Under the pieces are notes generated by a model. That model saw only the letters and a list, made by a program, of their open reading frames with translations. It had not been told where the DNA came from and ran no database searches. 64,000 nt of DNA, taken from NCBI GenBank assembly GCA_050258555.1, contig JBLMZA010000046.1, positions 7,855 through 71,854 of the forward strand. The letters run 5' to 3'. Shown piece by piece: positions 1-64,000 of the stretch. This stretch comes from Acidobacteriota bacterium. GTDB taxonomy: Bacteria; Bacteroidota; Ignavibacteria; UBA10030; UBA8401. The translations under genes were made by a program, and so were the position numbers. Position 1 is the stretch's first letter. Every line of letters starts with the position of its first letter.

Positions 1-1038
1 GTTGAACGTGCGGTCGTAGCGCGCCAGTTCGTTCTGCGTAAGCGCCGTGTTGAAGTCGCCGAAGAGCGCATACGAACGGTTGCGTTCGATCTTCACGAAG
101 AACGGGTTGTTGGACTGCGCCGTGTAATCGACCGTGCTGTTGTCGCCGTAGATCGAATACAAGACGTCGGGATCGACCTCTTTGAAAAGCCGATCCTGAT
201 GCCGCGTATTGTCGTACGATGCCGTAAGAAGATAATTGCTCCAGATGGTGCCGCGTCCGTAGAACGCGAGGCGTCCGTCGGTATGGATGCCCTTGTTGAG
301 CAGATGCTCGTCCCTGAGCGCCGAAAGATCGCCCGATGTTTCGAGGCTCGTCGCCGAGCCGTCAGCCGAACCGACGAGCATGAGCGGCTCGACCGGCGTT
401 GAAAATTCGAGCGACGATTTCCGCTCGATGCTGTTCGCCGTCACCGAAAGGCCGTAGGTTCCGGCAGCGCGCGGCGATTTCAGATCGAATGTGACGCTCC
501 CGTCCTGCAGTTTCCTCTGGTATCCCGGCGTGAGCGGATCGGCATCCGCACCGCCGACCTGCAGGCTGTCCACGGCAAGCGTGACCATATATCCGTCGGG
601 AATGATCCTGCCCCACTTGTCGAAGACCACCGCCTTCACGGGGACGATCGACTTGCCGTCGGCAGACTGCAGATCCTGCGGAACGGTCACCGCGATGGAC
701 TCGGGCGCGCCGAACCGGTGCATGGACCGTTCGGCGGAATACTGCCGGCTGCCGAGCGTGACGACAACGCGGTATGTGACCGGACCTTCAGGGGTCTCCA
801 CGCCGAGGAATTCGAACACGCCGTCCGGCCGGACGTTGCCCGAGTCGGACGGCATGCCGTTCACATACAGCTTCACCGGAGAACCGGCCGGCGCCGTGCC
901 CGCAACAAACTGGTACTTGAAGTGGCTGACAAAGTTCTCCCTCGGCTCGCTGATGCGCACCTGCGCACCGGCGAACTGACAGAGCACCATCAGCCCTCCA
1001 AGTACCAGCGTTACATATTTTTTCGTTGCTGCGGACAT
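1..1038 (-). CDS. Secreted/outer-membrane protein with an N-terminal signal peptide, Ig-like (Big-type) domains and the start of a probable C-terminal beta-barrel. Partial: the 3' end lies beyond the window start.
   Basis: Reverse-strand translation from the ATG at 1036-1038 gives MSAATKKYVTLVLGGLMVLCQFAGAQ..., a signal peptide, followed by repeated beta-sandwich-like segments. It then reads ...YSIYGDNSTVDYTAQSNNPFFVKIERNRSYALFGDF, an alternating hydrophobic pattern typical of an outer-membrane barrel. It is not in the ORF track because it runs off the window. Confidence 0.45.
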   Translation of the reverse strand, partial: MSAATKKYVTLVLGGLMVLCQFAGAQVRISEPRENFVSHFKYQFVAGTAPAGSPVKLYVNGMPSDSGNVRPDGVFEFLGVETPEGPVTYRVVVTLGSRQYSAERSMHRFGAPESIAVTVPQDLQSADGKSIVPVKAVVFDKWGRIIPDGYMVTLAVDSLQVGGADADPLTPGYQRKLQDGSVTFDLKSPRAAGTYGLSVTANSIERKSSLEFSTPVEPLMLVGSADGSATSLETSGDLSALRDEHLLNKGIHTDGRLAFYGRGTIWSNYLLTASYDNTRHQDRLFKEVDPDVLYSIYGDNSTVDYTAQSNNPFFVKIERNRSYALFGDFNTALTQNELARYDRTFN

Positions 1039-1081
1039 TCAGTCACGTTCCGTGATTTTTTTTACTTCAGGTGCTTCTCTG

Positions 1082-2890
1082 TTACTGCACGAGCGTTTTG
1101 TAGCGGTACTTCACCGTGCTGCCCGAAGGGATCGATGTGAACGTCACCGTGACAATGCCGCTGCTGACGGTGATCGTGCCGCCGGTGAACGAGCCGCCGT
1201 TATCCTTGCCTGTTACCGTCCAGCTGTTGTCGCCCGCGGGATCGACATCGATGCTCGAAGCGACAAATGTGTTCGAACCTGTATGCGCAAATCCCAGATT
1301 CGACGAACTGATGGATGTCGCATTGCCCGTGCCCGCATTCTGAATCGTCACCGTCCACTGGACCACGTCGCCGGGAGCCGGATTCGCCGGCGTGCCGACG
1401 CCGCTTGCAATCGTGTTTGCCAGCGAGACATTCAGGACGGGTGCCTTCACCGTCGTCACCAGCGGCGCGGTATATGCGGCTGATGTCGATCCTCCGACAG
1501 GAGCATCAGGTGTGGCTGTGGCGGTCGTGACCGTGATGTTGCGCTGGATCTTCTGTCCGTCGGTTGCCGAAGCCGGCACCGTGAGGCGCACGAACAGATC
1601 CTGCGTTGCGCCGGCATTGACCGCTGTCGTCACCGTCACGGCTGTTCCGGCGGCCGTCATGGCGAAGACATGGGCGACATCGAGGTCACCGAGATTCCGG
1701 GCATCCGCAAGCGAATAGGTATCCTGATGGTTGCCCGTGTTTTTGATCGTGAATTTATACTCCACCACATCTCCTGGATTTCCCGAATTGTTCACAGGGG
1801 TTGCCGTCCAGGTCAGACCCGAGGCTTTGCCGACGGTGAAATTCAGCGTTCCGCCGGCGGCGTTATACCATTTCGTGTTCGATGCTTCCTGGAGATATTT
1901 GAGATATACGCGCGCGCTGTTGGCCGGATCGTTCATGTAGATCGAGGTGCCCTCGGTCACGCCGGTGTTGGAATTCTGCGTCTGATCGATGGTATATGTC
2001 ACATCGAACGTCACGGGAGAGGCCATCGATGCCGGAAGCTGTGCGGCGGTCAGCGTGAAGACCTTCCATCCCGATGAATCCGCCGCGGCGCTGCCGGTCG
2101 TCGATGCATACGTCATCAGCGAAGAATTGTACTGCCAATACACCTGGGAGGCGGCCGTGGGTGCAACGCTTCCGGTGTTTTGGGCGCTCACACGGTATGT
2201 GATCTGCTTTCCCGGAATGCGCGCCGCGTTGGCCGTCGTGTTCGTCACCTGCGTCACGCTGAAAGCGATGACCGGCTTCTTGACGGTGTATGTGTATGTG
2301 TATGTGAACGCGGCGTTCTTGTTCACCACCACCGTATCCGTTCCGGCATCGGCCGCCTGCGAGGTCATCGTGACCGTGATGCCGCAGGCGTCGTTATCCG
2401 GTGTTTCGGATGCGACCTGTATGCGAAGGAGCATCTTCCGCGCCGCATCGGCGGCCATGCCGCCTGTGTTCGTGATGACAACCTCGCCGGCATCAAAGCT
2501 GCCGTTTCCATTGGCATCGTTCATCACATCGACGGTATACTTGGCCGTATTGCTTCCGGACTTCGAGACCGCGATGGCGAACTGGTCCCAGCGGTTGCCG
2601 TTCTGCGTGAATGTGAGCGGCACATAGATTGTTTTGTCATCGACGCCGTTGCTGGAGCCTGAAGAAGGACTGAAGGACGCCGTGACCTTGTGGCCGATGT
2701 GCAGCGTGACCGTAGCGGACGTCGCCGTGCGCGGATTCGATCCCGCATTGAAATTCACGGTCGCCTTGTTTGTGATGGCGGTTCCGGCCGTCGTTCCATT
2801 GGCATACAGAGACGGTCCGGCTGAACACCAGAGAAGCGCCGCGAGTACCGCACTCAATCGGAGCCCCGACCATGTAGTAAATCGTTTCAT
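1082..2890 (-). CDS. DUF11 (conserved repeat domain, TIGR01451-type) surface protein, paralog 1. It is Thr/Ser-rich, has a signal peptide and lacks a T9SS CTD.
   Basis: The N-terminal signal peptide is MKRFTTWSGLRLSAVLAALLWCSAG. It carries repeated DUF11 signatures such as GKQITYRVSAQNTGSVAPTAASQV, GDVVEYKFTIKNTGNHQDTYSLAD and GDVVQWTVTIQNAGTGNATSISSSNLG. It contains a (TY)3 stretch. Confidence 0.75.
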   Translation of the reverse strand: MKRFTTWSGLRLSAVLAALLWCSAGPSLYANGTTAGTAITNKATVNFNAGSNPRTATSATVTLHIGHKVTASFSPSSGSSNGVDDKTIYVPLTFTQNGNRWDQFAIAVSKSGSNTAKYTVDVMNDANGNGSFDAGEVVITNTGGMAADAARKMLLRIQVASETPDNDACGITVTMTSQAADAGTDTVVVNKNAAFTYTYTYTVKKPVIAFSVTQVTNTTANAARIPGKQITYRVSAQNTGSVAPTAASQVYWQYNSSLMTYASTTGSAAADSSGWKVFTLTAAQLPASMASPVTFDVTYTIDQTQNSNTGVTEGTSIYMNDPANSARVYLKYLQEASNTKWYNAAGGTLNFTVGKASGLTWTATPVNNSGNPGDVVEYKFTIKNTGNHQDTYSLADARNLGDLDVAHVFAMTAAGTAVTVTTAVNAGATQDLFVRLTVPASATDGQKIQRNITVTTATATPDAPVGGSTSAAYTAPLVTTVKAPVLNVSLANTIASGVGTPANPAPGDVVQWTVTIQNAGTGNATSISSSNLGFAHTGSNTFVASSIDVDPAGDNSWTVTGKDNGGSFTGGTITVSSGIVTVTFTSIPSGSTVKYRYKTLVQ

Positions 2891-2938
2891 TTTGATTGGA
2901 TCCTTTTAGTGAATGGATAGTCATTGATGCATCTTGCA

Positions 2939-2967
2939 GGCCGGGAGGGTATCACTCCCTCCTGGCC
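2939..2967. other. GC-rich intercistronic stem-loop between the two DUF11 paralogs, with no T-tract after it.
   Basis: GGCCGGGAGGGT-atca-CTCCCTCCTGGCC forms a stem of about 12 bp with one wobble or mismatch and a 5 nt loop. It sits in the 88 nt gap between the stop codon at 2979 and the start codon at 2890. Confidence 0.3.
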
Positions 2968-2978
2968 CGATGATCGCG

Positions 2979-4709
2979 CTACTTCGTCAGCGTGATCACG
3001 TATTTGTATCTCACAATGCCGTCTTTCGGAATCGGCGGGAATGTCACTTTCACCGTTCCGCTAGAGTTGACAACCGAGCCGGCGCCGCCGGCGCCAAATG
3101 TCGCGCCGTCCGCCTGATCGGTGATCTCATAGGTGCCGTTGCCGTCGGCATCGATATCCACCTTGCCCATCTGTATGTCGCCGACCGGGAAAGGAGAAGT
3201 ATTCTGCGATGACACGGACAGGGCGGGTCTCGAGCCGTTGTTCGTAATCGTCACTTCGTATTGGATTCTCTGGCCCGGATCAGGATTGGCAAGCTTGGCG
3301 CCGTCATCGAGGTTCGTGCCCACGAGCGTGATGCTCAGGAGCGCGCCGCTGACGGTGGTAGTCAGATTGCTCAGTACGGGTGAAGGACTGCCTACCGGCG
3401 TTGCGCCGCCGGTCGACTTGCGCGTCACGGTGATCGTCTGCACGCTGACTTTTTTGTCGATCGCCCCTTCAGGAGCGGTGACTGTGAACACGATATCCTT
3501 CACGGCTCCCGGTTCCACGGTGGCGACGTCATTTTCGTCAAACGAATACGTTGCGCCGGTCAGATTGTCGCCGGTGCCGTCGGCATTGGCGATGGTAAAG
3601 CCGTCTGCCACGTTGCCCCAGTTTTTCACTTTCAGCGTGTATGATTTCGATGCACCCGGTTCGACCGTGTAATCGGTCGTCGCCGGATCGACCGCGATCG
3701 AGAATCCCTTCACGGTAATGACCGTAAACGATTTCGGCGCGTCATACGTCCATGTGCGTGAGCCGTTGCCGTCGCTGTAGACGACTTTCGACGCTGCATC
3801 GCCGACCGTGTATGTTCCCGCTGCAAGTGTCGGGCTGATCGTCGTTGTGAACGTCAGTGTCGAGCTCCCTCCGGCGGCAATCGATGCGATCGAGAACTTG
3901 GCGAGTCCCGCATCGGCTGCGGGCGTGACGGATGAGAACAGCGAACTGACATACGCCCAGTCGACGTTCAGCGACGTCGCGGCGGCGCTTCCCGTGTTGT
4001 TCACGACGATCGAATACGTGAGCGCATCGCCGGGCTTCATGCTCGAAGGATCGGCGGGCGTCGATGTCACGTTCACCGAGATCAACGGCTTTGAAATGGG
4101 AACTGTGGCTGTGAATGCATCGGATGCACCATGTTCATTCACGATATTATAAGGGACATCCGCATCGTTCATCTGGGATGTCGCCTTTACGAGAATCGTG
4201 TACGATGTTCCGTCCACGGTCGTCGTATTGTCGACGTCGAACGGGATCGTGACGCGGGCCTTCAGGCTGATGCTGCTTCCGCTGGCAAGGTTCACGGTCG
4301 AGGCAGCACTGCCGTCCGAGGCTTTCACGAAGGCAACACTCCAGCCGAGTGTTCCGCCGGTGGGACGCGTACCGCCCGTGACCGACAATGCAAAGTCATC
4401 CGTCGCGTTGCCCTGGTTCGTCACGGTGAAGGGAATTTCGATCGTCGTGCCGTCTGTTGTCGCCGAGGCGGCCAGCGCGGAGGTGATGTCGATCGCGACC
4501 TTATAGGCCACCGTGATGACCACGGGATCCGACGAGATCGACCGTGTATCCGATGTGGACGCCGCTTTATAATCGACCTTGGCGACGGTCGTGATTGTGG
4601 TCCCAGCCGGCGTACCGATCGCATACGCGGCATTGCCCGCAATCATCAGCATCATCATACCGGTAACCGCCGGGATGATGATGGTGGAGAACAAATTCCT
4701 GCGTTTCAT
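2979..4709 (-). CDS. DUF11 repeat surface protein, paralog 2. The start is placed at the internal Met that begins a signal peptide.
   Basis: MKRRNLFSTIIIPAVTGMMMLMIAGNAAYA is a signal peptide. DUF11 signatures include GDALTYSIVVNNTGSAAATSLNVDWAY, GASKSYTLKVKNWGNVADGFTIANAD and GQRIQYEVTITNNGSRPALSVSS. Its N-terminus (GTPAGTTIT..AKVDY) and its C-terminal ~55 aa (..VKVTFPPIPKDGIVRYKYVITLTK) are homologous to those of paralog 1. Confidence 0.75.
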   Translation of the reverse strand: MKRRNLFSTIIIPAVTGMMMLMIAGNAAYAIGTPAGTTITTVAKVDYKAASTSDTRSISSDPVVITVAYKVAIDITSALAASATTDGTTIEIPFTVTNQGNATDDFALSVTGGTRPTGGTLGWSVAFVKASDGSAASTVNLASGSSISLKARVTIPFDVDNTTTVDGTSYTILVKATSQMNDADVPYNIVNEHGASDAFTATVPISKPLISVNVTSTPADPSSMKPGDALTYSIVVNNTGSAAATSLNVDWAYVSSLFSSVTPAADAGLAKFSIASIAAGGSSTLTFTTTISPTLAAGTYTVGDAASKVVYSDGNGSRTWTYDAPKSFTVITVKGFSIAVDPATTDYTVEPGASKSYTLKVKNWGNVADGFTIANADGTGDNLTGATYSFDENDVATVEPGAVKDIVFTVTAPEGAIDKKVSVQTITVTRKSTGGATPVGSPSPVLSNLTTTVSGALLSITLVGTNLDDGAKLANPDPGQRIQYEVTITNNGSRPALSVSSQNTSPFPVGDIQMGKVDIDADGNGTYEITDQADGATFGAGGAGSVVNSSGTVKVTFPPIPKDGIVRYKYVITLTK

Positions 4710-5296
4710 CTGTAACTCCTGTTTTGAATTTGTTGTGTTGGGTGGTGTGAGTGATTGTTTGTTCATTCGTGTTTCTGCTTCAAACTTCTATTGCCGCATC
4801 GAAAGCGGTCTCCGCTTGTCATGGTGATTTGTTGTTCACGATATCCTCCTGATGAGTGGTTGTGTCATGTCATTAGTCAGTGAATATTTTTTTTTCAGTT
4901 TATCGCTAATATTTTTTCAACTTGTGCCGATACTCTTGTTGCGATGGATCTCGGACGGACGCAGTTCACCGGTGCATCGGGATCACCTACTCGATGTGCT
5001 TACACTTCACCCGCACGTTGAGGATTCTCTCACCAGGAGGCAAGCATCGATGATGTAATGATTGGGGGGCTTTCAGTTTTAAGGCATGCTGTAGTCAGAC
5101 GTTATCTGTATACATAAAAGGAACTTCTGCCAGAAGGCCGCGAATTAATTGTAAATACACCCAGTACACCAAGTGCAAAAATACGATTCCGTTCTTCGGG
5201 AATCAACATCTTTTTCAGTTTTACTTACAAATATAGGTAACATTATTGTTCTGATGTTGTGACACAGGTTACAATCCCAAAATATTTGTTTTTAAA

Positions 5297-5333
5297 CGAA
5301 AAAGGGCGGAAAAGCCCTCCGGCTCCTCCGCCC
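5297..5333 (-). terminator. Rho-independent terminator of the T9SS cargo gene.
   Basis: On the minus strand GGGCGGA...TCCGCCC is followed by TTTTTCG. It lies about 50 nt downstream of the stop codon at 5385. Confidence 0.55.
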
Positions 5334-5384
5334 TTCCACTGCTTTACCGCCCTCTAAAACTGATTTCCCTTCCGACGAGTTCCC

Positions 5385-7229
5385 CTACTTGACAAACTGC
5401 ATCCGCTTTACCTCCGTTCTGCCTCCGGACCTGAGCGCATAGAAGTACAATCCCGAGGGAATATCCTTCGCATCGAAGACCACCGAATGCATCATGCCCG
5501 CTTCGGCGACGCCGTCGAAGAGCGTCCGCACGTTCTGTCCGAGCGTGTTGTAGACATCGAGCACCGCCCGGCCCGTCTTCGCCACGGCGAATCGGATCGT
5601 CGTCGAGGGATTGAAGGGATTGGGATAATTCTGCGTCAGTTCATACGCCGAGAATGCGAGACCGGCCGCTTCGACTTCCCCGCTGTATTCGATGCGTCCA
5701 TCCCTGTCGATTTGCTTCAGACGATACGCCGTGATTCCGGCCGCGCCGCGATCGGCATACACATACGACTGCGGTGCATTCGTGGTGCCGGCGCCCGGCA
5801 CAAACCCGATTTTGTGCCATTGCCGCGTAGTCCCCTTTCCGACTGAACTTCGTTCGATCTCGAAACCGTAATTGTTCTTTTCCGATGCCGTCTTCCAGCG
5901 AAGCACGATCGTGCCGTTGGCGGATGCGGCGGAAAACGAAACAAGCTCGACAGGAAGCGGATCAGCAGGCGCCATGGCGATGTAGAACGTCTGCGCAAGA
6001 TCCGTTTCGCTGAGTTCCGAACGGTTCAGCACCGTATCGCTGCCGACTACGGCAAAGGGTGCGGGCGTTCCAGGAGCCGCGCCCGCCTCGAGGCCGAGCG
6101 TAAGATTGGCCGGCGGAAAAGCCGCCGCGTCCAGCCCCGATGCCTGTATGCGCAGATCGGTCAGCCCGGCATACCCGGATCCGGGAGTGATCGTCCAATT
6201 CATGGCATGCCGCTGAGTGTAGCTGAGCGCATTCTCGGTAAATGGAGAGGCAAACACCGTGGTCCCGGAGCCATCGGCATGCGTCATCGTGATCGTTCCC
6301 GATCCCGCATGCGATTTGGCGATCCATACTTTCCGGGGCATCCGCACGCCTCCCGGCAGCGGCCCCGCCGCCGCTCCCATCGGAAAATATCCCGCAAGGT
6401 CGCCGATCGAAACCGGATCGGCCCCGATCCATCTCGTCAATGTCCCGATCACAAGGCCCGGGGGCGTCGAGGCAACGCCCGTCACCCGAAACGCTCCCGG
6501 AGATGCGGCGGAGGTCCCCACCGTCAGCGTGTTGCCGCCTGTCAGAATCGTCCCGCCTTCCATCTCGAGAATGTTGACGACGAGCGACTGCGCCAGCGTG
6601 ATGACGGCCGTAGACTTCAACCGGAAATAATCCAGCGCGATCGGCGATGCCGTGCCTCCGATGGTCGAAATGCCGTCGAAGACGATGCGCGTGGTCGGTG
6701 TCGTCGCAAGCGTCGCGCCGGCATTGACGGTCAGGTCGCCGGCGATATTGAAAAATTCCGCATCCACGTTCAGCGTCCCGTCGATGACGATGTTGTGGAT
6801 GCCGAATGACTGCCCTGGTCCGACAAGCGCGGAAATGACGTGCCCCGCATTGATCGTGATATCGTCTGCCAGCGTCGGAAGGCTTTCCGTCGTGAAGGCG
6901 AGATCCGTATATGTGTCGGCCGCCGGAGCAGCCAGCAAGAGTTCCGTATCATTGAGCACCGAAGCAATCGCCCCCAGCACCGTCAGGCCGTCATCGCTCG
7001 TGATATTGGCATACCCCGGCGCGGGCAGAAAGAGCTTCGTGAATTCAGTGCCCGTCCCCGTGACGAGGGCCGATCCCTGTGTGATCGTGATGGTGCCGGC
7101 ATGTACCGCTCTCCAGACCGAAAGAGAAACTGCGCTTCCCGATGCCTTCGTGTAAAATGCATCGGCATGCGCCGCGTGCGGAAGCAGCGCGAAGCACAGC
7201 ACGGCGATTGCTGCAGTGGCAAGTTTCAT
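5385..7229 (-). CDS. Large secreted protein with a beta-helix-like N-terminal region, an FN3-like module and a T9SS (Por secretion) C-terminal sorting domain.
   Basis: The C-terminus reads ELTQNYPNPFNPSTTIRFAVAKTGRAVLDVYNTLGQNVRTLF...GLYFYALRSGGRTEVKRMQFVK, a canonical T9SS type-A CTD motif (YPNPFNPxTTI). PVELVSFSAASANGTIVLRWKTASEKNNYGFEIERS is an FN3-like module. The signal peptide MKLATAAIAVLCFALLPHAAHA starts at 7229. The track's M at 7286 is a GTG codon. Confidence 0.8.
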   Translation of the reverse strand: MKLATAAIAVLCFALLPHAAHADAFYTKASGSAVSLSVWRAVHAGTITITQGSALVTGTGTEFTKLFLPAPGYANITSDDGLTVLGAIASVLNDTELLLAAPAADTYTDLAFTTESLPTLADDITINAGHVISALVGPGQSFGIHNIVIDGTLNVDAEFFNIAGDLTVNAGATLATTPTTRIVFDGISTIGGTASPIALDYFRLKSTAVITLAQSLVVNILEMEGGTILTGGNTLTVGTSAASPGAFRVTGVASTPPGLVIGTLTRWIGADPVSIGDLAGYFPMGAAAGPLPGGVRMPRKVWIAKSHAGSGTITMTHADGSGTTVFASPFTENALSYTQRHAMNWTITPGSGYAGLTDLRIQASGLDAAAFPPANLTLGLEAGAAPGTPAPFAVVGSDTVLNRSELSETDLAQTFYIAMAPADPLPVELVSFSAASANGTIVLRWKTASEKNNYGFEIERSSVGKGTTRQWHKIGFVPGAGTTNAPQSYVYADRGAAGITAYRLKQIDRDGRIEYSGEVEAAGLAFSAYELTQNYPNPFNPSTTIRFAVAKTGRAVLDVYNTLGQNVRTLFDGVAEAGMMHSVVFDAKDIPSGLYFYALRSGGRTEVKRMQFVK

Positions 7230-7356
7230 TGATCTCTCCATGAATGAACGCTCCAGATTGATGTGATTCTCCCCGCACGGTGTCACCCTCTCCCTGTGAA
7301 TATGTTTTCCCTGTTTCCTTGTGGGGAAATATCACAAAAGAGGCTTCATGATGAAA

Positions 7357-7392
7357 GTTAGAATGTTCTAATCCATGATTAGAATGTTCTAA
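7357..7392. promoter_or_regulatory. Two copies of the 15 bp palindromic operator TTAGAATGTTCTAAT, spaced 21 bp start-to-start, upstream of the T9SS cargo gene.
   Basis: The element is at 7357-7371 and at 7378-7392. The arms are TTAGAA / TTCTAA (6-2-6). Both copies lie about 130-165 nt upstream of the ATG at 7229. Confidence 0.5.
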
Positions 7393-7414
7393 TGCCAGGA
7401 AGGAATGGACGGGA

Positions 7415-8575
7415 TCAGGATGCGGCGAACTCGGCAGGAAGCGATTCGGAGAGTCCGAAGTAGTGAAGGATGATCTGGACGATGCGCGCCGATGCGCATC
7501 CGTCGCCGTACGGATTCACGCCTGTTGACATGGCGCGGTAGGCGTCGCCGCTATCGAGCAGTTCGCGGGCCGCCGAGACGATCGCCGCTTCATCGAGGCC
7601 GACGAGTCTCACGCATCCGGCGGCGACCGCTTCGGGACGCTCGGTCACCGTGCGCAGCACGAGCACCGGCTTGCCGAGCGACGGGGCTTCTTCCTGGATG
7701 CCGCCCGAATCCGTGATGATGAAGAACGACGCTGCCATCAGGTTCACAAAGTCGGCATAGGCGAGCGGTTCACACAGCAGAATATTCTTGACGCCGTTCA
7801 GCTCAAGTCGCAGCAGCGAACGGACTTCCGGATTTCGATGCATGGGCAGCACGAATGCCGTTTCGGGAGATTCGAGCGCAAGCCGCCGCAGCGCGCAGGC
7901 GGCGGCACGCATGGGCGCTCCCCAGTTTTCCCGGCGGTGCATGGTCGCCAGGATGATCTTTTTTCCGGAGCGGACGAGCGGCCGGAGCCTCGGCTCGCTG
8001 AACCGGTAGGCCGGACGGACCGTCGCCCTGAGCGCATCGATGACCGTATTGCCGGTGATGAAGATCTTCTTCGCATCGACGCCTTCGCGCACGAGCGCCG
8101 TGCGCGCCGTCTGTGTGGGCGCAAAATGCAGCGCCGCAATCGAGGAGGTTAGGCGCCGGTTCATCTCTTCCGGAAACGGATTCCCTACATCGTCGGTGCG
8201 CAGCCCGGCTTCGATGTGTCCGACCGGAATGCGCCGATAGAAGGCCGCCAGTGCCGCGGTGAACGTCGTCGTCGTGTCGCCCTGCACCAGCACCATATCC
8301 GGCTCCACGGCGCTCAGAAGCGCATCGAGCGGACGAAGCGCCCGCGCGGTGATCTGGGCGAGCGACTGGCGCGTGCGCATGATGTTCAGATCATAGCGGG
8401 GACGTATGCCGAAGCTCTTCAGCACCTGGTCGAGCATTTCACGATGCTGCGCCGTCGCGATGGGAACGACCGAAAAGGCATTGCGCTCGCGGGCGAGCGC
8501 TTTCAGGACGGGCGCGCTTTTGATCGCATCGGGACGTGTTCCGAAGACGACCGCAATGGTCTTTTTTCGTTTCAT
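7415..8575 (-). CDS. wecB: UDP-N-acetylglucosamine 2-epimerase (non-hydrolysing).
   Basis: MKRKKTIAVVFGTRPDAIKSAPV... and the full length match the WecB/MnaA fold. Motifs include HVEAGLRT, GNTVIDAL and ITDSGGIQEEAPSLGKPVLVLR. Confidence 0.85.
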   Translation of the reverse strand: MKRKKTIAVVFGTRPDAIKSAPVLKALARERNAFSVVPIATAQHREMLDQVLKSFGIRPRYDLNIMRTRQSLAQITARALRPLDALLSAVEPDMVLVQGDTTTTFTAALAAFYRRIPVGHIEAGLRTDDVGNPFPEEMNRRLTSSIAALHFAPTQTARTALVREGVDAKKIFITGNTVIDALRATVRPAYRFSEPRLRPLVRSGKKIILATMHRRENWGAPMRAAACALRRLALESPETAFVLPMHRNPEVRSLLRLELNGVKNILLCEPLAYADFVNLMAASFFIITDSGGIQEEAPSLGKPVLVLRTVTERPEAVAAGCVRLVGLDEAAIVSAARELLDSGDAYRAMSTGVNPYGDGCASARIVQIILHYFGLSESLPAEFAAS

Positions 8576-8716
8576 GAAAATGCTCTGTCTGGTGAGACGG
8601 AATGTGAACCGCGCTGTAATATATAAAAAATATCTTCAAAGTTGCGGTGATTTTTTTGTATATTTTATCCGTTCGAACATTCTCATCTACTTCCCCACGA
8701 ACATAACGGAGACACT

Positions 8717-9529
8717 ATGCGCGTCATCATACAACCGAATTATGAACTTGTGAGCAAATGGACCGCGGCCCACGTGGTACGGTCGATCAACGATTTCAAG
8801 CCGACGCCGCGCAAGCCCTACGTGCTCGGTCTGCCCACAGGCTCCTCCCCGCTCGGCACATACCAGGAGCTCATCCGGCTGCACAAGAAGGGCGTCGTGT
8901 CCTTCAAAAACGTGATCACATTCAACATGGATGAATACGTCGGACTGCCCGAGAAGCATCCCGAGAGCTACCATTCGTTCATGTGGAATAATTTCTTCCG
9001 ACACATCGACATCAGGAAGGAAAACGTCAACATCCTGAACGGCAACGCGAAGGACGTCGAGAAGGAATGCGCCCAGTATGAAGCGAAGATCAGGAAGGCC
9101 GGCGGCATACAGCTCTTCCTCGGCGGCATCGGCCCCGACGGCCACATCGCCTTCAACGAACCCGGCTCGTCGCTCTCCTCGCGCACGCGCGTCAAGACGC
9201 TGACCTACGACACGATCCTTGCCAATTCCCGCTTCTTCGACAACGATGTGACGAAGGTCCCGAAGACAGCGCTCACGGTCGGCGTGGCGACGATCCTCGA
9301 TGCGAAGGAAGTCCTGATCATCATTAACGGACATAAGAAGGCCCGCGCTCTTTCGCATGTGGTGGAAGACGGCGTGAACCATATGTGGACCGTCAGCGCG
9401 CTGCAATTGCATCCGAAGGGCATCATCGTGTGCGATGATGAAGCAACGGATGAGCTCAAAGTCGGAACCGTCCGTTATTTCAAGGACATCGAGTCGGCAA
9501 ATCTCGATCCCGAACGGCTGCTGGCGTAA
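8717..9529 (+). CDS. nagB: Glucosamine-6-phosphate deaminase.
   Basis: [15 protein letters not shown]..., [19 protein letters not shown] and [18 protein letters not shown] are canonical NagB motifs. Confidence 0.9.
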
Positions 9530-9555
9530 CGCTCACAACGACGGGGATTTCGTCT

Positions 9556-10476
9556 ATGGTGCAGCAGTATGATCTCGGTCTCGCATGGAACTGGGAATTC
9601 GACCAGGCATTCATCTTCGGTCTTGAAGCGGAATGCCGGCGAACGGGACTGACTACGTACCGCATCGAGCCGCACAATCTGTCCGAATCGCTCCGCCTGA
9701 TGCGCTCCGGGAAACTGGCCTTCCGCACGTTTCTGGACCGCGCATCGGACGGAGAGGAATTTTTCCTGCCGCTCGAGCGGTTCCTGACGCGCTCCGAGAC
9801 GCATATGTTCAATCCGTACGAGGCCATCGAGCGGGCGAAGGACAAAGCGACGATGCATCTGGAACTGATGACGGCCGGCATCAACGTTCCCTATACGATC
9901 ATCATCTCGCCCTATTCGAAGAAGAAGGAAATCGAGCTCAGCCTGTCCGAACTGGCGCAGCTGGGCAGGCCGTTCATCATCAAGCCCGCCAACACCACCG
10001 GCGGCGGCATCGGCGTGATCATGGGCGCAGAGACGCTGAAGGAGGTCATCGAATCGCGGCAGCATCACAAGGGCGACAAGTACCTGCTGCAGGAAACGGT
10101 GGTGCCGGCGACGCTGCAGGCAAACACGGGATGGTTCCGCGTCTTTTACGCATTCGGCGAGACGCTGCTGTGCTGGTGGGACACCGTCACACACATCTAT
10201 CGCGCCGTCACCGAGCACGAAGAATATCTCTTCGGACTCCGAAAGCTGCATGAGATCGCCACAACCATACACATGGTCTGCGGCCTCGATTTCTTTTCAA
10301 CCGAGATCGCCGTCACGCGCGACGGCCGGTTCGTGACGGTCGATTACGTGAACGAGATCTGCGACATGCGCGCACAGTCGCAGCACGTCGACGGCGTGCC
10401 GGACGGCATCATCGCCGTCATACAGCGCGCATGCGCCCGCGCAGCAAAACATTGGCTCGAGTCGGGTCATGCTTGA
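9556..10476 (+). CDS. ATP-grasp domain protein (RimK / glutathione-synthetase-like ligase).
   Basis: The motifs IIKPANTTGGGIGV, LLQETV and the FFSTEIAVTRDGRFVTVDYVNE segment match the ATP-grasp fold. There is no signal peptide. Confidence 0.5.
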   Translation: MVQQYDLGLAWNWEFDQAFIFGLEAECRRTGLTTYRIEPHNLSESLRLMRSGKLAFRTFLDRASDGEEFFLPLERFLTRSETHMFNPYEAIERAKDKATMHLELMTAGINVPYTIIISPYSKKKEIELSLSELAQLGRPFIIKPANTTGGGIGVIMGAETLKEVIESRQHHKGDKYLLQETVVPATLQANTGWFRVFYAFGETLLCWWDTVTHIYRAVTEHEEYLFGLRKLHEIATTIHMVCGLDFFSTEIAVTRDGRFVTVDYVNEICDMRAQSQHVDGVPDGIIAVIQRACARAAKHWLESGHA

Positions 10477-10501
10477 CTTTCACTCATGCCTTTGATACAT
10501 T
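10473..10501 (+). promoter_or_regulatory. Sigma-70-like promoter candidate for the downstream TPR lipoprotein gene.
   Basis: TTGACT at 10473-10478, a 17 nt spacer, then TACATT at 10496-10501, about 52 nt upstream of the ATG at 10554. The -35 overlaps the stop codon of the upstream gene. The organism may instead use Bacteroidetes-type promoters. Confidence 0.3.
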
Positions 10502-10553
10502 CCATCGCACATTCTTTGCATGATCCATTCCGAAAATCGATGAAGGAGATACT

Positions 10554-11276
10554 ATGAACTTACGCATTTCTGCTGTTCTTTCGGTCCTTGTTCCCTTCGC
10601 TGCGGCCCTGCTGGCGGCAGGATGCACAGCCGCCGGCGATCTGACCGAAGAAGAGCAGGCAGTGCCGGCGAAAGACACTGTGGCTGTCAGTCAGCCGGGT
10701 CCTTCGCGCGACGAACTGCAGCAGGAACTGGATGCCCTCAAGACGGAAAATATACAGCTGAAAGCGCAGTTAACCGAGGCCGAAAAAACCAAACGCGAAC
10801 TTCTTTCGAAGGCATCGGACCTCGAAGCCTCGATCGCCGCGCGAGAACAGGCGCTGCGCGCCGAGCCGAAAGCGCCCGCAAAGAGGTCTTACGAAGGCGT
10901 GACATCGCCCGAAGCCCTTCGCACGTACGAAGCGGCCGTCGCGCTGGTGAAGCAGGACAAATTCCAGGAGGCCATTCCGAAGTTCGAAGAACTTTTGAAC
11001 GGCGCGGTCAAAGAAGACTACGCGCCGAACTGCCGGCACTGGCTCGGGCTCGCCTATTACGGGCTCAGAAACTATAAAGCGGCGCTCGAGCAGTTCAACG
11101 AAGTGTTTTCGTTCAAGTATTCGACGAAGAAGGACGACGCACAGATGATGATTGCCCAGTGCTACGAGAAGATGGGCGAGAAGAAACAGGCGAAAGCCGA
11201 ATACCGGAAGCTGGTGAAGACCTATCCGACCAGCGAATACGTCAACCGCGCAAAGAAGAAAGCGCGCCAATTATAA
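10554..11276 (+). CDS. Lipoprotein with a coiled-coil and TPR repeats (YbgF/CpoB-like).
   Basis: The lipobox is LLAAGC. It has a Glu/Lys-rich coiled-coil (QLKAQLTEAEKTKRELL) and C-terminal TPR-like repeats (WLGLAYYGLRNYKAALEQF..., AQCYEKMGEKKQAKAEYRKLVKTYP). Confidence 0.6.
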   Translation: MNLRISAVLSVLVPFAAALLAAGCTAAGDLTEEEQAVPAKDTVAVSQPGPSRDELQQELDALKTENIQLKAQLTEAEKTKRELLSKASDLEASIAAREQALRAEPKAPAKRSYEGVTSPEALRTYEAAVALVKQDKFQEAIPKFEELLNGAVKEDYAPNCRHWLGLAYYGLRNYKAALEQFNEVFSFKYSTKKDDAQMMIAQCYEKMGEKKQAKAEYRKLVKTYPTSEYVNRAKKKARQL

Positions 11277-11310
11277 TTCACTCACAACAGAAAGCGAAGC
11301 GTACAGAATT

Positions 11311-12579
11311 ATGCCGGCAACAATCATAGTCGGGGCCCAGTGGGGCGACGAGGGCAAGGGAAAGATCGTGGACATGCTCAGCGAGGAAATCGACATCGTC
11401 GCTCGCTATCAGGGCGGCGCCAACGCCGGGCACACCGTCGTTATCGGCGACAAGGAATACGTGCTGCACCTCATCCCCTCGGGCATTTTCCACAAGCATG
11501 TACAGTGCGTGATCGGCAACGGCGTCGTGATCGATCCCGTGGCGCTCATGGACGAAATCGCGATGATCAAATCGTTCGGCATCAAAATCGACGGTCGGCT
11601 CTTCATCAGCCACAACGCGCATCTGATCATGCCCTATCACAAAATGCTCGATGCCATCCGCGAGCAGGGCGCTCAGAAGATCGGAACGACCGGCCGCGGC
11701 ATCGGCCCGGCCTACATCGACAAGTATATGCGCACGGGCATCCGCGTCGTCGATCTGCTCAACCGGAAGACGCTCGCCGACAAGCTCAAGGCCAACATCG
11801 AAGAGAAGAACCAGCTGCTGAGCAAAATCTACGGCTCGGTCGAGATCGACGTGGACAAGATCATCGCCGAATACGAGAAATTCGACACGCAGATCGATCC
11901 GTTCGTCACCGATACATCCGCCTATCTGAACGGAGCGCTGAAGAGGAAGAAGCGCATCCTTGCCGAAGGCGCGCAGGGAGCCCTGCTCGATGTGGACCAC
12001 GGCACCTATCCGTTCGTGACCTCCTCGAACCCGACAAGCGGCGGCGCCTGCACGGGTCTTGGCATCCCGCCCACGGCGGTCAAAAACATCATCGGCATCG
12101 TGAAGGCGTATTCGACGCGCGTGGGCAACGGTCCCTTCCCCACCGAGCTGAACGATGCGACGGGCGAGCGCCTGCGTTCGATCGGCGGCGAGTATGGCGC
12201 GACCACAGGCCGGCCCCGGCGCTGCGGGTGGCTCGACATCGTGAGCCTCAAATACTCGATCCAGGTCAACGGCATCAGCGAGATCGCGATGACGAAGCTC
12301 GATGTGCTCGACGAGTTCGACGAAATCCATGTGTGCACCGGCTATACGGTCAACGGCAAGCCGCTCAAATCGTTCTCGGCCGATGTGGCCACGCTCGATG
12401 CGGTGACGCCGGTCTACAAGACCTTCAAAGGATGGAAAGCGCCGATTTCCGGCGCCAAGAAGTTCAGGCAGCTCCCGAAGAATACGATCAAATATGTGGA
12501 AGCGATCGAGAAGCTCACGGGAACGAAGATCTCACTCGTGTCGGTCGGACCCCGGCGCGATCAGACGATTGTGCGGTAG
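11311..12579 (+). CDS. purA: Adenylosuccinate synthetase.
   Basis: MPATIIVGAQWGDEGKGKIVD, GGANAGHTV and GTTGRGIGPAY are canonical PurA motifs. Confidence 0.95.
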   Translation: MPATIIVGAQWGDEGKGKIVDMLSEEIDIVARYQGGANAGHTVVIGDKEYVLHLIPSGIFHKHVQCVIGNGVVIDPVALMDEIAMIKSFGIKIDGRLFISHNAHLIMPYHKMLDAIREQGAQKIGTTGRGIGPAYIDKYMRTGIRVVDLLNRKTLADKLKANIEEKNQLLSKIYGSVEIDVDKIIAEYEKFDTQIDPFVTDTSAYLNGALKRKKRILAEGAQGALLDVDHGTYPFVTSSNPTSGGACTGLGIPPTAVKNIIGIVKAYSTRVGNGPFPTELNDATGERLRSIGGEYGATTGRPRRCGWLDIVSLKYSIQVNGISEIAMTKLDVLDEFDEIHVCTGYTVNGKPLKSFSADVATLDAVTPVYKTFKGWKAPISGAKKFRQLPKNTIKYVEAIEKLTGTKISLVSVGPRRDQTIVR

Positions 12580-12585
12580 GCTGCC

Positions 12586-13791
12586 ATGACGACAGTGCTG
12601 CTGAACGCGCGAAGCCCGAAATCGGGCGCGATCAAAATCGCGCTGCTCGTCACGGCTGTCTGCATCGCCATCGCCACGCTGCTCTACACGAACAATCTCG
12701 TCGGCAAGCTTCAGGAGAAGGAACACCGGGTGGCCCGCATGTACGCCAAAGGCCTTGAGTACGTCGCGGCCCCCGCCCCTGCCGGCGTCGATTACAGCTT
12801 CATCCTCGAACAGGTCATCCCGTCGATCGACTTCCCCATCGTGCTCACGGACGCATCGGACACGGTTGCCGTCGGACTGCGCAATCTCCAGATCGATTCC
12901 ACAGCCTCGAAGGAGGAAATCAACAGGACCATCCGCGGCATCATCGCCGAGATGGACCGCACCAACAAGCCCATCGTCGTGGCCTATCAGGACACGATCA
13001 TTCTCAACTACATGCACTACGGCGAGTCGCCGCTCATCGTGCAGCTGCGTTGGCTGCCGTACGTCGAGTTCGGCATTGCCACGCTCTTCGTTCTCGTGGG
13101 ATACATCGGCTTCAGCTACATCAAGCGCAGCGAACAGAGCAACATCTGGGTGGGCATGGCGCGCGAAACGGCGCATCAGCTCGGCACGCCGCTCTCGAGC
13201 CTGGCGGGATGGATCGAAGTGCTGAGAATGTATTCGGAATCGCATCCGAAGATGTACGAGACCGTGAACGACATGGAAAGCGATGTGAAGCGGCTCAACA
13301 AGGTCGCCGAGCGCTTTTCAAAGATCGGATCGAAGCCCGATCTGAAGGAAGAGAATATTCCCGCGGTGCTCCGTTCGGTGATCGCATATTTCGAGCGGCG
13401 CATTCCGCACATGGGCAAGCGCGTCAAGATCACGCTCGAGAGCGATGAAGCGGTCACTGCGCTGATCAACCGCGAGCTGTTCGAATGGGTGATCGAGAAT
13501 CTCGTGAAGAACGCGCTCGATGCGATGGAAGACGGCAAAGGCATGATCACGCTCCGCGTCTGGCGCGTGATCGAAACAACGTTCGTCGACGTGATCGATA
13601 CGGGGAAAGGCATCGACTCGAACATCCGCAAGGACATTTTCCGGCCCGGCTTCAGCACGAAGCGGCGCGGCTGGGGCCTGGGCCTCAGCCTCTCGAAGCG
13701 CATCATCGAATCGTACCACAACGGCAAGATCGTGCTCAAGGACAGCAAACCCGGCGTCGGCACGACATTCCGCATCACGCTGCGCGGATAG
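12586..13791 (+). CDS. Membrane-bound sensor histidine kinase (HisKA + HATPase_c).
   Basis: It has N-terminal TM helices and the H-box HQLGTPLSSLAGWIEVL. N/G1/G2 boxes are ENLVKNALDAM, DTGKGI and GWGLGLSL. It starts 7 nt after purA. Confidence 0.85.
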   Translation: MTTVLLNARSPKSGAIKIALLVTAVCIAIATLLYTNNLVGKLQEKEHRVARMYAKGLEYVAAPAPAGVDYSFILEQVIPSIDFPIVLTDASDTVAVGLRNLQIDSTASKEEINRTIRGIIAEMDRTNKPIVVAYQDTIILNYMHYGESPLIVQLRWLPYVEFGIATLFVLVGYIGFSYIKRSEQSNIWVGMARETAHQLGTPLSSLAGWIEVLRMYSESHPKMYETVNDMESDVKRLNKVAERFSKIGSKPDLKEENIPAVLRSVIAYFERRIPHMGKRVKITLESDEAVTALINRELFEWVIENLVKNALDAMEDGKGMITLRVWRVIETTFVDVIDTGKGIDSNIRKDIFRPGFSTKRRGWGLGLSLSKRIIESYHNGKIVLKDSKPGVGTTFRITLRG

Positions 13792-13814
13792 GCCGCGCAG
13801 CACGCGCATTCCGC

Positions 13815-14312
13815 TTATTCCTCCGAAGGCAGTTTCGGCCTGAAGAGCGACCATCCGATCAGCCCTCCGAGCGCGGAGAAGAGCGCATTCGGTATCAGAT
13901 ACACGAAGATCGAGAAGAAGGCGCCGACCGGACTGATCCGCTGCTGCTTCGCCTCCTCGACCATCTGCTGAAACTCCGCAGGCATTTCCACGCGCATCTT
14001 CATGATGATGCGCTCCATCATTTCGATCGCCACGTTTCCGAAGACAAGCGAGACCGCCACGTTGATGGCGACAGCGGCAACCGAGGCAATGACGCCCGCC
14101 AGAAGTCCGACGCGCAGACAGTCGTTCATCGTCAATGGAGGCATCTCCGGACGGATCGAGCGCGCATACAGGAAGACGGCCAGCATGCCTCCGAAGATCA
14201 CTCCCGCGCAGCAGAAACAGTTGATCAGGTTCAGGCCGGGCACGGCCCAGAACGCGGCGATGACCAGTCCGCCATACAGGGCCGGCATCAGTTTATCGGG
14301 TTTTGGTTCCAT
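13815..14312 (-). CDS. Small polytopic membrane protein (DUF4199-like).
   Basis: About four hydrophobic helices (LYGGLVIAAFWAV, GVIFGGMLAVFLY, VGLLAGVIASVAAVAINV, FFSIFVYLIPNALFSALGGLIGW). The start is taken at MEPKPDKL, which gives a 20 nt overlap with the upstream gene's stop. The alternative start MPALY at 14288 is possible. Confidence 0.4.
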   Translation of the reverse strand: MEPKPDKLMPALYGGLVIAAFWAVPGLNLINCFCCAGVIFGGMLAVFLYARSIRPEMPPLTMNDCLRVGLLAGVIASVAAVAINVAVSLVFGNVAIEMMERIIMKMRVEMPAEFQQMVEEAKQQRISPVGAFFSIFVYLIPNALFSALGGLIGWSLFRPKLPSEE

Positions 14313-14790
14313 AGTGTGTGTGGAGAAGATGTGACAGGATCCGCGCGATGCAGTCCTGAAGCATGGGTGCAAGGATAAATGCGCTCAGCAGTCCGAACAT
14401 GCCGCCGGTGACGAGGCGCGACGCCGTCGTACTCGGCGCGATTCCCGCCGCCGAGAGTGCGACATCAAGGATCATCCCGCCGGCGGCCGCAGCCCACAGC
14501 GTCCGCGCGCTGAACTTTTCCGTGAGCATTCTCCCTGCCGATGGAGACAGGAGGACGCCGGCAAGGAAGGAAAAGTAAATCGCGCTGCACCGGATGCAGA
14601 CCGGCAGCTTCAGTCCGAACAGATGAAACGAATGTGAATCCCATTGATGGCAGACCGTTGAAGAGACCGCGTACATCACGGCGGCGCCCGTACGGAGAAC
14701 CGCATTGGAAGAGCCGGCGGCAGCCGGGGCCGCAATGATGGCGCCGCACCAGCACGCCGCCGCACAGGCCAGGATCAGATTCGTTCGCAT
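14293..14790 (-). CDS. DUF2085-family membrane protein.
   Basis: The conserved core CHQWDSHSFHLFGLKLPVCIRCSAIYF (the CHQ...CxRC motif typical of DUF2085) is flanked by TM helices. Confidence 0.5.
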   Translation of the reverse strand: MRTNLILACAAACWCGAIIAAPAAAGSSNAVLRTGAAVMYAVSSTVCHQWDSHSFHLFGLKLPVCIRCSAIYFSFLAGVLLSPSAGRMLTEKFSARTLWAAAAGGMILDVALSAAGIAPSTTASRLVTGGMFGLLSAFILAPMLQDCIARILSHLLHTHYGTKTR

Positions 14791-14853
14791 ATGCGGGAGT
14801 TATAATACTCAGAAGGCAGGCCACAAAGCAAGGAAAATCTTCAGAAAATATTT

Positions 14854-15465
14854 TCAGAACACGAACTTGAAGCCCGCGTCGACAGGCACGTATCCACGGC
14901 GTTCTTCCTCGGCGAAGACTAAGATGTACTTTGCACCGACCGAGAATGCGACCGTCGATGAGAGCGGAACGTCGAGACCCAGCCCCCAGGCGGCCCTGAA
15001 TGCCGTTTCAGAGGATCCGGTTACGATATTGTTTCTGTCGGACGAGGAGACGGTCTGGTCGTTGATGCGCGTATGTGTCGCGCCGGCATCCATCGTGATA
15101 TAGGGAAATGTCGAGACCACGCGCCCGAGCATGCGGTAGTTCAGGAACACGGCAAAGGAAAACATGTCGAGCACGCCGCCCGACAGGCGCGTATCGGCAA
15201 GGACCGTGCCGTCGATGAGGTGGTTCTTCTTCAGGGGATTGCGCGCATATTCCAGTCCTGCGCCGACGCTGATGCGCTGCGAGAGCGTAAATTCAAATCC
15301 CGTGCCGATGTGCGGCCCGCTCTTCCAGTTGTTGGCGTAGAGTTCCGGGGCATCGGGAAATCCAGCCCCGCCGCGCAGATAAATATCGAATCCGTAATTC
15401 TGCGCCGTGGCACAGGCTGTCACCGCCGCCAGCATTATCGCAAGAGAGAATAATTTCATGACCAT
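14854..15465 (-). CDS. Small outer-membrane beta-barrel protein (OMP_b-brl / OmpA-N-like).
   Basis: The signal peptide is MKLFSLAIMLAAVTACATAQ. It has alternating beta-strand patterns and a C-terminal ...GFKFVF ending in Phe. Confidence 0.6.
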   Translation of the reverse strand: MVMKLFSLAIMLAAVTACATAQNYGFDIYLRGGAGFPDAPELYANNWKSGPHIGTGFEFTLSQRISVGAGLEYARNPLKKNHLIDGTVLADTRLSGGVLDMFSFAVFLNYRMLGRVVSTFPYITMDAGATHTRINDQTVSSSDRNNIVTGSSETAFRAAWGLGLDVPLSSTVAFSVGAKYILVFAEEERRGYVPVDAGFKFVF

Positions 15466-15568
15466 CTTTCATTTTTTTCGGGACGGAGGGTTACTTTGTT
15501 GAACAATCTTTCCTCGTGCAGCGTTCGTTTTCTGGGACAGGTGCCGGGAAAGGAAACGGACAAAAAAA

Positions 15569-15600
15569 ACGGGCTCTCACAGTGGAACCCGTCCTTCAAT
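15569..15600 (-). terminator. Weak orphan hairpin plus T8 tract on the minus strand inside a divergent intergenic region.
   Basis: On the minus strand ACGGG-14nt-CCCGT is followed by TTTTTTTT. No annotated minus-strand gene ends upstream of it. Confidence 0.25.
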
Positions 15601-15741
15601 ATACGAAGCACGAATGAAGAATGACAGCCCTTCCGTTCGACAATTTTTTCGGAACGCGCCGGTTGCATCAGGAAAAATTTCTTCGTAAAATGAACAATTC
15701 TTTTTTGTAATTCACTTTAGCCGGAACAGATCGGACGCCAT

Positions 15742-16509
15742 ATGAAACGCTCTACGACTCTTGCTCTCCTTGCGGCACTCATCCTTTCCGCCCCATCGCT
15801 TCTGCAGGCGCAGTCGAAAGACAAGCTCATCGATGAAGGCGACCATTATTCCACCGTCACATTCGAAAATCAGAAGGCGTTGGACAAATATCTTCAGGCC
15901 GACAAGATCGCTCCGCATAATTACGAAATTCTCTGGCGCATCAGCCGCTCGTATGTCGATATCGGCGAGCACAAGCCGGGATCGACCGATCAGGAGAAAG
16001 CGGTGCAGCTCGAATACTATCAGAAAGCCCTCCAGTCGGCCGACGAAGCCATCAAGGCCAATCCGAACGGATCGATGGGCTATCTGCGACGGGCGATCGC
16101 CAACGGACGCGTGGCGCTGTTCAAAGGCATCTGGACGGCGATGGACCTCGTGAAGCAGGTGAAAGCCGACTGCGAGAAGGCCATCGCGCTCGATGCGAAG
16201 AATGCGAGCGCCTACTACATCCTTGCGCGGACGCATGCGAAGCTCTGCGAGAAATCGAAGATCGTGCGCTGGCCGCTCGGGCTCGGCTGGGCAAACCGCG
16301 ATGAAGCCTCCGCCCTCTACGAGAAGGCGATCGCGCTGCGTCCGTCGTTCATCATGTACAGGGTCGATGCGGCAAAGAACTACATCGAGAACGGCGACGA
16401 AGAGAAAGCGAAGGCCGAGCTTGTCAAGGCCGCCTCGCTTCCGAAGGAGGATGAGGATGACGACGCGCTCAAGCGCGAAGCCAGAGAGCTGCTGCAGAAA
16501 TTACAGTAA
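15742..16509 (+). CDS. Secreted TPR-like repeat protein.
   Basis: The signal peptide is MKRSTTLALLAALILSAPSLLQAQ. Helical repeats follow (YYQKALQSADEAIKANPN, CEKAIALDAKNASAYYILARTHAKL, YEKAIALRPSF) and there is an acidic tail. Confidence 0.6.
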   Translation: MKRSTTLALLAALILSAPSLLQAQSKDKLIDEGDHYSTVTFENQKALDKYLQADKIAPHNYEILWRISRSYVDIGEHKPGSTDQEKAVQLEYYQKALQSADEAIKANPNGSMGYLRRAIANGRVALFKGIWTAMDLVKQVKADCEKAIALDAKNASAYYILARTHAKLCEKSKIVRWPLGLGWANRDEASALYEKAIALRPSFIMYRVDAAKNYIENGDEEKAKAELVKAASLPKEDEDDDALKREARELLQKLQ

Positions 16510-16537
16510 CAAAAAACACTCAACACCTGAACATATC

Positions 16538-17797
16538 ATGGAGGTTACTTTGAACAAGAAACGTACGATGTTGGGAGGCATGGCGCTGCTTCTGCTTGTG
16601 TCCGCCGGATCGCTCTTTGCAGGCGGATTCCAACTGAATGAAGCCGGCGCCCGCGCAATGGCGCAGGCCGATGCGTTCGCTGCCCGCGCTACGGATGCCT
16701 CGGCCATTTATTTCAATCCCGCCGGACTTGCATTCCAGCCCGGTCATTCCATCCTGCTCGGCTCGACCGTCATCGCGCCTGCTGTGACGTTTTACGGCCC
16801 CGTGCGCGATGCGAACGATCCCGCCATCAAGAACGAATCGAAGCTCAACAACCAGGTCTTCACACCGCTGAATCTGTATGCGAAATTCCAGATCACGGAC
16901 AATCTGCATGCCGGCGTCGGATTGAACAATGCCTATGGACTCGGCACCGAATGGCCTTCCGACTGGGTCGGACGTTTCATCACGCAGAAAATCGATCTGA
17001 AGACATTCTTCATCACGCCGACGGTCGCCTATCGCATCACCGACCGGCTCGCCGTTGGCGCAGGCTTCAACTATGTGTTCGGCAGCGTGCTCATCAAGCG
17101 CGCAGTCAGCATCACATCGGTCAATGTCCCCGAATCGCCCGTCGTCTCGATCGATATGACGGCGAAGAACGGATACGGATGGAACGTGGGCGCGCGCTAT
17201 CGCCTTACGAACGACATCTCCATCGGCGCTTCCTACCGCAGCGAAGTGAAAATCGATGCCAAAGGCACGGCAGCCTTCTCGCCGAACTATGCTCCGCTCG
17301 GGCTTCCGGGCGGTGATGCATCGGCATCCCTCGCGCTTCCCGCCACGGGCTTCGCCGGCATTTCGTACCGCGTCGCCAAAAATCTCGAGCTGGAAGCCGA
17401 CTACCAGTACATCGGATGGTCGTCCTACGACACGCTGGCAATCGACTTTGCGGCCAATCCCGCCGCACGCAGCGCCCAGCCCAAGCTCTACAACGACACG
17501 TATATTCTGCGCTTCGGTGGCGAATACACCTGGAACGACTGGCAGTTCCGCGCCGGCTATTATTTCGACCATACGCCGGTGCCGACCAAATACCTCGAGC
17601 CGCTGCTGCCCGATTCGGACCGTCACGGATTCAACATCGGTGCGGGATATCAGATCACGAACAATCTCCGCGCCGATATTTCCTATCTCTTCATCAAAGG
17701 AATGGAACGCAAAGCGGAAAACACTGAGACGAATTTCAACGGCACGTATCACTCGTACGTGAATCTTCTCGGCCTGAATATCGGATATAATTTCTAA
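16538..17797 (+). CDS. fadL: FadL/OmpP1-family outer-membrane transporter for long-chain fatty acids or hydrophobic compounds.
   Basis: The signal peptide is followed by AGGFQLNEAGARAMAQADAFAARATDASAIYFNPAGLAF, the FadL N-terminal hatch motif, and the protein ends ...LGLNIGYNF. The track ORF beginning at 16193 is an upstream extension that overlaps the previous gene. Confidence 0.8.
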   Translation: MEVTLNKKRTMLGGMALLLLVSAGSLFAGGFQLNEAGARAMAQADAFAARATDASAIYFNPAGLAFQPGHSILLGSTVIAPAVTFYGPVRDANDPAIKNESKLNNQVFTPLNLYAKFQITDNLHAGVGLNNAYGLGTEWPSDWVGRFITQKIDLKTFFITPTVAYRITDRLAVGAGFNYVFGSVLIKRAVSITSVNVPESPVVSIDMTAKNGYGWNVGARYRLTNDISIGASYRSEVKIDAKGTAAFSPNYAPLGLPGGDASASLALPATGFAGISYRVAKNLELEADYQYIGWSSYDTLAIDFAANPAARSAQPKLYNDTYILRFGGEYTWNDWQFRAGYYFDHTPVPTKYLEPLLPDSDRHGFNIGAGYQITNNLRADISYLFIKGMERKAENTETNFNGTYHSYVNLLGLNIGYNF

Positions 17798-17804
17798 TAT
17801 CAAT

Positions 17805-19292
17805 TTGGAGATCAACATGAAATCAACGACACTTGCGTTCTATGCGGCCGTGGTCTTTGCCGTTGCCGTGCTCGGCGGCTGTTCGGAATCCGCTCCGAGC
17901 GGCCCCGACAAGAGCCTCGGCGGCGCGACGGTGACGAAATACGTCGCGATCGGCAACAGCCTCACCGCCGGTTATCAATCCAATGCCCTCTACGCTTCGG
18001 CGCAGGCATACAGCTATCCGAATCTCATCGCCTCGCAGTTGAAGGAAGCCGGCGCGCCGCTCGGCTCGTTCGAACAGCCGCTGTATTCCGATCCCGGCAC
18101 GCCCGATCCGGCCACCGGCAAGGCCGCGCGCTATGAGATCATCAGCCTTTCGGGTCCGGTGATCGGTCCGAAGGGACTCGCCCCCGGCTCCCCGCTCAAT
18201 GCCACGCTCGCCCGTCCGTACGACAACCTCGGCATTCCGGGCATCGTCATCGCGAGCTTCACCGATGAGACGAACTTCACGAAGAATCCGCTCGTCGATC
18301 TCGTGCTTCGCAGCGCGGGCGGTTTCCCGAAAAGCATTTACGGGCACGTGCAGGCGCTTGCCGCCAACCCGGCGACCAAGCCCGATCTCGTGACGTTCTG
18401 GCTCGGCAACAACGACGTGCTCGGCTTTGCAACGAGCGGCGGTGCTTCTCCGGCCGCGCCGACGGCGACAGCCACATTCACGGCGCTCTACAACGACGCG
18501 CTGGCGAAGCTCCGCGCGACGCTTCCCCAGGCGAAGATCATGGTGGCCACGATTCCCGATGTCCGCGCCATTCCCTTCTTCTCGACCGTGGGACCGAAGA
18601 TGGCCGCCGGCATCGCCGCCGCCAAGGCGCTCAATCCGACGATCCAGGGACTCTTCTACCAGAAGCACACGGAAACCGGCGTGGCATCGGGACTGACGAA
18701 CCTCAATCAGCCGAACGATGTGATGATCACGCTCACCGGCATGGCCTATGCCGGATTGCTCGGAAAGCCGACGGGACAGTGGTACAAAGATAAAAAATAT
18801 CCTGCGCTGCCGGCCGGCATCGATACGACGAAGCCCTTCGGATTCCATCCGCAGAACCCCTGGCCGAATGCGCTCGTGCTCGATGAATCGGAACAGCTGA
18901 CGGCGGGAACGGCCGTGGCGGAATTCAATGCGGCGATCAAGGCTGCCGCCGCGGCGAACAATGCGGCGGTGGTGGACATCAACGCTTTCTTCAACGACAT
19001 TCGCATGAACGGCATCACGTTCGCCGGAGAGAAATATTCGACGGCGTACGTCTCGGGCGGACTCTTCAGCCTGGATGGCGTGCATCCTTCGTCGAAAGGC
19101 GCCGCGATCGTGGCCAACGAATTCATCCGCGTGATGAATGCGTCGTTCGGCATGAATGTCGGGTACTACGACGTGTCGAAGGCGCCCGGCATTCCGGCGC
19201 CTCTCGCGAAGTTCGCACCGAACGCTCCATTGCCGACCATTTCCTTTGAAGCGATGAAGAGCCTCGTTACGATGATGGGCGGCAGATTGTAA
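17805..19292 (+). CDS. SGNH/GDSL-family hydrolase lipoprotein (lipase/esterase-like).
   Basis: The lipobox is VLGGC. The GDSL-like block YVAIGNSLTAGYQS is followed by a distal GVHPSSKG catalytic His region. It starts 8 nt after fadL. Confidence 0.6.
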   Translation: MEINMKSTTLAFYAAVVFAVAVLGGCSESAPSGPDKSLGGATVTKYVAIGNSLTAGYQSNALYASAQAYSYPNLIASQLKEAGAPLGSFEQPLYSDPGTPDPATGKAARYEIISLSGPVIGPKGLAPGSPLNATLARPYDNLGIPGIVIASFTDETNFTKNPLVDLVLRSAGGFPKSIYGHVQALAANPATKPDLVTFWLGNNDVLGFATSGGASPAAPTATATFTALYNDALAKLRATLPQAKIMVATIPDVRAIPFFSTVGPKMAAGIAAAKALNPTIQGLFYQKHTETGVASGLTNLNQPNDVMITLTGMAYAGLLGKPTGQWYKDKKYPALPAGIDTTKPFGFHPQNPWPNALVLDESEQLTAGTAVAEFNAAIKAAAAANNAAVVDINAFFNDIRMNGITFAGEKYSTAYVSGGLFSLDGVHPSSKGAAIVANEFIRVMNASFGMNVGYYDVSKAPGIPAPLAKFAPNAPLPTISFEAMKSLVTMMGGRL

Positions 19293-19319
19293 CGCGCTCA
19301 GATAGTCGATAAAACAAAG

Positions 19320-19359
19320 CCCCCGGTCTCCGCTCGTTGCGTGAGCGCCGGGGGCTTTT
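19320..19359. terminator. Bidirectional rho-independent terminator between convergent genes.
   Basis: GCCCCGG...CCGGGGGC is a two-tier GC stem followed by TTTTC on the plus strand. It is preceded by AAAACAAA, which gives a T-run on the minus strand. It lies between the stop codons at 19292 (+) and 19379 (-). Confidence 0.55.
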
Positions 19360-19378
19360 CATTGTAATGAAGAAAATG

Positions 19379-20179
19379 CTATCTTTTTTTCCAGAGCACA
19401 TCGGACGGCATCACATCCTCTCCTTCGAGCAGGCGCCGGCCGAATTCCCTGCCGAGCCGGTTCGCCATCTGATCGCGTTCGTCGTTCGCTCCCCCGGCCA
19501 CGAACGCCGCTTCTCCCTCCTCCACGAAGTCGCCCAGAAGCGTCGCGATCGCCGATGAATTGGTGAAATACCGGACGAACGCCGATCCGAAGAAATGCTG
19601 CAGCTTGTCGCGGTCCGTGCCGGCGCGCCCGATGCTGTCCTGAAGAATGTGCCCCGGCAGATTCTCATGCCGCACACGGAACGTGGAATCCGATTCGGTG
19701 GTCAGCGGAAGGTTCAGCACACCGAAGAATGGAATGCGCAGTCCGAGGCGGAAATGATCCATCGCGCCGAACATCGCAACCAGAAGCGCGTGCCGGATAT
19801 CGCCGTCGGCGATTTCCATGGCCTTCATGAAGATGGCATCGGCGGCAATGGTGTCGTTGCACAGGCGCCGCAGAGCGCGGAAGCGCGGATCCCTGAGATA
19901 GCGCTTGAGACTGATCTGATCGCGCACAAGCGGAGGAAGCAGGCTTGCCGGATCGATGAACGCATCGCCATCGCTGTCGTAGAGAAGTCCGGAAACGGAA
20001 AGATCGGACGCGCGGCAGGAGTCGGAGCGCGGATGTGTCGGAGGCGCCGCCCCCAGGCTTCCTGCGGGAACGAGCAGCAGGAGGATTGCGGAAAAAAACA
20101 GGCTGCAGCAGACACTGGTCCTGCTGCAGCCGTATGATCGGTGCACTCCGCGCGCAGCCGGTGCCGGCATGGCGCTCAC
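19379..20179 (-). CDS. Hypothetical secreted protein.
   Basis: It has a hydrophobic N-terminal segment (SLFFSAILLLLVPAGSLGAAP), no recognisable catalytic motif, and normal composition for this genome. It is the last gene of a long minus-strand gene run. Confidence 0.35.
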   Translation of the reverse strand: MSAMPAPAARGVHRSYGCSRTSVCCSLFFSAILLLLVPAGSLGAAPPTHPRSDSCRASDLSVSGLLYDSDGDAFIDPASLLPPLVRDQISLKRYLRDPRFRALRRLCNDTIAADAIFMKAMEIADGDIRHALLVAMFGAMDHFRLGLRIPFFGVLNLPLTTESDSTFRVRHENLPGHILQDSIGRAGTDRDKLQHFFGSAFVRYFTNSSAIATLLGDFVEEGEAAFVAGGANDERDQMANRLGREFGRRLLEGEDVMPSDVLWKKR

Positions 20180-20182
20180 ACG

Positions 20183-21130
20183 TCAGCTCGTGAAATGTTT
20201 GAGCAGCATATCGGCCAGTTCGTACGGCGTCTGCTCGAGCGCCATCACGGGAGCGAGTTCCGAATCGAGCATCGATGTGCGTTCCGGATTCCAGAAGTTG
20301 ACATGCAGCTGATTGCGCACAATTTCCTCGACGCGCGTCTTCATCTTCAGCCGGCGGCGTTCGGCGAACGTGCCGTGGCGTTCCATATGCTCGCGGTGCT
20401 TTGCAATCATTGCGGCGATCTCGGCAATGCCCTGCCCCTCGCTCGCCACCGCCTGAAGAATGTCGGGCAGCCACGACGTCTCATCGTGCGGACGCATGCC
20501 GAGCGTCATCTTGATGGTGATGACTGCCTGGTTTGCGCCGGGACGGTCCGCTTTGTTCAGCACGAAGAAGTCGGCGATCTCCATCAGTCCCGCCTTCATC
20601 GCCTGGATGCCGTCGCCCGATTCGGGCACGAGCACGACGACGGTCGTATCGGCCGCAGCGGCGATATCGAGCTCCGATTGACCGACGCCGACGGTTTCAT
20701 AGAGAATGATGTCCGTGCCGCTCGCATCGAGAATGTCGGCGCATTCGCGCGTTTTCTTCGAGAGCCCGCCCAGGCTGCCGCGCGAGGCCATGCTGCGGAT
20801 GAAGACGCCGTCGTCCATCTCCACATCGGTCATCCGTACGCGGTCGCCCAGCAGCGCGCCGCCGGTGAACGGGCTCGTCGGGTCGATGGCGATGATGCCG
20901 ACGCGCAGATTCTGCGTCCGGAAATGGGCGGCAAGCTTGTTCGTCAGCGTGCTCTTGCCCGCACCCGGAGGACCGGTGATGCCGATGCGGTATGCGCTGC
21001 CGGTGTGCTTGTAGATGGTGGAAAGTATTTCGGGGGCGAGCTCATCGTCGTTTTCGACGAGCGTGATCGCCCGCGCAATGGAGCGTCTGTCGCCTTTCAG
21101 TAATAGGTCGAGTGAAATATTCTTTTTCAT
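20183..21130 (-). CDS. meaB: Methylmalonyl-CoA mutase-associated GTPase (MeaB/ArgK family).
   Basis: The P-loop is GITGPPGAGKSTLTNKL and the G-motifs include ETVGVGQSE and VLNKAD. The length and order match MeaB. Confidence 0.85.
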   Translation of the reverse strand: MKKNISLDLLLKGDRRSIARAITLVENDDELAPEILSTIYKHTGSAYRIGITGPPGAGKSTLTNKLAAHFRTQNLRVGIIAIDPTSPFTGGALLGDRVRMTDVEMDDGVFIRSMASRGSLGGLSKKTRECADILDASGTDIILYETVGVGQSELDIAAAADTTVVVLVPESGDGIQAMKAGLMEIADFFVLNKADRPGANQAVITIKMTLGMRPHDETSWLPDILQAVASEGQGIAEIAAMIAKHREHMERHGTFAERRRLKMKTRVEEIVRNQLHVNFWNPERTSMLDSELAPVMALEQTPYELADMLLKHFTS

Positions 21131-22050
21131 GAATGTTTGGTTTTGAAGAATTCAACGGTCCGCCGCAGCCCCTCTTCGATCAAAATGGTCGGCTCCCATC
21201 CCAGGACCTCTTTCGCTTTGCGCGCAGTGATCACGCTGCGCATCTGCTCTCCGGCTTTGGCGGGCGCATGGACCTCTTCGGCGTTCGATCCGATCAGCAC
21301 GCGGATGTAGTGAAAGAGCTGGTTCACATCCGTCTCGACGGCCGTACCGATGTTGAAGATGTCCGATTTCGGATAGGTGAGCGCAAGCACGTTGGCCCGC
21401 ACCACATCGCCCACGAACACGTAATCGCGCGTCTGCTTTCCGTCGCCGTTGATCACCGGCTGTTCGCCCTTGAGCATCCTGCTGGCGAAGATGGCGACCA
21501 CGCCCGCTTCGCCGTGCGGATTCTGGCGCGGGCCGTAGATGTTCGCATAGCGCAGGATGACATAATCGATTCCGTGCACGGCCTTATAGAAGAACAGGTA
21601 CTTCTCCGTGCAGAGTTTCGTGATGCCGTAGGGAGACAGCGGCTGCGTCGCATGCTGCTCATCGGCCGGGAAGTAATCCTGTTCGCCGTAGATGGCGCCG
21701 CCGGTCGATGCGAAGATCACTTTCTTCACCTTGTATTTCACGGCGAACTCCATCATATTCAGCATGCCGAGGATGTTCACCGAGGCGTCGAATTTCGGAT
21801 CGGCGACGCTCTTGCGCACATCCATCTGCGCGGCGTGATGGCAGATCACATCGATCGCGTGATGTTGGAAGATCGTTTCGAGCTCGGGCGACTGAATGTC
21901 CATCTCATAAAAGACCGCCTTGGGATTGATGTTCTCCCGGCGTCCGCTCGAGAGATTGTCCACGATAACGACGTTGTGTCCTTCCGCGATGAATGCATCG
22001 GAAATGTTCGATGCGATGAATCCGGCTCCGCCTGTGACGAGTATGTTCAT
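21127..22050 (-). CDS. NAD-dependent epimerase/dehydratase (GalE-like UDP-sugar 4-epimerase).
   Basis: MNILVTGGAGFIASN is the Rossmann GxxGxxG. The SDR catalytic YxxxK is in PYGITKLCTEK. It overlaps meaB by 4 nt. The track ORF's long Arg-rich N-terminal extension was discarded. Confidence 0.85.
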   Translation of the reverse strand: MNILVTGGAGFIASNISDAFIAEGHNVVIVDNLSSGRRENINPKAVFYEMDIQSPELETIFQHHAIDVICHHAAQMDVRKSVADPKFDASVNILGMLNMMEFAVKYKVKKVIFASTGGAIYGEQDYFPADEQHATQPLSPYGITKLCTEKYLFFYKAVHGIDYVILRYANIYGPRQNPHGEAGVVAIFASRMLKGEQPVINGDGKQTRDYVFVGDVVRANVLALTYPKSDIFNIGTAVETDVNQLFHYIRVLIGSNAEEVHAPAKAGEQMRSVITARKAKEVLGWEPTILIEEGLRRTVEFFKTKHS

Positions 22051-22094
22051 AGTCGTATGAGAATGATTGATGGTTGATGGAACAACGGTGATTG

Positions 22095-23381
22095 TCAGTG
22101 ATGAGCCAGGCCCTTCCGGCCGATATCGCTCCGGTAGTACGCGCCGTCGAACGCGATTTTCTTCACGGCCGAGTACGCCGAGGCGATCGTTTCCGCAAGC
22201 TCGTGTCCGTAGCCGATGGCCGTCACGCCGAGCACGCGGCCTCCCCATGTCACGATGCGGCCGGCATCGTTCTTTGTGCCCGCATGAAACGCGATCACGC
22301 CGTCCTCGGCATTGATGCTCTCGAGGCCGCGGATCTCTTTGCCCTTTTCGTAGGCATCCGGATAGCCGCCCGAGGCGAGCACGACGCAGACGGCAGCGGC
22401 GTTATGCGAGCGGATGGAAAGCGCATGGGCGCTTCGCGTGGCGCATGCGGCCATGATCTCGGCCAGATCGCCGTCGATAAGCGGAAGGACGACCTGGGCT
22501 TCGGGATCTCCGAGACGGCAGTTGAATTCGACGACTTTCGGCCCTGCGGCGGTGATCATGATGCCGACGTAGAGACAGCCGCGGTAGGGCCTGCCTTCCT
22601 TGCGCATTCCTTCGAGCACCGGTTCGATGATTTCCCGCTTCACCCGCTCGATGACATCGGGCGATGCCACGCGCGCCGGCGCAAAGGCTCCCATGCCGCC
22701 CGTGTTCTTTCCCCGATCGCCGTCGAAGATCTGCTTGTGGTCCTGCGCCGGCTCCAGCAGCGCATATTGCGTGCCGTCTGTGAAGACGAAGACCGAGGCC
22801 TCTTCGCCCGTCATGAATTCCTCGACGACGATGCTGCTTCCGGCCTCGCCCAGCACATTGCCCCCGAAGAATTCCTCGATCACCTGGAGCGCCTCGCCGG
22901 CGGTGCGGCAGACGACGGCGCCCTTTCCTGCGGCGAGTCCGTCGGCCTTCAGCACGATGGGCATCGTCTGCGACACGATGTAGCGCTTCGCATCCTCTTC
23001 ATGCGCACGATCGAAGGTCTCGTAGGCGGCAGTGGGAATGCCGTGACGCTTCATGAAGTGCTTTGCAAACACCTTGCTCCCTTCCAGCGCCGAAGCGGCT
23101 TTCGACGGCCCGAAGATGGCGAGTCCGCCGGCCTCAAAGAGGTCGACGATGCCCTTCACCAGCGGCACTTCGGGACCCACGACCGTAAGATCGATCTTCT
23201 GCGTCCGGGCGAACTGATAGAGCTGATCGAGATCGTCGGCAGCGATGGGGACGCATTCAGCCAATTGCGCGATGCCGGGATTGCCGGGCGCACAGTAGAG
23301 CCTGTTGATGCGGGGACTTTGTTTCAGTTTCCAGACAAGGGCATGTTCGCGGCCGCCTGCGCCGATCACCAGCACATTCAT
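22095..23381 (-). CDS. purD: Phosphoribosylamine-glycine ligase.
   Basis: MNVLVIGAGGREHALVWKL and the ATP-grasp core (VVLKADGLAAGKGV, VVEEFMTGEEASV) are canonical PurD. Confidence 0.9.
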   Translation of the reverse strand: MNVLVIGAGGREHALVWKLKQSPRINRLYCAPGNPGIAQLAECVPIAADDLDQLYQFARTQKIDLTVVGPEVPLVKGIVDLFEAGGLAIFGPSKAASALEGSKVFAKHFMKRHGIPTAAYETFDRAHEEDAKRYIVSQTMPIVLKADGLAAGKGAVVCRTAGEALQVIEEFFGGNVLGEAGSSIVVEEFMTGEEASVFVFTDGTQYALLEPAQDHKQIFDGDRGKNTGGMGAFAPARVASPDVIERVKREIIEPVLEGMRKEGRPYRGCLYVGIMITAAGPKVVEFNCRLGDPEAQVVLPLIDGDLAEIMAACATRSAHALSIRSHNAAAVCVVLASGGYPDAYEKGKEIRGLESINAEDGVIAFHAGTKNDAGRIVTWGGRVLGVTAIGYGHELAETIASAYSAVKKIAFDGAYYRSDIGRKGLAHH

Positions 23382-23386
23382 GATTC

Positions 23387-24649
23387 TCAGTCCACAAGAT
23401 TGATGAAGATTTTTGCGAGGTCTCCGGTGAGCGCCGCGCGGTTGTATTTGTGTATCACGGCATCGTCGGCGCCGCGAAGGGTTTTGTTTCTGTAATCGGT
23501 GTAGAGCGTCTCGATCGCTTCGGCGATCGCGGGGATGTCTTTCGGATCGACGCAGATGCCGTTCGCCTCTTCGATCGTCTGGCGCATGAAGCCTTCGGGC
23601 ACGCAGCCGAGAATCTTCTTGCCCGTTCCGATATATTCATAGATCTTGCCGGGAGAGCTTTTGTCGTCGATCATCTTCACCCACAGCACGTCGGAGGCGA
23701 GAAGGTATTTCACGCATTGCCGGTGATCGAGATACCCGAGCGCATTCACCGCTTCGGTCAATCCGAGACGGTTGACGGTCCGGCCGTACTCGGCCGAGAA
23801 GGTGCCGACGAAGCACGCTTCGATCTTGTCGTGCCAGTCGGGATGCCGCTTGAAGACCTGAGCGAGCGCCTCGAGAAAATAATTCGGGTTCCTGTCCTCG
23901 TAGAACGTGCCCGAATAGGTGATGCGCATCTTCTCGGTGGCCGGCAGCGGGATGCCGTCGGTGATCTGCATATCCTCCGGATCGAATCCCTGCGAGATGA
24001 TGGTGATATCGTTGTATGTCAGGAACTTGTAGCGTCGCAGGATCATCTCTTTCACGCGCCGGCTCGCCGTCACGATGGCATCGGCCGAGCGCAGCACGCC
24101 GCGCTCGAGCCGGTAGTTGTAGAACTTATGGATGGGCGTGGGATAAAACTTGAACGGATAATCGACCCACGCGTCGCGGTAGTCGATGACCAGGGGGATC
24201 TTGAACTTTTCCTTGAGCGCCTTGCCGATCAGAAACGCGGTCTGCGGAGGAGCGGTGGCGAAGATGAGCTGATGGGGCTCTTCCTTCAGGAGCGCGGAGG
24301 CGGCCTTCACTGCCGCATGCTTCCATCCGATCTTGTTGTCGGGAATGAAGAACGTGTCGGAGATACGGCTCAGGAATTTCCGCATGCGCTCGGAGGGCAT
24401 CTTCACGACGCTTTTCCGGCGCAGCAGCCGGTTCGGATCGAGCGAATCGGCGCGCACGATGCGGATGTTTCTTGCTTCGAGCTCGCGCAGCATCGACTCG
24501 TCCTTGGCGTAATAGCCGGTGTGCGACACGGTCAGCACGGTGGGCTGCCAGCCGTACTGTTCGAGGTACTTGACGAACTTCACTGTACGCTGCACGCCGC
24601 TCAGTCCGAGCGGCGGGAAGTAATATGCGATGACTAACACTTTTCTCAT
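23387..24649 (-). CDS. Glycosyltransferase, GT4 (GT-B fold) family.
   Basis: MRKVLVIAYYFPPLGLSGVQR is an N-terminal GT4 signature. The C-terminal EX7E-like region is in EGFMRQTIEEANGICVDPKD. Confidence 0.75.
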   Translation of the reverse strand: MRKVLVIAYYFPPLGLSGVQRTVKFVKYLEQYGWQPTVLTVSHTGYYAKDESMLRELEARNIRIVRADSLDPNRLLRRKSVVKMPSERMRKFLSRISDTFFIPDNKIGWKHAAVKAASALLKEEPHQLIFATAPPQTAFLIGKALKEKFKIPLVIDYRDAWVDYPFKFYPTPIHKFYNYRLERGVLRSADAIVTASRRVKEMILRRYKFLTYNDITIISQGFDPEDMQITDGIPLPATEKMRITYSGTFYEDRNPNYFLEALAQVFKRHPDWHDKIEACFVGTFSAEYGRTVNRLGLTEAVNALGYLDHRQCVKYLLASDVLWVKMIDDKSSPGKIYEYIGTGKKILGCVPEGFMRQTIEEANGICVDPKDIPAIAEAIETLYTDYRNKTLRGADDAVIHKYNRAALTGDLAKIFINLVD

Positions 24650-24659
24650 TGTCGGAGGC

Positions 24660-25736
24660 TTACAGAATGATCAGTTCTTTAGGAGATGCGGTGATCACTT
24701 CGCATCCGCCGTTTCGGAGCACGACATCATCCTCGATGCGCACGCCGAACTGTCCGGACAGGTAGATGCCCGGTTCGATCGTGATGACCGCTCCTTCGGG
24801 GAGCGGCTGGTTGTTGGTCTTCGAGACTCTGGGCTCCTCATGGATCTGAAGTCCGATGCCATGGCCGAGCCCGTGAAGAAAATATTTTCCGTATCCATGC
24901 CGCGCAATCACGCGCCGCGCAGAGGCATCCAGCTGCCTGCCGGTGATGCCGGGACGCGCGGCACGGACGCCGGTCTTCTGCGCCTCGAGCACGGCGGCAT
25001 ACACCTTTTTCATTGCGGCCGAGGCGCGCCCGACGGCGATGGTGCGCGTCATATCCGAATGATAGCCGCGGAAGACGCATCCGAAATCGAGCGTGATGAA
25101 ATCGCCGGATGCGACCGCCCGCGCCGTGGGCCGGGCATGCGGAAGCGACGAATTCGGACCCGACGCCGCGATCACGTCGAAGGCGTCTTTTTCGGCGCCG
25201 TATCGGCGATGGCGGGATACGATTTCGGCGGCAATGTCGAGTTCGGTGATGCCGGGGCGGATAAGCGTGAGAAGATCGGTGAAAACGCGGTCCGATATGG
25301 CGGCTGCGGCGGCAAGATCCGCTATCTCCCCTTCATCCTTGCATGTCATGCACCGCTCGGCGATGAGCGATCCGGGCCGTATGGATGCTTCGCGCGCCTG
25401 GGCGCGCAGTTCGTCGATGAATTTATACGAACACACTTCCTCGTTGAAAACGATCGTGCCCAGCCCCTTGAACGCGCCGCCTTTGGCCGCCGCCTCGATG
25501 AGGCTGCCGCGCACGACCGTGCGGCGGAATGCAGGCACCTCGCTCGCGCTTTGCTCCTTGTACCGGAAATCCGTAAAGAACAGCGCCGAGCGCTGCGTGA
25601 TGACGATCATGCCGTTCGAGCCGGAAAAGCCCGCGAAGTAGCGCAGGTGCGGACCGAAGGCGCTGATGAATGCATCGGCCTGCGCCTCGCGCAGCAGCGC
25701 GCGTAGGCGCCCGATGCGGCCGGTATGGAGTTCCAT
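24660..25736 (-). CDS. pepP: Xaa-Pro aminopeptidase / M24-family metallopeptidase.
   Basis: The metal-binding blocks DFGCVFRGYHSDMTRT and HGLGHGIGLQIHEEP, plus IEPGIY, match the M24B pita-bread fold. Confidence 0.8.
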   Translation of the reverse strand: MELHTGRIGRLRALLREAQADAFISAFGPHLRYFAGFSGSNGMIVITQRSALFFTDFRYKEQSASEVPAFRRTVVRGSLIEAAAKGGAFKGLGTIVFNEEVCSYKFIDELRAQAREASIRPGSLIAERCMTCKDEGEIADLAAAAAISDRVFTDLLTLIRPGITELDIAAEIVSRHRRYGAEKDAFDVIAASGPNSSLPHARPTARAVASGDFITLDFGCVFRGYHSDMTRTIAVGRASAAMKKVYAAVLEAQKTGVRAARPGITGRQLDASARRVIARHGYGKYFLHGLGHGIGLQIHEEPRVSKTNNQPLPEGAVITIEPGIYLSGQFGVRIEDDVVLRNGGCEVITASPKELIIL

Positions 25737-25737
25737 G

Positions 25738-27201
25738 TTATCCGTGATAGTTCGGCGCTTCCTTCGTGATGAGAATATCATGCGGATGACTTTCGCGCAG
25801 CCCCGCGTCGCTCATGCGCACGAATTTCGCTCTGCTCTGCATCGTGGCAATCGTCTCGGCGCCCACATATCCCATGGCCGCGCGGAGGCCGCCCACCATC
25901 TGATAGACCGTCGCGCTCAGTTCGCCCTTGAACGGAACGCGTCCTTCAATGCCTTCGGGCACGAGCTTCTGAATGTCATCTTCCGCATCCTGGAAGTAGC
26001 GGTCCTTGCTTCCTTCCTTCATCGCATCGAGCGATCCCATGCCGCGGTAGATCTTGTATGTTCTTCCTTCATACAGCACTTTTTCGCCGGGACTCTCCTG
26101 CAGTCCCGCGAAGAGACCGCCGATCATGATGCAATCGGCGCCGGCCGCGACCGCCTTGGCGATGTCGCCGGTCTGCTTGATGCCGCCGTCGGCGATCACC
26201 GGAATCTTGAAACGGCGCGCCGCCTGGGCGCACTCCATGATCGCCGTCACCTGCGGAACGCCCACGCCCGCCACCACGCGCGTCGTGCAGATCGATCCGG
26301 GACCGATGCCGACTTTGATCGCATCGGCGCCGGCCTTGATCAGATCGAGCGCCGCCTCTTTCGTCGCAATGTTGCCGGCGATCACTTCGGCCTGCGGGAA
26401 CTCCTTCTTCACGCGCGCGATCATCTCGAGCACGCCGCGCGAATGGCCGTGCGCCGTATCGATCACGAGCACATCGACGCCCGCCGACAAGAGCGCGCTC
26501 ACGCGCTCGAGCGTATCGGCCGTGACGCCGACCGCGGCGCCGACTCTCAGACGCCCGTGCTTGTCCTTGCACGCGTTGGGATAGCGCTTTTTCTTCTGAA
26601 TGTCCTTGACGGTGATCAGGCCGCGCAGCTTGCCGCTGCGGTCGACGACGGGAAGCTTTTCGATCTTGTGTTTCTGAAGGATGACCTCCGCCTCTTCAAG
26701 CGTGGTGCCGACGGGCGCGGTGATCAGGTTGTTCGAGGTCATGACTTCGGCGATCTTCAGATGCCGGTTGGGCTGGAAGCGCAGATCGCGATTGGTGAGG
26801 ATGCCGACGAGCTTTTCCTGCTCGACGATCGGGATGCCCGAAATGCTGTACTTGGCCATCACATCGAGCACGTCTCCCACCGTGCGGTCGGCCGTGAGCG
26901 TGATCGGATTGAGGATCATGCCGCTTTCCGAACGCTTCACCTTGTCCGCCTCTTCGGCCTGGCGGGATATGGACATGTTCTTGTGCAGAATGCCGATGCC
27001 GCCCTCGCGGGCGATGGCCACCGCCATTTCCGATTCGGTGACCGTATCCATGGCAGCCGAGAGCAGCGGAATATTGAGCGTGATGGACTTGGTGAGTTTC
27101 GTGCGGATGTCGACATCGCGCGGGAGTACTGAGGATTTTCCGGGCACAAGCAGCACATCGTCGTATGTGATGGCTTCGCCGATGATTTTCATGTTTTTCA
27201 T
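25738..27201 (-). CDS. guaB: IMP dehydrogenase.
   Basis: [23 protein letters not shown] is the N-terminus. A CBS pair is present. The catalytic [11 protein letters not shown] loop and [12 protein letters not shown] are canonical IMPDH. Confidence 0.9.
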
Positions 27202-27344
27202 GAGTCCGTCTCTCTGCATTGCAACAACCGGCCGTCCCTCTCTCTGCATCGCACTTCCGGCAAGAAAACACGAAAGGATGCTCGGGGCATCCTTCAGTGA
27301 CTCTTTCGTCGTTTCATCACAGCTCGATTGTCGGTTGTGAAAAA

Positions 27345-27369
27345 TTTGGTATGCTCACAGTATACCAAA
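27345..27369 (-). terminator. AT-rich inverted repeat TTTGGTAT-N9-ATACCAAA flanked by T-runs. It is a candidate terminator of the sigma-54 activator gene or an operator upstream of guaB.
   Basis: The 8 bp arms are perfect. On the minus strand the hairpin is followed by TTTTTCAC. It sits between the stop codon at 27431 and the guaB start at 27201. Confidence 0.3.
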
Positions 27370-27430
27370 AACGCGGCTTAAAATCAACGACTCTTGGAGA
27401 GGGAAAAACAATTCGGGGAATGAATTCCGG

Positions 27431-28801
<1,371 letters not shown>

Positions 28802-28848
28802 GATGTGTACGTCCCGATCCTCTTCGGTGCGACAATGTGAGGCGGGCG

Positions 28849-29220
28849 CTATTCTGCGGAAAGAACTCGTTCGATCGTCGTCAGTAAATCGACCAGATCG
28901 TACGGCTTGCTGACAAAGTCTTCGGCACCGAGCTTTTTCGACTCAATGGCATTCTTCAAATCGGCAAATCCCGTCAGCATGATCACCTTCGTGCTCGGAT
29001 AGCGCTGTTTGATGAAGCGCAGGACCTCGAAACCGTCGACGCGCGGCATCTTGATGTCGAGCAGCACCAGATCGAAGGATTTCTGCTGCAACACAGCAAT
29101 TGCGTCGTCTCCATCGGCCGCGGTATCGACTGTGTACCCTTCGCTCAGCAATTCAGTGCTCAGGACGCTTCGCAGCGCATCCTCGTCGTCGACAACCAGG
29201 ACAGTGAAATTTTGTGCCAT
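28849..29220 (-). CDS. Stand-alone CheY-like response-regulator receiver domain.
   Basis: It is 123 aa, with VLVVDDE, the phospho-Asp in LVLLDIKMP, and T/K motifs IMLTG...KP. Confidence 0.8.
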   Translation of the reverse strand: MAQNFTVLVVDDEDALRSVLSTELLSEGYTVDTAADGDDAIAVLQQKSFDLVLLDIKMPRVDGFEVLRFIKQRYPSTKVIMLTGFADLKNAIESKKLGAEDFVSKPYDLVDLLTTIERVLSAE

Positions 29221-29471
29221 TCAGTTTCCTCGTGTGAAGTGTGTAGATAGCTGGGGACAGCCAGGTGTCATGGCTCTAAAGTATAGGCAAACATCGCGTA
29301 AGAATCAATATGTTTTTTCCGGAACATCAACTTTTTCCCGGATCCGTGGGCACTCCGGCCGAGCCGGCACTTGCAATCGTGGCAAACAAATCGTACGTTT
29401 AATGAACTTTCACCCGCGCTCACGGCATGAATGCCGCAGGCGCTTCATTCGGAGTCCAAGCGCACTTGATT

Positions 29472-30116
29472 ATGATCGAATCGATGATCCATGTCCTCAT
29501 TGTAGACGATGATGTCTCGTATACGAAAATCGTGCAGCAGACGCTCACCTCGTTCGCTGCCGACCAGTTCACCGTGACCGCCGCACACACCGGCGCGGAC
29601 GGCATAGCGGCGCTCAAGGCCGACGGGAGCATCGATATCGTCCTGCTCGACTATTTTCTCGGCGGCACGAACGGACTGGACGTGGCCAAGGAGATCCGCT
29701 CGCTCGGCATTGAAACGCCCATCGTGTTCGTCACATGGAACAAAGACTTCGAGCTTGCGGTCGAAGGCATCCAGCTCGGGGTCGAAGATTATCTCGTCAA
29801 GGATGAGATCGCCACCTCCATCCTTCCCAGCACGATCATCAACTCGCTTCAGCGTTCGGCGCTGAAGTCCAGGATCGCCGCAGAGCGCAAGCAGGCGGCC
29901 CTGGTCCGCAAGCGTGCCGAAGCGATCAAGGAACTGGTGATCACCGTCTGCCATGAATTCAACAATCCGCTTGCCGCGATCAAGATCAGCTCCGAAATCA
30001 TCTCGCGCAGCGTCAGCGCGCCGCATGACCGCGTGCTCATGGAAAATCTGAACAAGCAGAACCGCACGATCGAGAAAGAGATCATGAAGCTGCGGGACAT
30101 CTCGATTACACCCTGA
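29472..30116 (+). CDS. Receiver domain fused to a HisKA-like dimerisation/phosphoacceptor domain, with no HATPase_c domain.
   Basis: The REC part reads IHVLIVDDD...IVLLDYFLGGTNGLD...VFVTW. It is followed by VITVCHEFNNPLAAIKISSEII, an H-box-like helix, and the protein then ends. The start at MIESM is tentative. Confidence 0.55.
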   Translation: MIESMIHVLIVDDDVSYTKIVQQTLTSFAADQFTVTAAHTGADGIAALKADGSIDIVLLDYFLGGTNGLDVAKEIRSLGIETPIVFVTWNKDFELAVEGIQLGVEDYLVKDEIATSILPSTIINSLQRSALKSRIAAERKQAALVRKRAEAIKELVITVCHEFNNPLAAIKISSEIISRSVSAPHDRVLMENLNKQNRTIEKEIMKLRDISITP

Positions 30117-30201
30117 GAGCTGCCGCTCGCCGTTCAATTCTTCCGCACGCCTCGGTGCGCGCGGCTTCTTGTGTCATTCCGGTTCAGTCCGTCGTCTCAG
30201 T

Positions 30202-31056
30202 ATGATTCTACAGGCATTTGCAAAAATCAATCTCGGCCTTCGCATCATCGAGCGGAGGCCGGACGGCTTTCACGCCATTGAAACAATCTTTCACCGCATC
30301 GCGCTCTCGGATGAGATCACGCTCTCGTCGGCGGCTTCGGGCATCGCTCTGACGTGTTCCGATCCATCGCTTCCTGCCGACGAAACGAACCTCTGCTGGA
30401 AGGCTGCCGCCTGCCTTCAGAAGGAATGCGGCAGCGAGTTCGGCGTTTCCATGCACATCCGAAAACGCATTCCGATGGGCGCGGGCCTCGGCGGAGGCTC
30501 GAGCGACGCCGCCGTTATCCTGCGACATCTTCCGCGGCTCTGGGGCAAGCGCATCGATGACGACCGTCTGCTCGCACTGGGCGCCTCGCTCGGTTCCGAT
30601 GTTCCGTTTTTCCTCCAGGATTCGAGCGCATATGCCGAAGGCCGCGGCGAACTGCTCACGCCGTTTACGCTGCGGCTTCCCTACTGGATCGTGCTGGTCA
30701 ATCCCGGCATTCACGTGTCCACTCCGTGGGCGTACGGGGAATTTTCGAAGCGGCTTGCATCGGGACTCGCCGTTCGGCGCGGCACGCTTTTTTCGGCGGC
30801 AACGCATGCGATGGCATCGCTCGATGACGCGCTCAAAAACGATTTCGAGGATGTCGTCTTTCCGGCATTTCCTGCCGTCCGGGCGCTGAAGGAGGAGCTT
30901 CTCGCTTCGGGCGCATCATACGCGCTGATGTCGGGAAGCGGCTCGTCCGTGTTCGGACTCTTCGACAACGAGAACGATGCGCATCGGGCACACAAAATTT
31001 TTTCGGAGCGGATGTTCACGTCGCTCACTGAACCGAATTTTATTCCGGCATTATGA
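30202..31056 (+). CDS. ispE: 4-diphosphocytidyl-2-C-methyl-D-erythritol kinase (MEP pathway).
   Basis: The KINLGLRI start and the GHMP-kinase motif PMGAGLGGGSSDAA are present. It overlaps the downstream TonB-receptor gene by 4 nt. Confidence 0.85.
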   Translation: MILQAFAKINLGLRIIERRPDGFHAIETIFHRIALSDEITLSSAASGIALTCSDPSLPADETNLCWKAAACLQKECGSEFGVSMHIRKRIPMGAGLGGGSSDAAVILRHLPRLWGKRIDDDRLLALGASLGSDVPFFLQDSSAYAEGRGELLTPFTLRLPYWIVLVNPGIHVSTPWAYGEFSKRLASGLAVRRGTLFSAATHAMASLDDALKNDFEDVVFPAFPAVRALKEELLASGASYALMSGSGSSVFGLFDNENDAHRAHKIFSERMFTSLTEPNFIPAL

Positions 31057-33140
31057 CGAAACGGCTGAAGCGCGCATTCTTGATTGCGATCATCATCATT
31101 GCCTGTACCGCCGCAGCAGAGCATGCGGCAGCGCAGAGCGACACAACGCGAGCGGCGATCGCCGCACCGCGCGACACGCTCGTACGCATTACGCCCTTCA
31201 CCCGTGTGGGATCCCTCTCTGTGACGCTCGACCGCTACACATCGGCCGATGCAGCCTCCATCCTGTGGAACGAGTACCGCACGCTGTCCGATCTGGTCTC
31301 CTCGATTCCCGGCGTCTTCGTCTCGGCAAAATCGAGTCCCGGACAACCCGAGCGGGTTTCCTTCACCGGCGCCGGAGATGCGGCCACAGTGGTGCTCGTC
31401 GACGGCATCAGTCTGAATGATCCCTTCACCGGCACCTATAACTTTTCCCTTTTCCCCGTCGAGGCCGTCGAGCAGCTGGAAGTCGTCACCGGCGCGCGCG
31501 CGTTCCTTTACGGGGACAATTCGGCCGGCGGCGCAGTGAACGTCGTGACGAAAAGCTTTTCCAACAATAAGCCCTACACGCGCATCCGCTACAGCCAGGG
31601 AATGGACGGCTACACGCAGACCGACGCGCTCTTCAGCCAGAACATCGTGAGCCGGTTCAATCTCATGTTCGGCCTCTCCTATCTCGGATACGGATACGAC
31701 AATCTCTCGAACTTCTATCGGGGCCGGTACGCCAACGCTGCAAGCGGCGCCTACACATTCAGAACGAAGCTCCGCTACGATGTCTCATCGACGCTCAATC
31801 TCGTCTTCACGCATTTCTATCATCAGGGCGAGACGGAACTCAACGGAGGCGTCGATGTCTCGAAGACGCCCGCCGCCGACTGGTATAATGAGAACGAGGC
31901 ATCGGTCGTGAACCTCGAGGCGTACGAAAAATTCTCGAATCATCATGCAGCGCTCAGCGCGGTCTACCGGCCGACGGGCGATTCGACGCTCTCGGGCACA
32001 CTCACGCTCTTCGGCGCTCACCGTCTGCGCGAGTACCGCGATGAGCAGAACCGGTACGGAGCAGGCAATGAAATCTTCGTCCACGAAAATTTCGAGTCGG
32101 GCGTGCTCGGAGCGCGCGCGCAGGCCGACTGGGCATGGCGCGGAAACGCATTCACGGCGATTGCCGAGGCGCACCGGACAGATGAAGTGCGCTCGCTCTT
32201 CGGCCGGGGCGAGCAGGAAAATCGGCAGTTCGTGAGCCTGAAAGACGAACTCTCGCCCTTCCGCGCCGTCACACTGGCCGGATACATCCGGATCGAGAAC
32301 GGCCAGAAGCAGATGCTCGAAAATTTCGGCGCCGATGTCAGGCTGCGGATTTCCGATGTGCTCACGGCCAGCGCCGGCGCATCGCAGTCGCATCGCCGGC
32401 CCACCCGTGCCGAACGCGCGCTTGCCGGCGGCATCGCCGATACGACGGTCGCCAAGATGCTGAAAGGATCCGACATCGTGCCCTGGACCTCCGCACATGC
32501 GCCGCTCGAAGATGAAGTCCATCATGTCGCCGAGGCGTCGCTGCGCTTCACGCCGCATGCGCAATTCGCCCTCGACCTGACCGCCTCGCGCAGGATGATC
32601 GATCATTTCATCGACAATGCTCTCATCATTCCCCATCAGGGACAGAACATCACGTTCGATGTACTGACGGCGGCCGTGCAGACGCACTTCGGGAGCATTC
32701 ATATCGACGCATCGGCTGAGTACACTCATCAGTCCGAACTGCTGCGCGGCGACCCTTCGGTGCCGCATACGATGGAGGCCGGCTTCTACGGCTCGTATGC
32801 CGTGCGGCTGTTCCCTGAATGGCGCGGAGCAGGCTCGGTGTATTTCCGGGGAACGCTTGCGAAGGGGAATCTCGATCTGAAGGCGGGCATGTCGGGACGC
32901 TTCTGGTCGGCGTTCCACGGCATGCAGGAACGCTTCCCCGACGGCGTGCCGAATCCCACGCTCAGGCGCACGATCGGGAATGCCGGCGTGCTCGATCTGT
33001 TTCTCATCGCGCATATCGGCGATGCGCAGATTCACGTGATCATGGAGAATGTGACGAATACCGGATATATGCTCGCGCCGTATTATCCGATGTACGACCG
33101 GGGATTCCGGTTCGGCGTGTCGTGGGAATTTTGGAATTGA
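31053..33140 (+). CDS. TonB-dependent outer-membrane receptor.
   Basis: It has a signal peptide and the plug-domain block VVLVDGISLNDPFTGTYNFSLFPVEAVEQLEVVTGARAFLYG. A long barrel follows, ending ...FGVSWEFWN. Confidence 0.7.
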   Translation: MTKRLKRAFLIAIIIIACTAAAEHAAAQSDTTRAAIAAPRDTLVRITPFTRVGSLSVTLDRYTSADAASILWNEYRTLSDLVSSIPGVFVSAKSSPGQPERVSFTGAGDAATVVLVDGISLNDPFTGTYNFSLFPVEAVEQLEVVTGARAFLYGDNSAGGAVNVVTKSFSNNKPYTRIRYSQGMDGYTQTDALFSQNIVSRFNLMFGLSYLGYGYDNLSNFYRGRYANAASGAYTFRTKLRYDVSSTLNLVFTHFYHQGETELNGGVDVSKTPAADWYNENEASVVNLEAYEKFSNHHAALSAVYRPTGDSTLSGTLTLFGAHRLREYRDEQNRYGAGNEIFVHENFESGVLGARAQADWAWRGNAFTAIAEAHRTDEVRSLFGRGEQENRQFVSLKDELSPFRAVTLAGYIRIENGQKQMLENFGADVRLRISDVLTASAGASQSHRRPTRAERALAGGIADTTVAKMLKGSDIVPWTSAHAPLEDEVHHVAEASLRFTPHAQFALDLTASRRMIDHFIDNALIIPHQGQNITFDVLTAAVQTHFGSIHIDASAEYTHQSELLRGDPSVPHTMEAGFYGSYAVRLFPEWRGAGSVYFRGTLAKGNLDLKAGMSGRFWSAFHGMQERFPDGVPNPTLRRTIGNAGVLDLFLIAHIGDAQIHVIMENVTNTGYMLAPYYPMYDRGFRFGVSWEFWN

Positions 33141-33142
33141 TA

Positions 33143-34957
33143 TTACGAATCTCCGCGCAACGCCCGTATCCTTCTTCGTGCCTCATCGATGAACAATGAA
33201 TTCGGATACTCCGCCAGAATTGCGCTGTAGGCCGCGATGGCATTCCCCTTGTCCTGCATCGAGTACTGGTAAATTTCGCCGATGCGGAACTGCGCCTTGT
33301 CGCGCTCCGTGCTTTTCGGAAACGCGCTCAAGAGTCCCTGCAGCGTCCGGAGCGCATCGACCGGACGCTTGATCTTCGTCTCGTATTCCGCCTTCTTCAG
33401 CATCGCATCATCGCACAGCGGCGCTTCACCCGACTGCAGGATCACGTCGTTGAGCACTGCGATCGCCTCGCTCAGTTTCCCCTGCCGCGCCAGAAATTCC
33501 GCGCGGGCGTACGACTCGAGGGCGCTTTCGAACGCGTCCTTGTTCTCGAGTATGAACGCCTGCAGAATGAGCGCATCGTTGGCTTCATCCGACTGCACGT
33601 TCGCCGTCAGTCCGGTGAGCATTGTGAGCGCCGAGTCGAACTTCGCCTGATAGAACAGCAGCTCGGCCATGCGATAGCGCGCATCGGAGCGCTGCTGATC
33701 CGATGACTGGGGCGACCCTGCAACGGCATCGTATTGCACACGCGCATCGTCTGTCTTTCCCTGCCGCAGATACACATCCCCCATGGCCGCGCGCACGACC
33801 GACAGCATCGGGCTGGCCGGTGCAATAACGGTGATGGAATCGTACGCTGCAAGGGCGCCGTTCAGGTCGCCCAGCCGTGATGCGCGGATGGTGCCGATCC
33901 GATAGAGCGCCTGCGCATGGATTTCAGACATCGGGTACTCGCGCGTGAGTGATTCATAGAGCGCCAGCACGGTCCGCACCGAGCCCTCGCGGCCGCCGGC
34001 TGAGTCGGCCTGCGCACTCAGTTCCTCCATGCAGCGCGCGTAGCCGAGTTTCGCCTGAGGCGCAAACGACGATTCCGATCCGGCATCGAGCGCCTTCCGA
34101 TAGGCTTTGGCCGCGGGACCATAGGCGTTCTCGCGGAAGACGCGCTCGGCGAACACGAAGAGCTCCGTTCCGCCGGAGTTGATGCGGTTCTCGATCGTTT
34201 CCGTCACGCCGAATGCCTCGTCGTACTGCTTCGCTTCCATCCACAGCCAGGCGAGCACGCGCAGAAATACGACGCTTTCCTTCCGGTCTTCGGCATACGC
34301 GCGCGCCGCATCGATGGCCGCCTGGAGTCCTTCGGGCCTGCCGGTCAGCGTGGAGAGCCGCGATTCGACGTAATCGAGCTGGAATTCATTCTGTTCGAGC
34401 ATGAGCAGGTATTCGTCCGCCGCGCCCCGGAAGTTCATCATCGTCGTAAAGAGCGAGGCAAGATCGTTGGCGAAGGCATACTTGTCTCCGAGCTCTGTGC
34501 GTCCGCGCTTTAAGGTCTGCACCGCCTTGTCGAGCATGCGCAGCTGCGCCTGTTCCGTGGCGACAAGCCGGTAGACGCCCGCGTTCTTCGGAGCGCTCTG
34601 CAGCACCGCGTTCCACATCGAATCGGCCTGCATGCTGCGGCCGGACATGGCATAAATTCCGGCCAGCGCCGTCTTGACATTGATGTCACCCGGCTGCGAT
34701 GCGAAGCGGGCCAGACAGAGCGCGATGGCTTCGTCGTATTTCTTGCGCTGCGTGTAGTTCCGCCGAAGGGCGTCGAAGTACACGAAATTGCCGGGATTGC
34801 TCCGGTTCAGCTGCTCGTAGAGCTGCCCGGCACGCTCGAGGTCGCCGCCCTGTTCGTAACTTTGCGCAAGCCGGAAAATATTCTGCTCGTCGGTTGTCTG
34901 CGCCTGCGCAAGGGCGAAGCATCCGGCAATGAGCACGAGAACGATCGTTTTCATCAT
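33143..34957 (-). CDS. Secreted multi-TPR repeat protein.
   Basis: The signal peptide is MMKTIVLVLIAGCFALAQAQ. It contains more than 10 TPR-like helical hairpins (for example AGQLYEQLNRSNPGNFVYFDALRRNY and ALYRIGTIRASRLGDLNGALAAYDSI). Confidence 0.65.
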   Translation of the reverse strand: MMKTIVLVLIAGCFALAQAQTTDEQNIFRLAQSYEQGGDLERAGQLYEQLNRSNPGNFVYFDALRRNYTQRKKYDEAIALCLARFASQPGDINVKTALAGIYAMSGRSMQADSMWNAVLQSAPKNAGVYRLVATEQAQLRMLDKAVQTLKRGRTELGDKYAFANDLASLFTTMMNFRGAADEYLLMLEQNEFQLDYVESRLSTLTGRPEGLQAAIDAARAYAEDRKESVVFLRVLAWLWMEAKQYDEAFGVTETIENRINSGGTELFVFAERVFRENAYGPAAKAYRKALDAGSESSFAPQAKLGYARCMEELSAQADSAGGREGSVRTVLALYESLTREYPMSEIHAQALYRIGTIRASRLGDLNGALAAYDSITVIAPASPMLSVVRAAMGDVYLRQGKTDDARVQYDAVAGSPQSSDQQRSDARYRMAELLFYQAKFDSALTMLTGLTANVQSDEANDALILQAFILENKDAFESALESYARAEFLARQGKLSEAIAVLNDVILQSGEAPLCDDAMLKKAEYETKIKRPVDALRTLQGLLSAFPKSTERDKAQFRIGEIYQYSMQDKGNAIAAYSAILAEYPNSLFIDEARRRIRALRGDS

Positions 34958-35081
34958 TCTTTAATATAGGAAGACTTCGCTGATGCTGCAACATCGGGAG
35001 CGCCATCGGCTTCCTTGCTTTCCTCTCAAGATTTCGCTAACTTTTGATAATGTACAATATATTTTTCGTTTCCCACTTCAG

Positions 35082-36251
35082 ATGACGACACCACGGCTTC
35101 AACATATCGCTATTCTCGGCTCTACCGGCTCGATCGGAACGAGCAGTCTCGATGTCATTGAGAATTTTCCCGAGGAATTCCGCGTCACCTATCTCACGGC
35201 CAATACGAACGTCGAGGCCCTGCTCGGGCAGGTCCGGCGCTTCCGGCCCCGGGGCGTCGTTGTGCTGGACCGCCTGGCGGCCGAACGCGTCCGCCGCGAG
35301 CTCAACGGCACCACGGAAGTGCTCTGCGGCGAGGAAGGCCTGTGCGAGATCGTCCAGCGCGACGACGTCGATACGGTCATCAGTTCGCTGGTCGGCTTTG
35401 CAGGACTCAAGCCGACGGTCAGGGCGATCGAGGCCGGAAAAAAAATCGCTCTGGCGAACAAGGAAACGCTCGTTGTGGCCGGCGAGATCATGATGGATCT
35501 TGTGCGGCGCCACGGCGTCGAATTGCTTCCGGTGGACAGCGAGCATTCGGCGATCTTTCAGTGCCTTGTCGGCGAATCGCGCAGCCAGGTGCAGAAGATC
35601 ATCCTCACCGCATCGGGCGGACCCTTCCGCACGAAGACCGCCGACGAGCTTCGGCATGTGAGCGTCGAACACGCGCTCAATCATCCGAATTGGAAGATGG
35701 GCAGCAAGATCACGATCGACTCGGCCTCGATGATGAACAAGGGTCTCGAAGTGATCGAAGCCCGGTGGCTGTTCGATGTTCCGGCCGAAAAAATCGAAGT
35801 GGTCGTTCATCCGCAGTCGATCATCCATTCGATGGTGGAATTCGTCGACGGTTCGGTCAAGGCGCAGCTAGGCGTTCCCGACATGAAGATACCGATCCAA
35901 TATGCGCTCACCTATCCGCGGCGCTCGCCTTCCGCATTCGGACGCGTGCGGTTTCCGGCGCTCGGCACAATGACGTTCTTCGAACCCGACACGGAGATCT
36001 TCCCCGCGCTCGGGCTGGCGTATCGGGCGCTCGAGGCAGCCGGCACGATGCCCGCCGCCATGAACGCCGCCAATGAAATCGCCGTCGCGTTGTTTCTTGC
36101 CGGAGGCATCCCGTTCGTCCAGATTCCCGAAATCATTGCCGATACCATGGCTCATCATACCAACACGCTTCATCCGACGCTCGACGATATTCGGGAAGCG
36201 GATGCATGGGCGCGGCGCTTCGCCGCCGAACTCGTACATGTGAAAGGATAA
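35082..36251 (+). CDS. dxr: 1-deoxy-D-xylulose-5-phosphate reductoisomerase.
   Basis: IAILGSTGSIGTSSLDVI is the NADPH-binding region. LANKETLV and DSEHSAIFQCL match DXR. The start is at MTTPRL. Confidence 0.9.
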   Translation: MTTPRLQHIAILGSTGSIGTSSLDVIENFPEEFRVTYLTANTNVEALLGQVRRFRPRGVVVLDRLAAERVRRELNGTTEVLCGEEGLCEIVQRDDVDTVISSLVGFAGLKPTVRAIEAGKKIALANKETLVVAGEIMMDLVRRHGVELLPVDSEHSAIFQCLVGESRSQVQKIILTASGGPFRTKTADELRHVSVEHALNHPNWKMGSKITIDSASMMNKGLEVIEARWLFDVPAEKIEVVVHPQSIIHSMVEFVDGSVKAQLGVPDMKIPIQYALTYPRRSPSAFGRVRFPALGTMTFFEPDTEIFPALGLAYRALEAAGTMPAAMNAANEIAVALFLAGGIPFVQIPEIIADTMAHHTNTLHPTLDDIREADAWARRFAAELVHVKG

Positions 36252-36254
36252 TTA

Positions 36255-37619
36255 ATGGAATTTCTCTCATCGGTCTTCTATTTTGTCATCGTCATCGGCG
36301 TGCTCGTCTTCATCCACGAGTTCGGTCATTTCATCGCCGCGAAGGCATCGGGCATGCGCGCCGAAGTCTTCGCCATCGGCATGGGCTACAGGCTCTTCGG
36401 CTGGAACCGCGTCAACGGCTTTTCGTTCTGGAAGCTCGACGAAACGATCGATCTGGGCAATCATACCGACTATCGCGTCGCCGCATTCCCCATCGGCGGC
36501 TATGTGAAGATCTCGGGCATGGTCGATGAAAGCATGGATACCGAGTTTGTAAACAAAGAACCTCAGCCCTGGGAGTTCCGCGCCAAACCTGTCTGGCAGC
36601 GAATGATTGTCATATGCGCCGGCGTTATAATGAATGTCGTGCTCGCGGGATTCATTTTTTGGTCGATAGCCTATATACAGGGCGATCGGCTCATGCAGAC
36701 GACCGAGATCGGGTATGTTGTTCCGAACAGCGCTGCGGCCAAGGCCGGACTCGAACAGGGCGACAAGGTCCTCGCCGTCAACGGCAAAAACGTGGACCAT
36801 TGGGAAGCCATCCTGCAGTCGATGTACCTCGATAATCTGGGCAAGGATCTCACGTTCGATATCGAACGCGCGGGCCGCACCTCGGAGCTTGTCGTACCGC
36901 GCGAGTCTCTTCCCGACATCCAGGATGCCTCGTTCGGCATCATCCCCACGCAGACCGAAGCGGTCGTCTCGGAAGTCATGAAGGGAAAGCCGGCCGAGAA
37001 AGCCGGACTGCAGAAAGGCGACGTCATTCTTGCGCTCAACGGCGAACGCGTCTTCAACGAGCAGCAGGTGATCCGCATCATCAAAGCGAACGCATCGAAG
37101 ACTGTCGCCATGCAGGTGAAGCGCAGCGCGGATTCGACGCTCCCGCTTTCGGTGACGCCGTCGGATGAAGGCCTGATCGGCATCGGCATCGGAGCGCGCT
37201 ATAACGGTCCGTGGCTCCACGTGAAATACGGATTCCTCGAATCATTCCCCAAGGGAATGAAGGAAACCGGCCGCATGGTGGTGCTGCATGTGCAGTTCTT
37301 CTATCAGCTGCTCACCGGGAAACAGTCGTTCTCGAAATCGGTCGGCGGTCCGGTCAAGATCGCGCAGATGGCCAATCGCAGCGCCGAAGTGGGATTGTTG
37401 AACTTCCTCGGATTCATGGGACTGCTGAGCGTGAGCCTTGCCGTGCTGAATATTCTTCCGCTGCCGGCGCTCGACGGCGGACATTTTCTTCTGCTTGCGA
37501 TCGAAGGGATCTTCCGCCGACCGGTGCCGACGAAAGTGCAGATGGTGATACAGCAGATCGGCGTCGTGCTGCTCATGGGCCTGATGGCATTCGTGCTGTT
37601 CAACGATATTTTCAGATAA
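36255..37619 (+). CDS. rseP: RIP metalloprotease RseP (site-2 protease, M50 family) with PDZ domains.
   Basis: HEFGHFIAA is the HExxH motif in TM1. Two PDZ-like segments are present. A C-terminal TM region with a metal-ligand Asp lies in LNILPLPALDGGH. It starts 4 nt after dxr. Confidence 0.9.
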   Translation: MEFLSSVFYFVIVIGVLVFIHEFGHFIAAKASGMRAEVFAIGMGYRLFGWNRVNGFSFWKLDETIDLGNHTDYRVAAFPIGGYVKISGMVDESMDTEFVNKEPQPWEFRAKPVWQRMIVICAGVIMNVVLAGFIFWSIAYIQGDRLMQTTEIGYVVPNSAAAKAGLEQGDKVLAVNGKNVDHWEAILQSMYLDNLGKDLTFDIERAGRTSELVVPRESLPDIQDASFGIIPTQTEAVVSEVMKGKPAEKAGLQKGDVILALNGERVFNEQQVIRIIKANASKTVAMQVKRSADSTLPLSVTPSDEGLIGIGIGARYNGPWLHVKYGFLESFPKGMKETGRMVVLHVQFFYQLLTGKQSFSKSVGGPVKIAQMANRSAEVGLLNFLGFMGLLSVSLAVLNILPLPALDGGHFLLLAIEGIFRRPVPTKVQMVIQQIGVVLLMGLMAFVLFNDIFR

Positions 37620-37682
37620 GCGGCGGGGGGCATGCAGCGCGGAACATTTCCAGATTAACTTTTACTGTGGAGCGTTCTTCTC

Positions 37683-38855
37683 ATGTCGAACAAATTATCG
37701 GTTGTCTTCCGGCTGGCACTCGCGGCTTCCGCCCTTGTCTTCACGACGCTTCGCGCTCAGACGCTTCCCCTTCGGGTCAATGTCACAATGACCGAGGCCG
37801 AGATCATCAATGCCGGCCCGCTCTTCGACATCATGGCGGACCGGATCAAGCCTCTCGACCGTTCCACATTCAGCGTCGATTTTCAGAATACCACACCCGA
37901 TCGTCAGCCTGTCTGGGCCCGGATGCATATCGAAGCCTGGGTCACGCTCGATGAGGATCATGAGCGGCTGCAGATTTTCACTTCCGACACCAGAACGCCC
38001 TTTCTCATCCCGCCGGAAGGCCGCACGTTTCTCGCAAGCGACAGCTGGGACGACAACAGCGGCGACATGCAGTTCATGTCGGTGAAGAACGACGCCTCGT
38101 TCAACCGCGTGAAGGATAAGGTGACCGACCCGGCCGGCGGCGGCCGCGTTCCCTCGGGAACGTACGAAGTTGCCGTCACGCTGACCGTGGTCAAAATCGG
38201 CAGCGAAACGGTCATGCTCGATATTCCGGTGCATGTTCCGCCGGTCGTCGTCACCAATCCCTCGAACGCGACATTGAATCTTCCTTTTGCCGACGGACAC
38301 CGCTACGCCTCGACATTCCCCCAGTTCCAGTGGGTCACCGACATGCGCCGGGTCCGGCTTTCGGTCTATGAAAAGCGGCCCGAGCATCAGTCGAATGAAG
38401 ATGCCGTCCAGGCATCCGATCCGTTCCTTGAAGTGGTGATCGACCGCCGCGCATCCGGCGGCACGGCGCAATTCACGTACCCCCAGAGTTCCTCGTCGGC
38501 GCCGGGCATCGAGATCGTCCGCGGCCCGCGCCCGCTCGAACGAGGCAAGACCTATGTCGTCGAATTCGAAGGGCTGGTCTCGACCATCGCCGCCGAGATC
38601 GAGCCGCATCGCACGATCCGCTCGTTCTCGATCGACGATCCGGCATCGCTCGCGCAGCAGGAAGAATTCCGCCGGGTCATCAACTCCCTTCCCGCGCTGC
38701 AGGAGGCGCTGCAGAGCGGCAGCATCGACATGAATGATTTCCAGATCAATCAGAACGGCATTTCGCTGAACGGCCGCGCGATGACGCTGCAGGAACTTCA
38801 GGAGTATCTCAGCCGCAACAACGGAAAACACTACACCATACAGATCATCGATTAA
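37683..38855 (+). CDS. Hypothetical secreted/periplasmic protein. It is the first gene of the FecR-barrel-CHASE2 operon.
   Basis: The signal peptide is MSNKLSVVFRLALAASALVFTTLRAQ. There is no recognisable motif. Composition is normal, and the antisense shadow ORF is Arg/Asp-rich. Confidence 0.4.
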   Translation: MSNKLSVVFRLALAASALVFTTLRAQTLPLRVNVTMTEAEIINAGPLFDIMADRIKPLDRSTFSVDFQNTTPDRQPVWARMHIEAWVTLDEDHERLQIFTSDTRTPFLIPPEGRTFLASDSWDDNSGDMQFMSVKNDASFNRVKDKVTDPAGGGRVPSGTYEVAVTLTVVKIGSETVMLDIPVHVPPVVVTNPSNATLNLPFADGHRYASTFPQFQWVTDMRRVRLSVYEKRPEHQSNEDAVQASDPFLEVVIDRRASGGTAQFTYPQSSSSAPGIEIVRGPRPLERGKTYVVEFEGLVSTIAAEIEPHRTIRSFSIDDPASLAQQEEFRRVINSLPALQEALQSGSIDMNDFQINQNGISLNGRAMTLQELQEYLSRNNGKHYTIQIID

Positions 38856-38871
38856 CGCGGAACCAACCATC

Positions 38872-39651
38872 ATGCTTCGATCTCTCATCGTCACTGCATG
38901 CATCGCCTGCAGCGGCTCTCTTCTGCATGCGGCGGGGAACGGCCCCGTTGCCGCCATGCACAAACCAGTCGGCACTGTCGACTGCAGCATCGACGGAACA
39001 TGGAAGAAAGCCGTTCCCGCAATGCCTCTCTACTCGGGCAATATCGTGCGGACGCAGGAGAACTCGTTTGCCATCGTCAAGTTTCTCGAAAACTCCATCA
39101 TACGCGTTCAGGAAAAGTCGGAGGTGGAAATCCGCGGCACAAAGACCGACGACAAGGAATTCTCGAAGAACGTGCATCTGCGCACGGGCACGGTGGGCTT
39201 CAATGTGAAGAAGCGCCCGAATGAAAAGTTTGAATTCTCCACCCCCACATCGGTGGCATCGATCCGCGGCACCGAAGGCGCGCTCATGTCGGGATCGGAC
39301 AGCACCGACCTGCTTGTGCTGCAGTCCGGATCGGTGCTCTTCACGAACAATTTTTCGAATCAGTCCGTCACGGTCAACGGCGGCCAGACCGGGCATTCCC
39401 GGTCGAACGGCCAGATCGATGTCCGTCCGTCGTCATCCGACGACATCAACCGCATGCACCGCGTGCAGCAGCTCGGCGGAACGAACGGCACAGGCGGAGG
39501 CGGAACCGATTCGACCGGAGCCAATGGAACGCCGGGCGGCGCCGGCACCGGCCAGGGACAGCAGCAGGGATCGCAGCAGAACGAGGAGATCCGCATACAG
39601 GTCACCGACCCGAGCGGCAATCATAAAACCATGATCATCAAACCCGAATAA
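38872..39651 (+). CDS. FecR-domain lipoprotein (LipL45-like) with a Gly/Gln-rich C-terminal tail.
   Basis: The probable lipobox is IVTAC. The core reads ...IVRTQENSFAIVKFLENSIIRVQEKSEVEI...GTVGFNVKK..KFEFSTPTSVASIRGTEGALMSGSDSTDLLVLQSGSVLF, matching the FecR sensor-domain pattern. The low-complexity tail is GGTNGTGGGGTDSTGANGTPGGAGTGQGQQQG. Confidence 0.55.
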   Translation: MLRSLIVTACIACSGSLLHAAGNGPVAAMHKPVGTVDCSIDGTWKKAVPAMPLYSGNIVRTQENSFAIVKFLENSIIRVQEKSEVEIRGTKTDDKEFSKNVHLRTGTVGFNVKKRPNEKFEFSTPTSVASIRGTEGALMSGSDSTDLLVLQSGSVLFTNNFSNQSVTVNGGQTGHSRSNGQIDVRPSSSDDINRMHRVQQLGGTNGTGGGGTDSTGANGTPGGAGTGQGQQQGSQQNEEIRIQVTDPSGNHKTMIIKPE

Positions 39652-39661
39652 CGGCACGACG

Positions 39662-42028
39662 TTGACTCTTTCCAGAATCAGTACCCCCGCTCTCTTTGCC
39701 GGTGTTCTTCTGATCGCACTGAACACGGCAGCCGCTCTGGCGCAGCCTGGAACATACATTCAATCGGTGAAGCCGCAGTCGGCATCCGAAGGCGAGCCGC
39801 TGACGATTTCCGTTTCGCTGGCGCAGACATCATCGCTCAGCCGCGTGATGCTCTTTTACCGGCAGCTGGGCGCAAGCGACTTCCGCAGCGCCGAGATGCA
39901 GATCGCGCGCGACTCGGCCTCCGCAGAAATCCCGGCGTCGGAGATCGCACCTCCCTTCGTCGAATTCTATCTCGTTGCCGAAACGCAGACCGGCGTGCGC
40001 GAGACGTACCCGCTTTCCTCTCCGCAGACGACGCCGGCGCGCGTGACGATCCTTCCCCGCTCCGCTCAGACATCGGATGTGCTCATCCTGAGTCCCGAGA
40101 CGGATGCACCCGTTGCGCCGGATGAACTTTACATCTCTCTGTCGTTCGTCTATGCCGGCAGCGAGATCGCGATCGAAAAAACGAAAATCTTTCTCAACTC
40201 CGTCGACCTGTCGCCGAACGCCGTCGCCGCGGGCGATCTTCTGCTTGTGTCGCCCGAAGCGATCCCGGACCAGATGAAGTCGGGCGGATCGAAGCGGCTC
40301 CGCATCGAGCTCTATGACGCCAAAGGCGCGCTCATCCGCACCATCAACCGCACGATCACCGTCGCAGGAGCCGCGATGGCAGAGTCCGGGCCGGAATTCC
40401 TCTTCAACGGCAGCGGACAGACCGAATCGCGCTCTGAAAGCATCAAGGGCGCATCGAAGACATACAACCGCTTCGATGTGCGCGCCAATGCGCAGTACGG
40501 CATCCTGAAAACGACGGCGAACCTCCAGCTCACCAGCGAAGAGAAGCCGGAAAATCAGCCGCAGAACCGCTACTATGTCGGATTCGACGCGAAATATCTG
40601 AAGCTCGGTTTCGGCGACACCTATCCGCAGTTTCCCACGGCGCTCATGGACGGCCGCAGGGTGCGCGGCGTCTCGGCCGAAGCCTCGTACGGCATCCTCC
40701 GCCTGGCCGCCGCAAGCGGCGAGATCGTTCGGGGCGTCGACTACGGCGGCCAGACGCTCTCGAACCGCCGCACGCTGACGGTGGTGCGTCCCAGCTTCGG
40801 CAAGGGCGACCGGTTCCAGTGGGGCTTCACCTACCTTCATTCGAAGGATGGATGGAATGCAGGCTCTTCGAAGAAGCCGCAGGAAAACGTCGTTGCCGGC
40901 ACCGACCTGCTTGTGGCGCTCGACGACCGCCGCATCGAATGGAAGACGCAGGCATCGATGAGCATCAACAATCTCGACATCTCGTCTCCCGAATTCACGC
41001 GCGACAGCATCGATGCGGCCGTGGCGCGCGGCACGCTCAGCTCGAGCGAGGGCGACGATCTCAAAAAGCTTCTTCCGCTTGCGTCGAAATTCATCACGTT
41101 CAACGAGAACATCACGCCTCTCAATCCGACCGGACTCTCGTCGCTCGCCTTCGAGACGGCGCTCTCATTGAATTACTTCAACAACTACCTCCGCGGCTCG
41201 TACCTCTATCACGGCAGCGAGTATATGTCGTTCGGCACCGCGTCCTTCCGGCGCGACGTGCAGGGCTACAACATCACGGACCGGCTTCGCCTTCTGGGCA
41301 ATTCGCTCTTCGTCACCGGCAGCTTCGAACAGCTCGGCAACAACGTCACGAAATACGATCCGGTGACCACCACATGGACCACGGCGACGGCGTCGGTTTC
41401 GTATTTCGCCGCCGGACGCATTCCCGACATCACGCTCGGCATCTCCTCGTCGGGCATTTCGAACGACAATCTTCCCGTCGACTCGCTGCGCTCCGCGCTC
41501 CTGCCGCAGATCGATTATGCCACGACGCGCGTCTTTCTCCAGTCCACCTACTCCTTCGCATGGATGGGACAGCATCTGGCGCTGCTGAGCGTCGATTATT
41601 CCGGCGCCGACGATAAAAGCGTGCGCAATCAGGATATCACCGGATTCAACGGCATGCTCTTCGTCACGACCGAGCATACGAAGGCGCTGGAAAGCACCAT
41701 CGGACTGACGACAAGCCTGAACACGCTTCCTGCAAACGATACCGGCGCCGTTTCGCCGGCATCCACGACGATGAACTATTCCACGCTGACGCTCGGCGCA
41801 GGCTATCGCTTCCTCGAAGACAGAATGAAGGCGACCGTTTCGCTTGCGCCCACATTCGGCAACTACAGGCGCACGCAGATGGAAGCGGGAGTTCAATATG
41901 CGCTCTTTGCCCGCCACACGATCGCGGCGCAGTACCGGTACATCGTCAATTCATCGCTTCAGCCGACGCCTCTCATGCCCAGGACGGACGATTCGGCCTT
42001 TACGATCTCATACCGCATGAACTTCTGA
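39662..42028 (+). CDS. Large (788 aa) putative outer-membrane beta-barrel protein of unknown family, with an N-terminal beta-sandwich-like domain.
   Basis: It has a signal peptide (LFAGVLLIALNTAAALAQ), an N-terminal domain of about 200 aa, and then many amphipathic beta-strand segments. The terminal residue is aromatic (...AFTISYRMNF). It starts 11 nt after the FecR gene. Confidence 0.5.
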   Translation: MTLSRISTPALFAGVLLIALNTAAALAQPGTYIQSVKPQSASEGEPLTISVSLAQTSSLSRVMLFYRQLGASDFRSAEMQIARDSASAEIPASEIAPPFVEFYLVAETQTGVRETYPLSSPQTTPARVTILPRSAQTSDVLILSPETDAPVAPDELYISLSFVYAGSEIAIEKTKIFLNSVDLSPNAVAAGDLLLVSPEAIPDQMKSGGSKRLRIELYDAKGALIRTINRTITVAGAAMAESGPEFLFNGSGQTESRSESIKGASKTYNRFDVRANAQYGILKTTANLQLTSEEKPENQPQNRYYVGFDAKYLKLGFGDTYPQFPTALMDGRRVRGVSAEASYGILRLAAASGEIVRGVDYGGQTLSNRRTLTVVRPSFGKGDRFQWGFTYLHSKDGWNAGSSKKPQENVVAGTDLLVALDDRRIEWKTQASMSINNLDISSPEFTRDSIDAAVARGTLSSSEGDDLKKLLPLASKFITFNENITPLNPTGLSSLAFETALSLNYFNNYLRGSYLYHGSEYMSFGTASFRRDVQGYNITDRLRLLGNSLFVTGSFEQLGNNVTKYDPVTTTWTTATASVSYFAAGRIPDITLGISSSGISNDNLPVDSLRSALLPQIDYATTRVFLQSTYSFAWMGQHLALLSVDYSGADDKSVRNQDITGFNGMLFVTTEHTKALESTIGLTTSLNTLPANDTGAVSPASTTMNYSTLTLGAGYRFLEDRMKATVSLAPTFGNYRRTQMEAGVQYALFARHTIAAQYRYIVNSSLQPTPLMPRTDDSAFTISYRMNF

Positions 42029-42035
42029 TACTCCT

Positions 42036-44237
42036 ATGGCCGGCACGCGCCCGAAAAAATCAGAACTGATGCCGCATCTGCTTTTGGCAGCCGCCGCTTC
42101 GGCATTCGTGATCCTCTTTGTGCAGGACGTATTCGGCGTGTTCCATTTCTTCGACCGCATCTCGCTCTCGGCGGTCGATACGATGTTCAGGCGCCGCGGG
42201 CCGGCGGGACGCCCGGCCGATTCGCTCGACGTCGTCATCGTGAAGATCTCCGACCGGACGGAGCAGTCGCTTCCCGAGCATTTTCCCTTTCCGCGCAGCT
42301 ACTATGCCCGCGCCATCCGGAACCTGAACAGAGCCGGCGCGCGCGCGATCGGCATCGATCTCATCTTCGAGCAGCCCGATGCCCACGGAAGCAGCCATGA
42401 CGCGGAGCTCTTTGCGGCGATACGCGAGGCGCGCAACGTCGTCGTTGCCGCCCGCACAGACATCCGGTCCGATGACGTGTCCGTCACGCGCGCCGACGAG
42501 AACTATCATTCGATATTTTTCACTGCCGACAGCAGCGCCGGCAGCGTCTATGTACCCAACGACGAAGACGGCATTTACCGGCGCTACATGCCCTGCGCTG
42601 CATCGCCGGGCAGCGGCGCGCTCATCCCCTCATTCGCCTTCAGCGTGCTCAATAAATACCGCGGCCTCCCTTCGATGACCGTTATTGCATCCGCACCGGG
42701 AGGCTTCGACTATCAGGGACGGCGCATTCCCGGCGCCGACGATGCGTCGATGCTCATCAATTATTACGGAGTCGCTGGGAAGACATTCCGCGAGCTGGAC
42801 TTTGCCGACATCATCGACGACGCCTCGTTCGAGACGAACGAAGAGCGCGAACTGCATGAATCGATCAACACGTTCGATGACCCCGCCTACGGCATTCTCT
42901 CCGACGGATCGCTCAGGGGAAAGATCGTTCTTATCGGTCCGTCTTTCGCCGAGTCGAAGGATCTCGTTCCCGTTCCCATGGCGCCGGCCGACGCTCCGTC
43001 GCACAACCTGATGTACGGCGTGGAGCTTCATGCGAACGTGCTGCAGATGCTGCTGGATGAAAATTATCTGCGCACGGTGCCGCCGCTTGCTGCATCGGCT
43101 CTCTGTGCGCTGCTGGTCTTCATGCTCATGCCCGTCATCACTCTGATCAAGCAGCAGGCCACGCGCTCCGCGCGCATCAATGAACTGCTTGCCGGTTCCT
43201 TTTCCGGCATGCTCATCTATGCCATATTGGCCGGGGCTTCCTACTGCTTCAGCGCGTTCAATACCGTCATCCCCGTGGTTTCACTGGCTTCATCGGTCAT
43301 CACCGCCTACATCGTCATTTCGGTCTATCACTATCTCGGCGAGCGCAGGCAGAAGGCGATGATCCAGAAAATGTTCACGCATTACCTCAGTCCCCGCATC
43401 GTCGATGAGCTCATTGCGCATCCTGAAAAGCTCCGTCTTGGCGGAGAACGCAAGGAGCTGACCGTGATGTTCGCCGATGTCGGCGGATTCACGAGCCTGT
43501 CCGAGCGCGTCGAGCCCGAAACGATCATCGGCCTGCTCAATGAATATCTGGGCGCGATGAGCGACATCATTCTTGCCCACAACGGCACGCTGGACAAGTA
43601 CGAGGGCGATGCAATCATGGCGTTCTGGGGAGCGCCGCTCGAACTCGAGAACGCGCCGCTCGATGCGTGCCGCGCCGCGCTGGCCATGCAGAAGAAGGTG
43701 GAAGAGATACGCGCCCGATGGCGCGCCGAAGGAAAGCCGGAGTTCTCGATCCGCATCGGCATCAACACCGGCGAGATGATCGTGGGCAATATGGGAAGCG
43801 CCGCGAGATTCGACTACACGGTCATCGGCGACTCCGTCAACATCGCCTCGCGTCTTGAAGGCGCGAACAAGGCCTACGGCACGACGATCATGATCAGCGG
43901 ACGCACCGCTTCCTTCGTCGCGCATGAACTCCTGTGCAGGGAACTGGATGATCTGATGGTGGTGGGCCGCTCGAAGCCGATCAGGGTGTATGAGCCGCTC
44001 GGAGAAATCGGAATGGTTTCCGCCTCTCCCTTCTTTGCCGCGCTCGAACATCATGCGCGCGGACTCGAGCTCTACCGGAGCCGGCACTTCGCCGATGCGC
44101 TGGTTTCATTCAGGAATGTCCTCGATATCGCTCCGAACGACGGTCCGGCCAATATCTACATCAAGCGCACCGAGCGGTATCTGATGGAAGCTCCGCCCGA
44201 GGAATGGACGGGCGTCCATTCCCTTCAGTCGAAATAA
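42036..44237 (+). CDS. CHASE2 periplasmic-sensor class III adenylate/guanylate cyclase with a C-terminal TPR-like tail.
   Basis: The CHASE2 N-terminus reads FFDRISLSAVDTMFRRRGP...VVIVKISDRTEQSL...ARAIRNLNRAGARAIGIDLIFEQPD. Three TM helices follow. The cyclase core is ELTVMFADVGGFTSLSE...GDAIMAFWGAP...IGINTGEMIVGNMGS..RFDYTVIGDSVNIASRLE. It starts 8 nt after the barrel gene. Confidence 0.85.
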   Translation: MAGTRPKKSELMPHLLLAAAASAFVILFVQDVFGVFHFFDRISLSAVDTMFRRRGPAGRPADSLDVVIVKISDRTEQSLPEHFPFPRSYYARAIRNLNRAGARAIGIDLIFEQPDAHGSSHDAELFAAIREARNVVVAARTDIRSDDVSVTRADENYHSIFFTADSSAGSVYVPNDEDGIYRRYMPCAASPGSGALIPSFAFSVLNKYRGLPSMTVIASAPGGFDYQGRRIPGADDASMLINYYGVAGKTFRELDFADIIDDASFETNEERELHESINTFDDPAYGILSDGSLRGKIVLIGPSFAESKDLVPVPMAPADAPSHNLMYGVELHANVLQMLLDENYLRTVPPLAASALCALLVFMLMPVITLIKQQATRSARINELLAGSFSGMLIYAILAGASYCFSAFNTVIPVVSLASSVITAYIVISVYHYLGERRQKAMIQKMFTHYLSPRIVDELIAHPEKLRLGGERKELTVMFADVGGFTSLSERVEPETIIGLLNEYLGAMSDIILAHNGTLDKYEGDAIMAFWGAPLELENAPLDACRAALAMQKKVEEIRARWRAEGKPEFSIRIGINTGEMIVGNMGSAARFDYTVIGDSVNIASRLEGANKAYGTTIMISGRTASFVAHELLCRELDDLMVVGRSKPIRVYEPLGEIGMVSASPFFAALEHHARGLELYRSRHFADALVSFRNVLDIAPNDGPANIYIKRTERYLMEAPPEEWTGVHSLQSK

Positions 44238-44266
44238 TGATCTCTGCGCCGCTGTGTCCTGGCGCG

Positions 44267-45319
44267 TCAGCGGTGGAATTTGTCTTCCTGCAGCGTGATG
44301 CGGAGCGAAATGCGGTGCGTGTTGCCGAGCTGATCGTTCGCATCGAACTTCGCGAACGAATAATCGATGTCGAGCTTCCGGAGGTGGATGCCTGCACCGA
44401 CGGTGACGCTGCCGACGTCGTTGTATCCGCCGCGCAGCGCGAACACGTTCTTGTATTCATATTCGAGACCGAAAACGGGATCGAAGCTCACGGGACCGAG
44501 ATTGACGCGCGACGAGAAGCGCCGGTTCTCGAACCGCACATCCGCTCCGAAGGCCGGAGTGAACGTGCCGCCCAGCGCATCGAGCCGGTATGCCGCGCCG
44601 AGCTTCACCGTCGGCGAGATGAGCTCGTTCGTGCCGGTCGACCATGCCACAAGCGTCGTGGTCACGTCCTGCACGTTGGCGCCGAGCAGCAGGCGCTCTG
44701 TGGGAAGATACATCACGCCGGCATCGAAGCCGACGCCCGTGCCGTGAAACTCGCCGATATTGCGGCGGATGAGTTTCAGGTTCACGCCGTAGTACAGTTG
44801 TTCGGAAAATTGCTTGGCGTAGGTCAGGTACAGCGCGTAGTCGGCCGCATTGAAGAATGAAATCTTGCTGTAGTCGGGACGCGTGCCCGCGCCGTCATCG
44901 AAAATGCCGTTGCCGTTGATGTCGTTCCAGGCGCGCCGCGTGTCGGCGATGCCGTCGATGCCGAGGCGCACCAGACTGATGCCGATGGATGAGGCGCGAT
45001 AGTCGACGATGCCGGTTTCCGCATTCACGGTGTTGGCTCCGAACGGAAGCGCCACGGCCGCATAATCGTAATTGACAAGATTGCCGTAGCGCTCGTCGTG
45101 CATCAGTGCGATCTCCGGATACATGATGCGCGCGAGTCCCGCCGGATTCCAATATCCCGCAGTCACGTCGCCGGCAAGTGCGGCATAGGCGCTGCCCATG
45201 CCGAGGGCGCGGCCGCCCACGCCGATGGCCATGAATTCGCCGGCGTACTTGCCGATCGACACGCCGGCCGAACACACTGATGCGCTGAACAGGAGCGCTG
45301 CAAACAGGAGTTTTTTCAT
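44267..45319 (-). CDS. FadL-superfamily outer-membrane barrel resembling T9SS PorV/PorQ-type proteins.
   Basis: The signal peptide is MKKLLFAALLFSASVCSA. AIGVGGRALGMGSAYAALAGDVTAGYWNPAGLARI is a FadL/PorV-like N-terminal motif. It is about 350 aa. The family assignment is tentative. Confidence 0.45.
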   Translation of the reverse strand: MKKLLFAALLFSASVCSAGVSIGKYAGEFMAIGVGGRALGMGSAYAALAGDVTAGYWNPAGLARIMYPEIALMHDERYGNLVNYDYAAVALPFGANTVNAETGIVDYRASSIGISLVRLGIDGIADTRRAWNDINGNGIFDDGAGTRPDYSKISFFNAADYALYLTYAKQFSEQLYYGVNLKLIRRNIGEFHGTGVGFDAGVMYLPTERLLLGANVQDVTTTLVAWSTGTNELISPTVKLGAAYRLDALGGTFTPAFGADVRFENRRFSSRVNLGPVSFDPVFGLEYEYKNVFALRGGYNDVGSVTVGAGIHLRKLDIDYSFAKFDANDQLGNTHRISLRITLQEDKFHR

Positions 45320-45456
45320 ATGCACCTCATAGGTAAAAAATAGAAAAAAAGATCGAAAAAACAAATACGTACGCATTCCTCTCTTGTGTTTGTCCTTAAT
45401 TTTCTACACATTTTCGCATATTCAGTCTTCCCTCATTCTAGTCCAATGATGTTATT

Positions 45457-45645
45457 ATGAATGCGATGGAAAAACATTCATCACGGTTTTACGATCTCCG
45501 CTTCGGCATTCTGATCGCCATTATCATCATGATCCTGCTGTTCAAGCTCTTCGGCAGCCAGTCGTCGAGTTCCGTCCCCCCTGCTTCCTCCGCTCCGGCG
45601 CCTGCGCAGCATGCAGGCTCCGACACGCTTTCTCTTCTCCGCTGA
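45457..45645 (+). CDS. Possible small single-TM protein (62 aa) in an AT-rich divergent promoter region.
   Basis: The hydrophobic helix FGILIAIIIMILLFKLF is followed by a Ser/Pro/Ala-rich tail. It may be non-coding. Confidence 0.2.
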   Translation: MNAMEKHSSRFYDLRFGILIAIIIMILLFKLFGSQSSSSVPPASSAPAPAQHAGSDTLSLLR

Positions 45646-45768
45646 AAATAATTTTTCCCCCGTGCACGTTTTTTTTGAATCCCCGCAACTTTTTGACGCA
45701 TCCCATTGTTAGAACTGCACACGCAGTACGCTGCCAACATCAATTATTTTCCCGGTCATCCTCAATCT

Positions 45769-46752
45769 ATGTACGACATCCTTATTATCGGCGCCGGTCC
45801 CGCCGGCATCAGCATGGCGGTTGAAGCCCGTCAGGCGGGCATCGATCCGGCCAACATCCTCATCATTGAAAAGGCGCACGAACATTCTTTTTCGATCAGG
45901 AAATATTATCCGGAAAACAAGCTCGTCACCGCGCGCTATAAAGGCGTGGATGCCGAATGCACCGGCGTGATGTGCATCCCCGACTTGTCGAAGCGCGACA
46001 CGGTCTCCTATCTCGACAAAGCCATCACCGACCATGCGATCCGCGTGCAGTATTCCGAGACGGTCGAATCGATACGGCGCCGTTCGGACGACACGCATTT
46101 CGTCGTCACATCGGATAAAGGCGTGTATCATTCGCGCTTCGTCATCATCGCCATCGGCATTCTGGGAAAGCCAAACAAACCCGACTACCGCCTTCCTCTT
46201 TCCCTGAAATCGAGGATCCTCTTCGATATGACCACCGCGCCCGTGATCAATTCGGATGTGCTCGTGGTGGGAGGCGGCGACTCTGCATCGGAATACTGCC
46301 AGTACCTTGTGCAGCAGGGCAACCGCGTCACGCTCAGCTACCGCCGCAGCGAATTCACGCGCATGAACCGGATCAACGCCGAAAGTCTGCTTGCCCTCGC
46401 CAACCGCGGCCTCGTCGAGATCCAGTATGAATCGAATATCGTGTCGGTCACCGATGCGGGCGGCAGGCCCGAAGTCCGATATCAGGAAGAGCGCTCCGCT
46501 CCGCGCACGTTCGACTGGATCGTCTATGCGCTCGGCGGAACGACGCCGAAGAATTTCCTGAAGACGATCGGCATCGAGTTCATCGGCGACGGGCCGCACA
46601 TTGCCGACGGATTCGAGACGAACATTCCCGGCATGTTTCTGATCGGCGACTTGAGCGCCGGCGTGCAGGGCGGATCGATCATCTGGGCATTCAATACGGC
46701 GAACTCCGCCATGCGCAAGATCTGCAGCCAGTATCTCCGCTGTGCAGTCTAA
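45769..46752 (+). CDS. FAD/NAD(P)-binding pyridine nucleotide-disulfide oxidoreductase (thioredoxin-reductase-like, YpdA-like).
   Basis: The FAD GxGxxG is MYDILIIGAGPAGIS. The second (NADPH) Rossmann is VLVVGGGDSASE. The C-terminus GDLSAGVQGGSII is TrxR-like. Confidence 0.7.
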   Translation: MYDILIIGAGPAGISMAVEARQAGIDPANILIIEKAHEHSFSIRKYYPENKLVTARYKGVDAECTGVMCIPDLSKRDTVSYLDKAITDHAIRVQYSETVESIRRRSDDTHFVVTSDKGVYHSRFVIIAIGILGKPNKPDYRLPLSLKSRILFDMTTAPVINSDVLVVGGGDSASEYCQYLVQQGNRVTLSYRRSEFTRMNRINAESLLALANRGLVEIQYESNIVSVTDAGGRPEVRYQEERSAPRTFDWIVYALGGTTPKNFLKTIGIEFIGDGPHIADGFETNIPGMFLIGDLSAGVQGGSIIWAFNTANSAMRKICSQYLRCAV

Positions 46753-46768
46753 CCGACTGCACAGCGCT
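46736..46768 (+). terminator. Perfect 12 bp inverted repeat spanning the oxidoreductase stop codon. It is a terminator-like hairpin with a weak T-tract.
   Basis: CGCTGTGCAGTC-taacc-GACTGCACAGCG is followed by CTTTCAC. The TAA stop lies in the loop. Confidence 0.3.
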
Positions 46769-46901
46769 TTCACAGAAGAAAATCCACTTCTTTCGCCGAT
46801 TTTCAGCGAATTGCCTCAAGTAACCCCGATCTGTTCCGATGATAGAGATGGCATTGTGCCTTTCACCAGGCACGTTCATTCACAGATTATCAGCCGCCAT
46901 C

Positions 46902-48857
46902 ATGCATCGTTCATTCCCGATATTCATGCTTTTCATCGTCCTTGCAGCCGGGGTGTATGCCCAGGACGCGGCTCCGGTCGATCCGGGACTCGATTCGCTG
47001 CTCTCCGTTTCAGTGAGCACGGCATCAAAATACAAGCAGACCACGCTTGAAGCGCCCGCGTCGATCACGGTGATCACGGCATCGGACATCGCGCGATGGC
47101 AGTATACGACGCTTGCCGAAATTCTCAACCGCATCTGCGGCGTCTATACGAGCAACGACCGCAACTATTCCTATGTGGGCATCCGCGGATTCAGCCGGCC
47201 GACCGATTACAACAACCGCATCCTGCTGCTCGTGGACGGTCATACGTACAATGAAAATGTGTACGGATCGGCACAGCTCGGCAGTGAATTCGCCCTTCCG
47301 CTCGAGGCCATTGAACGCATCGAGTTCGTCCGCGGTCCCGGCTCTGCGCTCTACGGGACGGGCGCGATGTTCGGCGTCGTGAACGTCATCACAAAAGACT
47401 TTACCTCCTCCACAGGTATCGGCGCCGCGGGCAGTCTCGGTAGTTTCGGCTATCGCAAGGCCTCGCTGACATACGGGCGCGAATTCGACTATGCAACCGG
47501 CCTCTTCATATCGGCGCATCTCGGGCACAGCAATGGAACAGATCTGTATTTCCCGGAATATGCCGGCGATGCCGCATCGCACGGTATTGCATCGGACCTC
47601 GACTGGGACAGTTATTCCGGCGCCACGGCGAAACTTTCATTCCATCGCCTGACGGTGCGCTCCGCGTTTTCCGAGCGCAAGAAAGGCATCCCCACCGGAG
47701 CCTACGGAGTCGTCTTCAACGATTCGCGATCGCAGACGCTGGATGCGCGCGGATTCATCGAGGCGCTCTATACACATCCGGTCGGCAGCGCCTCGGAGAT
47801 TTCCGTGCGCCTCTACGGCGACCGTTATCACTATGCCGGCGCCTACGCCTATGAAGACATGATGAACAACGATCAGAGCACCGGCGTGTGGTGGGGTTCC
47901 GAACTCCGGTTCCAATGGGATGCCGCAGCAAGCAACCGTCTTGTGATGGGAGCAGAGTTCCAGGACAATCTCCGTTCCGATTACCAATCGATGTATGGAA
48001 GCACCAAGATCTTCGATCTCAATACGCCGTTCCGCGTCTATTCGATCTTCGCACAGGACGAATTCCAATGGTTCGAGAATCTGGCCGTCACCGGCGGCAT
48101 GCGATATGACTATCATTCCCCGACGGGCGGCACATTCTCACCGAGGCTTTCGGTGAACTGGAATCTGCTCGAGGGCGGAGTCGTCAAGTTCATGGCCGGC
48201 ACAGCCTTCCGTTCGCCGAATTTCTATGAATTGCACTATGCTGATCCTTCGACGGGATTCAAAGACAATCCGCGGCTTTCTCACGAGCTCATCACGACAT
48301 GGGAAATCGCCGTCGAACAGCGCCTGGCCGAACACCTTCAGGCATCGCTCTCGGCATACCTGTACCGCATGAATCACCTGATCGATCAGGCGATCGATCC
48401 TTCGGATTCGCTCTTCAGTTTCCTGAACCTCAGCCGGACGCACGCCCGCGGCATCGAATGCGAAATTGATTATCAGCCCTCTTCCGCTCTCCATTGCTAC
48501 GGATCGTTCGCCGTGCAGACAACGAAAGACGGAGTCTCGCATCAACGGCTGACGAATTCACCCGCGTGGCTCGTCAAAACCGGCGCGGCGTTCCGCGTGA
48601 ACGAGTGGATCGAAGCCGCCGCAGAAGGAAGCTATGACAGCGAACGCATTACCGTATACGGCACGACAGCGCCGGGCTTCGCGCTGATGCATGCGAAAGT
48701 GACGTTCGCTCCGATCGGGAGACCGGTTGCGCTCTCGCTCGGTGTGCGCAATCTCTTCGACGCGCGCACCGCCGTCCCGGGCGGATATGAACACCTTCAG
48801 CCGACAATACCGCAGTCCGGCCGCGAACTCGTGATGACGGCGGTCTTCAATTATTAA
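46902..48857 (+). CDS. TonB-dependent outer-membrane receptor.
   Basis: The signal peptide is MHRSFPIFMLFIVLAAGVYAQ. The plug block is ILLLVDGHTYNENVYGS...IEFVRGPGSALYGTGAMFGVVNVITK. The barrel ends ...VMTAVFNY. Confidence 0.8.
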   Translation: MHRSFPIFMLFIVLAAGVYAQDAAPVDPGLDSLLSVSVSTASKYKQTTLEAPASITVITASDIARWQYTTLAEILNRICGVYTSNDRNYSYVGIRGFSRPTDYNNRILLLVDGHTYNENVYGSAQLGSEFALPLEAIERIEFVRGPGSALYGTGAMFGVVNVITKDFTSSTGIGAAGSLGSFGYRKASLTYGREFDYATGLFISAHLGHSNGTDLYFPEYAGDAASHGIASDLDWDSYSGATAKLSFHRLTVRSAFSERKKGIPTGAYGVVFNDSRSQTLDARGFIEALYTHPVGSASEISVRLYGDRYHYAGAYAYEDMMNNDQSTGVWWGSELRFQWDAAASNRLVMGAEFQDNLRSDYQSMYGSTKIFDLNTPFRVYSIFAQDEFQWFENLAVTGGMRYDYHSPTGGTFSPRLSVNWNLLEGGVVKFMAGTAFRSPNFYELHYADPSTGFKDNPRLSHELITTWEIAVEQRLAEHLQASLSAYLYRMNHLIDQAIDPSDSLFSFLNLSRTHARGIECEIDYQPSSALHCYGSFAVQTTKDGVSHQRLTNSPAWLVKTGAAFRVNEWIEAAAEGSYDSERITVYGTTAPGFALMHAKVTFAPIGRPVALSLGVRNLFDARTAVPGGYEHLQPTIPQSGRELVMTAVFNY

Positions 48858-48863
48858 GCATGA

Positions 48864-49454
48864 ATGATGACAGACCTGAGACGCCAAATTGCGTTGATCC
48901 TTGTGTGCGCGATGCTTCAGTGCAGCGTGCCGGGACTGCTCCGCGCGCAGACAATGGACGTACCGGCAGATATACAGGTCCGTCTCTTTTCGAAGCTCCT
49001 CGCATACGAGCGCAATCTGTCCCTGCGCTCGGGAACGCGTCTCGCCATCGGCATTCTCTACCAACGCTCGTTCAAGGGTTCATCGGTCGCCAAGGACGAT
49101 ATCATGAAGGCCCTTTCCTCATCGGTCTCGACGATTGGCGGCATTCCCTTCCGCATCGTCCCGATCGAGCTCGATGATGCCGCCGACGTCGCCTCCGAAT
49201 TGCGCGATCATGGCATCGGGCTTGCCTATGTCGCGCCGCTGCGCGCATACGATCTCTCGGCGATTCTGGAAGCATCGAGAAAAGGGAAAATCCTGACGCT
49301 CACCGGCGTGAGCACGTACTCCGATCAGGGCGTCTCGGTTGCCATCGGCATGATGAACGAGCATCCCCAGATCCTCATCAATCTTTCTTCGGCAAAGGCG
49401 GAAGGGGCCGACTTCAACTCTCATTTTCTGAAACTCGTGAGGATCGTCCAATGA
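48864..49454 (+). CDS. Periplasmic DUF4154 / YfiR-like protein.
   Basis: It has a signal peptide and is about 170 aa mature. LAIGILYQRS...FRIVPIE...GLAYVAPL...ILTLTG is the typical YfiR-family pattern. It sits between the TonB receptor and the histidine kinase. Confidence 0.5.
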   Translation: MMTDLRRQIALILVCAMLQCSVPGLLRAQTMDVPADIQVRLFSKLLAYERNLSLRSGTRLAIGILYQRSFKGSSVAKDDIMKALSSSVSTIGGIPFRIVPIELDDAADVASELRDHGIGLAYVAPLRAYDLSAILEASRKGKILTLTGVSTYSDQGVSVAIGMMNEHPQILINLSSAKAEGADFNSHFLKLVRIVQ

Positions 49455-51061
49455 AAAAGCGCATCGATTTTCTGCATCGTGCAGCGGTGCGCTGCGCGTT
49501 CCTCCGCCGCCTGACGCTTGCCAACAAGCTCGCAATTCCCTTTTCCATATCGATCGCGGCGATTTCGGTCTTCATTTACCTCTATCTGCCTTCGGCCTAC
49601 GAGAAGCAGATGCTTCGCGCGCTGAGCGAGAAATGCACGAGCATCGTGTCGATCACATCCTTCGGCATCGCTCCGGCATTCACATTCGACGACACAACGA
49701 ACTTCAACGAAACCATCGAAAGCCTGCGCCAGGATCCCGCCATCGCCTTCGTTGTCTTCATTACGGCCGACGGGCGCATCGCCGCCTCCGAGGGACTCGA
49801 TGAGGCCGAACGCGCCCAATTCCGGCAGCCTTCAACGAGGAACGGGATTTCATCGGACGGCCGCTATTATATCGGGTATTCCGATGTTCGCGTGCAGAAG
49901 CAGCGGGTGGGCGAGCTCTTCATCGGGATGTCGCTGAAGCAGATGCATGCCGACAGCGACGCGGCGCGACTGACGGTGGCGCTTGCCTCTCTGGCGTTTT
50001 TTATCATCGGCGTCGTGCTCGTCGTCGCCATCAGTTCGCTGGTCACCAAGCCGCTGGCATCGATGGTTCGGACCGCCGAATCGATCAGCGCAGGCGACTT
50101 CTCGTCGCGCGCACCGGTGGAATCGGAAGACGAAGTGGGGCATCTCGCCGGCGCCTTCAACACGATGCTTGACCGGCTGCACTCGGCCTATGTCGAACTC
50201 GAATCGAACAATCAGAAGCTTGAAGAACGGGTGAACGAGCGGACCGCGCAGCTGAAGCGGGAGGTGAAAGTGCGGCAGCAGTCCGAGGCGGCGCTGCAGC
50301 AGGCGCAGAAGCTCGAGAGCCTCGGCACGCTCGCAGGAGGCATCGCCCATGACTTCAACAATCTGCTGGCGATGATTCTGGGCTCGGCCGAACTTCTGCG
50401 CATCCATGCGGCCGCCTATCCGCAGCTGAAGAAATATGTCGACCGCATCGTCGAAGCCTCGGAGCGCGGCGCATCGATCTCGCGCCAGCTCCTGATCTTC
50501 TCGCGCCCCGACCAGAGCCAGTTCAAGCCGGCCTCGCTCCAGCACATCCTTGCCGAGTTCGGCCCGATGCTGACGCATTTCCTTCCCAAATCGATTGAGA
50601 TCGAAATGCATATCGAAACCGGCGAGTTCCAGGTGCTCGGAGACACCGGACAGATTCATCAGGCGCTGCTGAATCTCGTGCTCAACGCGGCCGATGCCAT
50701 GTCGAACAGCGGTCGGCTCACCATTGTGCTCCGCGTTGTCGAAGCCAGCGAGCTGCCCGAGGCGTTCGATCCGGTGCGTGAGCCGTTCTACGCCGCGCTG
50801 AGTGTGGCCGATACGGGCGAAGGCATGAGCGAGAGCGTGATGAAAAAGATCTTCGATCCCTTTTTCTCGACCAAGCCGAAGGGCAAAGGCACCGGACTCG
50901 GACTGGCGATGGTGCACGGCATCATGAAACATCATCGGGGATTCATCGACGTGCAGAGCGAACCGGGCATGGGAACGACGTTCACGCTCTTCTTTCCCCT
51001 TGCTCCAGGCGCCTCGGTTTCGCTGCCGCCATCGGCCCACGCCGCGCCGCCTGAACCCTGA
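49451..51061 (+). CDS. Sensor histidine kinase with a TM/periplasmic region, HAMP, HisKA and HATPase_c.
   Basis: HAMP is in [33 protein letters not shown]. The H-box is [13 protein letters not shown] boxes are [17 protein letters not shown] and GTGLGLAM. It overlaps the DUF4154 gene by 4 nt. Confidence 0.85.
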
Positions 51062-51063
51062 GC

Positions 51064-51585
51064 TCAGTTCCGGAACAGGCTCTTCGGCTTCACCATCAGG
51101 CGCGCAAGCTCCGTCTGTATCGTCTTCGATTCCTTCAGGTCGTAATTATCCACGATGTGCTTGTTCTGCAGCCGGTGAAGAATGCCCTTGATCTTTCTGT
51201 ACATCTTCAGCTGCCGGTTGTGGAGGTGGCAGATGTAGTTAAGCAGGATTTCAAGATTTCTTTCTTCAAGATCGAATGATTTGTGCTTCCGTTCCGCCTT
51301 GTAGAGCATGATCAATTCGTCCGTGCAATTCTCGTTGAACCGCGCAAGATACTCCATGTCCATCGATAGAGAGTTCAACACCTTCGTCATTCCGCTGACG
51401 AGGTTCTCGGAATACCGGAATTTCCTCTTCGCCTTGAAGAGTTTCTGAAAATTTTTCAGCGAATCCTCGATCTTCCCCACCTTCAAGGCGATGGCTTTGA
51501 TGCGCTGGCCGCGCTTGTACTTGCTGTGATTGTATTCCTTTTCTTCCGGAGTCAGTCTCTTCGTCATAATGTCCTCGGCGGTCAT
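51064..51585 (-). CDS. Lys-rich, predicted all-alpha hypothetical protein encoded by an atypically low-GC gene (about 50% against about 62% background).
   Basis: The ORF is 173 aa, with 29 Lys and few Ala or Gly. It uses AGA/AAA/AAT codons that are rare elsewhere in the window. Its stop is 2 nt from the convergent kinase stop. It lies about 180 nt from tRNA-Gln. Confidence 0.5.
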   Translation of the reverse strand: MTAEDIMTKRLTPEEKEYNHSKYKRGQRIKAIALKVGKIEDSLKNFQKLFKAKRKFRYSENLVSGMTKVLNSLSMDMEYLARFNENCTDELIMLYKAERKHKSFDLEERNLEILLNYICHLHNRQLKMYRKIKGILHRLQNKHIVDNYDLKESKTIQTELARLMVKPKSLFRN

Positions 51586-51768
51586 TTTCGCCTATATATC
51601 TCATAGAACCCCATCCGCACCTGCGTGATTCCAGCCGACGGCGCAAAAACGAGACCCGTACGCAGGAAATTTTTTGAAAAATCGGAGATTCTGCGGTTGA
51701 CTTTGCGTCAAAAAAGCGCTATCTTTTTATATAGTTTTTGATACAGCGGTTCTGAAATACCCTATACT

Positions 51769-51840
51769 GCCCCGTGGTGTAACTGGCAACACGTCTGACT
51801 CTGGATCAGAAGAGTTCAGGTTCGACCCCTGACGGGGCAG
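51769..51840 (+). tRNA. tRNA-Gln (anticodon CTG).
   Basis: A manual cloverleaf gives an acceptor stem TGCCCCG/CGGGGCA with a U1:A72 pair and G73, a D-stem GTGT/ACAC, an anticodon stem TCTGA/TCAGA with loop CTCTGGA, and a T-arm TCAGG-TTCGACC-CCTGA. CCA is not encoded. Confidence 0.8.
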
Positions 51841-51870
51841 CAATGCGGCACTCAACGCAGAGTCATGTAC

Positions 51871-51898
51871 AAAAAGCCGAGCTTCTACTCGGCTTTTT
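51871..51898 (+). terminator. Rho-independent terminator after tRNA-Gln.
   Basis: AAAAAGCCGAG-cttcta-CTCGGCTTTTT. Confidence 0.65.
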
Positions 51899-51919
51899 GC
51901 ATTTTATCGGGGCGGCCAT

Positions 51920-54097
51920 ATGACGTTTCTGAATCCCTTCGTCCTTTTCGGCCTGGCAGCGGCGGCAATACCGATTCTGCTCCATCTCCTGAACAAGCGG
52001 AAGCTTCGGACGGTGGAATTCAGTTCCCTTTCCTTCCTGAAAGAACTGCAGAAAACCACGATGCGCCGGATCACGCTCCGCCAGTGGCTGCTCCTTCTTC
52101 TCCGCACGCTCCTGATCATCCTTGTGGTGCTGGCATTTTCCCGCCCCGTGCTGCAGGGTTCATTCGGCGGTTTCGGCTCGCGCGCAAAAACCTCGATGGT
52201 TCTCATCGTGGACGACTCCTACAGCATGTCGCTGGAAAACCAGCAGGGCGCATACATCCGGCAGGCGCGCGATGCGGCGCTCCGCGTGCTCGACATGATG
52301 AAGGACGGCGACGATGCCGTCCTGATCAAAGTATCGGATGTGCCGCAGAGTTCGGCCGAACCCGCCCGCGATCCGGCGCGCATGCGCACACTGCTTCAGG
52401 AACTCACCGTCAGTCCGAAACACCGCACGATCGAAGACGCCATGCGTCTTGCCGCACGCCTTCTTGCCCAATCGAAGAATTTCAACAAGGAAGTCTACAT
52501 CTTCACCGATGCCCAGCGCTCGACGTTCGTCAATATGGCATCCACCGGGACCGAAGCGGGCAGGGAGAAGCTGTTCGATGCGCGGACGAAATTCTTCGTG
52601 CTTCCCTTCAGCGACAGGCCGTTCGAGAACTGCGGCATCACGGGCATCAGCCGCCAATCATTGCTGCTCCAGCCGGGCAAGCCCGCTTCGGTGGAGGTTC
52701 TGGTCAGAAATTTCGGCACATCGGCCGTCTCGAACCGCATCGCCAGCCTGATCGTGAACGGCAGCCGCGTGATGCAGAAGACGGTCTCCATCGCGCCGGG
52801 CGCGAGCGTGCCGGTCGAGTTTTCATTCACGCCGGCGCGCGCCGGATTCCAGCGCTGCTCGGTCGAGCTCGAAGACGACGTGCTGGAAGCCGATAACCGG
52901 TATTACTTCACGCTCTATGTGCCCGGACAGATTCATGTCACGCTTATCGCGGACGATGAAACGCAGACGCCGTTCATCGGCGCGGCGCTCGATGCCATTG
53001 CGGCGTCGGGCGGCTCCGAAGGCGGGACATTCCTGAATATCAGCACCACGCAGCCGGGCAGGCTCTCGTCCTCGGCGCTCAACGACGCCGATCTCGTGCT
53101 TGGGTGCGGCGTGCGGGAATTCGGACGGACCGACGCTCAGATGATCGCAATGGCGATGCAGGGCGGCACGGGACTGCTGTTCTTTCCGGGTTCGCATGCG
53201 AATGAAAGCCGGATGAATGCGGAATTCTTTCCCGCGCTCGACCTTCCTCCCATCCAGCTTCCTGCGCCGCCCGCTGCCGGCGCAAGCGCGGGACAGACAT
53301 CGTTCGACCGGATCGATTTCGATCATGCCATCATGAAGGGCATCTTCGAACCCGTTCAGGGAAAGAAGCAGCCGCAGATCGAATCGCCGCAGATCTTCCG
53401 CCAGGCCCGGTTCCAGTCGCAGCAGTCGCTGCGGCCGGTCATCACCACGGGCACCGGCACGTATTTCCTCTGGGAAAAGAAATTCGGACGGGGCACAATC
53501 GCCGGATTCAGCGTGGCGCCGACCACGGAATGGTCCGACTTCGTCCTCAAGCCGATCTTCATTCCCCTGCTGTCGCAGACGCTGCTCTACATCGGTTCGT
53601 CGGTCAACGCGGGCGTTCAGCCGGGCGTGATCGGCCGCGAGGTCGATCCGCATATGCTGCTGATTCCGCGTTCGGCGCGGCATGCAGCCGGAAGTGTGCC
53701 GCTCGAGCTCTTCGGTCCCCAGGGGGAAGAAACAAAAATCGCGGCGACCGCGCCCGATGCCAAAGGCGCGCTTGCCCTGGCCGCATCACTTGCGGAAAAC
53801 GCCCGCCAGACGGGCTTCTATGCCGTCACGCAGGGACGGGACACGGTGACGGTGGCGGGCATGAATATCGACAATGCGGAATCGGATGGACGGCCGATCA
53901 CCGCCGATGAAATCCGATCCGTGATCGCCGAATACGGCGGCACACCCGCGGTCCTCACGCCCGGCACCGCGATCGACCGGACCGTGCTGGAAAGCCGCTT
54001 CGGCGTGGAACTGTGGAAATATTTTCTTATCGTTGCATTATTGATTGCGGTCATCGAAATGCTCGTTGCCCGCGAAACGCACGAGGTGCAGGCATGA
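51920..54097 (+). CDS. BatA-type N-terminal double-transmembrane domain protein with a VWA domain (aerotolerance BatA-like).
   Basis: MTFLNPFVLFGLAAAAIPILLHLLNKRKLRTVEFSSLSFL...LAFSRP matches the TIGR02226 N-terminal double-TM pattern. The VWA MIDAS is in MVLIVDDSYSMS. There is a C-terminal TM helix. Confidence 0.75.
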   Translation: MTFLNPFVLFGLAAAAIPILLHLLNKRKLRTVEFSSLSFLKELQKTTMRRITLRQWLLLLLRTLLIILVVLAFSRPVLQGSFGGFGSRAKTSMVLIVDDSYSMSLENQQGAYIRQARDAALRVLDMMKDGDDAVLIKVSDVPQSSAEPARDPARMRTLLQELTVSPKHRTIEDAMRLAARLLAQSKNFNKEVYIFTDAQRSTFVNMASTGTEAGREKLFDARTKFFVLPFSDRPFENCGITGISRQSLLLQPGKPASVEVLVRNFGTSAVSNRIASLIVNGSRVMQKTVSIAPGASVPVEFSFTPARAGFQRCSVELEDDVLEADNRYYFTLYVPGQIHVTLIADDETQTPFIGAALDAIAASGGSEGGTFLNISTTQPGRLSSSALNDADLVLGCGVREFGRTDAQMIAMAMQGGTGLLFFPGSHANESRMNAEFFPALDLPPIQLPAPPAAGASAGQTSFDRIDFDHAIMKGIFEPVQGKKQPQIESPQIFRQARFQSQQSLRPVITTGTGTYFLWEKKFGRGTIAGFSVAPTTEWSDFVLKPIFIPLLSQTLLYIGSSVNAGVQPGVIGREVDPHMLLIPRSARHAAGSVPLELFGPQGEETKIAATAPDAKGALALAASLAENARQTGFYAVTQGRDTVTVAGMNIDNAESDGRPITADEIRSVIAEYGGTPAVLTPGTAIDRTVLESRFGVELWKYFLIVALLIAVIEMLVARETHEVQA

Positions 54098-54157
54098 GGG
54101 CTCCGTCCTTCGGTCCCCGCCTCTCCTCCATTCACATGAATCTGAATTGATACGTAT

Positions 54158-55450
54158 ATGATCGATCTGGCAAACACGACACGTGAACGCGCCGTTGCAG
54201 TGGGACTTGTCACGCGGTTTGTTCGCAGACAGCAGGCCGAGGATTATCTCGACGAGCTCGCGCTCCTGGCCGATACGGCCGGAGCCGATGTGATCCATAA
54301 AGTCCTGCAGGAACGCGACGGCATCGAGCCCGCCTATTACATCGGCAAGGGAAAGGTCGAGCAGCTGGCACAGCTGGTGGAAGATGAAAAGATCAACCTC
54401 ATCATTTTCGACGACGACCTCTCCCCTGTGCAGCTGCGGAATCTCGAGCGCATGACGAAAGTGAAGGTGCTCGACCGCAGCGGGCTCATTCTCGATATCT
54501 TCGCGACGCGCGCCCGCACGAATGAAGCGCGCACGCAGGTCGAACTTGCGCAGCTGCAGTATCTGCTGCCCCGCCTCACGCGCCAGTGGACGCACTTGTC
54601 GAAGCAGTTCGGCGGCATCGGCACCAAGGGGCCGGGCGAAACACAGATCGAGACGGACCGCCGCATGATCCGTACGCGCATTGCGCATCTGAAATCGAAG
54701 CTCGCCAAGATCAGCTCGCAGCGCAAGACGCAGCGGCAGGGCCGGAAGGACTTCATCAGTCTCGCGCTCGTGGGCTACACGAACGTCGGCAAGTCGACGC
54801 TGCTGAACGCATTGTCCTCATCGGAGGTCTTCGTCGAGAACCGATTGTTTGCGACGCTCGATGCGACGACGCGCGTCGTCGAGCTTGCGCCCTCGACGAA
54901 CGTGCTTCTGACCGATACGGTCGGCTTCATCCGCAAGCTGCCCCATCATCTGGTCGCTAGCTTCAAGAGCACGCTCGAGGAGATCGTCGAAGCCGACGTG
55001 CTGCTGCACGTCATCGACGCCTCGCATCCCACGGCCGAAGAGCAGATCCGTGTGGTCAATGAGACGCTTGCCGAGCTCGGCGCGGCGCAGAAGCCCATGC
55101 TCCACGTCTTCAACAAAGTGGACATGCTCGAAGACCGGAGCATGATGCACGATCTTCAGGAAAAGTATTCTCCTGCCGTTTTCATTTCGGCACAGCGCGG
55201 CATCAATCTCTCGGGATTGAAGGACGCGCTTGTGAAGATGACGACAAGCACGGGGACCGAATTCCAGGTGACGCTGCCCGCATCGGCATACAAGGCGCTG
55301 TCGGCGCTTCACGAGCTTGCCGAAATTTCAGGCAAGACGTATGACGATGAAGTGGTGACGCTGAAACTGCGCGCCAGCGGGAAGAACAGGAAGCGCATCG
55401 AACAGATCATCGCCCAGGCCGACGGCACGCTCGAGCTCCTGTCGCACTGA
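54158..55450 (+). CDS. hflX: GTPase HflX.
   Basis: The HflX N-terminal domain is followed by the G-domain motifs GYTNVGKST, DTVGF and NKVD. Confidence 0.9.
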   Translation: MIDLANTTRERAVAVGLVTRFVRRQQAEDYLDELALLADTAGADVIHKVLQERDGIEPAYYIGKGKVEQLAQLVEDEKINLIIFDDDLSPVQLRNLERMTKVKVLDRSGLILDIFATRARTNEARTQVELAQLQYLLPRLTRQWTHLSKQFGGIGTKGPGETQIETDRRMIRTRIAHLKSKLAKISSQRKTQRQGRKDFISLALVGYTNVGKSTLLNALSSSEVFVENRLFATLDATTRVVELAPSTNVLLTDTVGFIRKLPHHLVASFKSTLEEIVEADVLLHVIDASHPTAEEQIRVVNETLAELGAAQKPMLHVFNKVDMLEDRSMMHDLQEKYSPAVFISAQRGINLSGLKDALVKMTTSTGTEFQVTLPASAYKALSALHELAEISGKTYDDEVVTLKLRASGKNRKRIEQIIAQADGTLELLSH

Positions 55451-55461
55451 GGAAGCGTCTT

Positions 55462-55492
55462 TTTGCAAATCCGCCCGTTTTTCGTATATTAG
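55462..55492 (+). promoter_or_regulatory. Bacteroidetes-type promoter candidate for tRNA-Leu.
   Basis: TTTG at 55462-55465, a 19 nt spacer, then TATATTAG at 55485-55492 (approximating TAnnTTTG). This lies about 20 nt upstream of the tRNA 5' end. Confidence 0.35.
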
Positions 55493-55511
55493 AGTCTTCA
55501 CGATTTTCTTG

Positions 55512-55593
55512 GCCGAAATGGTGGAATTGGCAGACACACCAGCCTTAGGAGCTGGCGCCGCGAGGCATGGGGGTTCGAGTCCCCCTTTCGGCA
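55512..55593 (+). tRNA. tRNA-Leu (anticodon TAG), type II with a long variable arm.
   Basis: The acceptor stem is GCCGAAA/TTTCGGC with discriminator A. The anticodon stem is CCAGC/GCTGG with loop CTTAGGA. The variable arm is CGCCGCGAGGCATG. The T-arm is GGGGG-TTCGAGT-CCCCC. Confidence 0.85.
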
Positions 55594-55645
55594 CACTCAG
55601 TCCTCTGCTCTGCACGTTGCACACGGTTCCACCCGAAAGGCAGCC

Positions 55646-57886
55646 ATGCACCTCCGATCGACTCGGCACATCCTCCCCGGTTCTGTATTTTCTCCACTCG
55701 CCATCACCTTCTCCCTCGCATTGTTCGTCTCCTCCGCTTTCGGCACGGGATCGGTCCGCGGTTTCGTCACCGATTCGGCAAGCGGCGAAGCACTCATCTA
55801 TGCGAATATCGTCATCAGGAGCACGTCGGTCGGCACGACGACAAATACCAAAGGGTATTATTTCCTTCCCGCCGTGCCCTCGGGGCCGCACGCGATTTCC
55901 ATCTCGATCATCGGATACAGGACAAAGACCATTCTTGTCTCGGTGAGGGAGAATGAAACGGCCATGTGCAACGTCCGCCTGGCTCCCGCATCGGTGCAGC
56001 TTGAAGAAATGACCGTGATCGGCGATAAGCAGGTCCGACTGAATGAAACGAACCTCGGTCTTCAGACGATGACCGCACGCGAACTTGCCATCATCCCGCA
56101 GGGCATCGAAGCCGACCTCTTCCGGGCCATGCAATTTTCAACAGGCGTAAGTTCCACAGGCGATGTGACGGCGCGCTATTATGTGCGCGGCGGCACGGGC
56201 GATCAGAATCTCGTGCTCCTGAACGGCGCCACCGTCTACAACCCGTTTCATGCGCTCGGCATCCTCTCCGCGATCGATCCGGAAGTGATCTCGGCGACGG
56301 AGTTTTATAAGGGCGGCTTCCCGGCCGAATACGGCGGCAGGCTGTCATCCGTCATGAACATCGTGACAAAGAACGGCAACACCAACCGCTATCACGGTTC
56401 AGCCAATGCAAGCTTCGTCTCGGGCAAAACGTCCTTTGAAGGCCCGTTCCCGAACGGCTCATTTCTGCTGACTGGAAGGAAGAGTTACTACGGAAGCATT
56501 TTCAAACATTTTCTGAACGGGAGAGATTCGCCGTTCGACTTCTGGGACGTGACATTCAAGTCTCATTATGCCGATCCGGAAAATGAATCGCTCGGCAAAT
56601 TTACCGTGCACAGCTTCCTGAGCGGCGACCAGGTGAACAATCACGATCCGCTGCAGGAAGATTATTCGGTCCGCAATATGATCGCGGGCATGACATGGCA
56701 GAAAGTCTGGGCGAGTCCTCTCTATTCCACTTTTTCATTCTCATATTCAGGATCGCGCGCCGAGGCGCGTCCAAATCTGACGACATCGCATCCCCGCTCC
56801 AATGCCGTCAACGACATATCCGTCAACATGGACTTCGCATACGTCTACGACAGCCGCGACGAGATCGCATTCGGCATTCAGAATAAGTTTCTTCGCACAT
56901 CGCTTCAGGTGCAGAATCCGTATGGCAGCAGAATCTCGTTCGACGAGCGCGGCTGGGATCTGAATACGTACATGGAGTACCAATACAAGCGGTGGGACGC
57001 CTTCAGGATCAATCTCGGCATGAGGGCGAAGCTGAGCGGTCTTTCGCGAGGAAGGCCGTTCCTTCTTGAGCCGCGCGTCGGAATGACATACAGGCCGTAT
57101 CCGTTCGCCGCACTCAAGGCGTCGGTCGGCTGGTACTCCCAGGAGATCACCAGCCTCTCGAACGAAAAGGAAGTCATCTCGATCTTCGAACCATGGGTCA
57201 TCACACCGGCGTATCTGGCATCTCCCCAGGCCGCCAATTACATGGCCGGCATCGAGCTCGATATGAACGAACACATGTCGCTCGAGTTGGTCACGTACTA
57301 CAAAACCATGACCAATACAATCGACATCAACGATAAAAAAGCCTCGGATCGCGACAACGATTTCATCAATGTGCGCGGCCATGCCTACGGCCTCGAGACG
57401 CTGTACAAATATCAGCCCTCGTCGTTCTTCTTCCAGGTCTCGTACTCGCTCTCCTGGTCGTTCAAGGAAAAATACGGAATGTTGTACACACCCCGTTATG
57501 ACGCCCGCCACACGCTCGGCGCGCTTGTCAGCTGCGACATCGGCGCCGGCTGGCAGGCCAGCCTCAACTGGTCCTTCCGGACGGGGCTCCCATTTGCCCC
57601 CCTTCTGGGATTCTACGATCAGATTTCGCTCAATCCGTTTGCGCCGTCGACCTATCAAGCCCTTCCGCTGTGGGACAAGGCGAATACCGCGCGGCTGCCG
57701 ATCTATCATCGGCTCGACTGCAGTGTTTCAAAGAGCATCAGCACGCCCTTGACCGACATCACGGTCGGCGGAAGCATCCTGAACGTCTACGACAAAAAAA
57801 ATATTTTCTATTTCAACCGCGATAACGGGCAGAGCGTCTATATGCTTCCGTTCACTCCATCGGTCTTTATAAAGGCTGAATTATGA
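55646..57886 (+). CDS. TonB-dependent receptor with an N-terminal carboxypeptidase-regulatory-like (CarbopepD_reg) domain.
   Basis: GSVRGFVTDSASGEALIYANIVI...TNTKGYYFLPAVPSGPHAISISIIGYRTK is the CarbopepD_reg beta-sandwich. The plug block reads FSTGVSSTGDVTARYYVRGGTGDQNLVLLNGATVYNPFHALG. A long barrel follows. Confidence 0.75.
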   Translation: MHLRSTRHILPGSVFSPLAITFSLALFVSSAFGTGSVRGFVTDSASGEALIYANIVIRSTSVGTTTNTKGYYFLPAVPSGPHAISISIIGYRTKTILVSVRENETAMCNVRLAPASVQLEEMTVIGDKQVRLNETNLGLQTMTARELAIIPQGIEADLFRAMQFSTGVSSTGDVTARYYVRGGTGDQNLVLLNGATVYNPFHALGILSAIDPEVISATEFYKGGFPAEYGGRLSSVMNIVTKNGNTNRYHGSANASFVSGKTSFEGPFPNGSFLLTGRKSYYGSIFKHFLNGRDSPFDFWDVTFKSHYADPENESLGKFTVHSFLSGDQVNNHDPLQEDYSVRNMIAGMTWQKVWASPLYSTFSFSYSGSRAEARPNLTTSHPRSNAVNDISVNMDFAYVYDSRDEIAFGIQNKFLRTSLQVQNPYGSRISFDERGWDLNTYMEYQYKRWDAFRINLGMRAKLSGLSRGRPFLLEPRVGMTYRPYPFAALKASVGWYSQEITSLSNEKEVISIFEPWVITPAYLASPQAANYMAGIELDMNEHMSLELVTYYKTMTNTIDINDKKASDRDNDFINVRGHAYGLETLYKYQPSSFFFQVSYSLSWSFKEKYGMLYTPRYDARHTLGALVSCDIGAGWQASLNWSFRTGLPFAPLLGFYDQISLNPFAPSTYQALPLWDKANTARLPIYHRLDCSVSKSISTPLTDITVGGSILNVYDKKNIFYFNRDNGQSVYMLPFTPSVFIKAEL

Positions 57887-58866
57887 GATCACGCCTCTTC
57901 GTGTCCGGGCTGGCAGCGATCCTCGCCCTGCTGGTATTGTCGTGTGAAGAGCCCTTCACGCCGAAAGCGCCATTTGTGCCCCGCCCGGTTGTCATATGCA
58001 TTATTTCCGCCACTGAGCATAACGGCGTCTACCTCATGCCGGTGAGCGCGACAGTGGCACGAACGTACGACGTTGCCGGGCTTGACCCGATGGCCAACAC
58101 GACCGATCCGTTTGATACGGCTGCAGTGGTGAGTGTCACGGTGGGCAACGTGAATGACCAGCTGAGACTGTTCAAGCTGCCGCGCGCCGATGCAGGCCGC
58201 TACACGACAAAGGAATTCCGGTTTCAGGACCATGGCCTTTTCCATATGTATGGTGTGTATACGCTTTCCGTCACGACCGGAAAGGGAGAGCAGCTACGGG
58301 CGACAACAACGGTGCCGCCGCGCCGGATGATTGGAACAAGCTATCAGTTCCCCGCGGGCGTGACGCCGATAACAACCAATCCGCATTGGACATTCGACTG
58401 GAATGATGAACAGAGAAACGATCATCTGTATTTTCCGAAGCTGTTGTTGCAGTACCAGGTCATCACGCCTGAATCTACCGTGGATAAAAAATTGGAAATT
58501 CCCCTCACCTATGTTGAAAAGGACGGCAAAAAAGTGCCGGTGTATCCATCTTTCACACGCGATTTATCGGTCACATACGACTTTTCGGCGATGGCAACGG
58601 CGATCGAGTCAATCGCCGAGGTGGATACGGTCAAGAGCCATTATAAAATCGGGTGGCTGTATTTCCAGCTCATCGAATACGACACCAATCTTTCGAATTT
58701 CTACGCATCCTCGCACGGATATCTGGACGCTTATTCCATACGCGTCGATGAATCGACATATACCAATGTCACCGGCGGAGTGGGCGTCTTCGGCTCTTCA
58801 TTCTTCAACAACATTTTCTTCGAAATGAAACTTCAATATATCCGCTCGTTAGGATATCGGATGTAA
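57883..58866 (+). CDS. Lipoprotein, DUF4249-like, the usual companion of CarbopepD-TonB receptors.
   Basis: The lipobox is LLVLSC. It is about 300 aa and overlaps the receptor gene by 4 nt. The assignment rests on context and size, not on a firm motif. Confidence 0.4.
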   Translation: MRSRLFVSGLAAILALLVLSCEEPFTPKAPFVPRPVVICIISATEHNGVYLMPVSATVARTYDVAGLDPMANTTDPFDTAAVVSVTVGNVNDQLRLFKLPRADAGRYTTKEFRFQDHGLFHMYGVYTLSVTTGKGEQLRATTTVPPRRMIGTSYQFPAGVTPITTNPHWTFDWNDEQRNDHLYFPKLLLQYQVITPESTVDKKLEIPLTYVEKDGKKVPVYPSFTRDLSVTYDFSAMATAIESIAEVDTVKSHYKIGWLYFQLIEYDTNLSNFYASSHGYLDAYSIRVDESTYTNVTGGVGVFGSSFFNNIFFEMKLQYIRSLGYRM

Positions 58867-58972
58867 CGTTCTGTATATACTCTCGGCGGCCGTGCTTTGC
58901 TTTTCGGCTGCCGGGAATATATATTGCCAGAGAGATGAGGAAGGCATTCATTCACATCGGAGAGCATCCGTG

Positions 58973-60304
58973 ATGAAAAGCAAGCGAAAGAAAATCTTCG
59001 TCCTCGACACCAACGTCATTCTGCACGACAGTTCCTGCATCTATCAGTTCGAAGAGAACGACATCGTCATACCCGTCACCGTGCTGGAAGAGCTCGATCA
59101 CTTCAAAAAAGGCAAAGAGGAGCGCAACTATCACGCGAGGGAATTCACGCGCGCGCTCGATCTGCTCACTGGCGACTCCCTCTTCACGGCAGGCATACAG
59201 ATCGGCGCGGGACTCGGCAAGATCAGCATCAGGCTTGAAAGCGAATTTCACGCCGATCTCAGGCTCAACTTCTCCCCCGACAAACCCGATCATCATATCC
59301 TCAACATCGCCTACCGGATCTGCAAGGAACAGAAGTCGAAGCAGGTCATCCTCGTGTCGAAGGACGTCAATTTACGCATGAAGGCGAAGTCCGTCGGCCT
59401 GACGGCGCAGGATTACCGGAGCGATCAGGTGAAGGACATCACGTCGCTCTACACCGGACATTCGATCATCGAAGACGTGCCGCCGGCCGTCATCGACCGC
59501 ATCCATCATGCGCCGTTTGAAATCGATCCCTCCCTCCTTGCGTCCGATGCTCCTCTCCTGGCAAATCAGTATTTCATCCTGCGCAACCGGCAGCAGTCCG
59601 TGCTTGCCGCATTCAATGCGGCGCGGAAAAAGATCGTCCGCGTCGAAAAGCCGACGGCCTACGGCATCGCGCCCCGAAACGCCGAGCAGATCTTCGCCCT
59701 GCACGCGCTGATGAACAACGACATCCAGCTCATCAGCATTTCCGGAAAGGCCGGAACGGGCAAGACGCTCCTTGCGCTGGCGGCGGGACTGGAGCGGCGG
59801 AAGTTCTTCCGGCAGATCTTCGTGGCCCGGCCGATCGTTCCCCTGAGCAACAAGGATATCGGCTATCTGCCCGGCGACGTCCAGTCGAAGCTCAACCCGT
59901 ACATGCAGCCGCTCTTCGACAATCTGGGCGTGATACAGCATCAGTACACAGAGATCGATGCGAAGGCGCCGACGGTGAATAAATTCATCGAGGAGGAAAA
60001 GCTGGTGGTCGAGCCGCTCACATACATCCGCGGCCGAAGCCTTGTGAAGGTGTTCTTTATCGTGGACGAGGCGCAGAACCTGACGCCCCATGAAGTGAAG
60101 ACGATCATCACGCGCGCAGGCGAAGGAACGAAGGTCGTGTTCACCGGCGACATTTTCCAGATCGATCATCCGTATCTTGACAGCTCATCGAACGGCATGA
60201 GCTATCTCATCGAGAAGATGAAGGGCCAGTCGCTCTACGCCCACATCACGCTTGAAAAGGGCGAACGCTCGAAGCTCGCCGAGCTCGCAAGCAATCTGCT
60301 GTAG
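58973..60304 (+). CDS. phoH2: PhoH2-type protein: N-terminal PIN domain fused to a PhoH-like ATPase.
   Basis: The PIN part reads IFVLDTNVILHD...VIPVTVLEELD. The PhoH P-loop is ISGKAGTGKTLLALAAG and the Walker B is FFIVDEAQNLT. Confidence 0.85.
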   Translation: MKSKRKKIFVLDTNVILHDSSCIYQFEENDIVIPVTVLEELDHFKKGKEERNYHAREFTRALDLLTGDSLFTAGIQIGAGLGKISIRLESEFHADLRLNFSPDKPDHHILNIAYRICKEQKSKQVILVSKDVNLRMKAKSVGLTAQDYRSDQVKDITSLYTGHSIIEDVPPAVIDRIHHAPFEIDPSLLASDAPLLANQYFILRNRQQSVLAAFNAARKKIVRVEKPTAYGIAPRNAEQIFALHALMNNDIQLISISGKAGTGKTLLALAAGLERRKFFRQIFVARPIVPLSNKDIGYLPGDVQSKLNPYMQPLFDNLGVIQHQYTEIDAKAPTVNKFIEEEKLVVEPLTYIRGRSLVKVFFIVDEAQNLTPHEVKTIITRAGEGTKVVFTGDIFQIDHPYLDSSSNGMSYLIEKMKGQSLYAHITLEKGERSKLAELASNLL

Positions 60305-60328
60305 CCGCCGGACACGCGATGACCGGCT

Positions 60329-61315
60329 TCAGTTGCGGTCGACAAACCTGTAATTGCCTTCGTTGTAGCGGTCGCCGGTATCCGGATAGCGCGCCAGAAG
60401 CGCATCGATCTCCGCCTTGTCCGCCTTGGTGACCGTGATCTCGACCGCCGCGGCATTTTCCAGAAGATACTTCCTCCGCTTCGTGCCGGGAATCGGAATG
60501 ACATGATCGCCCTGCGACAGCACCCAGGCAAGGGCAAGCTGCGACGGCGTGCACGACTTCTTGGCGGCGATCTCTGCAAAGCCCTCGGTCAGCTTCCGGT
60601 TGTTCTCGGCATGCTCCTGCTGATAGCGGGGCAGCGTTTTCCGGAAATCATTCTCCTTGATCGTGCTCACATCGAGCGTGTTCGTCATGAGTCCCCGTGC
60701 CAGCGGACTGAACGGAACGAACGTGATGCCCAGATCCCTGCACTCGGGGATGATATCATTTTCCGGATCGCGCGTGAGAAGCGAGTATTCGCTCTGCAGG
60801 GCGCTGATCGGATGGACCGCGTGGGCTTTCCGGATCGAATTGACGGATGCTTCGGATAATCCGAGATAGCGCACCTTCCCCTGCTCAACCAGCCGGGCCA
60901 TCGCTCCCACCATTTCCTCGACCGGAATTTTCGGATCGATGCGATGGGCATAATACAGATCGATGACATCGGTCTTCAGACGCTTCAGGCTGCGTTCGAC
61001 GGCAGCCTGCAGGTAGGCCGGCGATCCGTCGAAGTCCATTCCCCGTCCGTCAGCCGCGGGATGAAAACCGAATTTCGTGGCGATGAATAGTTTGTCGCGG
61101 TGCGACGTGAGGACGGTCGAGATGAGTTCTTCGTTTTTCCCGTTGCCATACACATCGGCCGTATCCCAGAACGTCATGCCGATCTCGATCGCCTTTTCCA
61201 GCGTGGCGATCGATTCTTCATCGTTGGGCTCGCCGTATGCATGGCTCATTCCCATGCATCCCAGGCCGATGGCCGGCAGCTGTATGCCGGTTGCTGCAAA
61301 TGTCCGATATTTCAT
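60329..61315 (-). CDS. Aldo/keto reductase (AKR, Tas/YhdN-like).
   Basis: IGLGCMGMS, DTADVYGNGKNEELI, ATKFG and YLGLSEAS are AKR signatures. Confidence 0.85.
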   Translation of the reverse strand: MKYRTFAATGIQLPAIGLGCMGMSHAYGEPNDEESIATLEKAIEIGMTFWDTADVYGNGKNEELISTVLTSHRDKLFIATKFGFHPAADGRGMDFDGSPAYLQAAVERSLKRLKTDVIDLYYAHRIDPKIPVEEMVGAMARLVEQGKVRYLGLSEASVNSIRKAHAVHPISALQSEYSLLTRDPENDIIPECRDLGITFVPFSPLARGLMTNTLDVSTIKENDFRKTLPRYQQEHAENNRKLTEGFAEIAAKKSCTPSQLALAWVLSQGDHVIPIPGTKRRKYLLENAAAVEITVTKADKAEIDALLARYPDTGDRYNEGNYRFVDRN

Positions 61316-61385
61316 GACGAATCCTTATGAATGATGACGTGGGCCTTCAATGCACCATTGATGTTCTGTCTTTCAGGCCGCCGCT

Positions 61386-62834
61386 CTATATGGCAGTGAA
61401 CGTTCCCTTGAGCTCCGCATGCACCGGCACCCGGTTGTTCAAATACTTCCTGATCGCGCCCACGATATGCTCGGAATGATCGGAACGATTCCTGCCATAG
61501 TTCGACGGAACACCCTGCACCGTCACATAGGCCGCGTCATAGATGCCGGACGGATTCAACTCTTTGTCTCCGATGAAAATTTTCTGTATGCGCATGCCCG
61601 ATGGATTTTCAATCTTGAAGAAAACCCGGAGACCGAGACATCGCTTGACATACCCTCCCATCTGCCGGTAGGCATCGCAGGAGAACGTGCGCTCAAGATT
61701 TTCCTCAAGCATCGCCCGTATCTCTTCGCCGGTCAGTTCCACCGTGGAGATCACCGGATCCATCGGGATCATGTTGTACAGATCGTTCACCGTAACGGGT
61801 CCCGGAATCACCGGCGCTCCATAGCGCCATCCGTTCGAGAATGCCGCCTGGGCATGCGTTATCTCCCTGATCGACTCGAGCAGCAGATTGTCCATCGTCG
61901 CCTCGAGCATCGTTCCGCGGTTGAGAGCGGTTGCCGTCTCGCCGACGATCTCCGAAAGCTCATCTCTGTACGGCGCAAGCGCCTCGCGCGCCATGGCGGC
62001 GATGTCCGGGTCCGGCGCTATCGCCTCTTCCACTTCGATCAGCGCATGCCGGCAGCCGGCAATCCTTCCTTGTTCCATCTTGAGATCGAGCCGGCCGAGG
62101 AACGATCCGTGGCATCCCGACTGTATGAGAATTGTTTTGCCGGCCAGCATTGGACGTTCCAACCGGTGATGTGTGTGTCCGCTCAGGCAGACGTCGACGC
62201 CCTCCACTTCCGACAGGAGCTTCACGTCCTGCGGAAGTCCCAGATGCGAGATCAGGAGGATAAGATCGGCTTTTTCGCGCGTGCGCAGCGCATCGACGAC
62301 CGGCGGCAGTTCGTCCCGGCCCAGCGTAAAATACATGCCTTCACTGTAGGACGGCGGCATCGTTTTGTCGACGATATTCGACGCGATGCCGGTGATGCCG
62401 ATTCGAAGGCCTCCGATGTCTTTCACGATATACGACGGGAAGACGGGTTTGCCGGTCGCCTTTTCATATACATTCGATGCGAGCATCGGATAGGATAATT
62501 CATGCGTCCGTTGTTGCAGCACCGCGGGACCAAAGCCGAACTCCCAATGTGCGCTCATCGCATCGAACTGAAGCGCATTGAGAATCGGCACAAGGGCGGC
62601 TCCCTTCGTTTTCACGGCGGCATACGTGCCGTGCAGCGTGTCGCCGCAATCGCAGAATACCACGCGGTCCGGCTGTTCCTTCCGGATCTGTCCGACCACC
62701 GCGGCGATCCGAGCATAGCCCCCCGCTTTCCGATAGACCGCCCGGCCGCCTTCCCAGAACAGTTCCTGGTGAAGATCGATGTATGCATGACTATCGTTCA
62801 ATTGAACGATCGTGAGCATTCCGTCTCGCGTCAT
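61386..62834 (-). CDS. Bifunctional metallophosphatase / 5'-nucleotidase family protein (UshA-like), cytoplasmic.
   Basis: The calcineurin-like motifs are [20 protein letters not shown] and LSGHTHH. A 5'-nucleotidase C-terminal domain follows. There is no signal peptide. Confidence 0.7.
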
Positions 62835-62852
62835 AACGTCCTCCTTTCCCCG

Positions 62853-63776
62853 TTATTTCCGCAATCGCGCCGTGAGCGCGGGCACGAACTCCATGACGTC
62901 GGCCACCACGAACACATCGGCCACGTCGCCGATGGGCGCATCCTTGTCCTTGTTGATGGCGGCGATGAAGTTCGAGCGCTTCATGCCTGCCAGATGCTGT
63001 ATGGCGCCCGAGATGCCGCAGGCGACATAGAGCTTCGGACTCACGATCTGTCCGGTTGAACCGACCTGGTGGCTGTAGGGGAGCCATCCCGCATCGACGA
63101 TGGGACGCGTGGCGCCGAGCTTTCCGCCGAGGGCCCCTGCCAGCGCTTCAATAACGGAAATATTTTCCTTCTTTCCAATGCCGCGCCCGACGCTTACGAT
63201 CACATCGGCCCGTGCAAGGTCGAGATCCTTCGCCTGCCCGGCTTCGTATCCGGCAAATTCCTCCGCCGATTTTTCTATCGGCGCCTCAGGCAGCGCAAGG
63301 CGTTCGATGGTCGGCGCGCCCTGTACGGCTGCGCCGGTAAAGGCTCCGGCCTGTATGGTCAGCACCGCTCCTTCCGTTGTCGGGCGCACTCTGCGCCGCA
63401 TCTTTGCATTGAAGCACGGCACCTCATAGGCGCCGTCGGCGGCGGCGACGATGTCGGTAATGAGCGCCCATTTGAGCGATGCGGCAACGCGCGGCGCCAT
63501 ATCCCACCCGTATGCGCTGTGAGAAAAAACGATCGTATCGGCGCCCGCCCTTCTCGCCGCCTCCGCGATCAGACGCCCATGTCCATCGGGATCGTACTCA
63601 CTGGCGCCATCGGCATCCGGCACATAGACCGTGCCGCCGAATTGCAAAAGCTCACCGCCTCCGCCCGGCGCACACCACGAGGCCGATGCATGGAGATGCG
63701 CGGCAAAAGCCGCGAGTTCGGAGGCGGTGTCAGGTAGGAGACCCTGGCGATACTCGCACACAAGCAGCATGGTCAT
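62853..63776 (-). CDS. etfA: Electron transfer flavoprotein alpha subunit.
   Basis: The FAD-binding C-terminal block is [34 protein letters not shown]. Confidence 0.85.
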
Positions 63777-63794
63777 GATGGTTCGCTCCGTCTT

Positions 63795-64000
63795 TTATGA
63801 TCGCAGTATTTTTTCTTTCAGCATCGCCGCCAATTGATCGGCCATGGTGCCGATATCGCCTTCAAGCACGAGCGTGCCGCTCTTTTTTTCCGGACGATAG
63901 AATGCCTCGGTCACCGTTCTGGCCGGTTCGGACGGAAGCCCGGACACATCGAGCACGCGCAGTTCCTTCTGCTTTGCCTTCATGATATTGGGAAGTGTCG
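63795..64000 (-). CDS. etfB: Electron transfer flavoprotein beta subunit. Partial: the 5' end lies beyond the window end.
   Basis: The C-terminal tail ...LRVLDVSGLPSEPARTV...ADQLAAMLKEKILRS is EtfB-like. The gene order etfB-etfA is standard. The reading frame stays open to the window edge. Confidence 0.65.
   Translation of the reverse strand, partial: TLPNIMKAKQKELRVLDVSGLPSEPARTVTEAFYRPEKKSGTLVLEGDIGTMADQLAAMLKEKILRS

Follow-up and report, generated by a model that had tools for sequence, protein, structure and literature searches.

Two neighbouring Ig-bead proteins and a co-travelling giant barrel suggest a widespread, undescribed bacterial surface fibre

The P2-P1-P3 locus and its proteins

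The analyzed window (a stretch of 64,000 nucleotides from a genome of Ignavibacteria-type Bacteroidota) begins with three consecutive minus-strand genes, which lie where the initial annotation had placed them: P2 (2979-4709), P1 (1082-2890) and P3 (1-1038). P1 (602 aa) and its paralog P2 (576 aa) are putative donor plus acceptor (DA) subunits, P1 consisting of about four Ig-like/DUF11-type domains in a string, and the P3 segment encodes the first 346 aa of an outer-membrane protein of about 1,040 aa that continues past the window start. The P2 open reading frame spans 2979-4766 but its likely start is at 4709 (MKRRNLF, preceded by an AGGAG ribosome-binding site); the resulting length of 576 aa was also obtained by an independent gene call in the related locus L001, and P2-type orthologs are present in L015 and L005. 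The 88-bp spacer between P2 and P1 (2891..2978, minus strand) contains no minus-strand terminator-like site. Upstream of P2 lies the leader/promoter region of the operon (4710..5300, minus strand, about 590 nt), where GC content drops to 0.47; it carries a Bacteroidota-type -7-like element, TATATTTG, near 5229-5236 and no minus-strand open reading frame of at least 60 aa. The operon is bounded by a terminator-like hairpin (5301..5320, minus strand; stem of 7 bp with four GC pairs, T-rich tail) that belongs to the adjoining upstream gene (5385-7286). The product of this gene carries the C-terminal sorting domain (CTD) of type IX secretion (T9SS) cargo, as initially annotated (29.5 and 31.3 bits on PF18962/TIGR04183), and the organism therefore has a T9SS. 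With a terminator of its own, this cargo gene forms a distinct transcription unit, and it is missing from L005, the closest related locus; no T9SS link to P1 and P2 is conserved.

P1 and P2 align from end to end (BLASTP, 30% identity, E = 9e-43). The proposal that their middles differ was therefore not upheld; identity there is 23-39%, compared to 40% at the N-terminus and 38% over the last 55 aa. Both proteins do belong to the DUF11 family, each scoring above the curated cutoff of at least one family model: P2 on PF01345 (32.4 bits, cutoff 24.6) and on TIGR01451 (39.6 bits, cutoff 24), P1 on TIGR01451 (25.3 bits, cutoff 24, residues 501-528), its PF01345 score being sub-threshold. They are secreted proteins with signal-peptidase-I-type signal peptides, made of strings of DUF11/CLIPPER-type Ig-like beads. 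The signal peptide of P1, read from the sequence, covers residues 1-30 (...SLYA|N; 2801..2890, minus strand) and that of P2 ends in ...AAYA|I. The absence of known sorting or anchoring signals also holds: (i) neither protein matches a T9SS CTD (PF18962/TIGR04183, or type B) at E <= 1, (ii) neither contains an LPXTG-type motif (C-termini ...YRYKTLVQ* in P1 and ...YKYVITLTK* in P2), and the precomputed Pfam results for related loci include no sortase domain, and (iii) neither has a lipobox, the only cysteine (P1, 'LLWC') lying outside any lipobox context. No fimbrillin-family Pfam match was found in P1 or P2. The AF2 model of P1 is all-beta (pLDDT 89), and Foldseek searches with it retrieved only generic Ig-bead arrays (PrgB Ig-like domains, HYDIN-like chains and integrin legs).

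P3 has a signal peptide cleaved at about AGA|QV, followed in its N-terminal 346 aa by two Ig-like domains, with a weak Big_1-like signal, and by the first strands of a giant beta-barrel. The P3 locus extends to 641 aa in L001, and full-length homologs are 43-71% identical. The layout of Ig-like domains and barrel that had been annotated agrees with the AF2 model of P0021, a full-length homolog with 71% identity (pLDDT 77), in which two Ig-like domains precede a very large barrel. By our own count on this model, the barrel would have roughly 34 strands; the two Ig-like domains are predicted to be periplasmic and a highly conserved domain appears to be inserted. The best barrel matches of this model in Foldseek are SprA, SlpA and the FimD usher, with low TM-scores (0.1-0.3). 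P3 and its full-length homologs have no match in Pfam, NCBIfam or PDB sequences (the profile search of the latter was empty). In particular, P3 does not match the usher family PF00577, with its PapC domains, in Pfam/NCBIfam at E <= 0.1-5, nor the autotransporter, intimin-type barrel or ShlB/POTRA (TpsB) families in Pfam. A P3 profile search retrieved 5,865 cluster representatives (clusters at 50% identity), so that the barrel family numbers more than 5,800 clusters.

Termini of P1-like proteins and organization of their operons

The N-terminal motif reported for both paralogs is present (A|NGTTAGTAITNKATVNF in P1 and A|IGTPAGTTITTVAKVDY in P2), and in every family member the signal-peptide cleavage site immediately precedes it. 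It forms a donor-like segment that covers residues 31-64 of P1 (NGTTAGTAITNKATVNFNAGSNPRTATSATVTLH; 2699..2800, minus strand) and residues 31-66 of P2 (IGTPAGTTITTVAKVDYKAAS...; 4512..4619, minus strand; donor HMM E = 2e-12), the latter having a Thr at the position where most donors have an Asn. Conservation across 16 family members peaks in the N-terminal 40 aa (65% pairwise identity). The universally conserved element is the N-terminal strand, which the initial annotation did not single out. The mature N-terminus opens with 'GT.AGT.I.N.A.V.Y', and complete internal DUF11 domains carry this same motif directly after their '...t.tF.V.V' strand. The donor profile matches 93 N-termini but few internal sites (n = 10), each located 2-5 residues past an internal '...tFqVtV(n/d)' strand; at five of these sites, a significant match to the acceptor tail also ends at projected gap 0.

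At the other end, the annotated C-terminal strings (SSGIVTVTFTSIPSGSTVKYRYKTLVQ in P1 and SSGTVKVTFPPIPKDGIVRYKYVITLTK in P2) are found within what would be truncated DUF11-like acceptor domains: approximately residues 485-602 of P1 (1085..1438, minus strand, ending in ...VKYRYKTLVQ*), which include the 55-aa block described initially, and approximately residues 459-576 of P2 (2982..3335, minus strand, ending in ...VRYKYVITLTK*; acceptor-tail HMM E = 2e-7). The last DUF11 domain stops right after the '...t.tF.V.V' strand, which is the C-terminus of the protein, so that the final 30 or so Pfam positions are missing. In four proteins, the PF01345 match of the terminal DUF11 domain stops at position 82-85 of 114; with P1 included, the range of profile end positions is 77-85 of 114 (P1, the L005 giant, L071, L073 and L043), and none of these five proteins ends in a complete 114-position domain.

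When the N-terminal strand of P1 was appended to its own C-terminal domain, the PF01345 match, which covers positions 10-77 of 114 for the domain alone, extended to position 97 (+3.8 bits); the reversed strand gave no extension. For the own-strand chimeras of P1 and of P2 themselves, the gains on Pfam are small and sub-threshold (17 to 21 bits), and the internal-junction test is weak (4-10 bits). Appending the own donor extended the PF01345 match to position 97-110 of 114 in three of four tests (none for L043) and also lengthened matches to DUF7507, DUF7927 or DUF7619, with gains of +1 to +8 bits. Reversed donors gave less or no extension on most models; two PF01345 alignments were lengthened by them too, with little or no gain in score. 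Read from sequence profiles, these results suggest that the two termini of P1-like proteins are two halves of one split DUF11 domain.

The Lys-Asp-Asn isopeptide triad is not universal among DUF11/CLIPPER domains (PMC12617251). According to motif inspection of the sequence, the CLIPPER Lys and Asp are absent from the terminal domains of P1 and P2: where relatives show 'L.L.K' and 'V.(T/S)D', P1 has 'LNVSLAN' and 'SISSSN' and P2 has 'LSITLVG' and 'SVSSQN'. In other branches, the acceptor domain keeps the Lys and the Asp and the donor keeps the Asn. Relatives encoded in these operons score on the TIGR04226, SpaA and SdrD_B models.

The proposed functional link between P1-like genes and the downstream barrel gene is strongly supported by conserved synteny and by fusions to DUF11 stalks. 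P1-like genes precede P3 homologs on the same strand in 54 of the 65 informative loci (those with at least 2.5 kb of DNA upstream of the P3 homolog), the exceptions looking like contig-edge, frameshift or start-call cases. This synteny ranges from Ignavibacteria-type Bacteroidota to Marinimicrobia. Furthermore, in Thermodesulfobacteriota and Latescibacterota, the P3 module and a DUF11 stalk form one fused protein, and many matches of the P3 profile are fusions of about 2,000 aa comprising a signal peptide, a donor-like motif, four DUF11 and similar domains, in some cases an OmpA domain, and the P3 module; some are annotated as SPOR. The OmpA domain of the fusion P0177 lies between stalk and barrel, a position that would also fit a periplasmic DUF11 stalk.

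The counted proteins fall into three classes: donor plus acceptor (n = 69), acceptor-only (n = 35) and donor-only (n = 21). In operon types B, C and D, the gene order is tip, small protein, shaft, base and P3, donor-only proteins being adjacent to P3. The only base protein that was scanned, from L073, has six DUF11 domains and two C-terminal OmpA domains. In the L005 giant, the terminal DUF11 domain ends at position 84 of 114 and the donor motif is absent. No clear donor-only base protein was seen in the operon of the window type (type A), and, in the set of 80 loci, no PapD-like chaperone gene appeared in the precomputed Pfam results for four loci or in the operon proteins that were scanned.

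Possible fibre assembly and alternative explanations

On balance, we favor head-to-tail assembly of these proteins into fibres by strand complementation, with export or anchoring through P3. The earlier suggestion of polymerizing subunits gains support from the split DUF11 termini and from the coexistence of acceptor-only, donor plus acceptor and donor-only proteins in the operons; from the register of the sequences and this operon logic, we infer that complementation probably, if only just so, occurs in trans. The N-terminal strand(s) of one subunit would supply what the truncated C-terminal domain of the following subunit lacks, and such donor-strand complementation would generate head-to-tail fibres. 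Acceptor-only proteins would be the distal tips, the candidate in this lineage being a giant protein (about 2,500 aa) whose gene lies just past the window start, and P2 and P1 would constitute the shaft. In the sister operon types, the donor-only stalk proteins, which are either fused to P3 or encoded by the gene directly preceding it, would be the base. P3 would act as a dedicated export, assembly and anchoring pore, and secretion would be powered by the energy of folding and complementation rather than by ATP, as in chaperone-usher pili. Since P1 and P2 lack the CLIPPER Lys and Asp, their joints would be non-covalent, whereas the residues kept by acceptors and donors of other branches would make a covalent intermolecular isopeptide lock possible there. 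Several results weigh against this reading: the N-terminal residues of P1 are docked in cis in its AF2 monomer, the profile gains of P1 and P2 are small, no chaperone-like gene was recognized among the scanned proteins, the type A operon showed no clear donor-only base protein, P3 lacks sequence similarity to ushers and the DUF11 stalk of P0177 may be periplasmic.

A broader and more tentative reading, to which we give somewhat less than an even chance, is that the locus is a member of a widespread, undescribed fibre pathway of diderms. This pathway would combine split DUF11/CLIPPER subunits, isopeptide locks in many lineages and a new family of giant barrels unrelated to ushers, type V barrels or SprA, and would extend over the FCB group, Marinimicrobia, Thermodesulfobacteriota and Latescibacterota. 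The Lys-Asn lock would form spontaneously between molecules, as a natural counterpart of SpyTag/SpyCatcher.

The strongest alternative, although we consider it unlikely, is that P1 and P2 form no polymer but act as self-complemented monomers, either fibrillar adhesins or surface-layer proteins, P3 being a dedicated translocon or anchor of the two-partner-secretion kind. The N-terminal strand would then complete the C-terminal domain of its own chain (ring closure) or belong to domain 1. In the AF2 monomer of P1, the N-terminal 35 residues have a pLDDT of 80-90 and are therefore docked somewhere in cis, so that either arrangement may apply in the model; together with a pTM of 0.59, this fits a compact or closed structure. 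The failure to find a chaperone gene among the scanned operon proteins also fits this alternative, and the synteny and fusions argue for the link with P3 without proving polymerization. However, the same operons encode orphan acceptors, such as the L005 giant, and orphan donors, such as donor-only stalks ending in OmpA domains or basic tails, which cannot complement themselves. Furthermore, the linker between the donor strands and domain 1 is short, which would favor a linear over a ring geometry.

Less probable still, the N-terminal motif could mainly be a targeting signal rather than a structural donor strand; the periplasmic Ig-like domains of P3 would read it through beta-augmentation, which would resemble substrate recognition by the N-terminal domain of an usher or the POTRA domain of a TpsB protein. 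The motif is indeed universal in proteins encoded beside P3 and lies exactly at the mature N-terminus, and the two Ig-like domains at the N-terminus of P3 do have a predicted periplasmic location. However, the motif is absent from the acceptor-only proteins that these operons encode, although they would need the same export route. Moreover, complete internal DUF11 domains continue past the truncation point with a strand of the same kind as the motif, a resemblance for which a pure address tag would have no need. The targeting and donor-strand roles can also hold together.

The C-terminal block of about 55 aa had been proposed as an uncharacterized sorting or assembly signal recognized by the downstream barrel protein, which we now regard as improbable. 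A profile of this block showed that it is common to P1, P2 and about 15 close relatives, and a similar strand pattern ends all P1-like proteins. However, the profile fails on most P1-like proteins near P3 homologs (15 matched ORFs compared to 73 for the N-terminal motif). Across the 16 family members, the block shows no special conservation (44% compared to 44-55% for the middle of the proteins). It is instead the end of the last, truncated DUF11 domain, so that the initial annotation's own counter-reading of the block as a mere last DUF11 repeat holds in part. Finally, it is very improbable that P1 and P2 have no relation to P3, whether as T9SS cargo or otherwise: a gene for a T9SS-CTD protein does lie directly upstream, but P1 and P2 have no such domain, the cargo gene is neither cotranscribed nor kept in L005, and the linkage with P3, fusions included, persists across phyla, which effectively rules out coincidental adjacency.

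Comparison with known systems and significance

The proposed scheme follows the logic of chaperone-usher pili (Fim/Pap; PF00577 and PF00345) without having any component in common with them. In these pili, an incomplete Ig-like domain is completed by the N-terminal strand of the next subunit, the tip is acceptor-only, shaft subunits are donor plus acceptor and the terminator is donor-only. Their assembly platform, which works independently of ATP, is a large barrel in the outer membrane that has an inserted domain as well as beta-sandwich domains in the periplasm. FimD is among the Foldseek matches. The differences are (i) chains of 550-650 aa with about four DUF11-type domains compared to single pilin domains of about 150 aa, (ii) the lack of a recognized chaperone of the PapD kind, (iii) a barrel of about 34 strands, as counted on the model, compared to 24 for ushers, and without sequence match to them, and (iv) the fusion of the base subunit to the barrel in other phyla. 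SprA, the 36-stranded translocon of the T9SS, is also among the best Foldseek barrel matches of P3, but the P1 and P2 subunits carry no T9SS CTDs. The layout of fused P3 relatives resembles the passenger stalk plus C-terminal barrel of type V secretion (autotransporters and inverse autotransporters), whose barrels have 12-16 strands, far fewer than the P3 model, with no family match. The type V pili of Bacteroidota (FimA/Mfa1) are strand-exchange polymers formed without a classical chaperone, and their subunits, made as lipoprotein precursors, mature by proteolysis and donate a strand from the C-terminus. They occur in the same superphylum as the host of P1 and P2, but the latter have no lipobox and an unrelated fold. 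Sortase-assembled pili (SpaA/RrgB; TIGR04226) contain CnaA/CnaB-like isopeptide domains, and relatives in P3 operons score on TIGR04226. However, those pili are assembled by transpeptidation and not by the strand complementation proposed here, where LPXTG motifs, sortase and cell-wall anchoring are lacking.

The CLIPPER/DUF11 fibrillar adhesins (PMC12617251; PDB 9IFR) share with P1 and P2 the domain family (PF01345/TIGR01451) and the beads-on-a-string stalk. Each of the described adhesins is one long polypeptide chain that has known sorting domains and isopeptide bonds within the molecule, whereas the terminal domain of P1 and P2 is split between two protein ends and their partner is an unannotated giant barrel. 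The Lys-Asp-Asn logic of these adhesins fits some P1 relatives but not P1 and P2, which have neither the Lys nor the Asp. N-terminal donor-strand complementation between beta-sandwich subunits, with joints locked by intermolecular isopeptide bonds, has been described for the archaeal thread Saci_0406 (PMC9715654) and for the BsaA/TasA-type fibres of C. perfringens (bioRxiv 10.1101/2024.11.04.621531). It matches the mechanism that is possible in the branches retaining Lys and Asp (types B, C and D). However, those fibres are built from other folds and families, in monoderm or archaeal envelopes devoid of an outer-membrane barrel, and their joints are covalently locked whereas those of P1 and P2 appear not to be.

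Taken together, two neighbouring Ig-bead proteins and a co-travelling giant barrel suggest a widespread, undescribed bacterial surface fibre, both component types of which are currently labelled only as 'hypothetical' or 'DUF11'. If this is true, diderms would have another route to surface fibres beside chaperone-usher, type IV, curli and type V pili. A large unannotated family of outer-membrane barrels would gain a function, and its members would be among the largest single-chain barrels. The pathway would also account for many annotations of 'isopeptide-forming fimbrial protein' in Gram-negative genomes without sortases. Furthermore, the branches retaining Lys and Asp would be natural split-domain pairs for protein ligation, useful to protein engineers.

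The DUF11 genes of the window and their surroundings

Three consecutive minus-strand ORFs lie exactly where the initial annotation had placed them: P2 (2979-4766; 576 aa from a likely ATG start at 4709, preceded by AGGAG, a length matched by an independent gene call on the public contig), P1 (1082-2890; 602 aa) and the partial P3 (1-1038; 346 aa), which continues past the window edge. The N-terminal and C-terminal motifs quoted there were found in both P1 and P2. P2 passes the Pfam threshold of DUF11, and both paralogs pass that of TIGR01451. DUF11, recently renamed CLIPPER, is a CnaA-like Ig domain in which an intramolecular isopeptide bond is frequent (PMC12617251). P1 and P2 can be aligned over their whole length (30% identity, E = 9e-43), with 38% identity over their last 55 aa and similar values (39%) in some middle segments. 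Among 16 family members, mean pairwise identity is 65% for the N-terminal 40 mature residues, 44-55% for the middle and 44% for the C-terminal block. Since only the N-terminus stands out, the earlier picture of conserved termini and divergent middles was overstated. The proposed C-terminal sorting signal fared no better, as a 37-aa HMM tried as a general tag matches about 15 close relatives only. Nor was a pilin-, flagellin- or sheath-like fold retrieved: the fold search with P1 returned generic Ig-bead arrays, and the P1/P2 profile had no significant match among PDB sequences. P1 also contains, at about residues 197-206 (window 2270-2300), a short alternating run in a linker strand (FTYTYTYTV), which is probably just a low-complexity beta-strand.

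Domain searches bore out that P1 and P2 lack a T9SS C-terminal sorting domain (CTD) and that the gene next door carries one. This neighbour (5385-7286, minus strand, 633 aa) encodes a type-A CTD (PF18962, 29.5 bits; TIGR04183, 31.3 bits) as its only recognised domain. A terminator-like hairpin (5301-5320, minus strand) lies at its 3′ end, and between the gene and P2 comes a 590-nt low-GC leader. The gene does not belong to the conserved operon; it is missing from L005, the closest related locus, where its adjacency to P2 is not kept. Given the absence of a CTD, the separate terminator and the non-conserved adjacency, a T9SS link of P1 and P2 was rejected. The locus is further flanked by genes resembling those of UDP-GlcNAc 2-epimerase (7415-8575, minus strand) and glucosamine-6-phosphate deaminase (8717-9529, plus strand); the latter (Glucosamine_iso) also adjoins the operon in L005 and helped to mark this locus as a syntenic relative.

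Termini of the DUF11 subunits

The comparison of the ends of 79 P1-like proteins revealed that all of them display (A/S)-GT-x-AGT-x-I-x-(N/S/T)-x-A-x-x-x-Y directly after the signal-peptide cleavage site and the pattern '...G.s.t.(i)tF.V.V(N/D/Q/K)' at their C-terminus. A profile of the N-terminal motif (hereafter the donor) matched 93 N-termini, compared with just 10 internal sites. All 10 are located 2-5 residues behind an internal '...tFqVtV(n/d)' strand, as in a protein of locus L071 (...sgsatltyqvrva / AGTPAGTEINNTLTVKYD), and at five of them the profile of the acceptor tail is also significant and ends at projected gap 0. In the four proteins compared with Pfam, the C-terminal DUF11 domain (the acceptor) stops at profile position 82-85 of 114, which is the last residue of the protein. 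One of the four is the 2,500-aa giant of L005, ortholog of a gene that is expected just past the window start.

In a chimera test, the N-terminal segment of each protein was appended to its own C-terminal domain and rescored, the reversed segment serving as control. In three of four tests with the own donor, the PF01345 alignment reaches position 97-110 of 114 (that of L043 is not extended); alignments to DUF7507, DUF7927 or DUF7619 lengthen too, and scores rise by 1 to 8 bits. Reversed donors gave less or no extension on most models; they, too, lengthened two PF01345 alignments, with little or no gain in score. For P1, its own strand raises the score from 17.3 to 21.1 bits, which is below threshold, and extends the alignment to position 97; the more divergent strand of P2 brings no gain. 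An HMM of the internal junctions gave 4-10 bits within the close P1 family versus -7 to +6 for shuffles, a weak test. The two termini thus appear to be the halves of a single DUF11 domain, a reading with good support for the superfamily and only moderate support for P1 and P2, because of their small or absent chimera gains and the weakness of the junction test. In the AF2 monomer of P1 (pLDDT 89), the N-terminal strands (pLDDT 80-90) are modelled as docked in cis, either on domain 1 or on the own C-terminal domain of the protein, the latter through intermolecular covariation that would have been misassigned.

The P3 barrel and its linkage to the DUF11 subunits

On the public contig carrying the same locus, P3 could be lengthened to 641 aa; its full-length homologs (about 990-1,060 aa, 43-71% identical) are annotated as 'hypothetical protein'. 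All Pfam and NCBIfam scores of the extended P3 and of these homologs stay below threshold, with only sub-threshold or non-significant Ig-type signals, and a 51-sequence P3 profile found nothing significant among PDB sequences. The AF2 model of P0021, the homolog 71% identical to P3, is all-beta (pLDDT 77). It starts with two Ig-like domains, followed by three long strands, an inserted, short-stranded domain of about 145 aa, where conservation in the family is highest, and about 31 more long strands that complete a barrel of roughly 34 strands, as counted on the secondary-structure string alone. The P3-type Ig domains match GH2-type Ig domains in Foldseek. Since the barrel obtained only low-TM matches in the PDB, all to large outer-membrane barrels (the T9SS translocon SprA, Deinococcus SlpA, the FimD usher, TonB-dependent receptors, LptD and MtrB), P3 is predicted to be a large outer-membrane barrel outside any recognised family.

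A scan for P3 relatives, with one genome per GTDB species, identified 412 of them, and 80 loci were retrieved with their flanks; they belong to Bacteroidota MAGs of Ignavibacteria and Kapabacteria type and to Marinimicrobia. Their ORFs were called and searched with profiles from the P1 family and P3. A P1-like gene is found upstream of P3, on the same strand and within 8 kb, in 54 of the 65 loci whose upstream DNA spans 2.5 kb or more; the 11 others seem due to contig edges, frameshifts or start calls. When 1.84 billion cluster representatives were searched exhaustively with the P3 profile, 5,865 relatives were retrieved at E <= 1e-3 (2,484 at E <= 1e-30), and in many of them the P3 module makes up the C-terminal half of a protein of about 2,000 aa. 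The N-terminal halves of these fusions, from Thermodesulfobacteriota, Latescibacterota and Desulfatibacillum, have a consistent layout: a signal peptide, directly followed by a donor-like motif, then four DUF11 plus SpaA, SdrD_B or CarboxypepD_reg domains. Examples in which a donor-motif DUF11 stalk precedes the P3 module are P0177, P0186, P0193, P0200 and P0219 (about 2,000-2,450 aa). Source names of the fusions are 'OmpA family', 'SPOR domain-containing' (the P0200 cluster being annotated as a SPOR-domain protein), 'DUF11 domain-containing' or 'hypothetical'. Because synteny is conserved across phyla and the genes are also fused, the DUF11 subunits and the barrel are very likely functionally linked, and the link initially drawn between them is borne out. 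In P0177, an OmpA domain sits between the DUF11 stalk and the barrel, which leaves room for a periplasmic position of the stalk.

Several genomes carry two P3 paralogs: L040 and L051 (MAG283), L028 and L045 (REEB223), L022 and L043 (SRP237561_co1_86), and L021 and L069. The members of these pairs are about 52-55% and 38-39% identical to P0021, and the two operons of a pair differ in type (A and C); such cells may build two distinct fibres.

Operon organization, proposed assembly and relation to known systems

All same-strand ORFs were classed by donor and acceptor profiles, yielding 69 proteins with both (DA), 35 with the acceptor only and 21 with the donor only. This distribution argues for strand complementation in trans, since neither an orphan acceptor nor an orphan donor can complete itself. 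Operons of types B, C and D run from an acceptor-only gene through a small protein of 160-385 aa, one or more DA proteins and a protein of 0.8-2.5 kaa to P3. The protein directly upstream of P3 was classed as donor-only in the majority of type-D loci and in some loci of types B and C; that of L073 combines six DUF11 with two C-terminal OmpA domains. The small proteins that were checked (160, 355 and 364 aa) are of DUF11 type. These secreted proteins (L073:2183-2665, 160 aa; genes of about 355-365 aa such as L005:20684-21778 and L002:7051-8118) are conserved in the operons, lack the donor motif, have the same split-type strand pattern at their C-terminus and could be adaptors, caps or substitutes for a chaperone; no chaperone was recognised in the Pfam matches of four loci and of the operon proteins scanned.

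In type A, to which the window belongs, a regulator of about 300 aa is followed by the DA gene(s), P3, an acceptor-only giant (2,200-3,300 aa; one fn3 match and a truncated terminal DUF11 in the example scanned), a protein of about 360 aa and additional donor-only or DA proteins. These operons showed no obvious donor-only base protein. The window holds two DA genes and P3, and the profile search found no further member of the system within its 64 kb. In type-A relatives, the first subunit gene is directly preceded by a gene (L007:7055-7954, with equivalents in L008, L010, L013, L022 and L054) of HTH_17/MerR plus B12-binding_2, CarH/LitR-like architecture, a hint that light or cobalamin may control fibre expression; the window has no such ORF and the 590-nt leader occupies its place.

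We propose that, after export of P2 and P1 by Sec, the N-terminal strand(s) of each subunit would complete the truncated last DUF11 of the preceding one, forming a head-to-tail fibre capped distally by the acceptor-only giant. P3 would serve as a putative outer-membrane conduit and anchor, and in sister systems the base would be sealed by the donor-only stalk, OmpA-bearing in the scanned example or fused to P3. Growth could take place at the base, as with an usher, or distally on an anchored stalk, as in curli.

The CLIPPER Lys ('L.L.K') and Asp ('V.(T/S)D..P') are present in the acceptor domains of types B, C and D, which themselves lack an Asn strand (DA acceptors of L042-L044, L051, L055, L056, L069 and L071-L084); most donor strands hold an Asn, those of L044, L053 and L084 being devoid of it. 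Since the residues are distributed in this way between acceptors and donors, an intermolecular isopeptide lock is plausible in these types, whose subunits are candidates for a natural SpyTag/SpyCatcher-like ligation; analogous locks are known from archaeal threads (PMC9715654) and BsaA (10.1101/2024.11.04.621531). Such a bond is not supported for P1 and P2, which lack the Lys and Asp, the P2 donor having a Thr; their joints would be non-covalent.

The cyanobacterial CT pilus and the Litorilinea DUF11 'grappling hook' are unrelated systems, and the present one is not T9SS cargo, a sortase pilin, a type V pilin or a type V secretion barrel. It shares its domain family with DUF11/CLIPPER proteins but differs by its incomplete terminal domain and, in P1 and P2, by the lack of isopeptide residues. 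Its tip/shaft/base operon order mirrors that of chaperone-usher pili (adhesin, rod subunit, terminator), from which it differs by the absence of any usher family match or recognised PapD-like chaperone and by its multi-domain subunits. The system is chaperone-usher-like in its proposed working, yet fails every membership test run for that family. No description of DUF11 with donor-strand assembly or with a dedicated giant barrel was found in the full-text literature, a coverage that mostly excludes subscription journals. The system would represent a known kind of assembly, donor-strand fibres with an outer-membrane platform, made here from non-homologous parts, and there is a substantial chance that this system deserves recognition as a separate pathway.

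Follow-up and report, generated by a model that had tools for sequence, protein, structure and literature searches.

Activators that work next to a -35 element include PhoB at its pho boxes, CRP and FNR at their class II sites, and lambda cI at PRM. OmpR-family proteins more often bind direct repeats. In Porphyromonas gingivalis, the PorXY-SigP pathway acts on the T9SS machinery genes; PorX has no classical DNA-binding domain and works through an ECF sigma factor. In mycobacteria, the TetR-family protein KstR, a repressor of lipid catabolism, has the operator TnnAACnnGTTnnA, and sites of the NarL family, such as the RcsB box, resemble a 7-2-7 layout with an AGAAnnTTCT core. To our knowledge, almost nothing is known of the transcriptional control of T9SS cargo outside Porphyromonas and Flavobacterium, and nothing for uncultured Ignavibacteria-like lineages. 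The closest described relatives of the element presented here are the boxes of CusR, HprR, CopR and CzcR. The YedW/HprR box of E. coli, CATTACAAAATTGTAATG (ATTACAAAATTGTAAT), reads ATTACAA-AA-TTGTAAT (bioRxiv 10.1101/2021.09.09.459708), and the published CusR box of the same species, AAAATGACAAnnTTGTCATTTT (TGACAAnnTTGTCA), reads ATGACAA-nn-TTGTCAT. In Pseudomonas, the CusR/CopR/CzcR box is ATTACATnnATGTAAT, or ATTACAT-nn-ATGTAAT; these boxes activate from intergenic sites, and cusRS autoregulates (bioRxiv 10.1101/2023.09.26.559466).

The window, that is, the whole 64-kb stretch of DNA analysed here, carries two plus-strand copies of the 15-mer TTAGAATGTTCTAAT, at 7358-7372 and 7379-7393, with a start-to-start phase of exactly 21 bp. 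Both copies are 6-2-6 palindromes, TTAGAA-TG-TTCTAA. The first-pass annotation had reported these tandem identical palindromes at their 21-bp phase, and the pair is indeed there, although its true location (7358-7393) is shifted right by one base from the 7357-7392 then given. The distance of 130-165 nt upstream of the ATG was also well judged, with the box cores measured at -163 to -129 from the start codon (ATG at 7229, minus strand) of a T9SS cargo gene. On the coding (minus) strand the order is the wecB stop codon TGA, 21 nt, the distal copy ATTAGAACATTCTAAT, CATGG, the proximal copy ATTAGAACATTCTAAC and TTTC. The features of the region are as follows:

7415..8575, minus strand: wecB, UDP-GlcNAc 2-epimerase (Epimerase_2, E 2.6e-115), the upstream neighbour, with its stop codon at 7415-7417; it is outside the element
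7378..7393 (core 7379-7392), minus strand: distal box ATTAGAACATTCTAAT, a perfect 7-2-7 palindrome, centred at about -66.5 from the predicted start
7357..7372 (core 7358-7371), minus strand: proximal box ATTAGAACATTCTAAC, centred at about -45.5 from the predicted start
7326..7331, minus strand: predicted -10-like hexamer TATTTC, separated by exactly 25 nt from the C immediately downstream of the proximal box
7230..7319, minus strand: predicted 5' UTR of ~90 nt, placed from the predicted -10, with a GGAG ribosome-binding site at 7236-7239
5385..7229, minus strand: target gene, T9SS cargo, ATG at 7229, 614 aa, Por_Secre_tail at residues 535-609

Chance is excluded as the source of the pair, since the perfect TTAGAANNTTCTAA was observed 2 times against 0.03 expected per window in 30 dinucleotide-preserving shuffles, and the whole 64-kb window holds no further copy with one mismatch or fewer. 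A plus-strand box with 2 mismatches, TTCGAACATTCTCA, lies at 8672-8685, between wecB and a divergent Glucosamine_iso-family gene (8717-9529, plus strand), and the equivalent spot in locus L005 retains only TTTCGAAC. It was rejected as a third box because 2-mismatch matches occur at chance level, with 0.6 expected per window. The cargo protein itself is identical to NCBI MGE5313944.1. It had been called a T9SS-secreted beta-helix protein; the Por_Secre_tail bears out the secretion signal, but the beta-helix is unconfirmed, as Pfam returns the C-terminal sorting domain only. Between the cargo gene and a CARDB/DUF11 secreted-protein gene (2979-4766, minus strand) there is a stretch of 618 nt (4767-5384) without an ORF of at least 150 aa, and the GC content of the bin 4001-6000 is 53% compared to ~59% elsewhere in the window.

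The likeness to the CusR, HprR, CopR and CzcR boxes is in both layout and setting. The window box, ATTAGAA-nn-TTCTAAT, is a 7-2-7 inverted repeat with the same ATTA...TAAT outer bases, and at other loci described below an intergenic box likewise stands beside a two-component operon. The box-linked regulators tested there score best, though below the cutoff, against TIGR01387, the heavy-metal response-regulator subfamily (CztR/SilR/CopR) of those published boxes. There are differences as well. The inner bases are GAA/TTC here, whereas they are CAA/TTG or CAT/ATG there, and each half-site of the consensus ATTAGAAnnTTCTAAT differs at one base pair from that of the HprR box. Unlike those boxes, the ones found here are paired in tandem at 20-21 bp; in the window lineage, PAS or hybrid kinases take the place of periplasmic metal sensors; and the targets are not metal efflux genes, the sole exception being a CusB/HlyD-like gene at locus L039.

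The remaining systems resemble the element in part. As in PorXY-SigP, two-component signalling appears to be placed over T9SS-related genes in the same broad phylum, but here the candidate regulator is a winged-helix protein with a palindromic box and the target is a cargo gene. A receiver protein encoded behind the boxes at other loci matches the PorX model over the receiver domain only, with 64 bits against a cutoff of 300. The KstR operator is likewise a TAGAAC...GTTCTA-like palindrome with a 2-nt centre; its half-sites are each one base longer, giving a 14-bp rather than a 12-bp core, the phylum differs, and no TetR gene lies near any box locus here. Similar to the activators that work next to a -35 element, the site lies against a weak -35, or stands in for it, with constant spacing to the -10 and with tandem sites on one face, although the predicted centre is at -43.5 to -45.5 and not at -41.5.

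The boxes are conserved at orthologous cargo genes. There are two full-length relatives of the cargo protein, P0002 (54% identity) and P0003 (41% identity). Three perfect boxes, with spacings of 31 and 21 bp, lie upstream of the former (locus L005), and one perfect box lies upstream of the latter (L006). These contigs share the downstream synteny of the window, a CARDB/DUF11-type protein followed by large secreted proteins; wecB is missing at the orthologous position in L005, and the boxes are nonetheless present. In a three-way alignment of the orthologous upstream regions, the longest invariant block is TTAGAA..TTCTAACTTT, and the only invariant blocks of appreciable length are the box plus CTTT and then ATATT 24 nt downstream. 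This pattern of conservation reads as a classical phylogenetic footprint, and the palindromes are very likely a functional, conserved factor-binding element. The counterpart of the distal box, as a second or third box, is present in L005, L024 and L066.

To find the box elsewhere, the tandem pattern was scanned over one genome per species, plus JGI metagenomes. Among unrelated matches, the scans recovered one coherent class of two boxes at 20-bp phase in Bacteroidota/Ignavibacteriae MAGs and in Mucilaginibacter. The metagenomes added few useful loci and mostly returned Sphingobacteriia copies or unrelated repeat arrays. The box consensus is ATTAGAAnnTTCTAAT, in tandem at 20-21 bp, and over about 19 promoters it can be written as aTTAGAAnnTTCTAAt, a 7-2-7 inverted repeat with TTA/TAA outer bases. 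Three kinds of target follow the boxes: a receiver-domain gene, polysaccharide or secreted-protein operons, and, in Sphingobacteriia, an OmpR-type response regulator-histidine kinase operon. For example, the Pfam content of the flanking genes places the boxes directly upstream of a receiver-domain protein of ~250 aa in L016, L023, L027 and L033, and directly upstream of an OmpR-type regulator and histidine-kinase operon in L008 and its relatives L010, L038, L056, L058 and L064. In L024, they precede another T9SS cargo gene at only 57 nt from the ATG. Since L024 and L027 come from the same MAG, one genome carries both kinds of target, cargo and receiver gene.

A second set of loci, selected by protein homology and covering about 127 kb, gave a consistent picture. 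All 11 of its perfect boxes are intergenic, 60-220 nt upstream of a start codon, and coding matches were of the 2-mismatch kind only. The first-pass annotation had argued that an operator should recur in the orthologous intergenic region of relatives and should not fall at random or inside genes; the box is present in that region, and the placement of the perfect copies in these loci agrees. An extra box pair in L071 precedes an operon of GT4/CoA_binding_3, GH18, GH18 and cargo genes, and L074 has a degenerate box pair in its regulator cluster and a perfect box before a 1029-aa secreted-protein gene. In L073, where a homologue of the receiver protein has a different context, there is no box and no OmpR regulator nearby.

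Further occurrences of the pattern were noted in passing. In the Chitinophagales MAG locus L030 (6138-6175), tandem boxes at a 24-bp phase lie upstream of a T9SS cargo gene, and in the Bacteroidales MAG locus L039 (2581-2615), tandem boxes lie upstream of the CusB/HlyD-like membrane-fusion gene, with an OmpR-type regulator 1.5 kb away. Many matches in other phyla were set aside as unrelated, including a coding repeat in a Chlamydiae MAG, arrays from the termite gut, the TTAGAACGTTCTAA sites of Betaproteobacteria and CI-type operators of Firmicutes. The termite-gut Bacteroidetes MAG Th196P3bin14 carries arrays of a ~61-bp unit, each unit having two TTAGAAATTTCTAA boxes and GAACAGGTTTTTC, at L014, L015, L017, L035, L044, L049-L051, L054, L055 and L062; this is a dispersed repeat containing the same palindrome. 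In the Betaproteobacteria Trinickia and Janthinobacterium, pairs of the perfect palindrome TTAGAACGTTCTAA occur at L025 (6520-6555), L028 (3788-3824) and L037 (7319-7363), with the Trinickia pairs (L025, L028) upstream of ExbB and TonB-dependent receptor genes, and they belong to a different regulon from that of the window box. In Firmicutes MAGs (L011, 5396-5439; L031, 1017-1060), tandem look-alikes straddle a perfect TTGACA-17-TATAAT by CI/Xre or S24-HTH repressor genes and are probably prophage immunity operators.

The window has no regulator gene next to the pair. The first-pass annotation had expected the factor to be encoded elsewhere, and a candidate was located on another contig of the same MAG. 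The trail runs through P0064. Homologous to the receiver protein (63% identity), it is NCBI MGE5314926.1 of an 'Acidobacteriota bacterium' MAG and is encoded on L066. Among Logan contigs, those of L066 and of the window come from the same sequencing runs, SRR24085924 and SRR24085902, and the accession MGE5314926.1 is about 1,000 from that of the cargo protein, MGE5313944.1; L066 is therefore very probably part of the window's own genome. It carries two perfect boxes, at 4793 and 4813 (20-bp phase), upstream of the receiver-domain gene, and its truncated first ORF matches the DNA-binding domain of L071's OmpR-type regulator at 97.5% identity. The full-length OmpR-type regulator, P0175 or MGE5314929.1 (232 aa, 95% identical to the L071 regulator), is on the same 109-kb contig as MGE5314926.1, three accession numbers or genes away, with PAS-domain and hybrid histidine kinases as neighbours. 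This protein, on a contig other than that of the window, would be the candidate regulator of the window boxes. The source MAG has the NCBI label 'Acidobacteriota bacterium', yet it encodes T9SS cargo and its closest protein relatives (95-96% for the regulator) are in MAGs labelled Bacteroidota or Ignavibacteriae; the label is probably wrong.

The same neighbourhood recurs. In L071 and L075, the order is OmpR regulator, PAS/hybrid kinases, boxes, receiver gene and receiver-less sigma54 activator, and beyond the activator there are a convergent T9SS cargo gene and GH18 genes. L066 repeats this order from the truncated regulator ORF onward, and L074 is a variant cluster. An OmpR-family regulator gene lies within a few kb of boxes at seven loci of the window lineage, including L066, L071, L074, L075, L076 and L077. 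The last two (GC 41% and 47%) have boxes just after the response regulator-kinase operon and before receiver-domain genes, and were selected solely by homology to the OmpR regulator (P0214 and P0191, 69-70% identity), independently of the box. In Mucilaginibacter and other Sphingobacteriia, tandem boxes lie directly upstream of the OmpR-type regulator-kinase operon, an arrangement that would be expected under autoregulation. The OmpR-family regulator is the sole DNA-binding neighbour that recurs in both the window lineage and the Sphingobacteriia.

The box-linked regulators have TIGR01387 as their best NCBIfam match in all five tested, with the CusR and HprR equivalogs close behind. The TIGR01387 scores are 220-249 bits against a trusted cutoff of 279.2, and all equivalog scores are below their curated cutoffs, so these are not bona fide metal regulators. 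Nor does a role in metal or oxidant response fit the genes around them: the one kinase whose best match is a heavy-metal family stays below the curated cutoff, the best heavy-metal histidine kinase score being 163 against a cutoff of 293; the window lineage has kinases of PAS or hybrid type; and the boxes stand in front of T9SS cargo, a receiver-domain gene or GT4/GH18/polysaccharide genes. With neither metal-sensing kinases nor metal genes as targets, the element is CusR/HprR-like without being that of a metal-resistance system.

The receiver protein was itself considered as the DNA binder and rejected; its C-terminus is helical, it has no DNA-binding domain, and its resemblance to HisKA is non-significant (E 0.39). 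The receiver-less sigma54 activator comes right after this box-controlled receiver-only gene in L066 (5729-6724), L071 (10782-11789) and L075 (10777-11820), and the two genes look like an NtrC-type regulator split into two polypeptides. The window also has a box-free signalling cluster at 27431-30116. It comprises an NtrC-type sigma54 activator with REC, AAA+ and HTH_8 domains (27431-28801, minus strand), a stand-alone receiver at about 28861-29220 (minus strand), and a paralogue of the box-controlled receiver protein (29427-30116, plus strand) that has a clear REC+HisKA, no ATPase domain and the H-box CHEFNNPLAAI.

The position of the box relative to the promoter falls into two spacing classes. 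At 12 promoters, those of receiver genes, a GT4 operon and a secreted protein, the sequence reads box, 1 base, TTGnnn, 17 nt, TAnnnT. Examples are TTCTAA-T-TTGCCT-17-TATCAT in L066, TTGCTC-17-TATTAT in L023 and TTGATT-17-TAGAAT in L077. These non-cargo promoters appear to be of sigma70 type, with the box abutting the -35 and centred at about -43.5. In the cargo class (the window, L005, L006 and L024), the box is followed by C, 25 nt and TAnnTn, with a poor -35 between; the same 25-nt spacing that leads to TATTTC in the window reaches TATTTT in L005, TATTAT in L006 and TACTTA in L024, the distance from the -10 to the ATG is similar in the cargo orthologues, and the invariant ATATT of the three-way alignment also speaks for a -10 here. 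No good -35 is present at 7332-7356, between the proximal box and the -10-like hexamer, and a promoter scan of the window region found no consensus sigma70 promoter. Transcription would start near 7319.

A weak -35 combined with a factor site at constant spacing is the mark of a promoter that depends on an activator. The receiver-gene promoters have a fair -35 and -10 and might need no activator. Inside their 17-nt spacer, there is a conserved CGAATCTC-like motif (L066, 4835-4850; the same in L071, L075, L023 and L027), which could be a second regulatory site or mere orthology.

The boxes are thus real, conserved and intergenic, they stand at fixed distances from promoter-like elements, and they are repeatedly linked to a regulator. 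A CusR-like regulator of the OmpR family that activates has, in our judgement, a slightly better than even chance of being the factor; the link between regulator and box is drawn from gene neighbourhood and from analogy. One could instead consider an unlinked dimeric factor, either a repressor of the TetR, MarR, Xre or LexA kind, types that the first-pass annotation had named, or a LuxR/NarL-type protein, with the two-component cluster merely another of its targets. Palindromic sites of 14-16 bp are used by many families, and the tandem look-alikes of Firmicutes, which overlap the -35 and -10, lie beside CI/Xre and S24-HTH repressor genes, so the DNA sequence alone does not fix the family of the factor. 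Also, the OmpR regulator of the window lineage is not itself under box control: in the homology-selected loci scanned, its own promoter has no box. However, no TetR, MarR, Xre, LexA or LuxR gene recurs by the boxes in the annotated Bacteroidota-type loci, no gene of the four types first proposed accompanies the box in any Bacteroidota-type locus examined, and the OmpR-type regulator remains the sole recurrent DNA-binding neighbour even in loci picked independently of the box. Repressor sites usually differ in position from promoter to promoter, but the box keeps a constant place relative to the -35; this argues for activation and against a repressor. In the window and the Bacteroidota-type loci, the boxes lie upstream of the -35 without overlap, and no repressor gene flanks them. 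The likeness to a Cheo-box, which had also been remarked on, or to another LexA operator is not supported, given that the core is GAA-N2-TTC and not GAAC-N4-GTTC and that no SOS gene lies downstream at about 19 box promoters. An unlinked factor is accordingly judged unlikely, though it keeps appreciable weight.

The receiver-less sigma54 activator, an AAA+ protein with a Fis-type HTH_8 domain, could also bind the boxes. At the cargo gene they would then serve as an enhancer (UAS), and at the activator's own operon they would provide feedback. Enhancer-binding proteins do bind tandem palindromes, 129-163 nt before the cargo ATG is a typical UAS distance, a GG-N10-GC element (GGGTGACACCGTGC) lies about 45 nt before that ATG, and the activator gene is co-transcribed with a box-controlled gene in L066, L071 and L075, where its products are 77% identical to one another. 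The GG-N10-GC element is single in the window, however, and is not conserved in L005, L006 or L024; the boxes of L024 are only 57 nt from the ATG; the 12 other box promoters have the box-abutting TTG-17-TAnnnT of sigma70 architecture; and L074, L076, L077 and all box-bearing Sphingobacteriia loci have no gene for the activator, which makes this explanation improbable. Least probable is an element acting in RNA, in which a hairpin formed between the two copies would end or process transcripts of wecB. The copies do lie directly after the wecB stop codon, and the minus-strand hairpin between them has a centroid energy of -10.7 kcal/mol (z = -2.2 vs shuffles), but the stem is AU-rich, is interrupted by a 2x2 internal loop and lacks a U tract, the terminator scan returned nothing at this position, the central NN shows no compensatory change between paired copies, L006 has a single box, L005 keeps its boxes without wecB, and there is no match to an Rfam family.

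Under the preferred reading, activation by a CusR-like regulator of the OmpR family, the phosphorylated regulator would bind as one dimer per 7-2-7 box, and the 21-bp phase would set both dimers on the same face of the DNA. The same-face geometry had been pointed out in the first-pass annotation and is consistent with two dimers. The proximal dimer would sit just upstream of a core promoter with the -10-like TATTTC and a poor -35, where it could recruit or stabilise RNA polymerase and so turn on transcription of the T9SS cargo gene and, probably, of the secreted-protein genes that follow it. The same regulator would also drive the receiver-domain gene, which in the window lineage is followed by the receiver-less sigma54 activator, as well as the cell-surface polysaccharide or secreted-protein operons. 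On the whole, the earlier picture of an operator for a distant regulator is supported, and the identity of that regulator as a TetR, MarR, Xre or LexA type is not.

A search of the literature for the half-sites and for T9SS regulators found no description of the motif or its regulon. The boxes point to an undescribed regulon in Bacteroidota-type bacteria, although its mechanism would be an ordinary one, a response-regulator site next to a core promoter. The gains are a searchable 16-bp box and a named candidate regulator for T9SS cargo and cell-surface genes. Direct tests of the regulon are possible in Mucilaginibacter sp. L196 and E4BP6, which carry the boxes and can be cultured, and the change of a single base pair in each half-site, CAA to GAA, gives the CusR/HprR clade a natural series for the study of specificity. 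More tentatively, and with less than an even chance, a CusR/CopR-like branch in the broad Bacteroidota may have been turned from a metal-sensing role to cell-surface control via ATTAGAAnnTTCTAAT. If true, this branch would span Ignavibacteria-like lineages, Sphingobacteriia and Chitinophagales, and would switch on T9SS cargo and polysaccharide and GH18 operons through ATTAGAAnnTTCTAAT, along with a downstream relay made of the receiver-domain protein and, in some lineages, the receiver-less sigma54 activator. This would then be the first case, outside the PorXY-SigP paradigm, in which a cis-regulatory code for the expression of T9SS cargo has been defined.

Follow-up and report, generated by a model that had tools for sequence, protein, structure and literature searches.

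A conserved four-gene cassette of Ignavibacteria as a putative envelope signalling module ending in predicted cAMP synthesis

In the closest known system, the plant-signal to cAMP relay of S. meliloti, the gene of the outer-membrane barrel protein NsrA lies directly 5' of that of the cyclase CyaK. CyaK, CyaD1 and CyaD2, all of them CHASE2 cyclases, require NsrA for their signal-dependent activation, and hence for cAMP synthesis (PMC7529298, PMC13001267, PMC9927233); the signal that NsrA answers is an external protein (PMC7529298). NsrA, ~1,200 aa long, begins with a FecR domain, continues with TPRs and ends in a barrel (aa 600-1200); barrels of the NsrA family match the TonB-receptor barrel model PF00593.

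Gene clusters that combine FecR and CHASE2 domains have also been published. They include a cAMP cluster of Campylobacterota with FecR and CHASE2-cyclase genes (PMC9239204), a cluster of mtxA and a CHASE2 cyclase gene in magnetotactic bacteria (PMC4439547), and the "BiofilmReg" operon of Burkholderia, encoding a LysM-FecR protein and a CHASE2 histidine kinase, with the PA4035-type in Pseudomonas (PMC5192318). An earlier note had proposed that the locus described here would be a hitherto unreported path by which events at the outer membrane lead to cAMP or cGMP. This cannot be maintained, since NsrA-CyaK has already been shown experimentally and FecR/CHASE2 clusters are in print; the general idea is known, and what is new is the split form and its barrel.

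Organization and conservation of the locus

The window, a 64,000-nucleotide stretch of DNA, contains four genes encoded head to tail on the plus strand. These specify a secreted two-β-sandwich protein of 390 aa to which no function is assigned (gene 1, 37683-38855), a soluble periplasmic FecR-domain protein of 259 aa (gene 2, 38872-39651), an outer-membrane barrel protein of 788 aa with a TTG start (gene 3, 39662-42028), and a 733 aa inner-membrane CHASE2 cyclase, predicted to be a class IIIb adenylate cyclase (gene 4, 42036-44237). They follow rseP (36255-37619), encoding the RseP site-2 protease (TIGR00054, 343 bits, cut-off 147.55), on the same strand. The spacers from rseP through to gene 4 are 63, 16, 10 and 7 nt; the four reading frames reported earlier stand, but the gaps of 64, 17, 11 and 8 given with them were coordinate differences, each one too high. 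Upstream of rseP, and separated from it by 3 nt, is dxr (about 35082-36251), and the domain calls for both genes are unambiguous (Pfam/NCBIfam). On the other side a convergent minus-strand gene, most likely 44267-45319, encodes a PorV/PorQ-family outer-membrane protein (type IX secretion-associated), its stop codon lying 29 nt from that of the cyclase gene. The product scores 119.1 bits with NCBIfam NF033709 (PorV_fam, cut-off 90) and 209.7 with the PorV2 model, under the cut-off of 325; its previous label, "FadL/PorV-like," is acceptable, as the PorV/PorQ family is FadL-like.

Gene neighbourhoods were counted in 80 species-representative genomes, at loci with enough flank. The cyclase gene lies immediately 3' of the barrel gene in 72/72 loci and the FecR gene 5' of it in 70/72, the two loci without FecR being L042 and L043. 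Upstream of the FecR gene, a homologous gene for a protein of 350-420 aa keeps its position in 68 of 74 loci (hhalign E = 8e-39). The cassette is retained in L001 despite different flanks, and in other phyla at the KSB1 loci L087 and L088, as well as at L090. At distant loci the cyclase gene adjoins that of the barrel in three of five; a Fidelibacterota genome (L086) has the unknown, FecR and barrel genes without a neighbouring cyclase, and in L089 the barrel is accompanied only by a small TPR protein, with no cyclase beside it. Because of these two loci, and of L042 and L043, the barrel may have a function of its own. The four-gene arrangement is real and beyond chance, and the genes are a true cassette, strongly conserved together and jointly inherited, so that the conservation in related genomes on which the earlier proposal depended is borne out.

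The flanking genes behave differently. rseP and dxr adjoin the cassette in 34 of 54 loci and are missing in 20, rseP being absent at L001, where LptF/LptG genes adjoin the cassette, and at loci of the Melioribacteraceae/Ignavibacteriaceae type. A PorV-like gene is present in 35/61 loci, and rseP beside the cassette always comes with it (both in 28 loci, neither in 19). Together, rseP/dxr and the PorV-like gene are merely one of two alternative genomic contexts, and their products are neighbours of the module rather than components of it. The description "co-transcribed downstream of rseP" is correct as to position in the window, but does not hold as a general trait.

Domain composition of the encoded proteins

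The three non-cyclase proteins each carry a signal peptide and no further hydrophobic segment. In the 390 aa protein the signal peptide (aa 1-25) is followed by Gln26, which is invariant and lies after the predicted cleavage site, by two β-sandwich domains and by a small C-terminal helical/β domain; no match was found in Pfam or NCBIfam. The second protein contains the FecR domain (PF04773, E = 2.9e-11) at aa 59-151 (nt 39046-39324), then a linker rich in Gly, Thr and Gln and, at the C-terminus, a short β segment. It also matches the MtxA N-terminal model DUF7354/MtxA_N (E = 1.5e-5) and over 140 aa is 29% identical to the corresponding FecR region in S. meliloti NsrA (E = 6e-11), while its scores with the Lsa33 (48.8, cut-off 420) and LipL45 (29.3, cut-off 350) models are far under threshold. 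Neither a transmembrane part nor an anti-sigma domain was found. Its former designation as a lipoprotein is unsupported: the protein starts with a short signal peptide, and in 75 FecR orthologs the Cys is not conserved as a lipobox.

The 788 aa protein is modelled as two periplasmic Ig-like domains followed by a 26-strand β-barrel. After the signal peptide (aa 1-27) and an invariant Gln28, the Ig-like domains occupy aa 33-131 (nt 39758-40054) and aa 141-234 (nt 40082-40363), and the modelled barrel aa 246-787 (nt 40397-42022). The topology is typical of the outer membrane, including a C-terminal aromatic/hydrophobic β-signal. One outward loop, of 57 aa (aa 438-494), is helical; the outward loops are short and not variable but conserved, and L2 and L3 are the most conserved loops. 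Twenty-six strands make a larger barrel than a pure receptor needs, which counts against the signalling function preferred below.

The barrel family comprises 2,077 clusters, with sampled members from Ignavibacteria, KSB1 and Fidelibacterota, and the 788 aa protein matches no Pfam, NCBIfam or PDB family, in agreement with the earlier impression that it belongs to none that is recognised. Even with the threshold relaxed to E <= 1, models of POTRA, Bac_surface_Ag, OstA and LptD matched none of the 36 + 10 members searched, and the structure comparison (Foldseek) agrees that the protein is not BamA, TamA or LptD. Plug, signalling-extension and TonB-receptor barrel (PF00593) domains are not matched by the family either. 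The nearest fold and top Foldseek match is MtrB (E = 1.7e-8, TM 0.40/0.47), and PapC/FimD rank high in both structure searches; against every translocon, the TM-score is < 0.5 and sequence identity is 8-12%. No homology to the NsrA barrel was detected (hhalign probability <= 0.2%).

The cyclase has a first transmembrane segment at aa ~11-33 and three more hydrophobic segments at aa 353-428. Its periplasmic CHASE2 domain (aa 32-364, nt 42129-43127; PF05226, E = 7e-49) is followed by the cyclase domain (aa 473-647, nt 43452-43976; PF00211, Guanylate_cyc, E = 1.1e-23) and a C-terminal TPR (aa 669-702, nt 44040-44141; TPR_2, E = 0.002). The best solved relative is CyaB of P. aeruginosa (3r5g, E = 3e-45), and identity to S. 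meliloti CyaK is 30.8% across 80% of the length. An alignment confirms the presence of the six class III catalytic residues (D481, K521, D525, T595, N602 and R606), which are invariant in 77/77 orthologs. Judged by its residues, the enzyme is a catalytically intact member of the ATP-specific class IIIb. Because the substrate pair is Lys/Thr, the predicted product is cAMP; cGMP, the other output considered previously, is unlikely.

Possible functions of the cassette

On balance, the cassette is probably a conserved envelope signalling module of FCB-group bacteria that ends in cAMP synthesis, a split, non-orthologous counterpart of NsrA-CyaK. The barrel would report what happens at or within the outer membrane, whether a ligand at the surface or a state of the membrane itself. 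Its Ig-like domains and the FecR-domain protein, possibly with the 390 aa protein, would form the link across the periplasm to the CHASE2 domain, where binding or release would switch the cytoplasmic cyclase dimer. The cAMP would then act on effectors encoded elsewhere; neither a cAMP effector nor a phosphodiesterase is encoded near the cassette. We infer the direction of signalling, the physical contacts and the signal itself.

A different and less likely function is that the barrel, FecR-domain protein and 390 aa protein constitute a translocon or an assembly apparatus that serves a protein, a polymer or a structure of the surface. The barrel would be a sheath or pore like MtrB, LptD and the pilus ushers, and the cyclase would only regulate or monitor it, rather than being an outside-in end point. 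With 26 strands the barrel is in the size class of MtrB and LptD (26) and ushers (24); its nearest folds are those of MtrB and ushers, and L2 and L3 could line a lumen. The trio without an adjacent cyclase in L086 and the lone barrel in L089 also fit, and the Leptospira FecR-domain relatives Lsa33, LipL45 and Lsa19 are annotated as surface adhesins. However, the low TM-scores and identities extend to every translocon, genes for a cargo, an ATPase or polymer synthesis are not conserved beside the cassette, and the cyclase adjoins in all 72 Ignavibacteria-type loci and most of the distant ones; NsrA, the characterised relative of this architecture, is a signalling component. Less probable again is a variant of the signalling module in which outer-membrane biogenesis or damage is reported, as by RcsF and outer-membrane proteins in enterobacteria, with no external ligand and cAMP as a stress output. 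Short conserved outward loops, unlike those of a ligand-diversifying receptor, would suit such a sensor, as would retention of the cassette in every sampled family locus and the envelope genes beside it in more than half of the loci (rseP, porV-like; LptF/LptG in L001). But the flanks vary by lineage, so this adjacency is not conserved, no Rcs family is among the Pfam/NCBIfam matches, and the NsrA precedent answers an external protein signal (PMC7529298).

The earlier note had drawn an analogy with classical FecA-FecR-type cell-surface signalling processed by RseP, the cyclase replacing the sigma factor. A FecR domain is present, and rseP precedes the cassette by 63 nt in the same orientation, but the FecR protein has a signal peptide only; lacking a transmembrane helix and a cytoplasmic anti-sigma domain, it offers an intramembrane protease no site to cleave. 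The barrel is without Plug, signalling-extension or TonB-receptor barrel domains; no ECF sigma factor was found in the window region, as that note had already observed, or in related loci; and rseP, absent from 20/54 loci, goes with dxr, the housekeeping gene that usually accompanies it. Such signalling is very improbable, and the literal FecA-FecR/RseP pathway is for practical purposes refuted by these FecR, barrel, sigma and rseP features. In many proteobacteria bamA comes next after rseP, and the 788 aa protein might be a divergent housekeeping BamA/TamA or LptD whose adjacency to a cyclase is incidental; LptD likewise has 26 strands and an N-terminal β-rich domain, and lptF/lptG adjoin the cassette in L001. 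Set against the failure of the POTRA, Bac_surface_Ag, OstA and LptD models and the linkage to FecR and CHASE2 cyclase genes kept across phyla, this proposal is hardly credible.

Comparison with described systems

MtrB (the 26-strand sheath of MtrCAB), LptD and chaperone-usher pores resemble the cassette barrel in being very large, with about 24-26 strands. However, they differ in structure (TM 0.3-0.47), show 8-12% identity, belong to no common sequence family and have other N-terminal domains, and the cassette has no cytochrome, Lpt or pilus genes nearby. FecA-FecR-FecI shares the envelope-spanning logic of an outer-membrane barrel, a periplasmic FecR domain and an inner-membrane transducer, and rseP happens to be adjacent in the window. 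By contrast, the cassette is without TonB-dependent transducer features, an anti-sigma/transmembrane part and an ECF sigma factor, its output is a nucleotide cyclase, and the rseP linkage is not conserved.

The FecR/CHASE2 gene pairs, known from gene neighbourhoods only (PMC9239204, PMC4439547, PMC5192318), likewise place a secreted FecR-domain protein beside a membrane receptor whose CHASE2 sensor lies in the periplasm. They come with other partners (phosphodiesterase and TPR protein, LysM, response regulator and kinase), and the separate 26-strand barrel gene and the 390 aa gene of the cassette are undescribed in them.

In NsrA-CyaK, as in the cassette, the coding sequence for a barrel and a FecR domain stands directly 5' of the gene for an inner-membrane adenylate cyclase of class III with a CHASE2 domain; both systems do without an ECF sigma factor and yield cAMP (predicted for the cassette). 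The FecR domain and the cyclase are homologous between the two; the barrels are not detectably so, and the analogy therefore rests on architecture and two of three parts. NsrA unites FecR domain, TPRs and barrel in a single polypeptide, whereas the cassette encodes FecR protein and barrel separately and adds the conserved 390 aa gene. As periplasmic spacer NsrA has TPRs and the cassette the Ig-like pair on the barrel, and only the NsrA barrel matches PF00593. The hosts also differ, being Alphaproteobacteria for NsrA and FCB-group bacteria for the cassette.

Organisation of the locus

The cassette comprises four plus-strand genes. They encode a 390 aa protein (gene 1, 37683-38855, taken from the ORF table and lacking a Pfam or NCBIfam match), a 259 aa FecR-domain protein (gene 2, 38872-39651; Pfam FecR, E = 2.9e-11), a 788 aa barrel (gene 3, 39662-42028, with a TTG start) and a 733 aa cyclase with a CHASE2 domain (gene 4, 42036-44237). 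Upstream on the same strand lie dxr (longest ORF 34983-36251, start probably near 35082) and rseP (36255-37619), both assigned unambiguously by Pfam/NCBIfam. The ORF coordinates of the earlier note are reproduced exactly, and its gaps of 64, 17, 11 and 8 nt are in reality spacers of 63, 16, 10 and 7 nt, preceded by 3 nt between dxr and rseP. On the other side, a convergent minus-strand gene (44267-45319 as the best reading of its ORF) ends with its stop codon 29 nt from that of the cyclase. It had been described as FadL/PorV-like, and its score of 119.1 bits against NF033709 (PorV_fam, cut-off 90) confirms it as a member of the PorV/PorQ family; with the narrower PorV2 model it scores 209.7, under the cut-off of 325.

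Promoter and terminator consensus scans of 34800-45800 gave counts equal to those in shuffled sequence and are thus uninformative; Bacteroidota-type promoters fall outside the consensus of the scan. Rfam matches in the whole window are restricted to two tRNA genes, at 51768-51840 (+) and 55512-55593 (+), with none in or near the cassette.

A sigma-54-dependent response regulator (27431-28801, minus strand; Response_reg, Sigma54_activat and HTH_8) shows no visible link to the cassette. A 695 aa outer-membrane protein (31053-33140, +) combines a TonB-receptor Plug with a Porin_10-type C-terminus, without the usual TonB_dep_Rec barrel match, and adjoins a gene for a 604 aa TPR protein (33143-34957, -). 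Not far downstream of the cassette, 46926-51061 (+) may hold a second trans-envelope signalling trio, composed of a TonB-dependent receptor (Plug and TonB_dep_Rec barrel, 46839/46926-48857), a DUF4154 (YfiR-like) protein (about 48867-49454) and a HAMP histidine kinase (49451-51061), whose gene overlaps the preceding one by 4 nt.

Predicted products of the cassette

The cyclase contains a CHASE2 domain (E = 7e-49), a class III catalytic domain (Guanylate_cyc, E = 1.1e-23) and a cytoplasmic C-terminal TPR (aa 669-702, nt 44040-44141). The CHASE2 domain lies between hydrophobic stretches (about aa 11-33 and aa 353-428) and is thereby placed in the periplasm. Aligned to solved cyclases, the catalytic domain has its nearest relative in P. 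aeruginosa CyaB (3r5g, E = 3e-45). D481, D525, K521, T595, N602 and R606 are present, each invariant in 77/77 orthologs; we take D481/D525 to bind metal, K521/T595 to select the substrate and N602/R606 to stabilise the transition state, as in class III enzymes. ATP-specific cyclases of class IIIb are marked by a Lys/Thr substrate pair, so that the enzyme is predicted to be intact and of the ATP type, with cAMP as the expected product. Of the two products proposed earlier, cAMP is thus retained and cGMP, with guanylate cyclase activity, is rejected; the metal-binding Asp residues and the substrate pair whose confirmation the earlier note had called for are all in place. To our knowledge CHASE2, a widespread bacterial sensor domain, has no known ligand, and the sole functional clue to it is NsrA-CyaK, an outer-membrane signal-to-cAMP relay of one rhizobial species. 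TPR modules recur near CHASE2 cyclases: at the C-terminus of the window's enzyme, in a 594 aa protein encoded downstream in a KSB1 locus (L087, 6340-8124), inside NsrA, and in a TPR protein of a Campylobacterota cluster.

Full-length homologs of the 788 aa protein number more than 200, none of them with a name. Modelled by AlphaFold2 with 36 homologs (pLDDT 78.3), it consists of a signal peptide, a pair of beta-sandwich domains (aa 33-131 and 141-234) and a barrel (aa 246-787) with 26 strands by DSSP. The turns that face inward are short, with 42 residues altogether, and the longer loops on the outer side add up to 170, one of them having 57 residues and two helices. In 36/36 family members the chain ends in F, L, I or Y, the pattern of a beta-signal. 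Given this standard outer-membrane topology, the two Ig-like domains would lie in the periplasm; a diverse profile relates the first to the Ig-like domain of P. gingivalis peptidylarginine deiminase (E = 1.6e-7). Pfam and NCBIfam return no match for the query, for 36 family members at E <= 1 or for the 10 longest distant members, and these 10 carry no FecR or TPR fusions. Among PDB structures, the top Foldseek match is MtrB, also of 26 strands, but its TM-scores reach only 0.40/0.47.

An exhaustive profile search returned 2,077 representative clusters at 50% identity (538 at E <= 1e-30), mostly of 780-930 aa, and the named distant members belong to candidate division KSB1 and Fidelibacterota. 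The cassette draws attention to a large outer-membrane family of about 26 strands with two N-terminal Ig-like domains and no Pfam/NCBIfam model.

The sole hydrophobic segment of the FecR protein is an N-terminal signal peptide; it has neither a transmembrane helix nor an anti-sigma domain, the latter as had been noted. Its weak matches to DUF7354/MtxA_N, Lsa33 and LipL45 are far under the family cut-offs (in NCBIfam, Lsa33 48.8 versus 420 and LipL45 29.3 versus 350). Across 75 orthologs most N-termini look like signal peptidase I sites, often reading AQKKK, and the Cys found at position 10 or 13 shows no conservation as a lipobox. For this reason the protein is more likely to be soluble in the periplasm than to be the LipL45-like lipoprotein suggested before, and a lipoprotein anchor is rejected. 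A literature search for LipL45 together with CHASE2 found nothing. The FecR partners fall into two size classes, about 230-260 aa (for example window, L004-L006, L049-L082) and about 360 aa (for example L002, L007-L041), the longer with an extra C-terminal region; outlying sizes are 659 aa in L046 and 525 aa in L086.

An invariant Gln directly follows the predicted cleavage site of the barrel (Q28, 39743-39745) and of the 390 aa protein (Q26, 37758-37760). In Bacteroidetes, secreted proteins typically start with Gln after cleavage (the "Q-rule", giving an N-terminal pyroglutamate), and these two residues and many of the AQKKK N-termini are consistent with that rule.

Conservation across genomes

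A homolog scan at one genome per species identified 187 carriers of the barrel, and the best 80 of these 187 were fetched, all of them Ignavibacteria or Bacteroidota-type MAGs. Neighbours were counted by tblastn mapping of the window's proteins, with loci having enough flank as denominators. The cyclase follows the barrel immediately and on the same strand in 72/72 loci and the FecR gene precedes it in 70/72, and chance adjacency is rejected. In 68/74 loci the FecR gene is immediately preceded by an ORF of 350-420 aa. In divergent loci, where this ORF has passed out of BLAST range of the window's 390 aa protein, single-sequence hhalign gave no signal, but profile-profile comparison showed homology (probability 100%, E = 8e-39). 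Kept in position and homologous by profile, this ORF makes the cassette one of four genes throughout, in agreement with the co-conservation that the earlier note had proposed to check. In L042 and L043, from Ignavibacteriota/Bacteroidota genomes, barrel and cyclase occur without FecR, and opposite-strand transporter genes stand upstream in its place.

The flanking genes behave differently. rseP and dxr lie upstream in only 34/54 loci, so that rseP adjacency, on which the earlier note had remarked, is no fixed feature of the module, and the PorV-like gene lies downstream in 35/61. In L004-L083, rseP is never seen without the PorV-like gene or the reverse, both being present in 28 loci and neither in 19, which indicates that the cassette occupies two alternative settings and has moved as a unit. 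These two genes are one of its genomic settings and not components of it. In L001, where barrel identity is 36%, the cassette sits between unrelated genes.

Five distant neighbourhoods of the barrel family were also read. FecR, barrel and CHASE2 cyclase are together in three (L087, L088 and L090), L088 also having the upstream gene of unknown function. The Fidelibacterota locus L086 (7001-9781) holds the upstream gene, FecR and barrel without an adjacent cyclase, and in L089 (7001-9730) the only companion of the barrel is a small TPR protein. The cassette is real, ancient and uncharacterised.

The source MAG is labelled "Acidobacteriota bacterium" at NCBI (locus tags ACM3Q4_04670 and ACM3Q4_04680). 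The window also encodes PorV/PorQ (type IX secretion), a YpdA-like bacillithiol reductase and proteins with Gln after the signal peptide. Because of these, and because the relatives of the cassette are all Ignavibacteria or Bacteroidota-type, the label is probably wrong.

Signalling and its relation to known systems

What is established for the cassette is its gene order, its co-inheritance, where each product is predicted to reside, and that the cyclase is intact and of the ATP type. From these we infer a relay in which the barrel would register something at the outer membrane, and CHASE2 would be contacted by the FecR protein and by the Ig-like domains that the barrel carries in the periplasm, perhaps also by the 390 aa protein. 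This contact would switch cAMP synthesis. The cAMP effectors would be encoded elsewhere in the genome; none is found within the window. As a variant of the same relay, the system may sense envelope integrity.

In the main rival reading, the 26-strand barrel would serve as a translocon or sheath, with a function of its own that the cyclase merely monitors. The size of the barrel points in this direction, as do its nearest folds, MtrB and ushers, and the loci L086 and L089, which are without cyclase. A housekeeping barrel, by contrast, is rejected: the protein shows neither the POTRA domains and 16-strand Bac_surface_Ag barrel that would make it BamA/TamA (Omp85) nor the OstA/LptD domain pair that would make it LptD, and its TM-score to LptD is <= 0.24, removing an identity that the earlier note had regarded as fatal to its proposal. 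We consider it unlikely that the FecR and CHASE2 domains are an ancient periplasmic coupler, portable between systems and set independently on unrelated barrels: in Alphaproteobacteria on a TonB-receptor-like one that is fused to FecR, in the FCB group on a separate, oversized one of 26 strands that sheathes a partner protein. The FecR protein or the 390 aa protein would then be threaded through the FCB barrel to the surface, much as MtrB sheathes MtrA and LptD sheathes LptE, and a continuous protein link would run from the cell surface to the cyclase.

The proposed relay from barrel to cyclase is not the FecA-FecR-FecI system either. In a literal FecA-FecR-RseP pathway the FecR protein would be an RseP-processed anti-sigma factor, and this logic fails on the tested features. 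Plug, STN and TonB_dep_Rec are absent from the 788 aa protein and its family (Pfam), and the FecR protein, with a signal peptide only, lacks the anti-sigma domain and transmembrane helix of an RseP substrate. No ECF sigma factor gene was found among the neighbours in the window, as already reported, or in related loci.

The closest known counterpart is found in Sinorhizobium meliloti, where the CHASE2 cyclases CyaK, CyaD1 and CyaD2 make cAMP upon a plant or protein signal and require NsrA for signal-dependent activation (PMC7529298, PMC13001267, PMC9927233). The architecture of NsrA was rebuilt from the pSymB locus sequence and later papers. Immediately ahead of the CHASE2 cyclase lies a gene for a protein of up to 1,209 aa, in which FecR occupies aa 85-179, TPRs span about aa 440-606 and the C-terminal part is long; other pSymB records name the pair "FecR domain-containing protein | cyaK" or "TonB-dependent receptor". 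FecR and CHASE2 are associated in other bacteria too: in magnetotactic bacteria a CHASE2 cyclase comes after mtxA (PMC4439547), in Burkholderia and Pseudomonas a CHASE2 histidine kinase is the partner of a LysM-FecR protein (PMC5192318), and Campylobacterota have a FecR and CHASE2-cyclase cluster including a TPR protein (PMC9239204). In view of these reports, and of the experimental backing of NsrA-CyaK, an outer-membrane-to-cAMP route via FecR and CHASE2 is already described and not new, contrary to what had been proposed for this locus.

Both systems join, in an inner-membrane receptor, a periplasmic CHASE2 domain to a cytoplasmic class III cyclase (30.8% identity to CyaK over 80% of the query, tblastn), place FecR upstream of the cyclase (29% over 140 aa between the FecR domains, E = 6e-11) and have an outer-membrane barrel directly upstream, in the window 7 nt before the cyclase. 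However, NsrA unites FecR, TPR and barrel in one polypeptide, whereas the window has separate genes, secreted components without TPR, two Ig-like domains as the periplasmic extension of the barrel, and a fourth conserved gene. NsrA-family barrels score 33-52 bits on PF00593 (cut-off 27), whereas 0/36 members of the window's family match at E <= 1, and hhalign of the two barrels was negative with a single NsrA sequence and with a 53-sequence profile, against close and diverse family alignments, the profile-profile probabilities of 0.05-0.2% showing no relationship. Judged from sequence, the cassette thus lacks two defining features of NsrA, the single polypeptide and the homologous barrel.

FecR, barrel and CHASE2 cyclase are nevertheless strictly kept together in a distant superphylum, with the parts separate and the barrel non-homologous, which suggests that FecR-to-CHASE2 coupling is a general path for outer-membrane information to second-messenger synthesis. 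The split system is also simpler to dissect, since each partner can be deleted, tagged and co-folded separately. On the architecture and the two homologous parts, FecR and cyclase, that are common to both, the cassette would work like NsrA-CyaK without belonging to that family.
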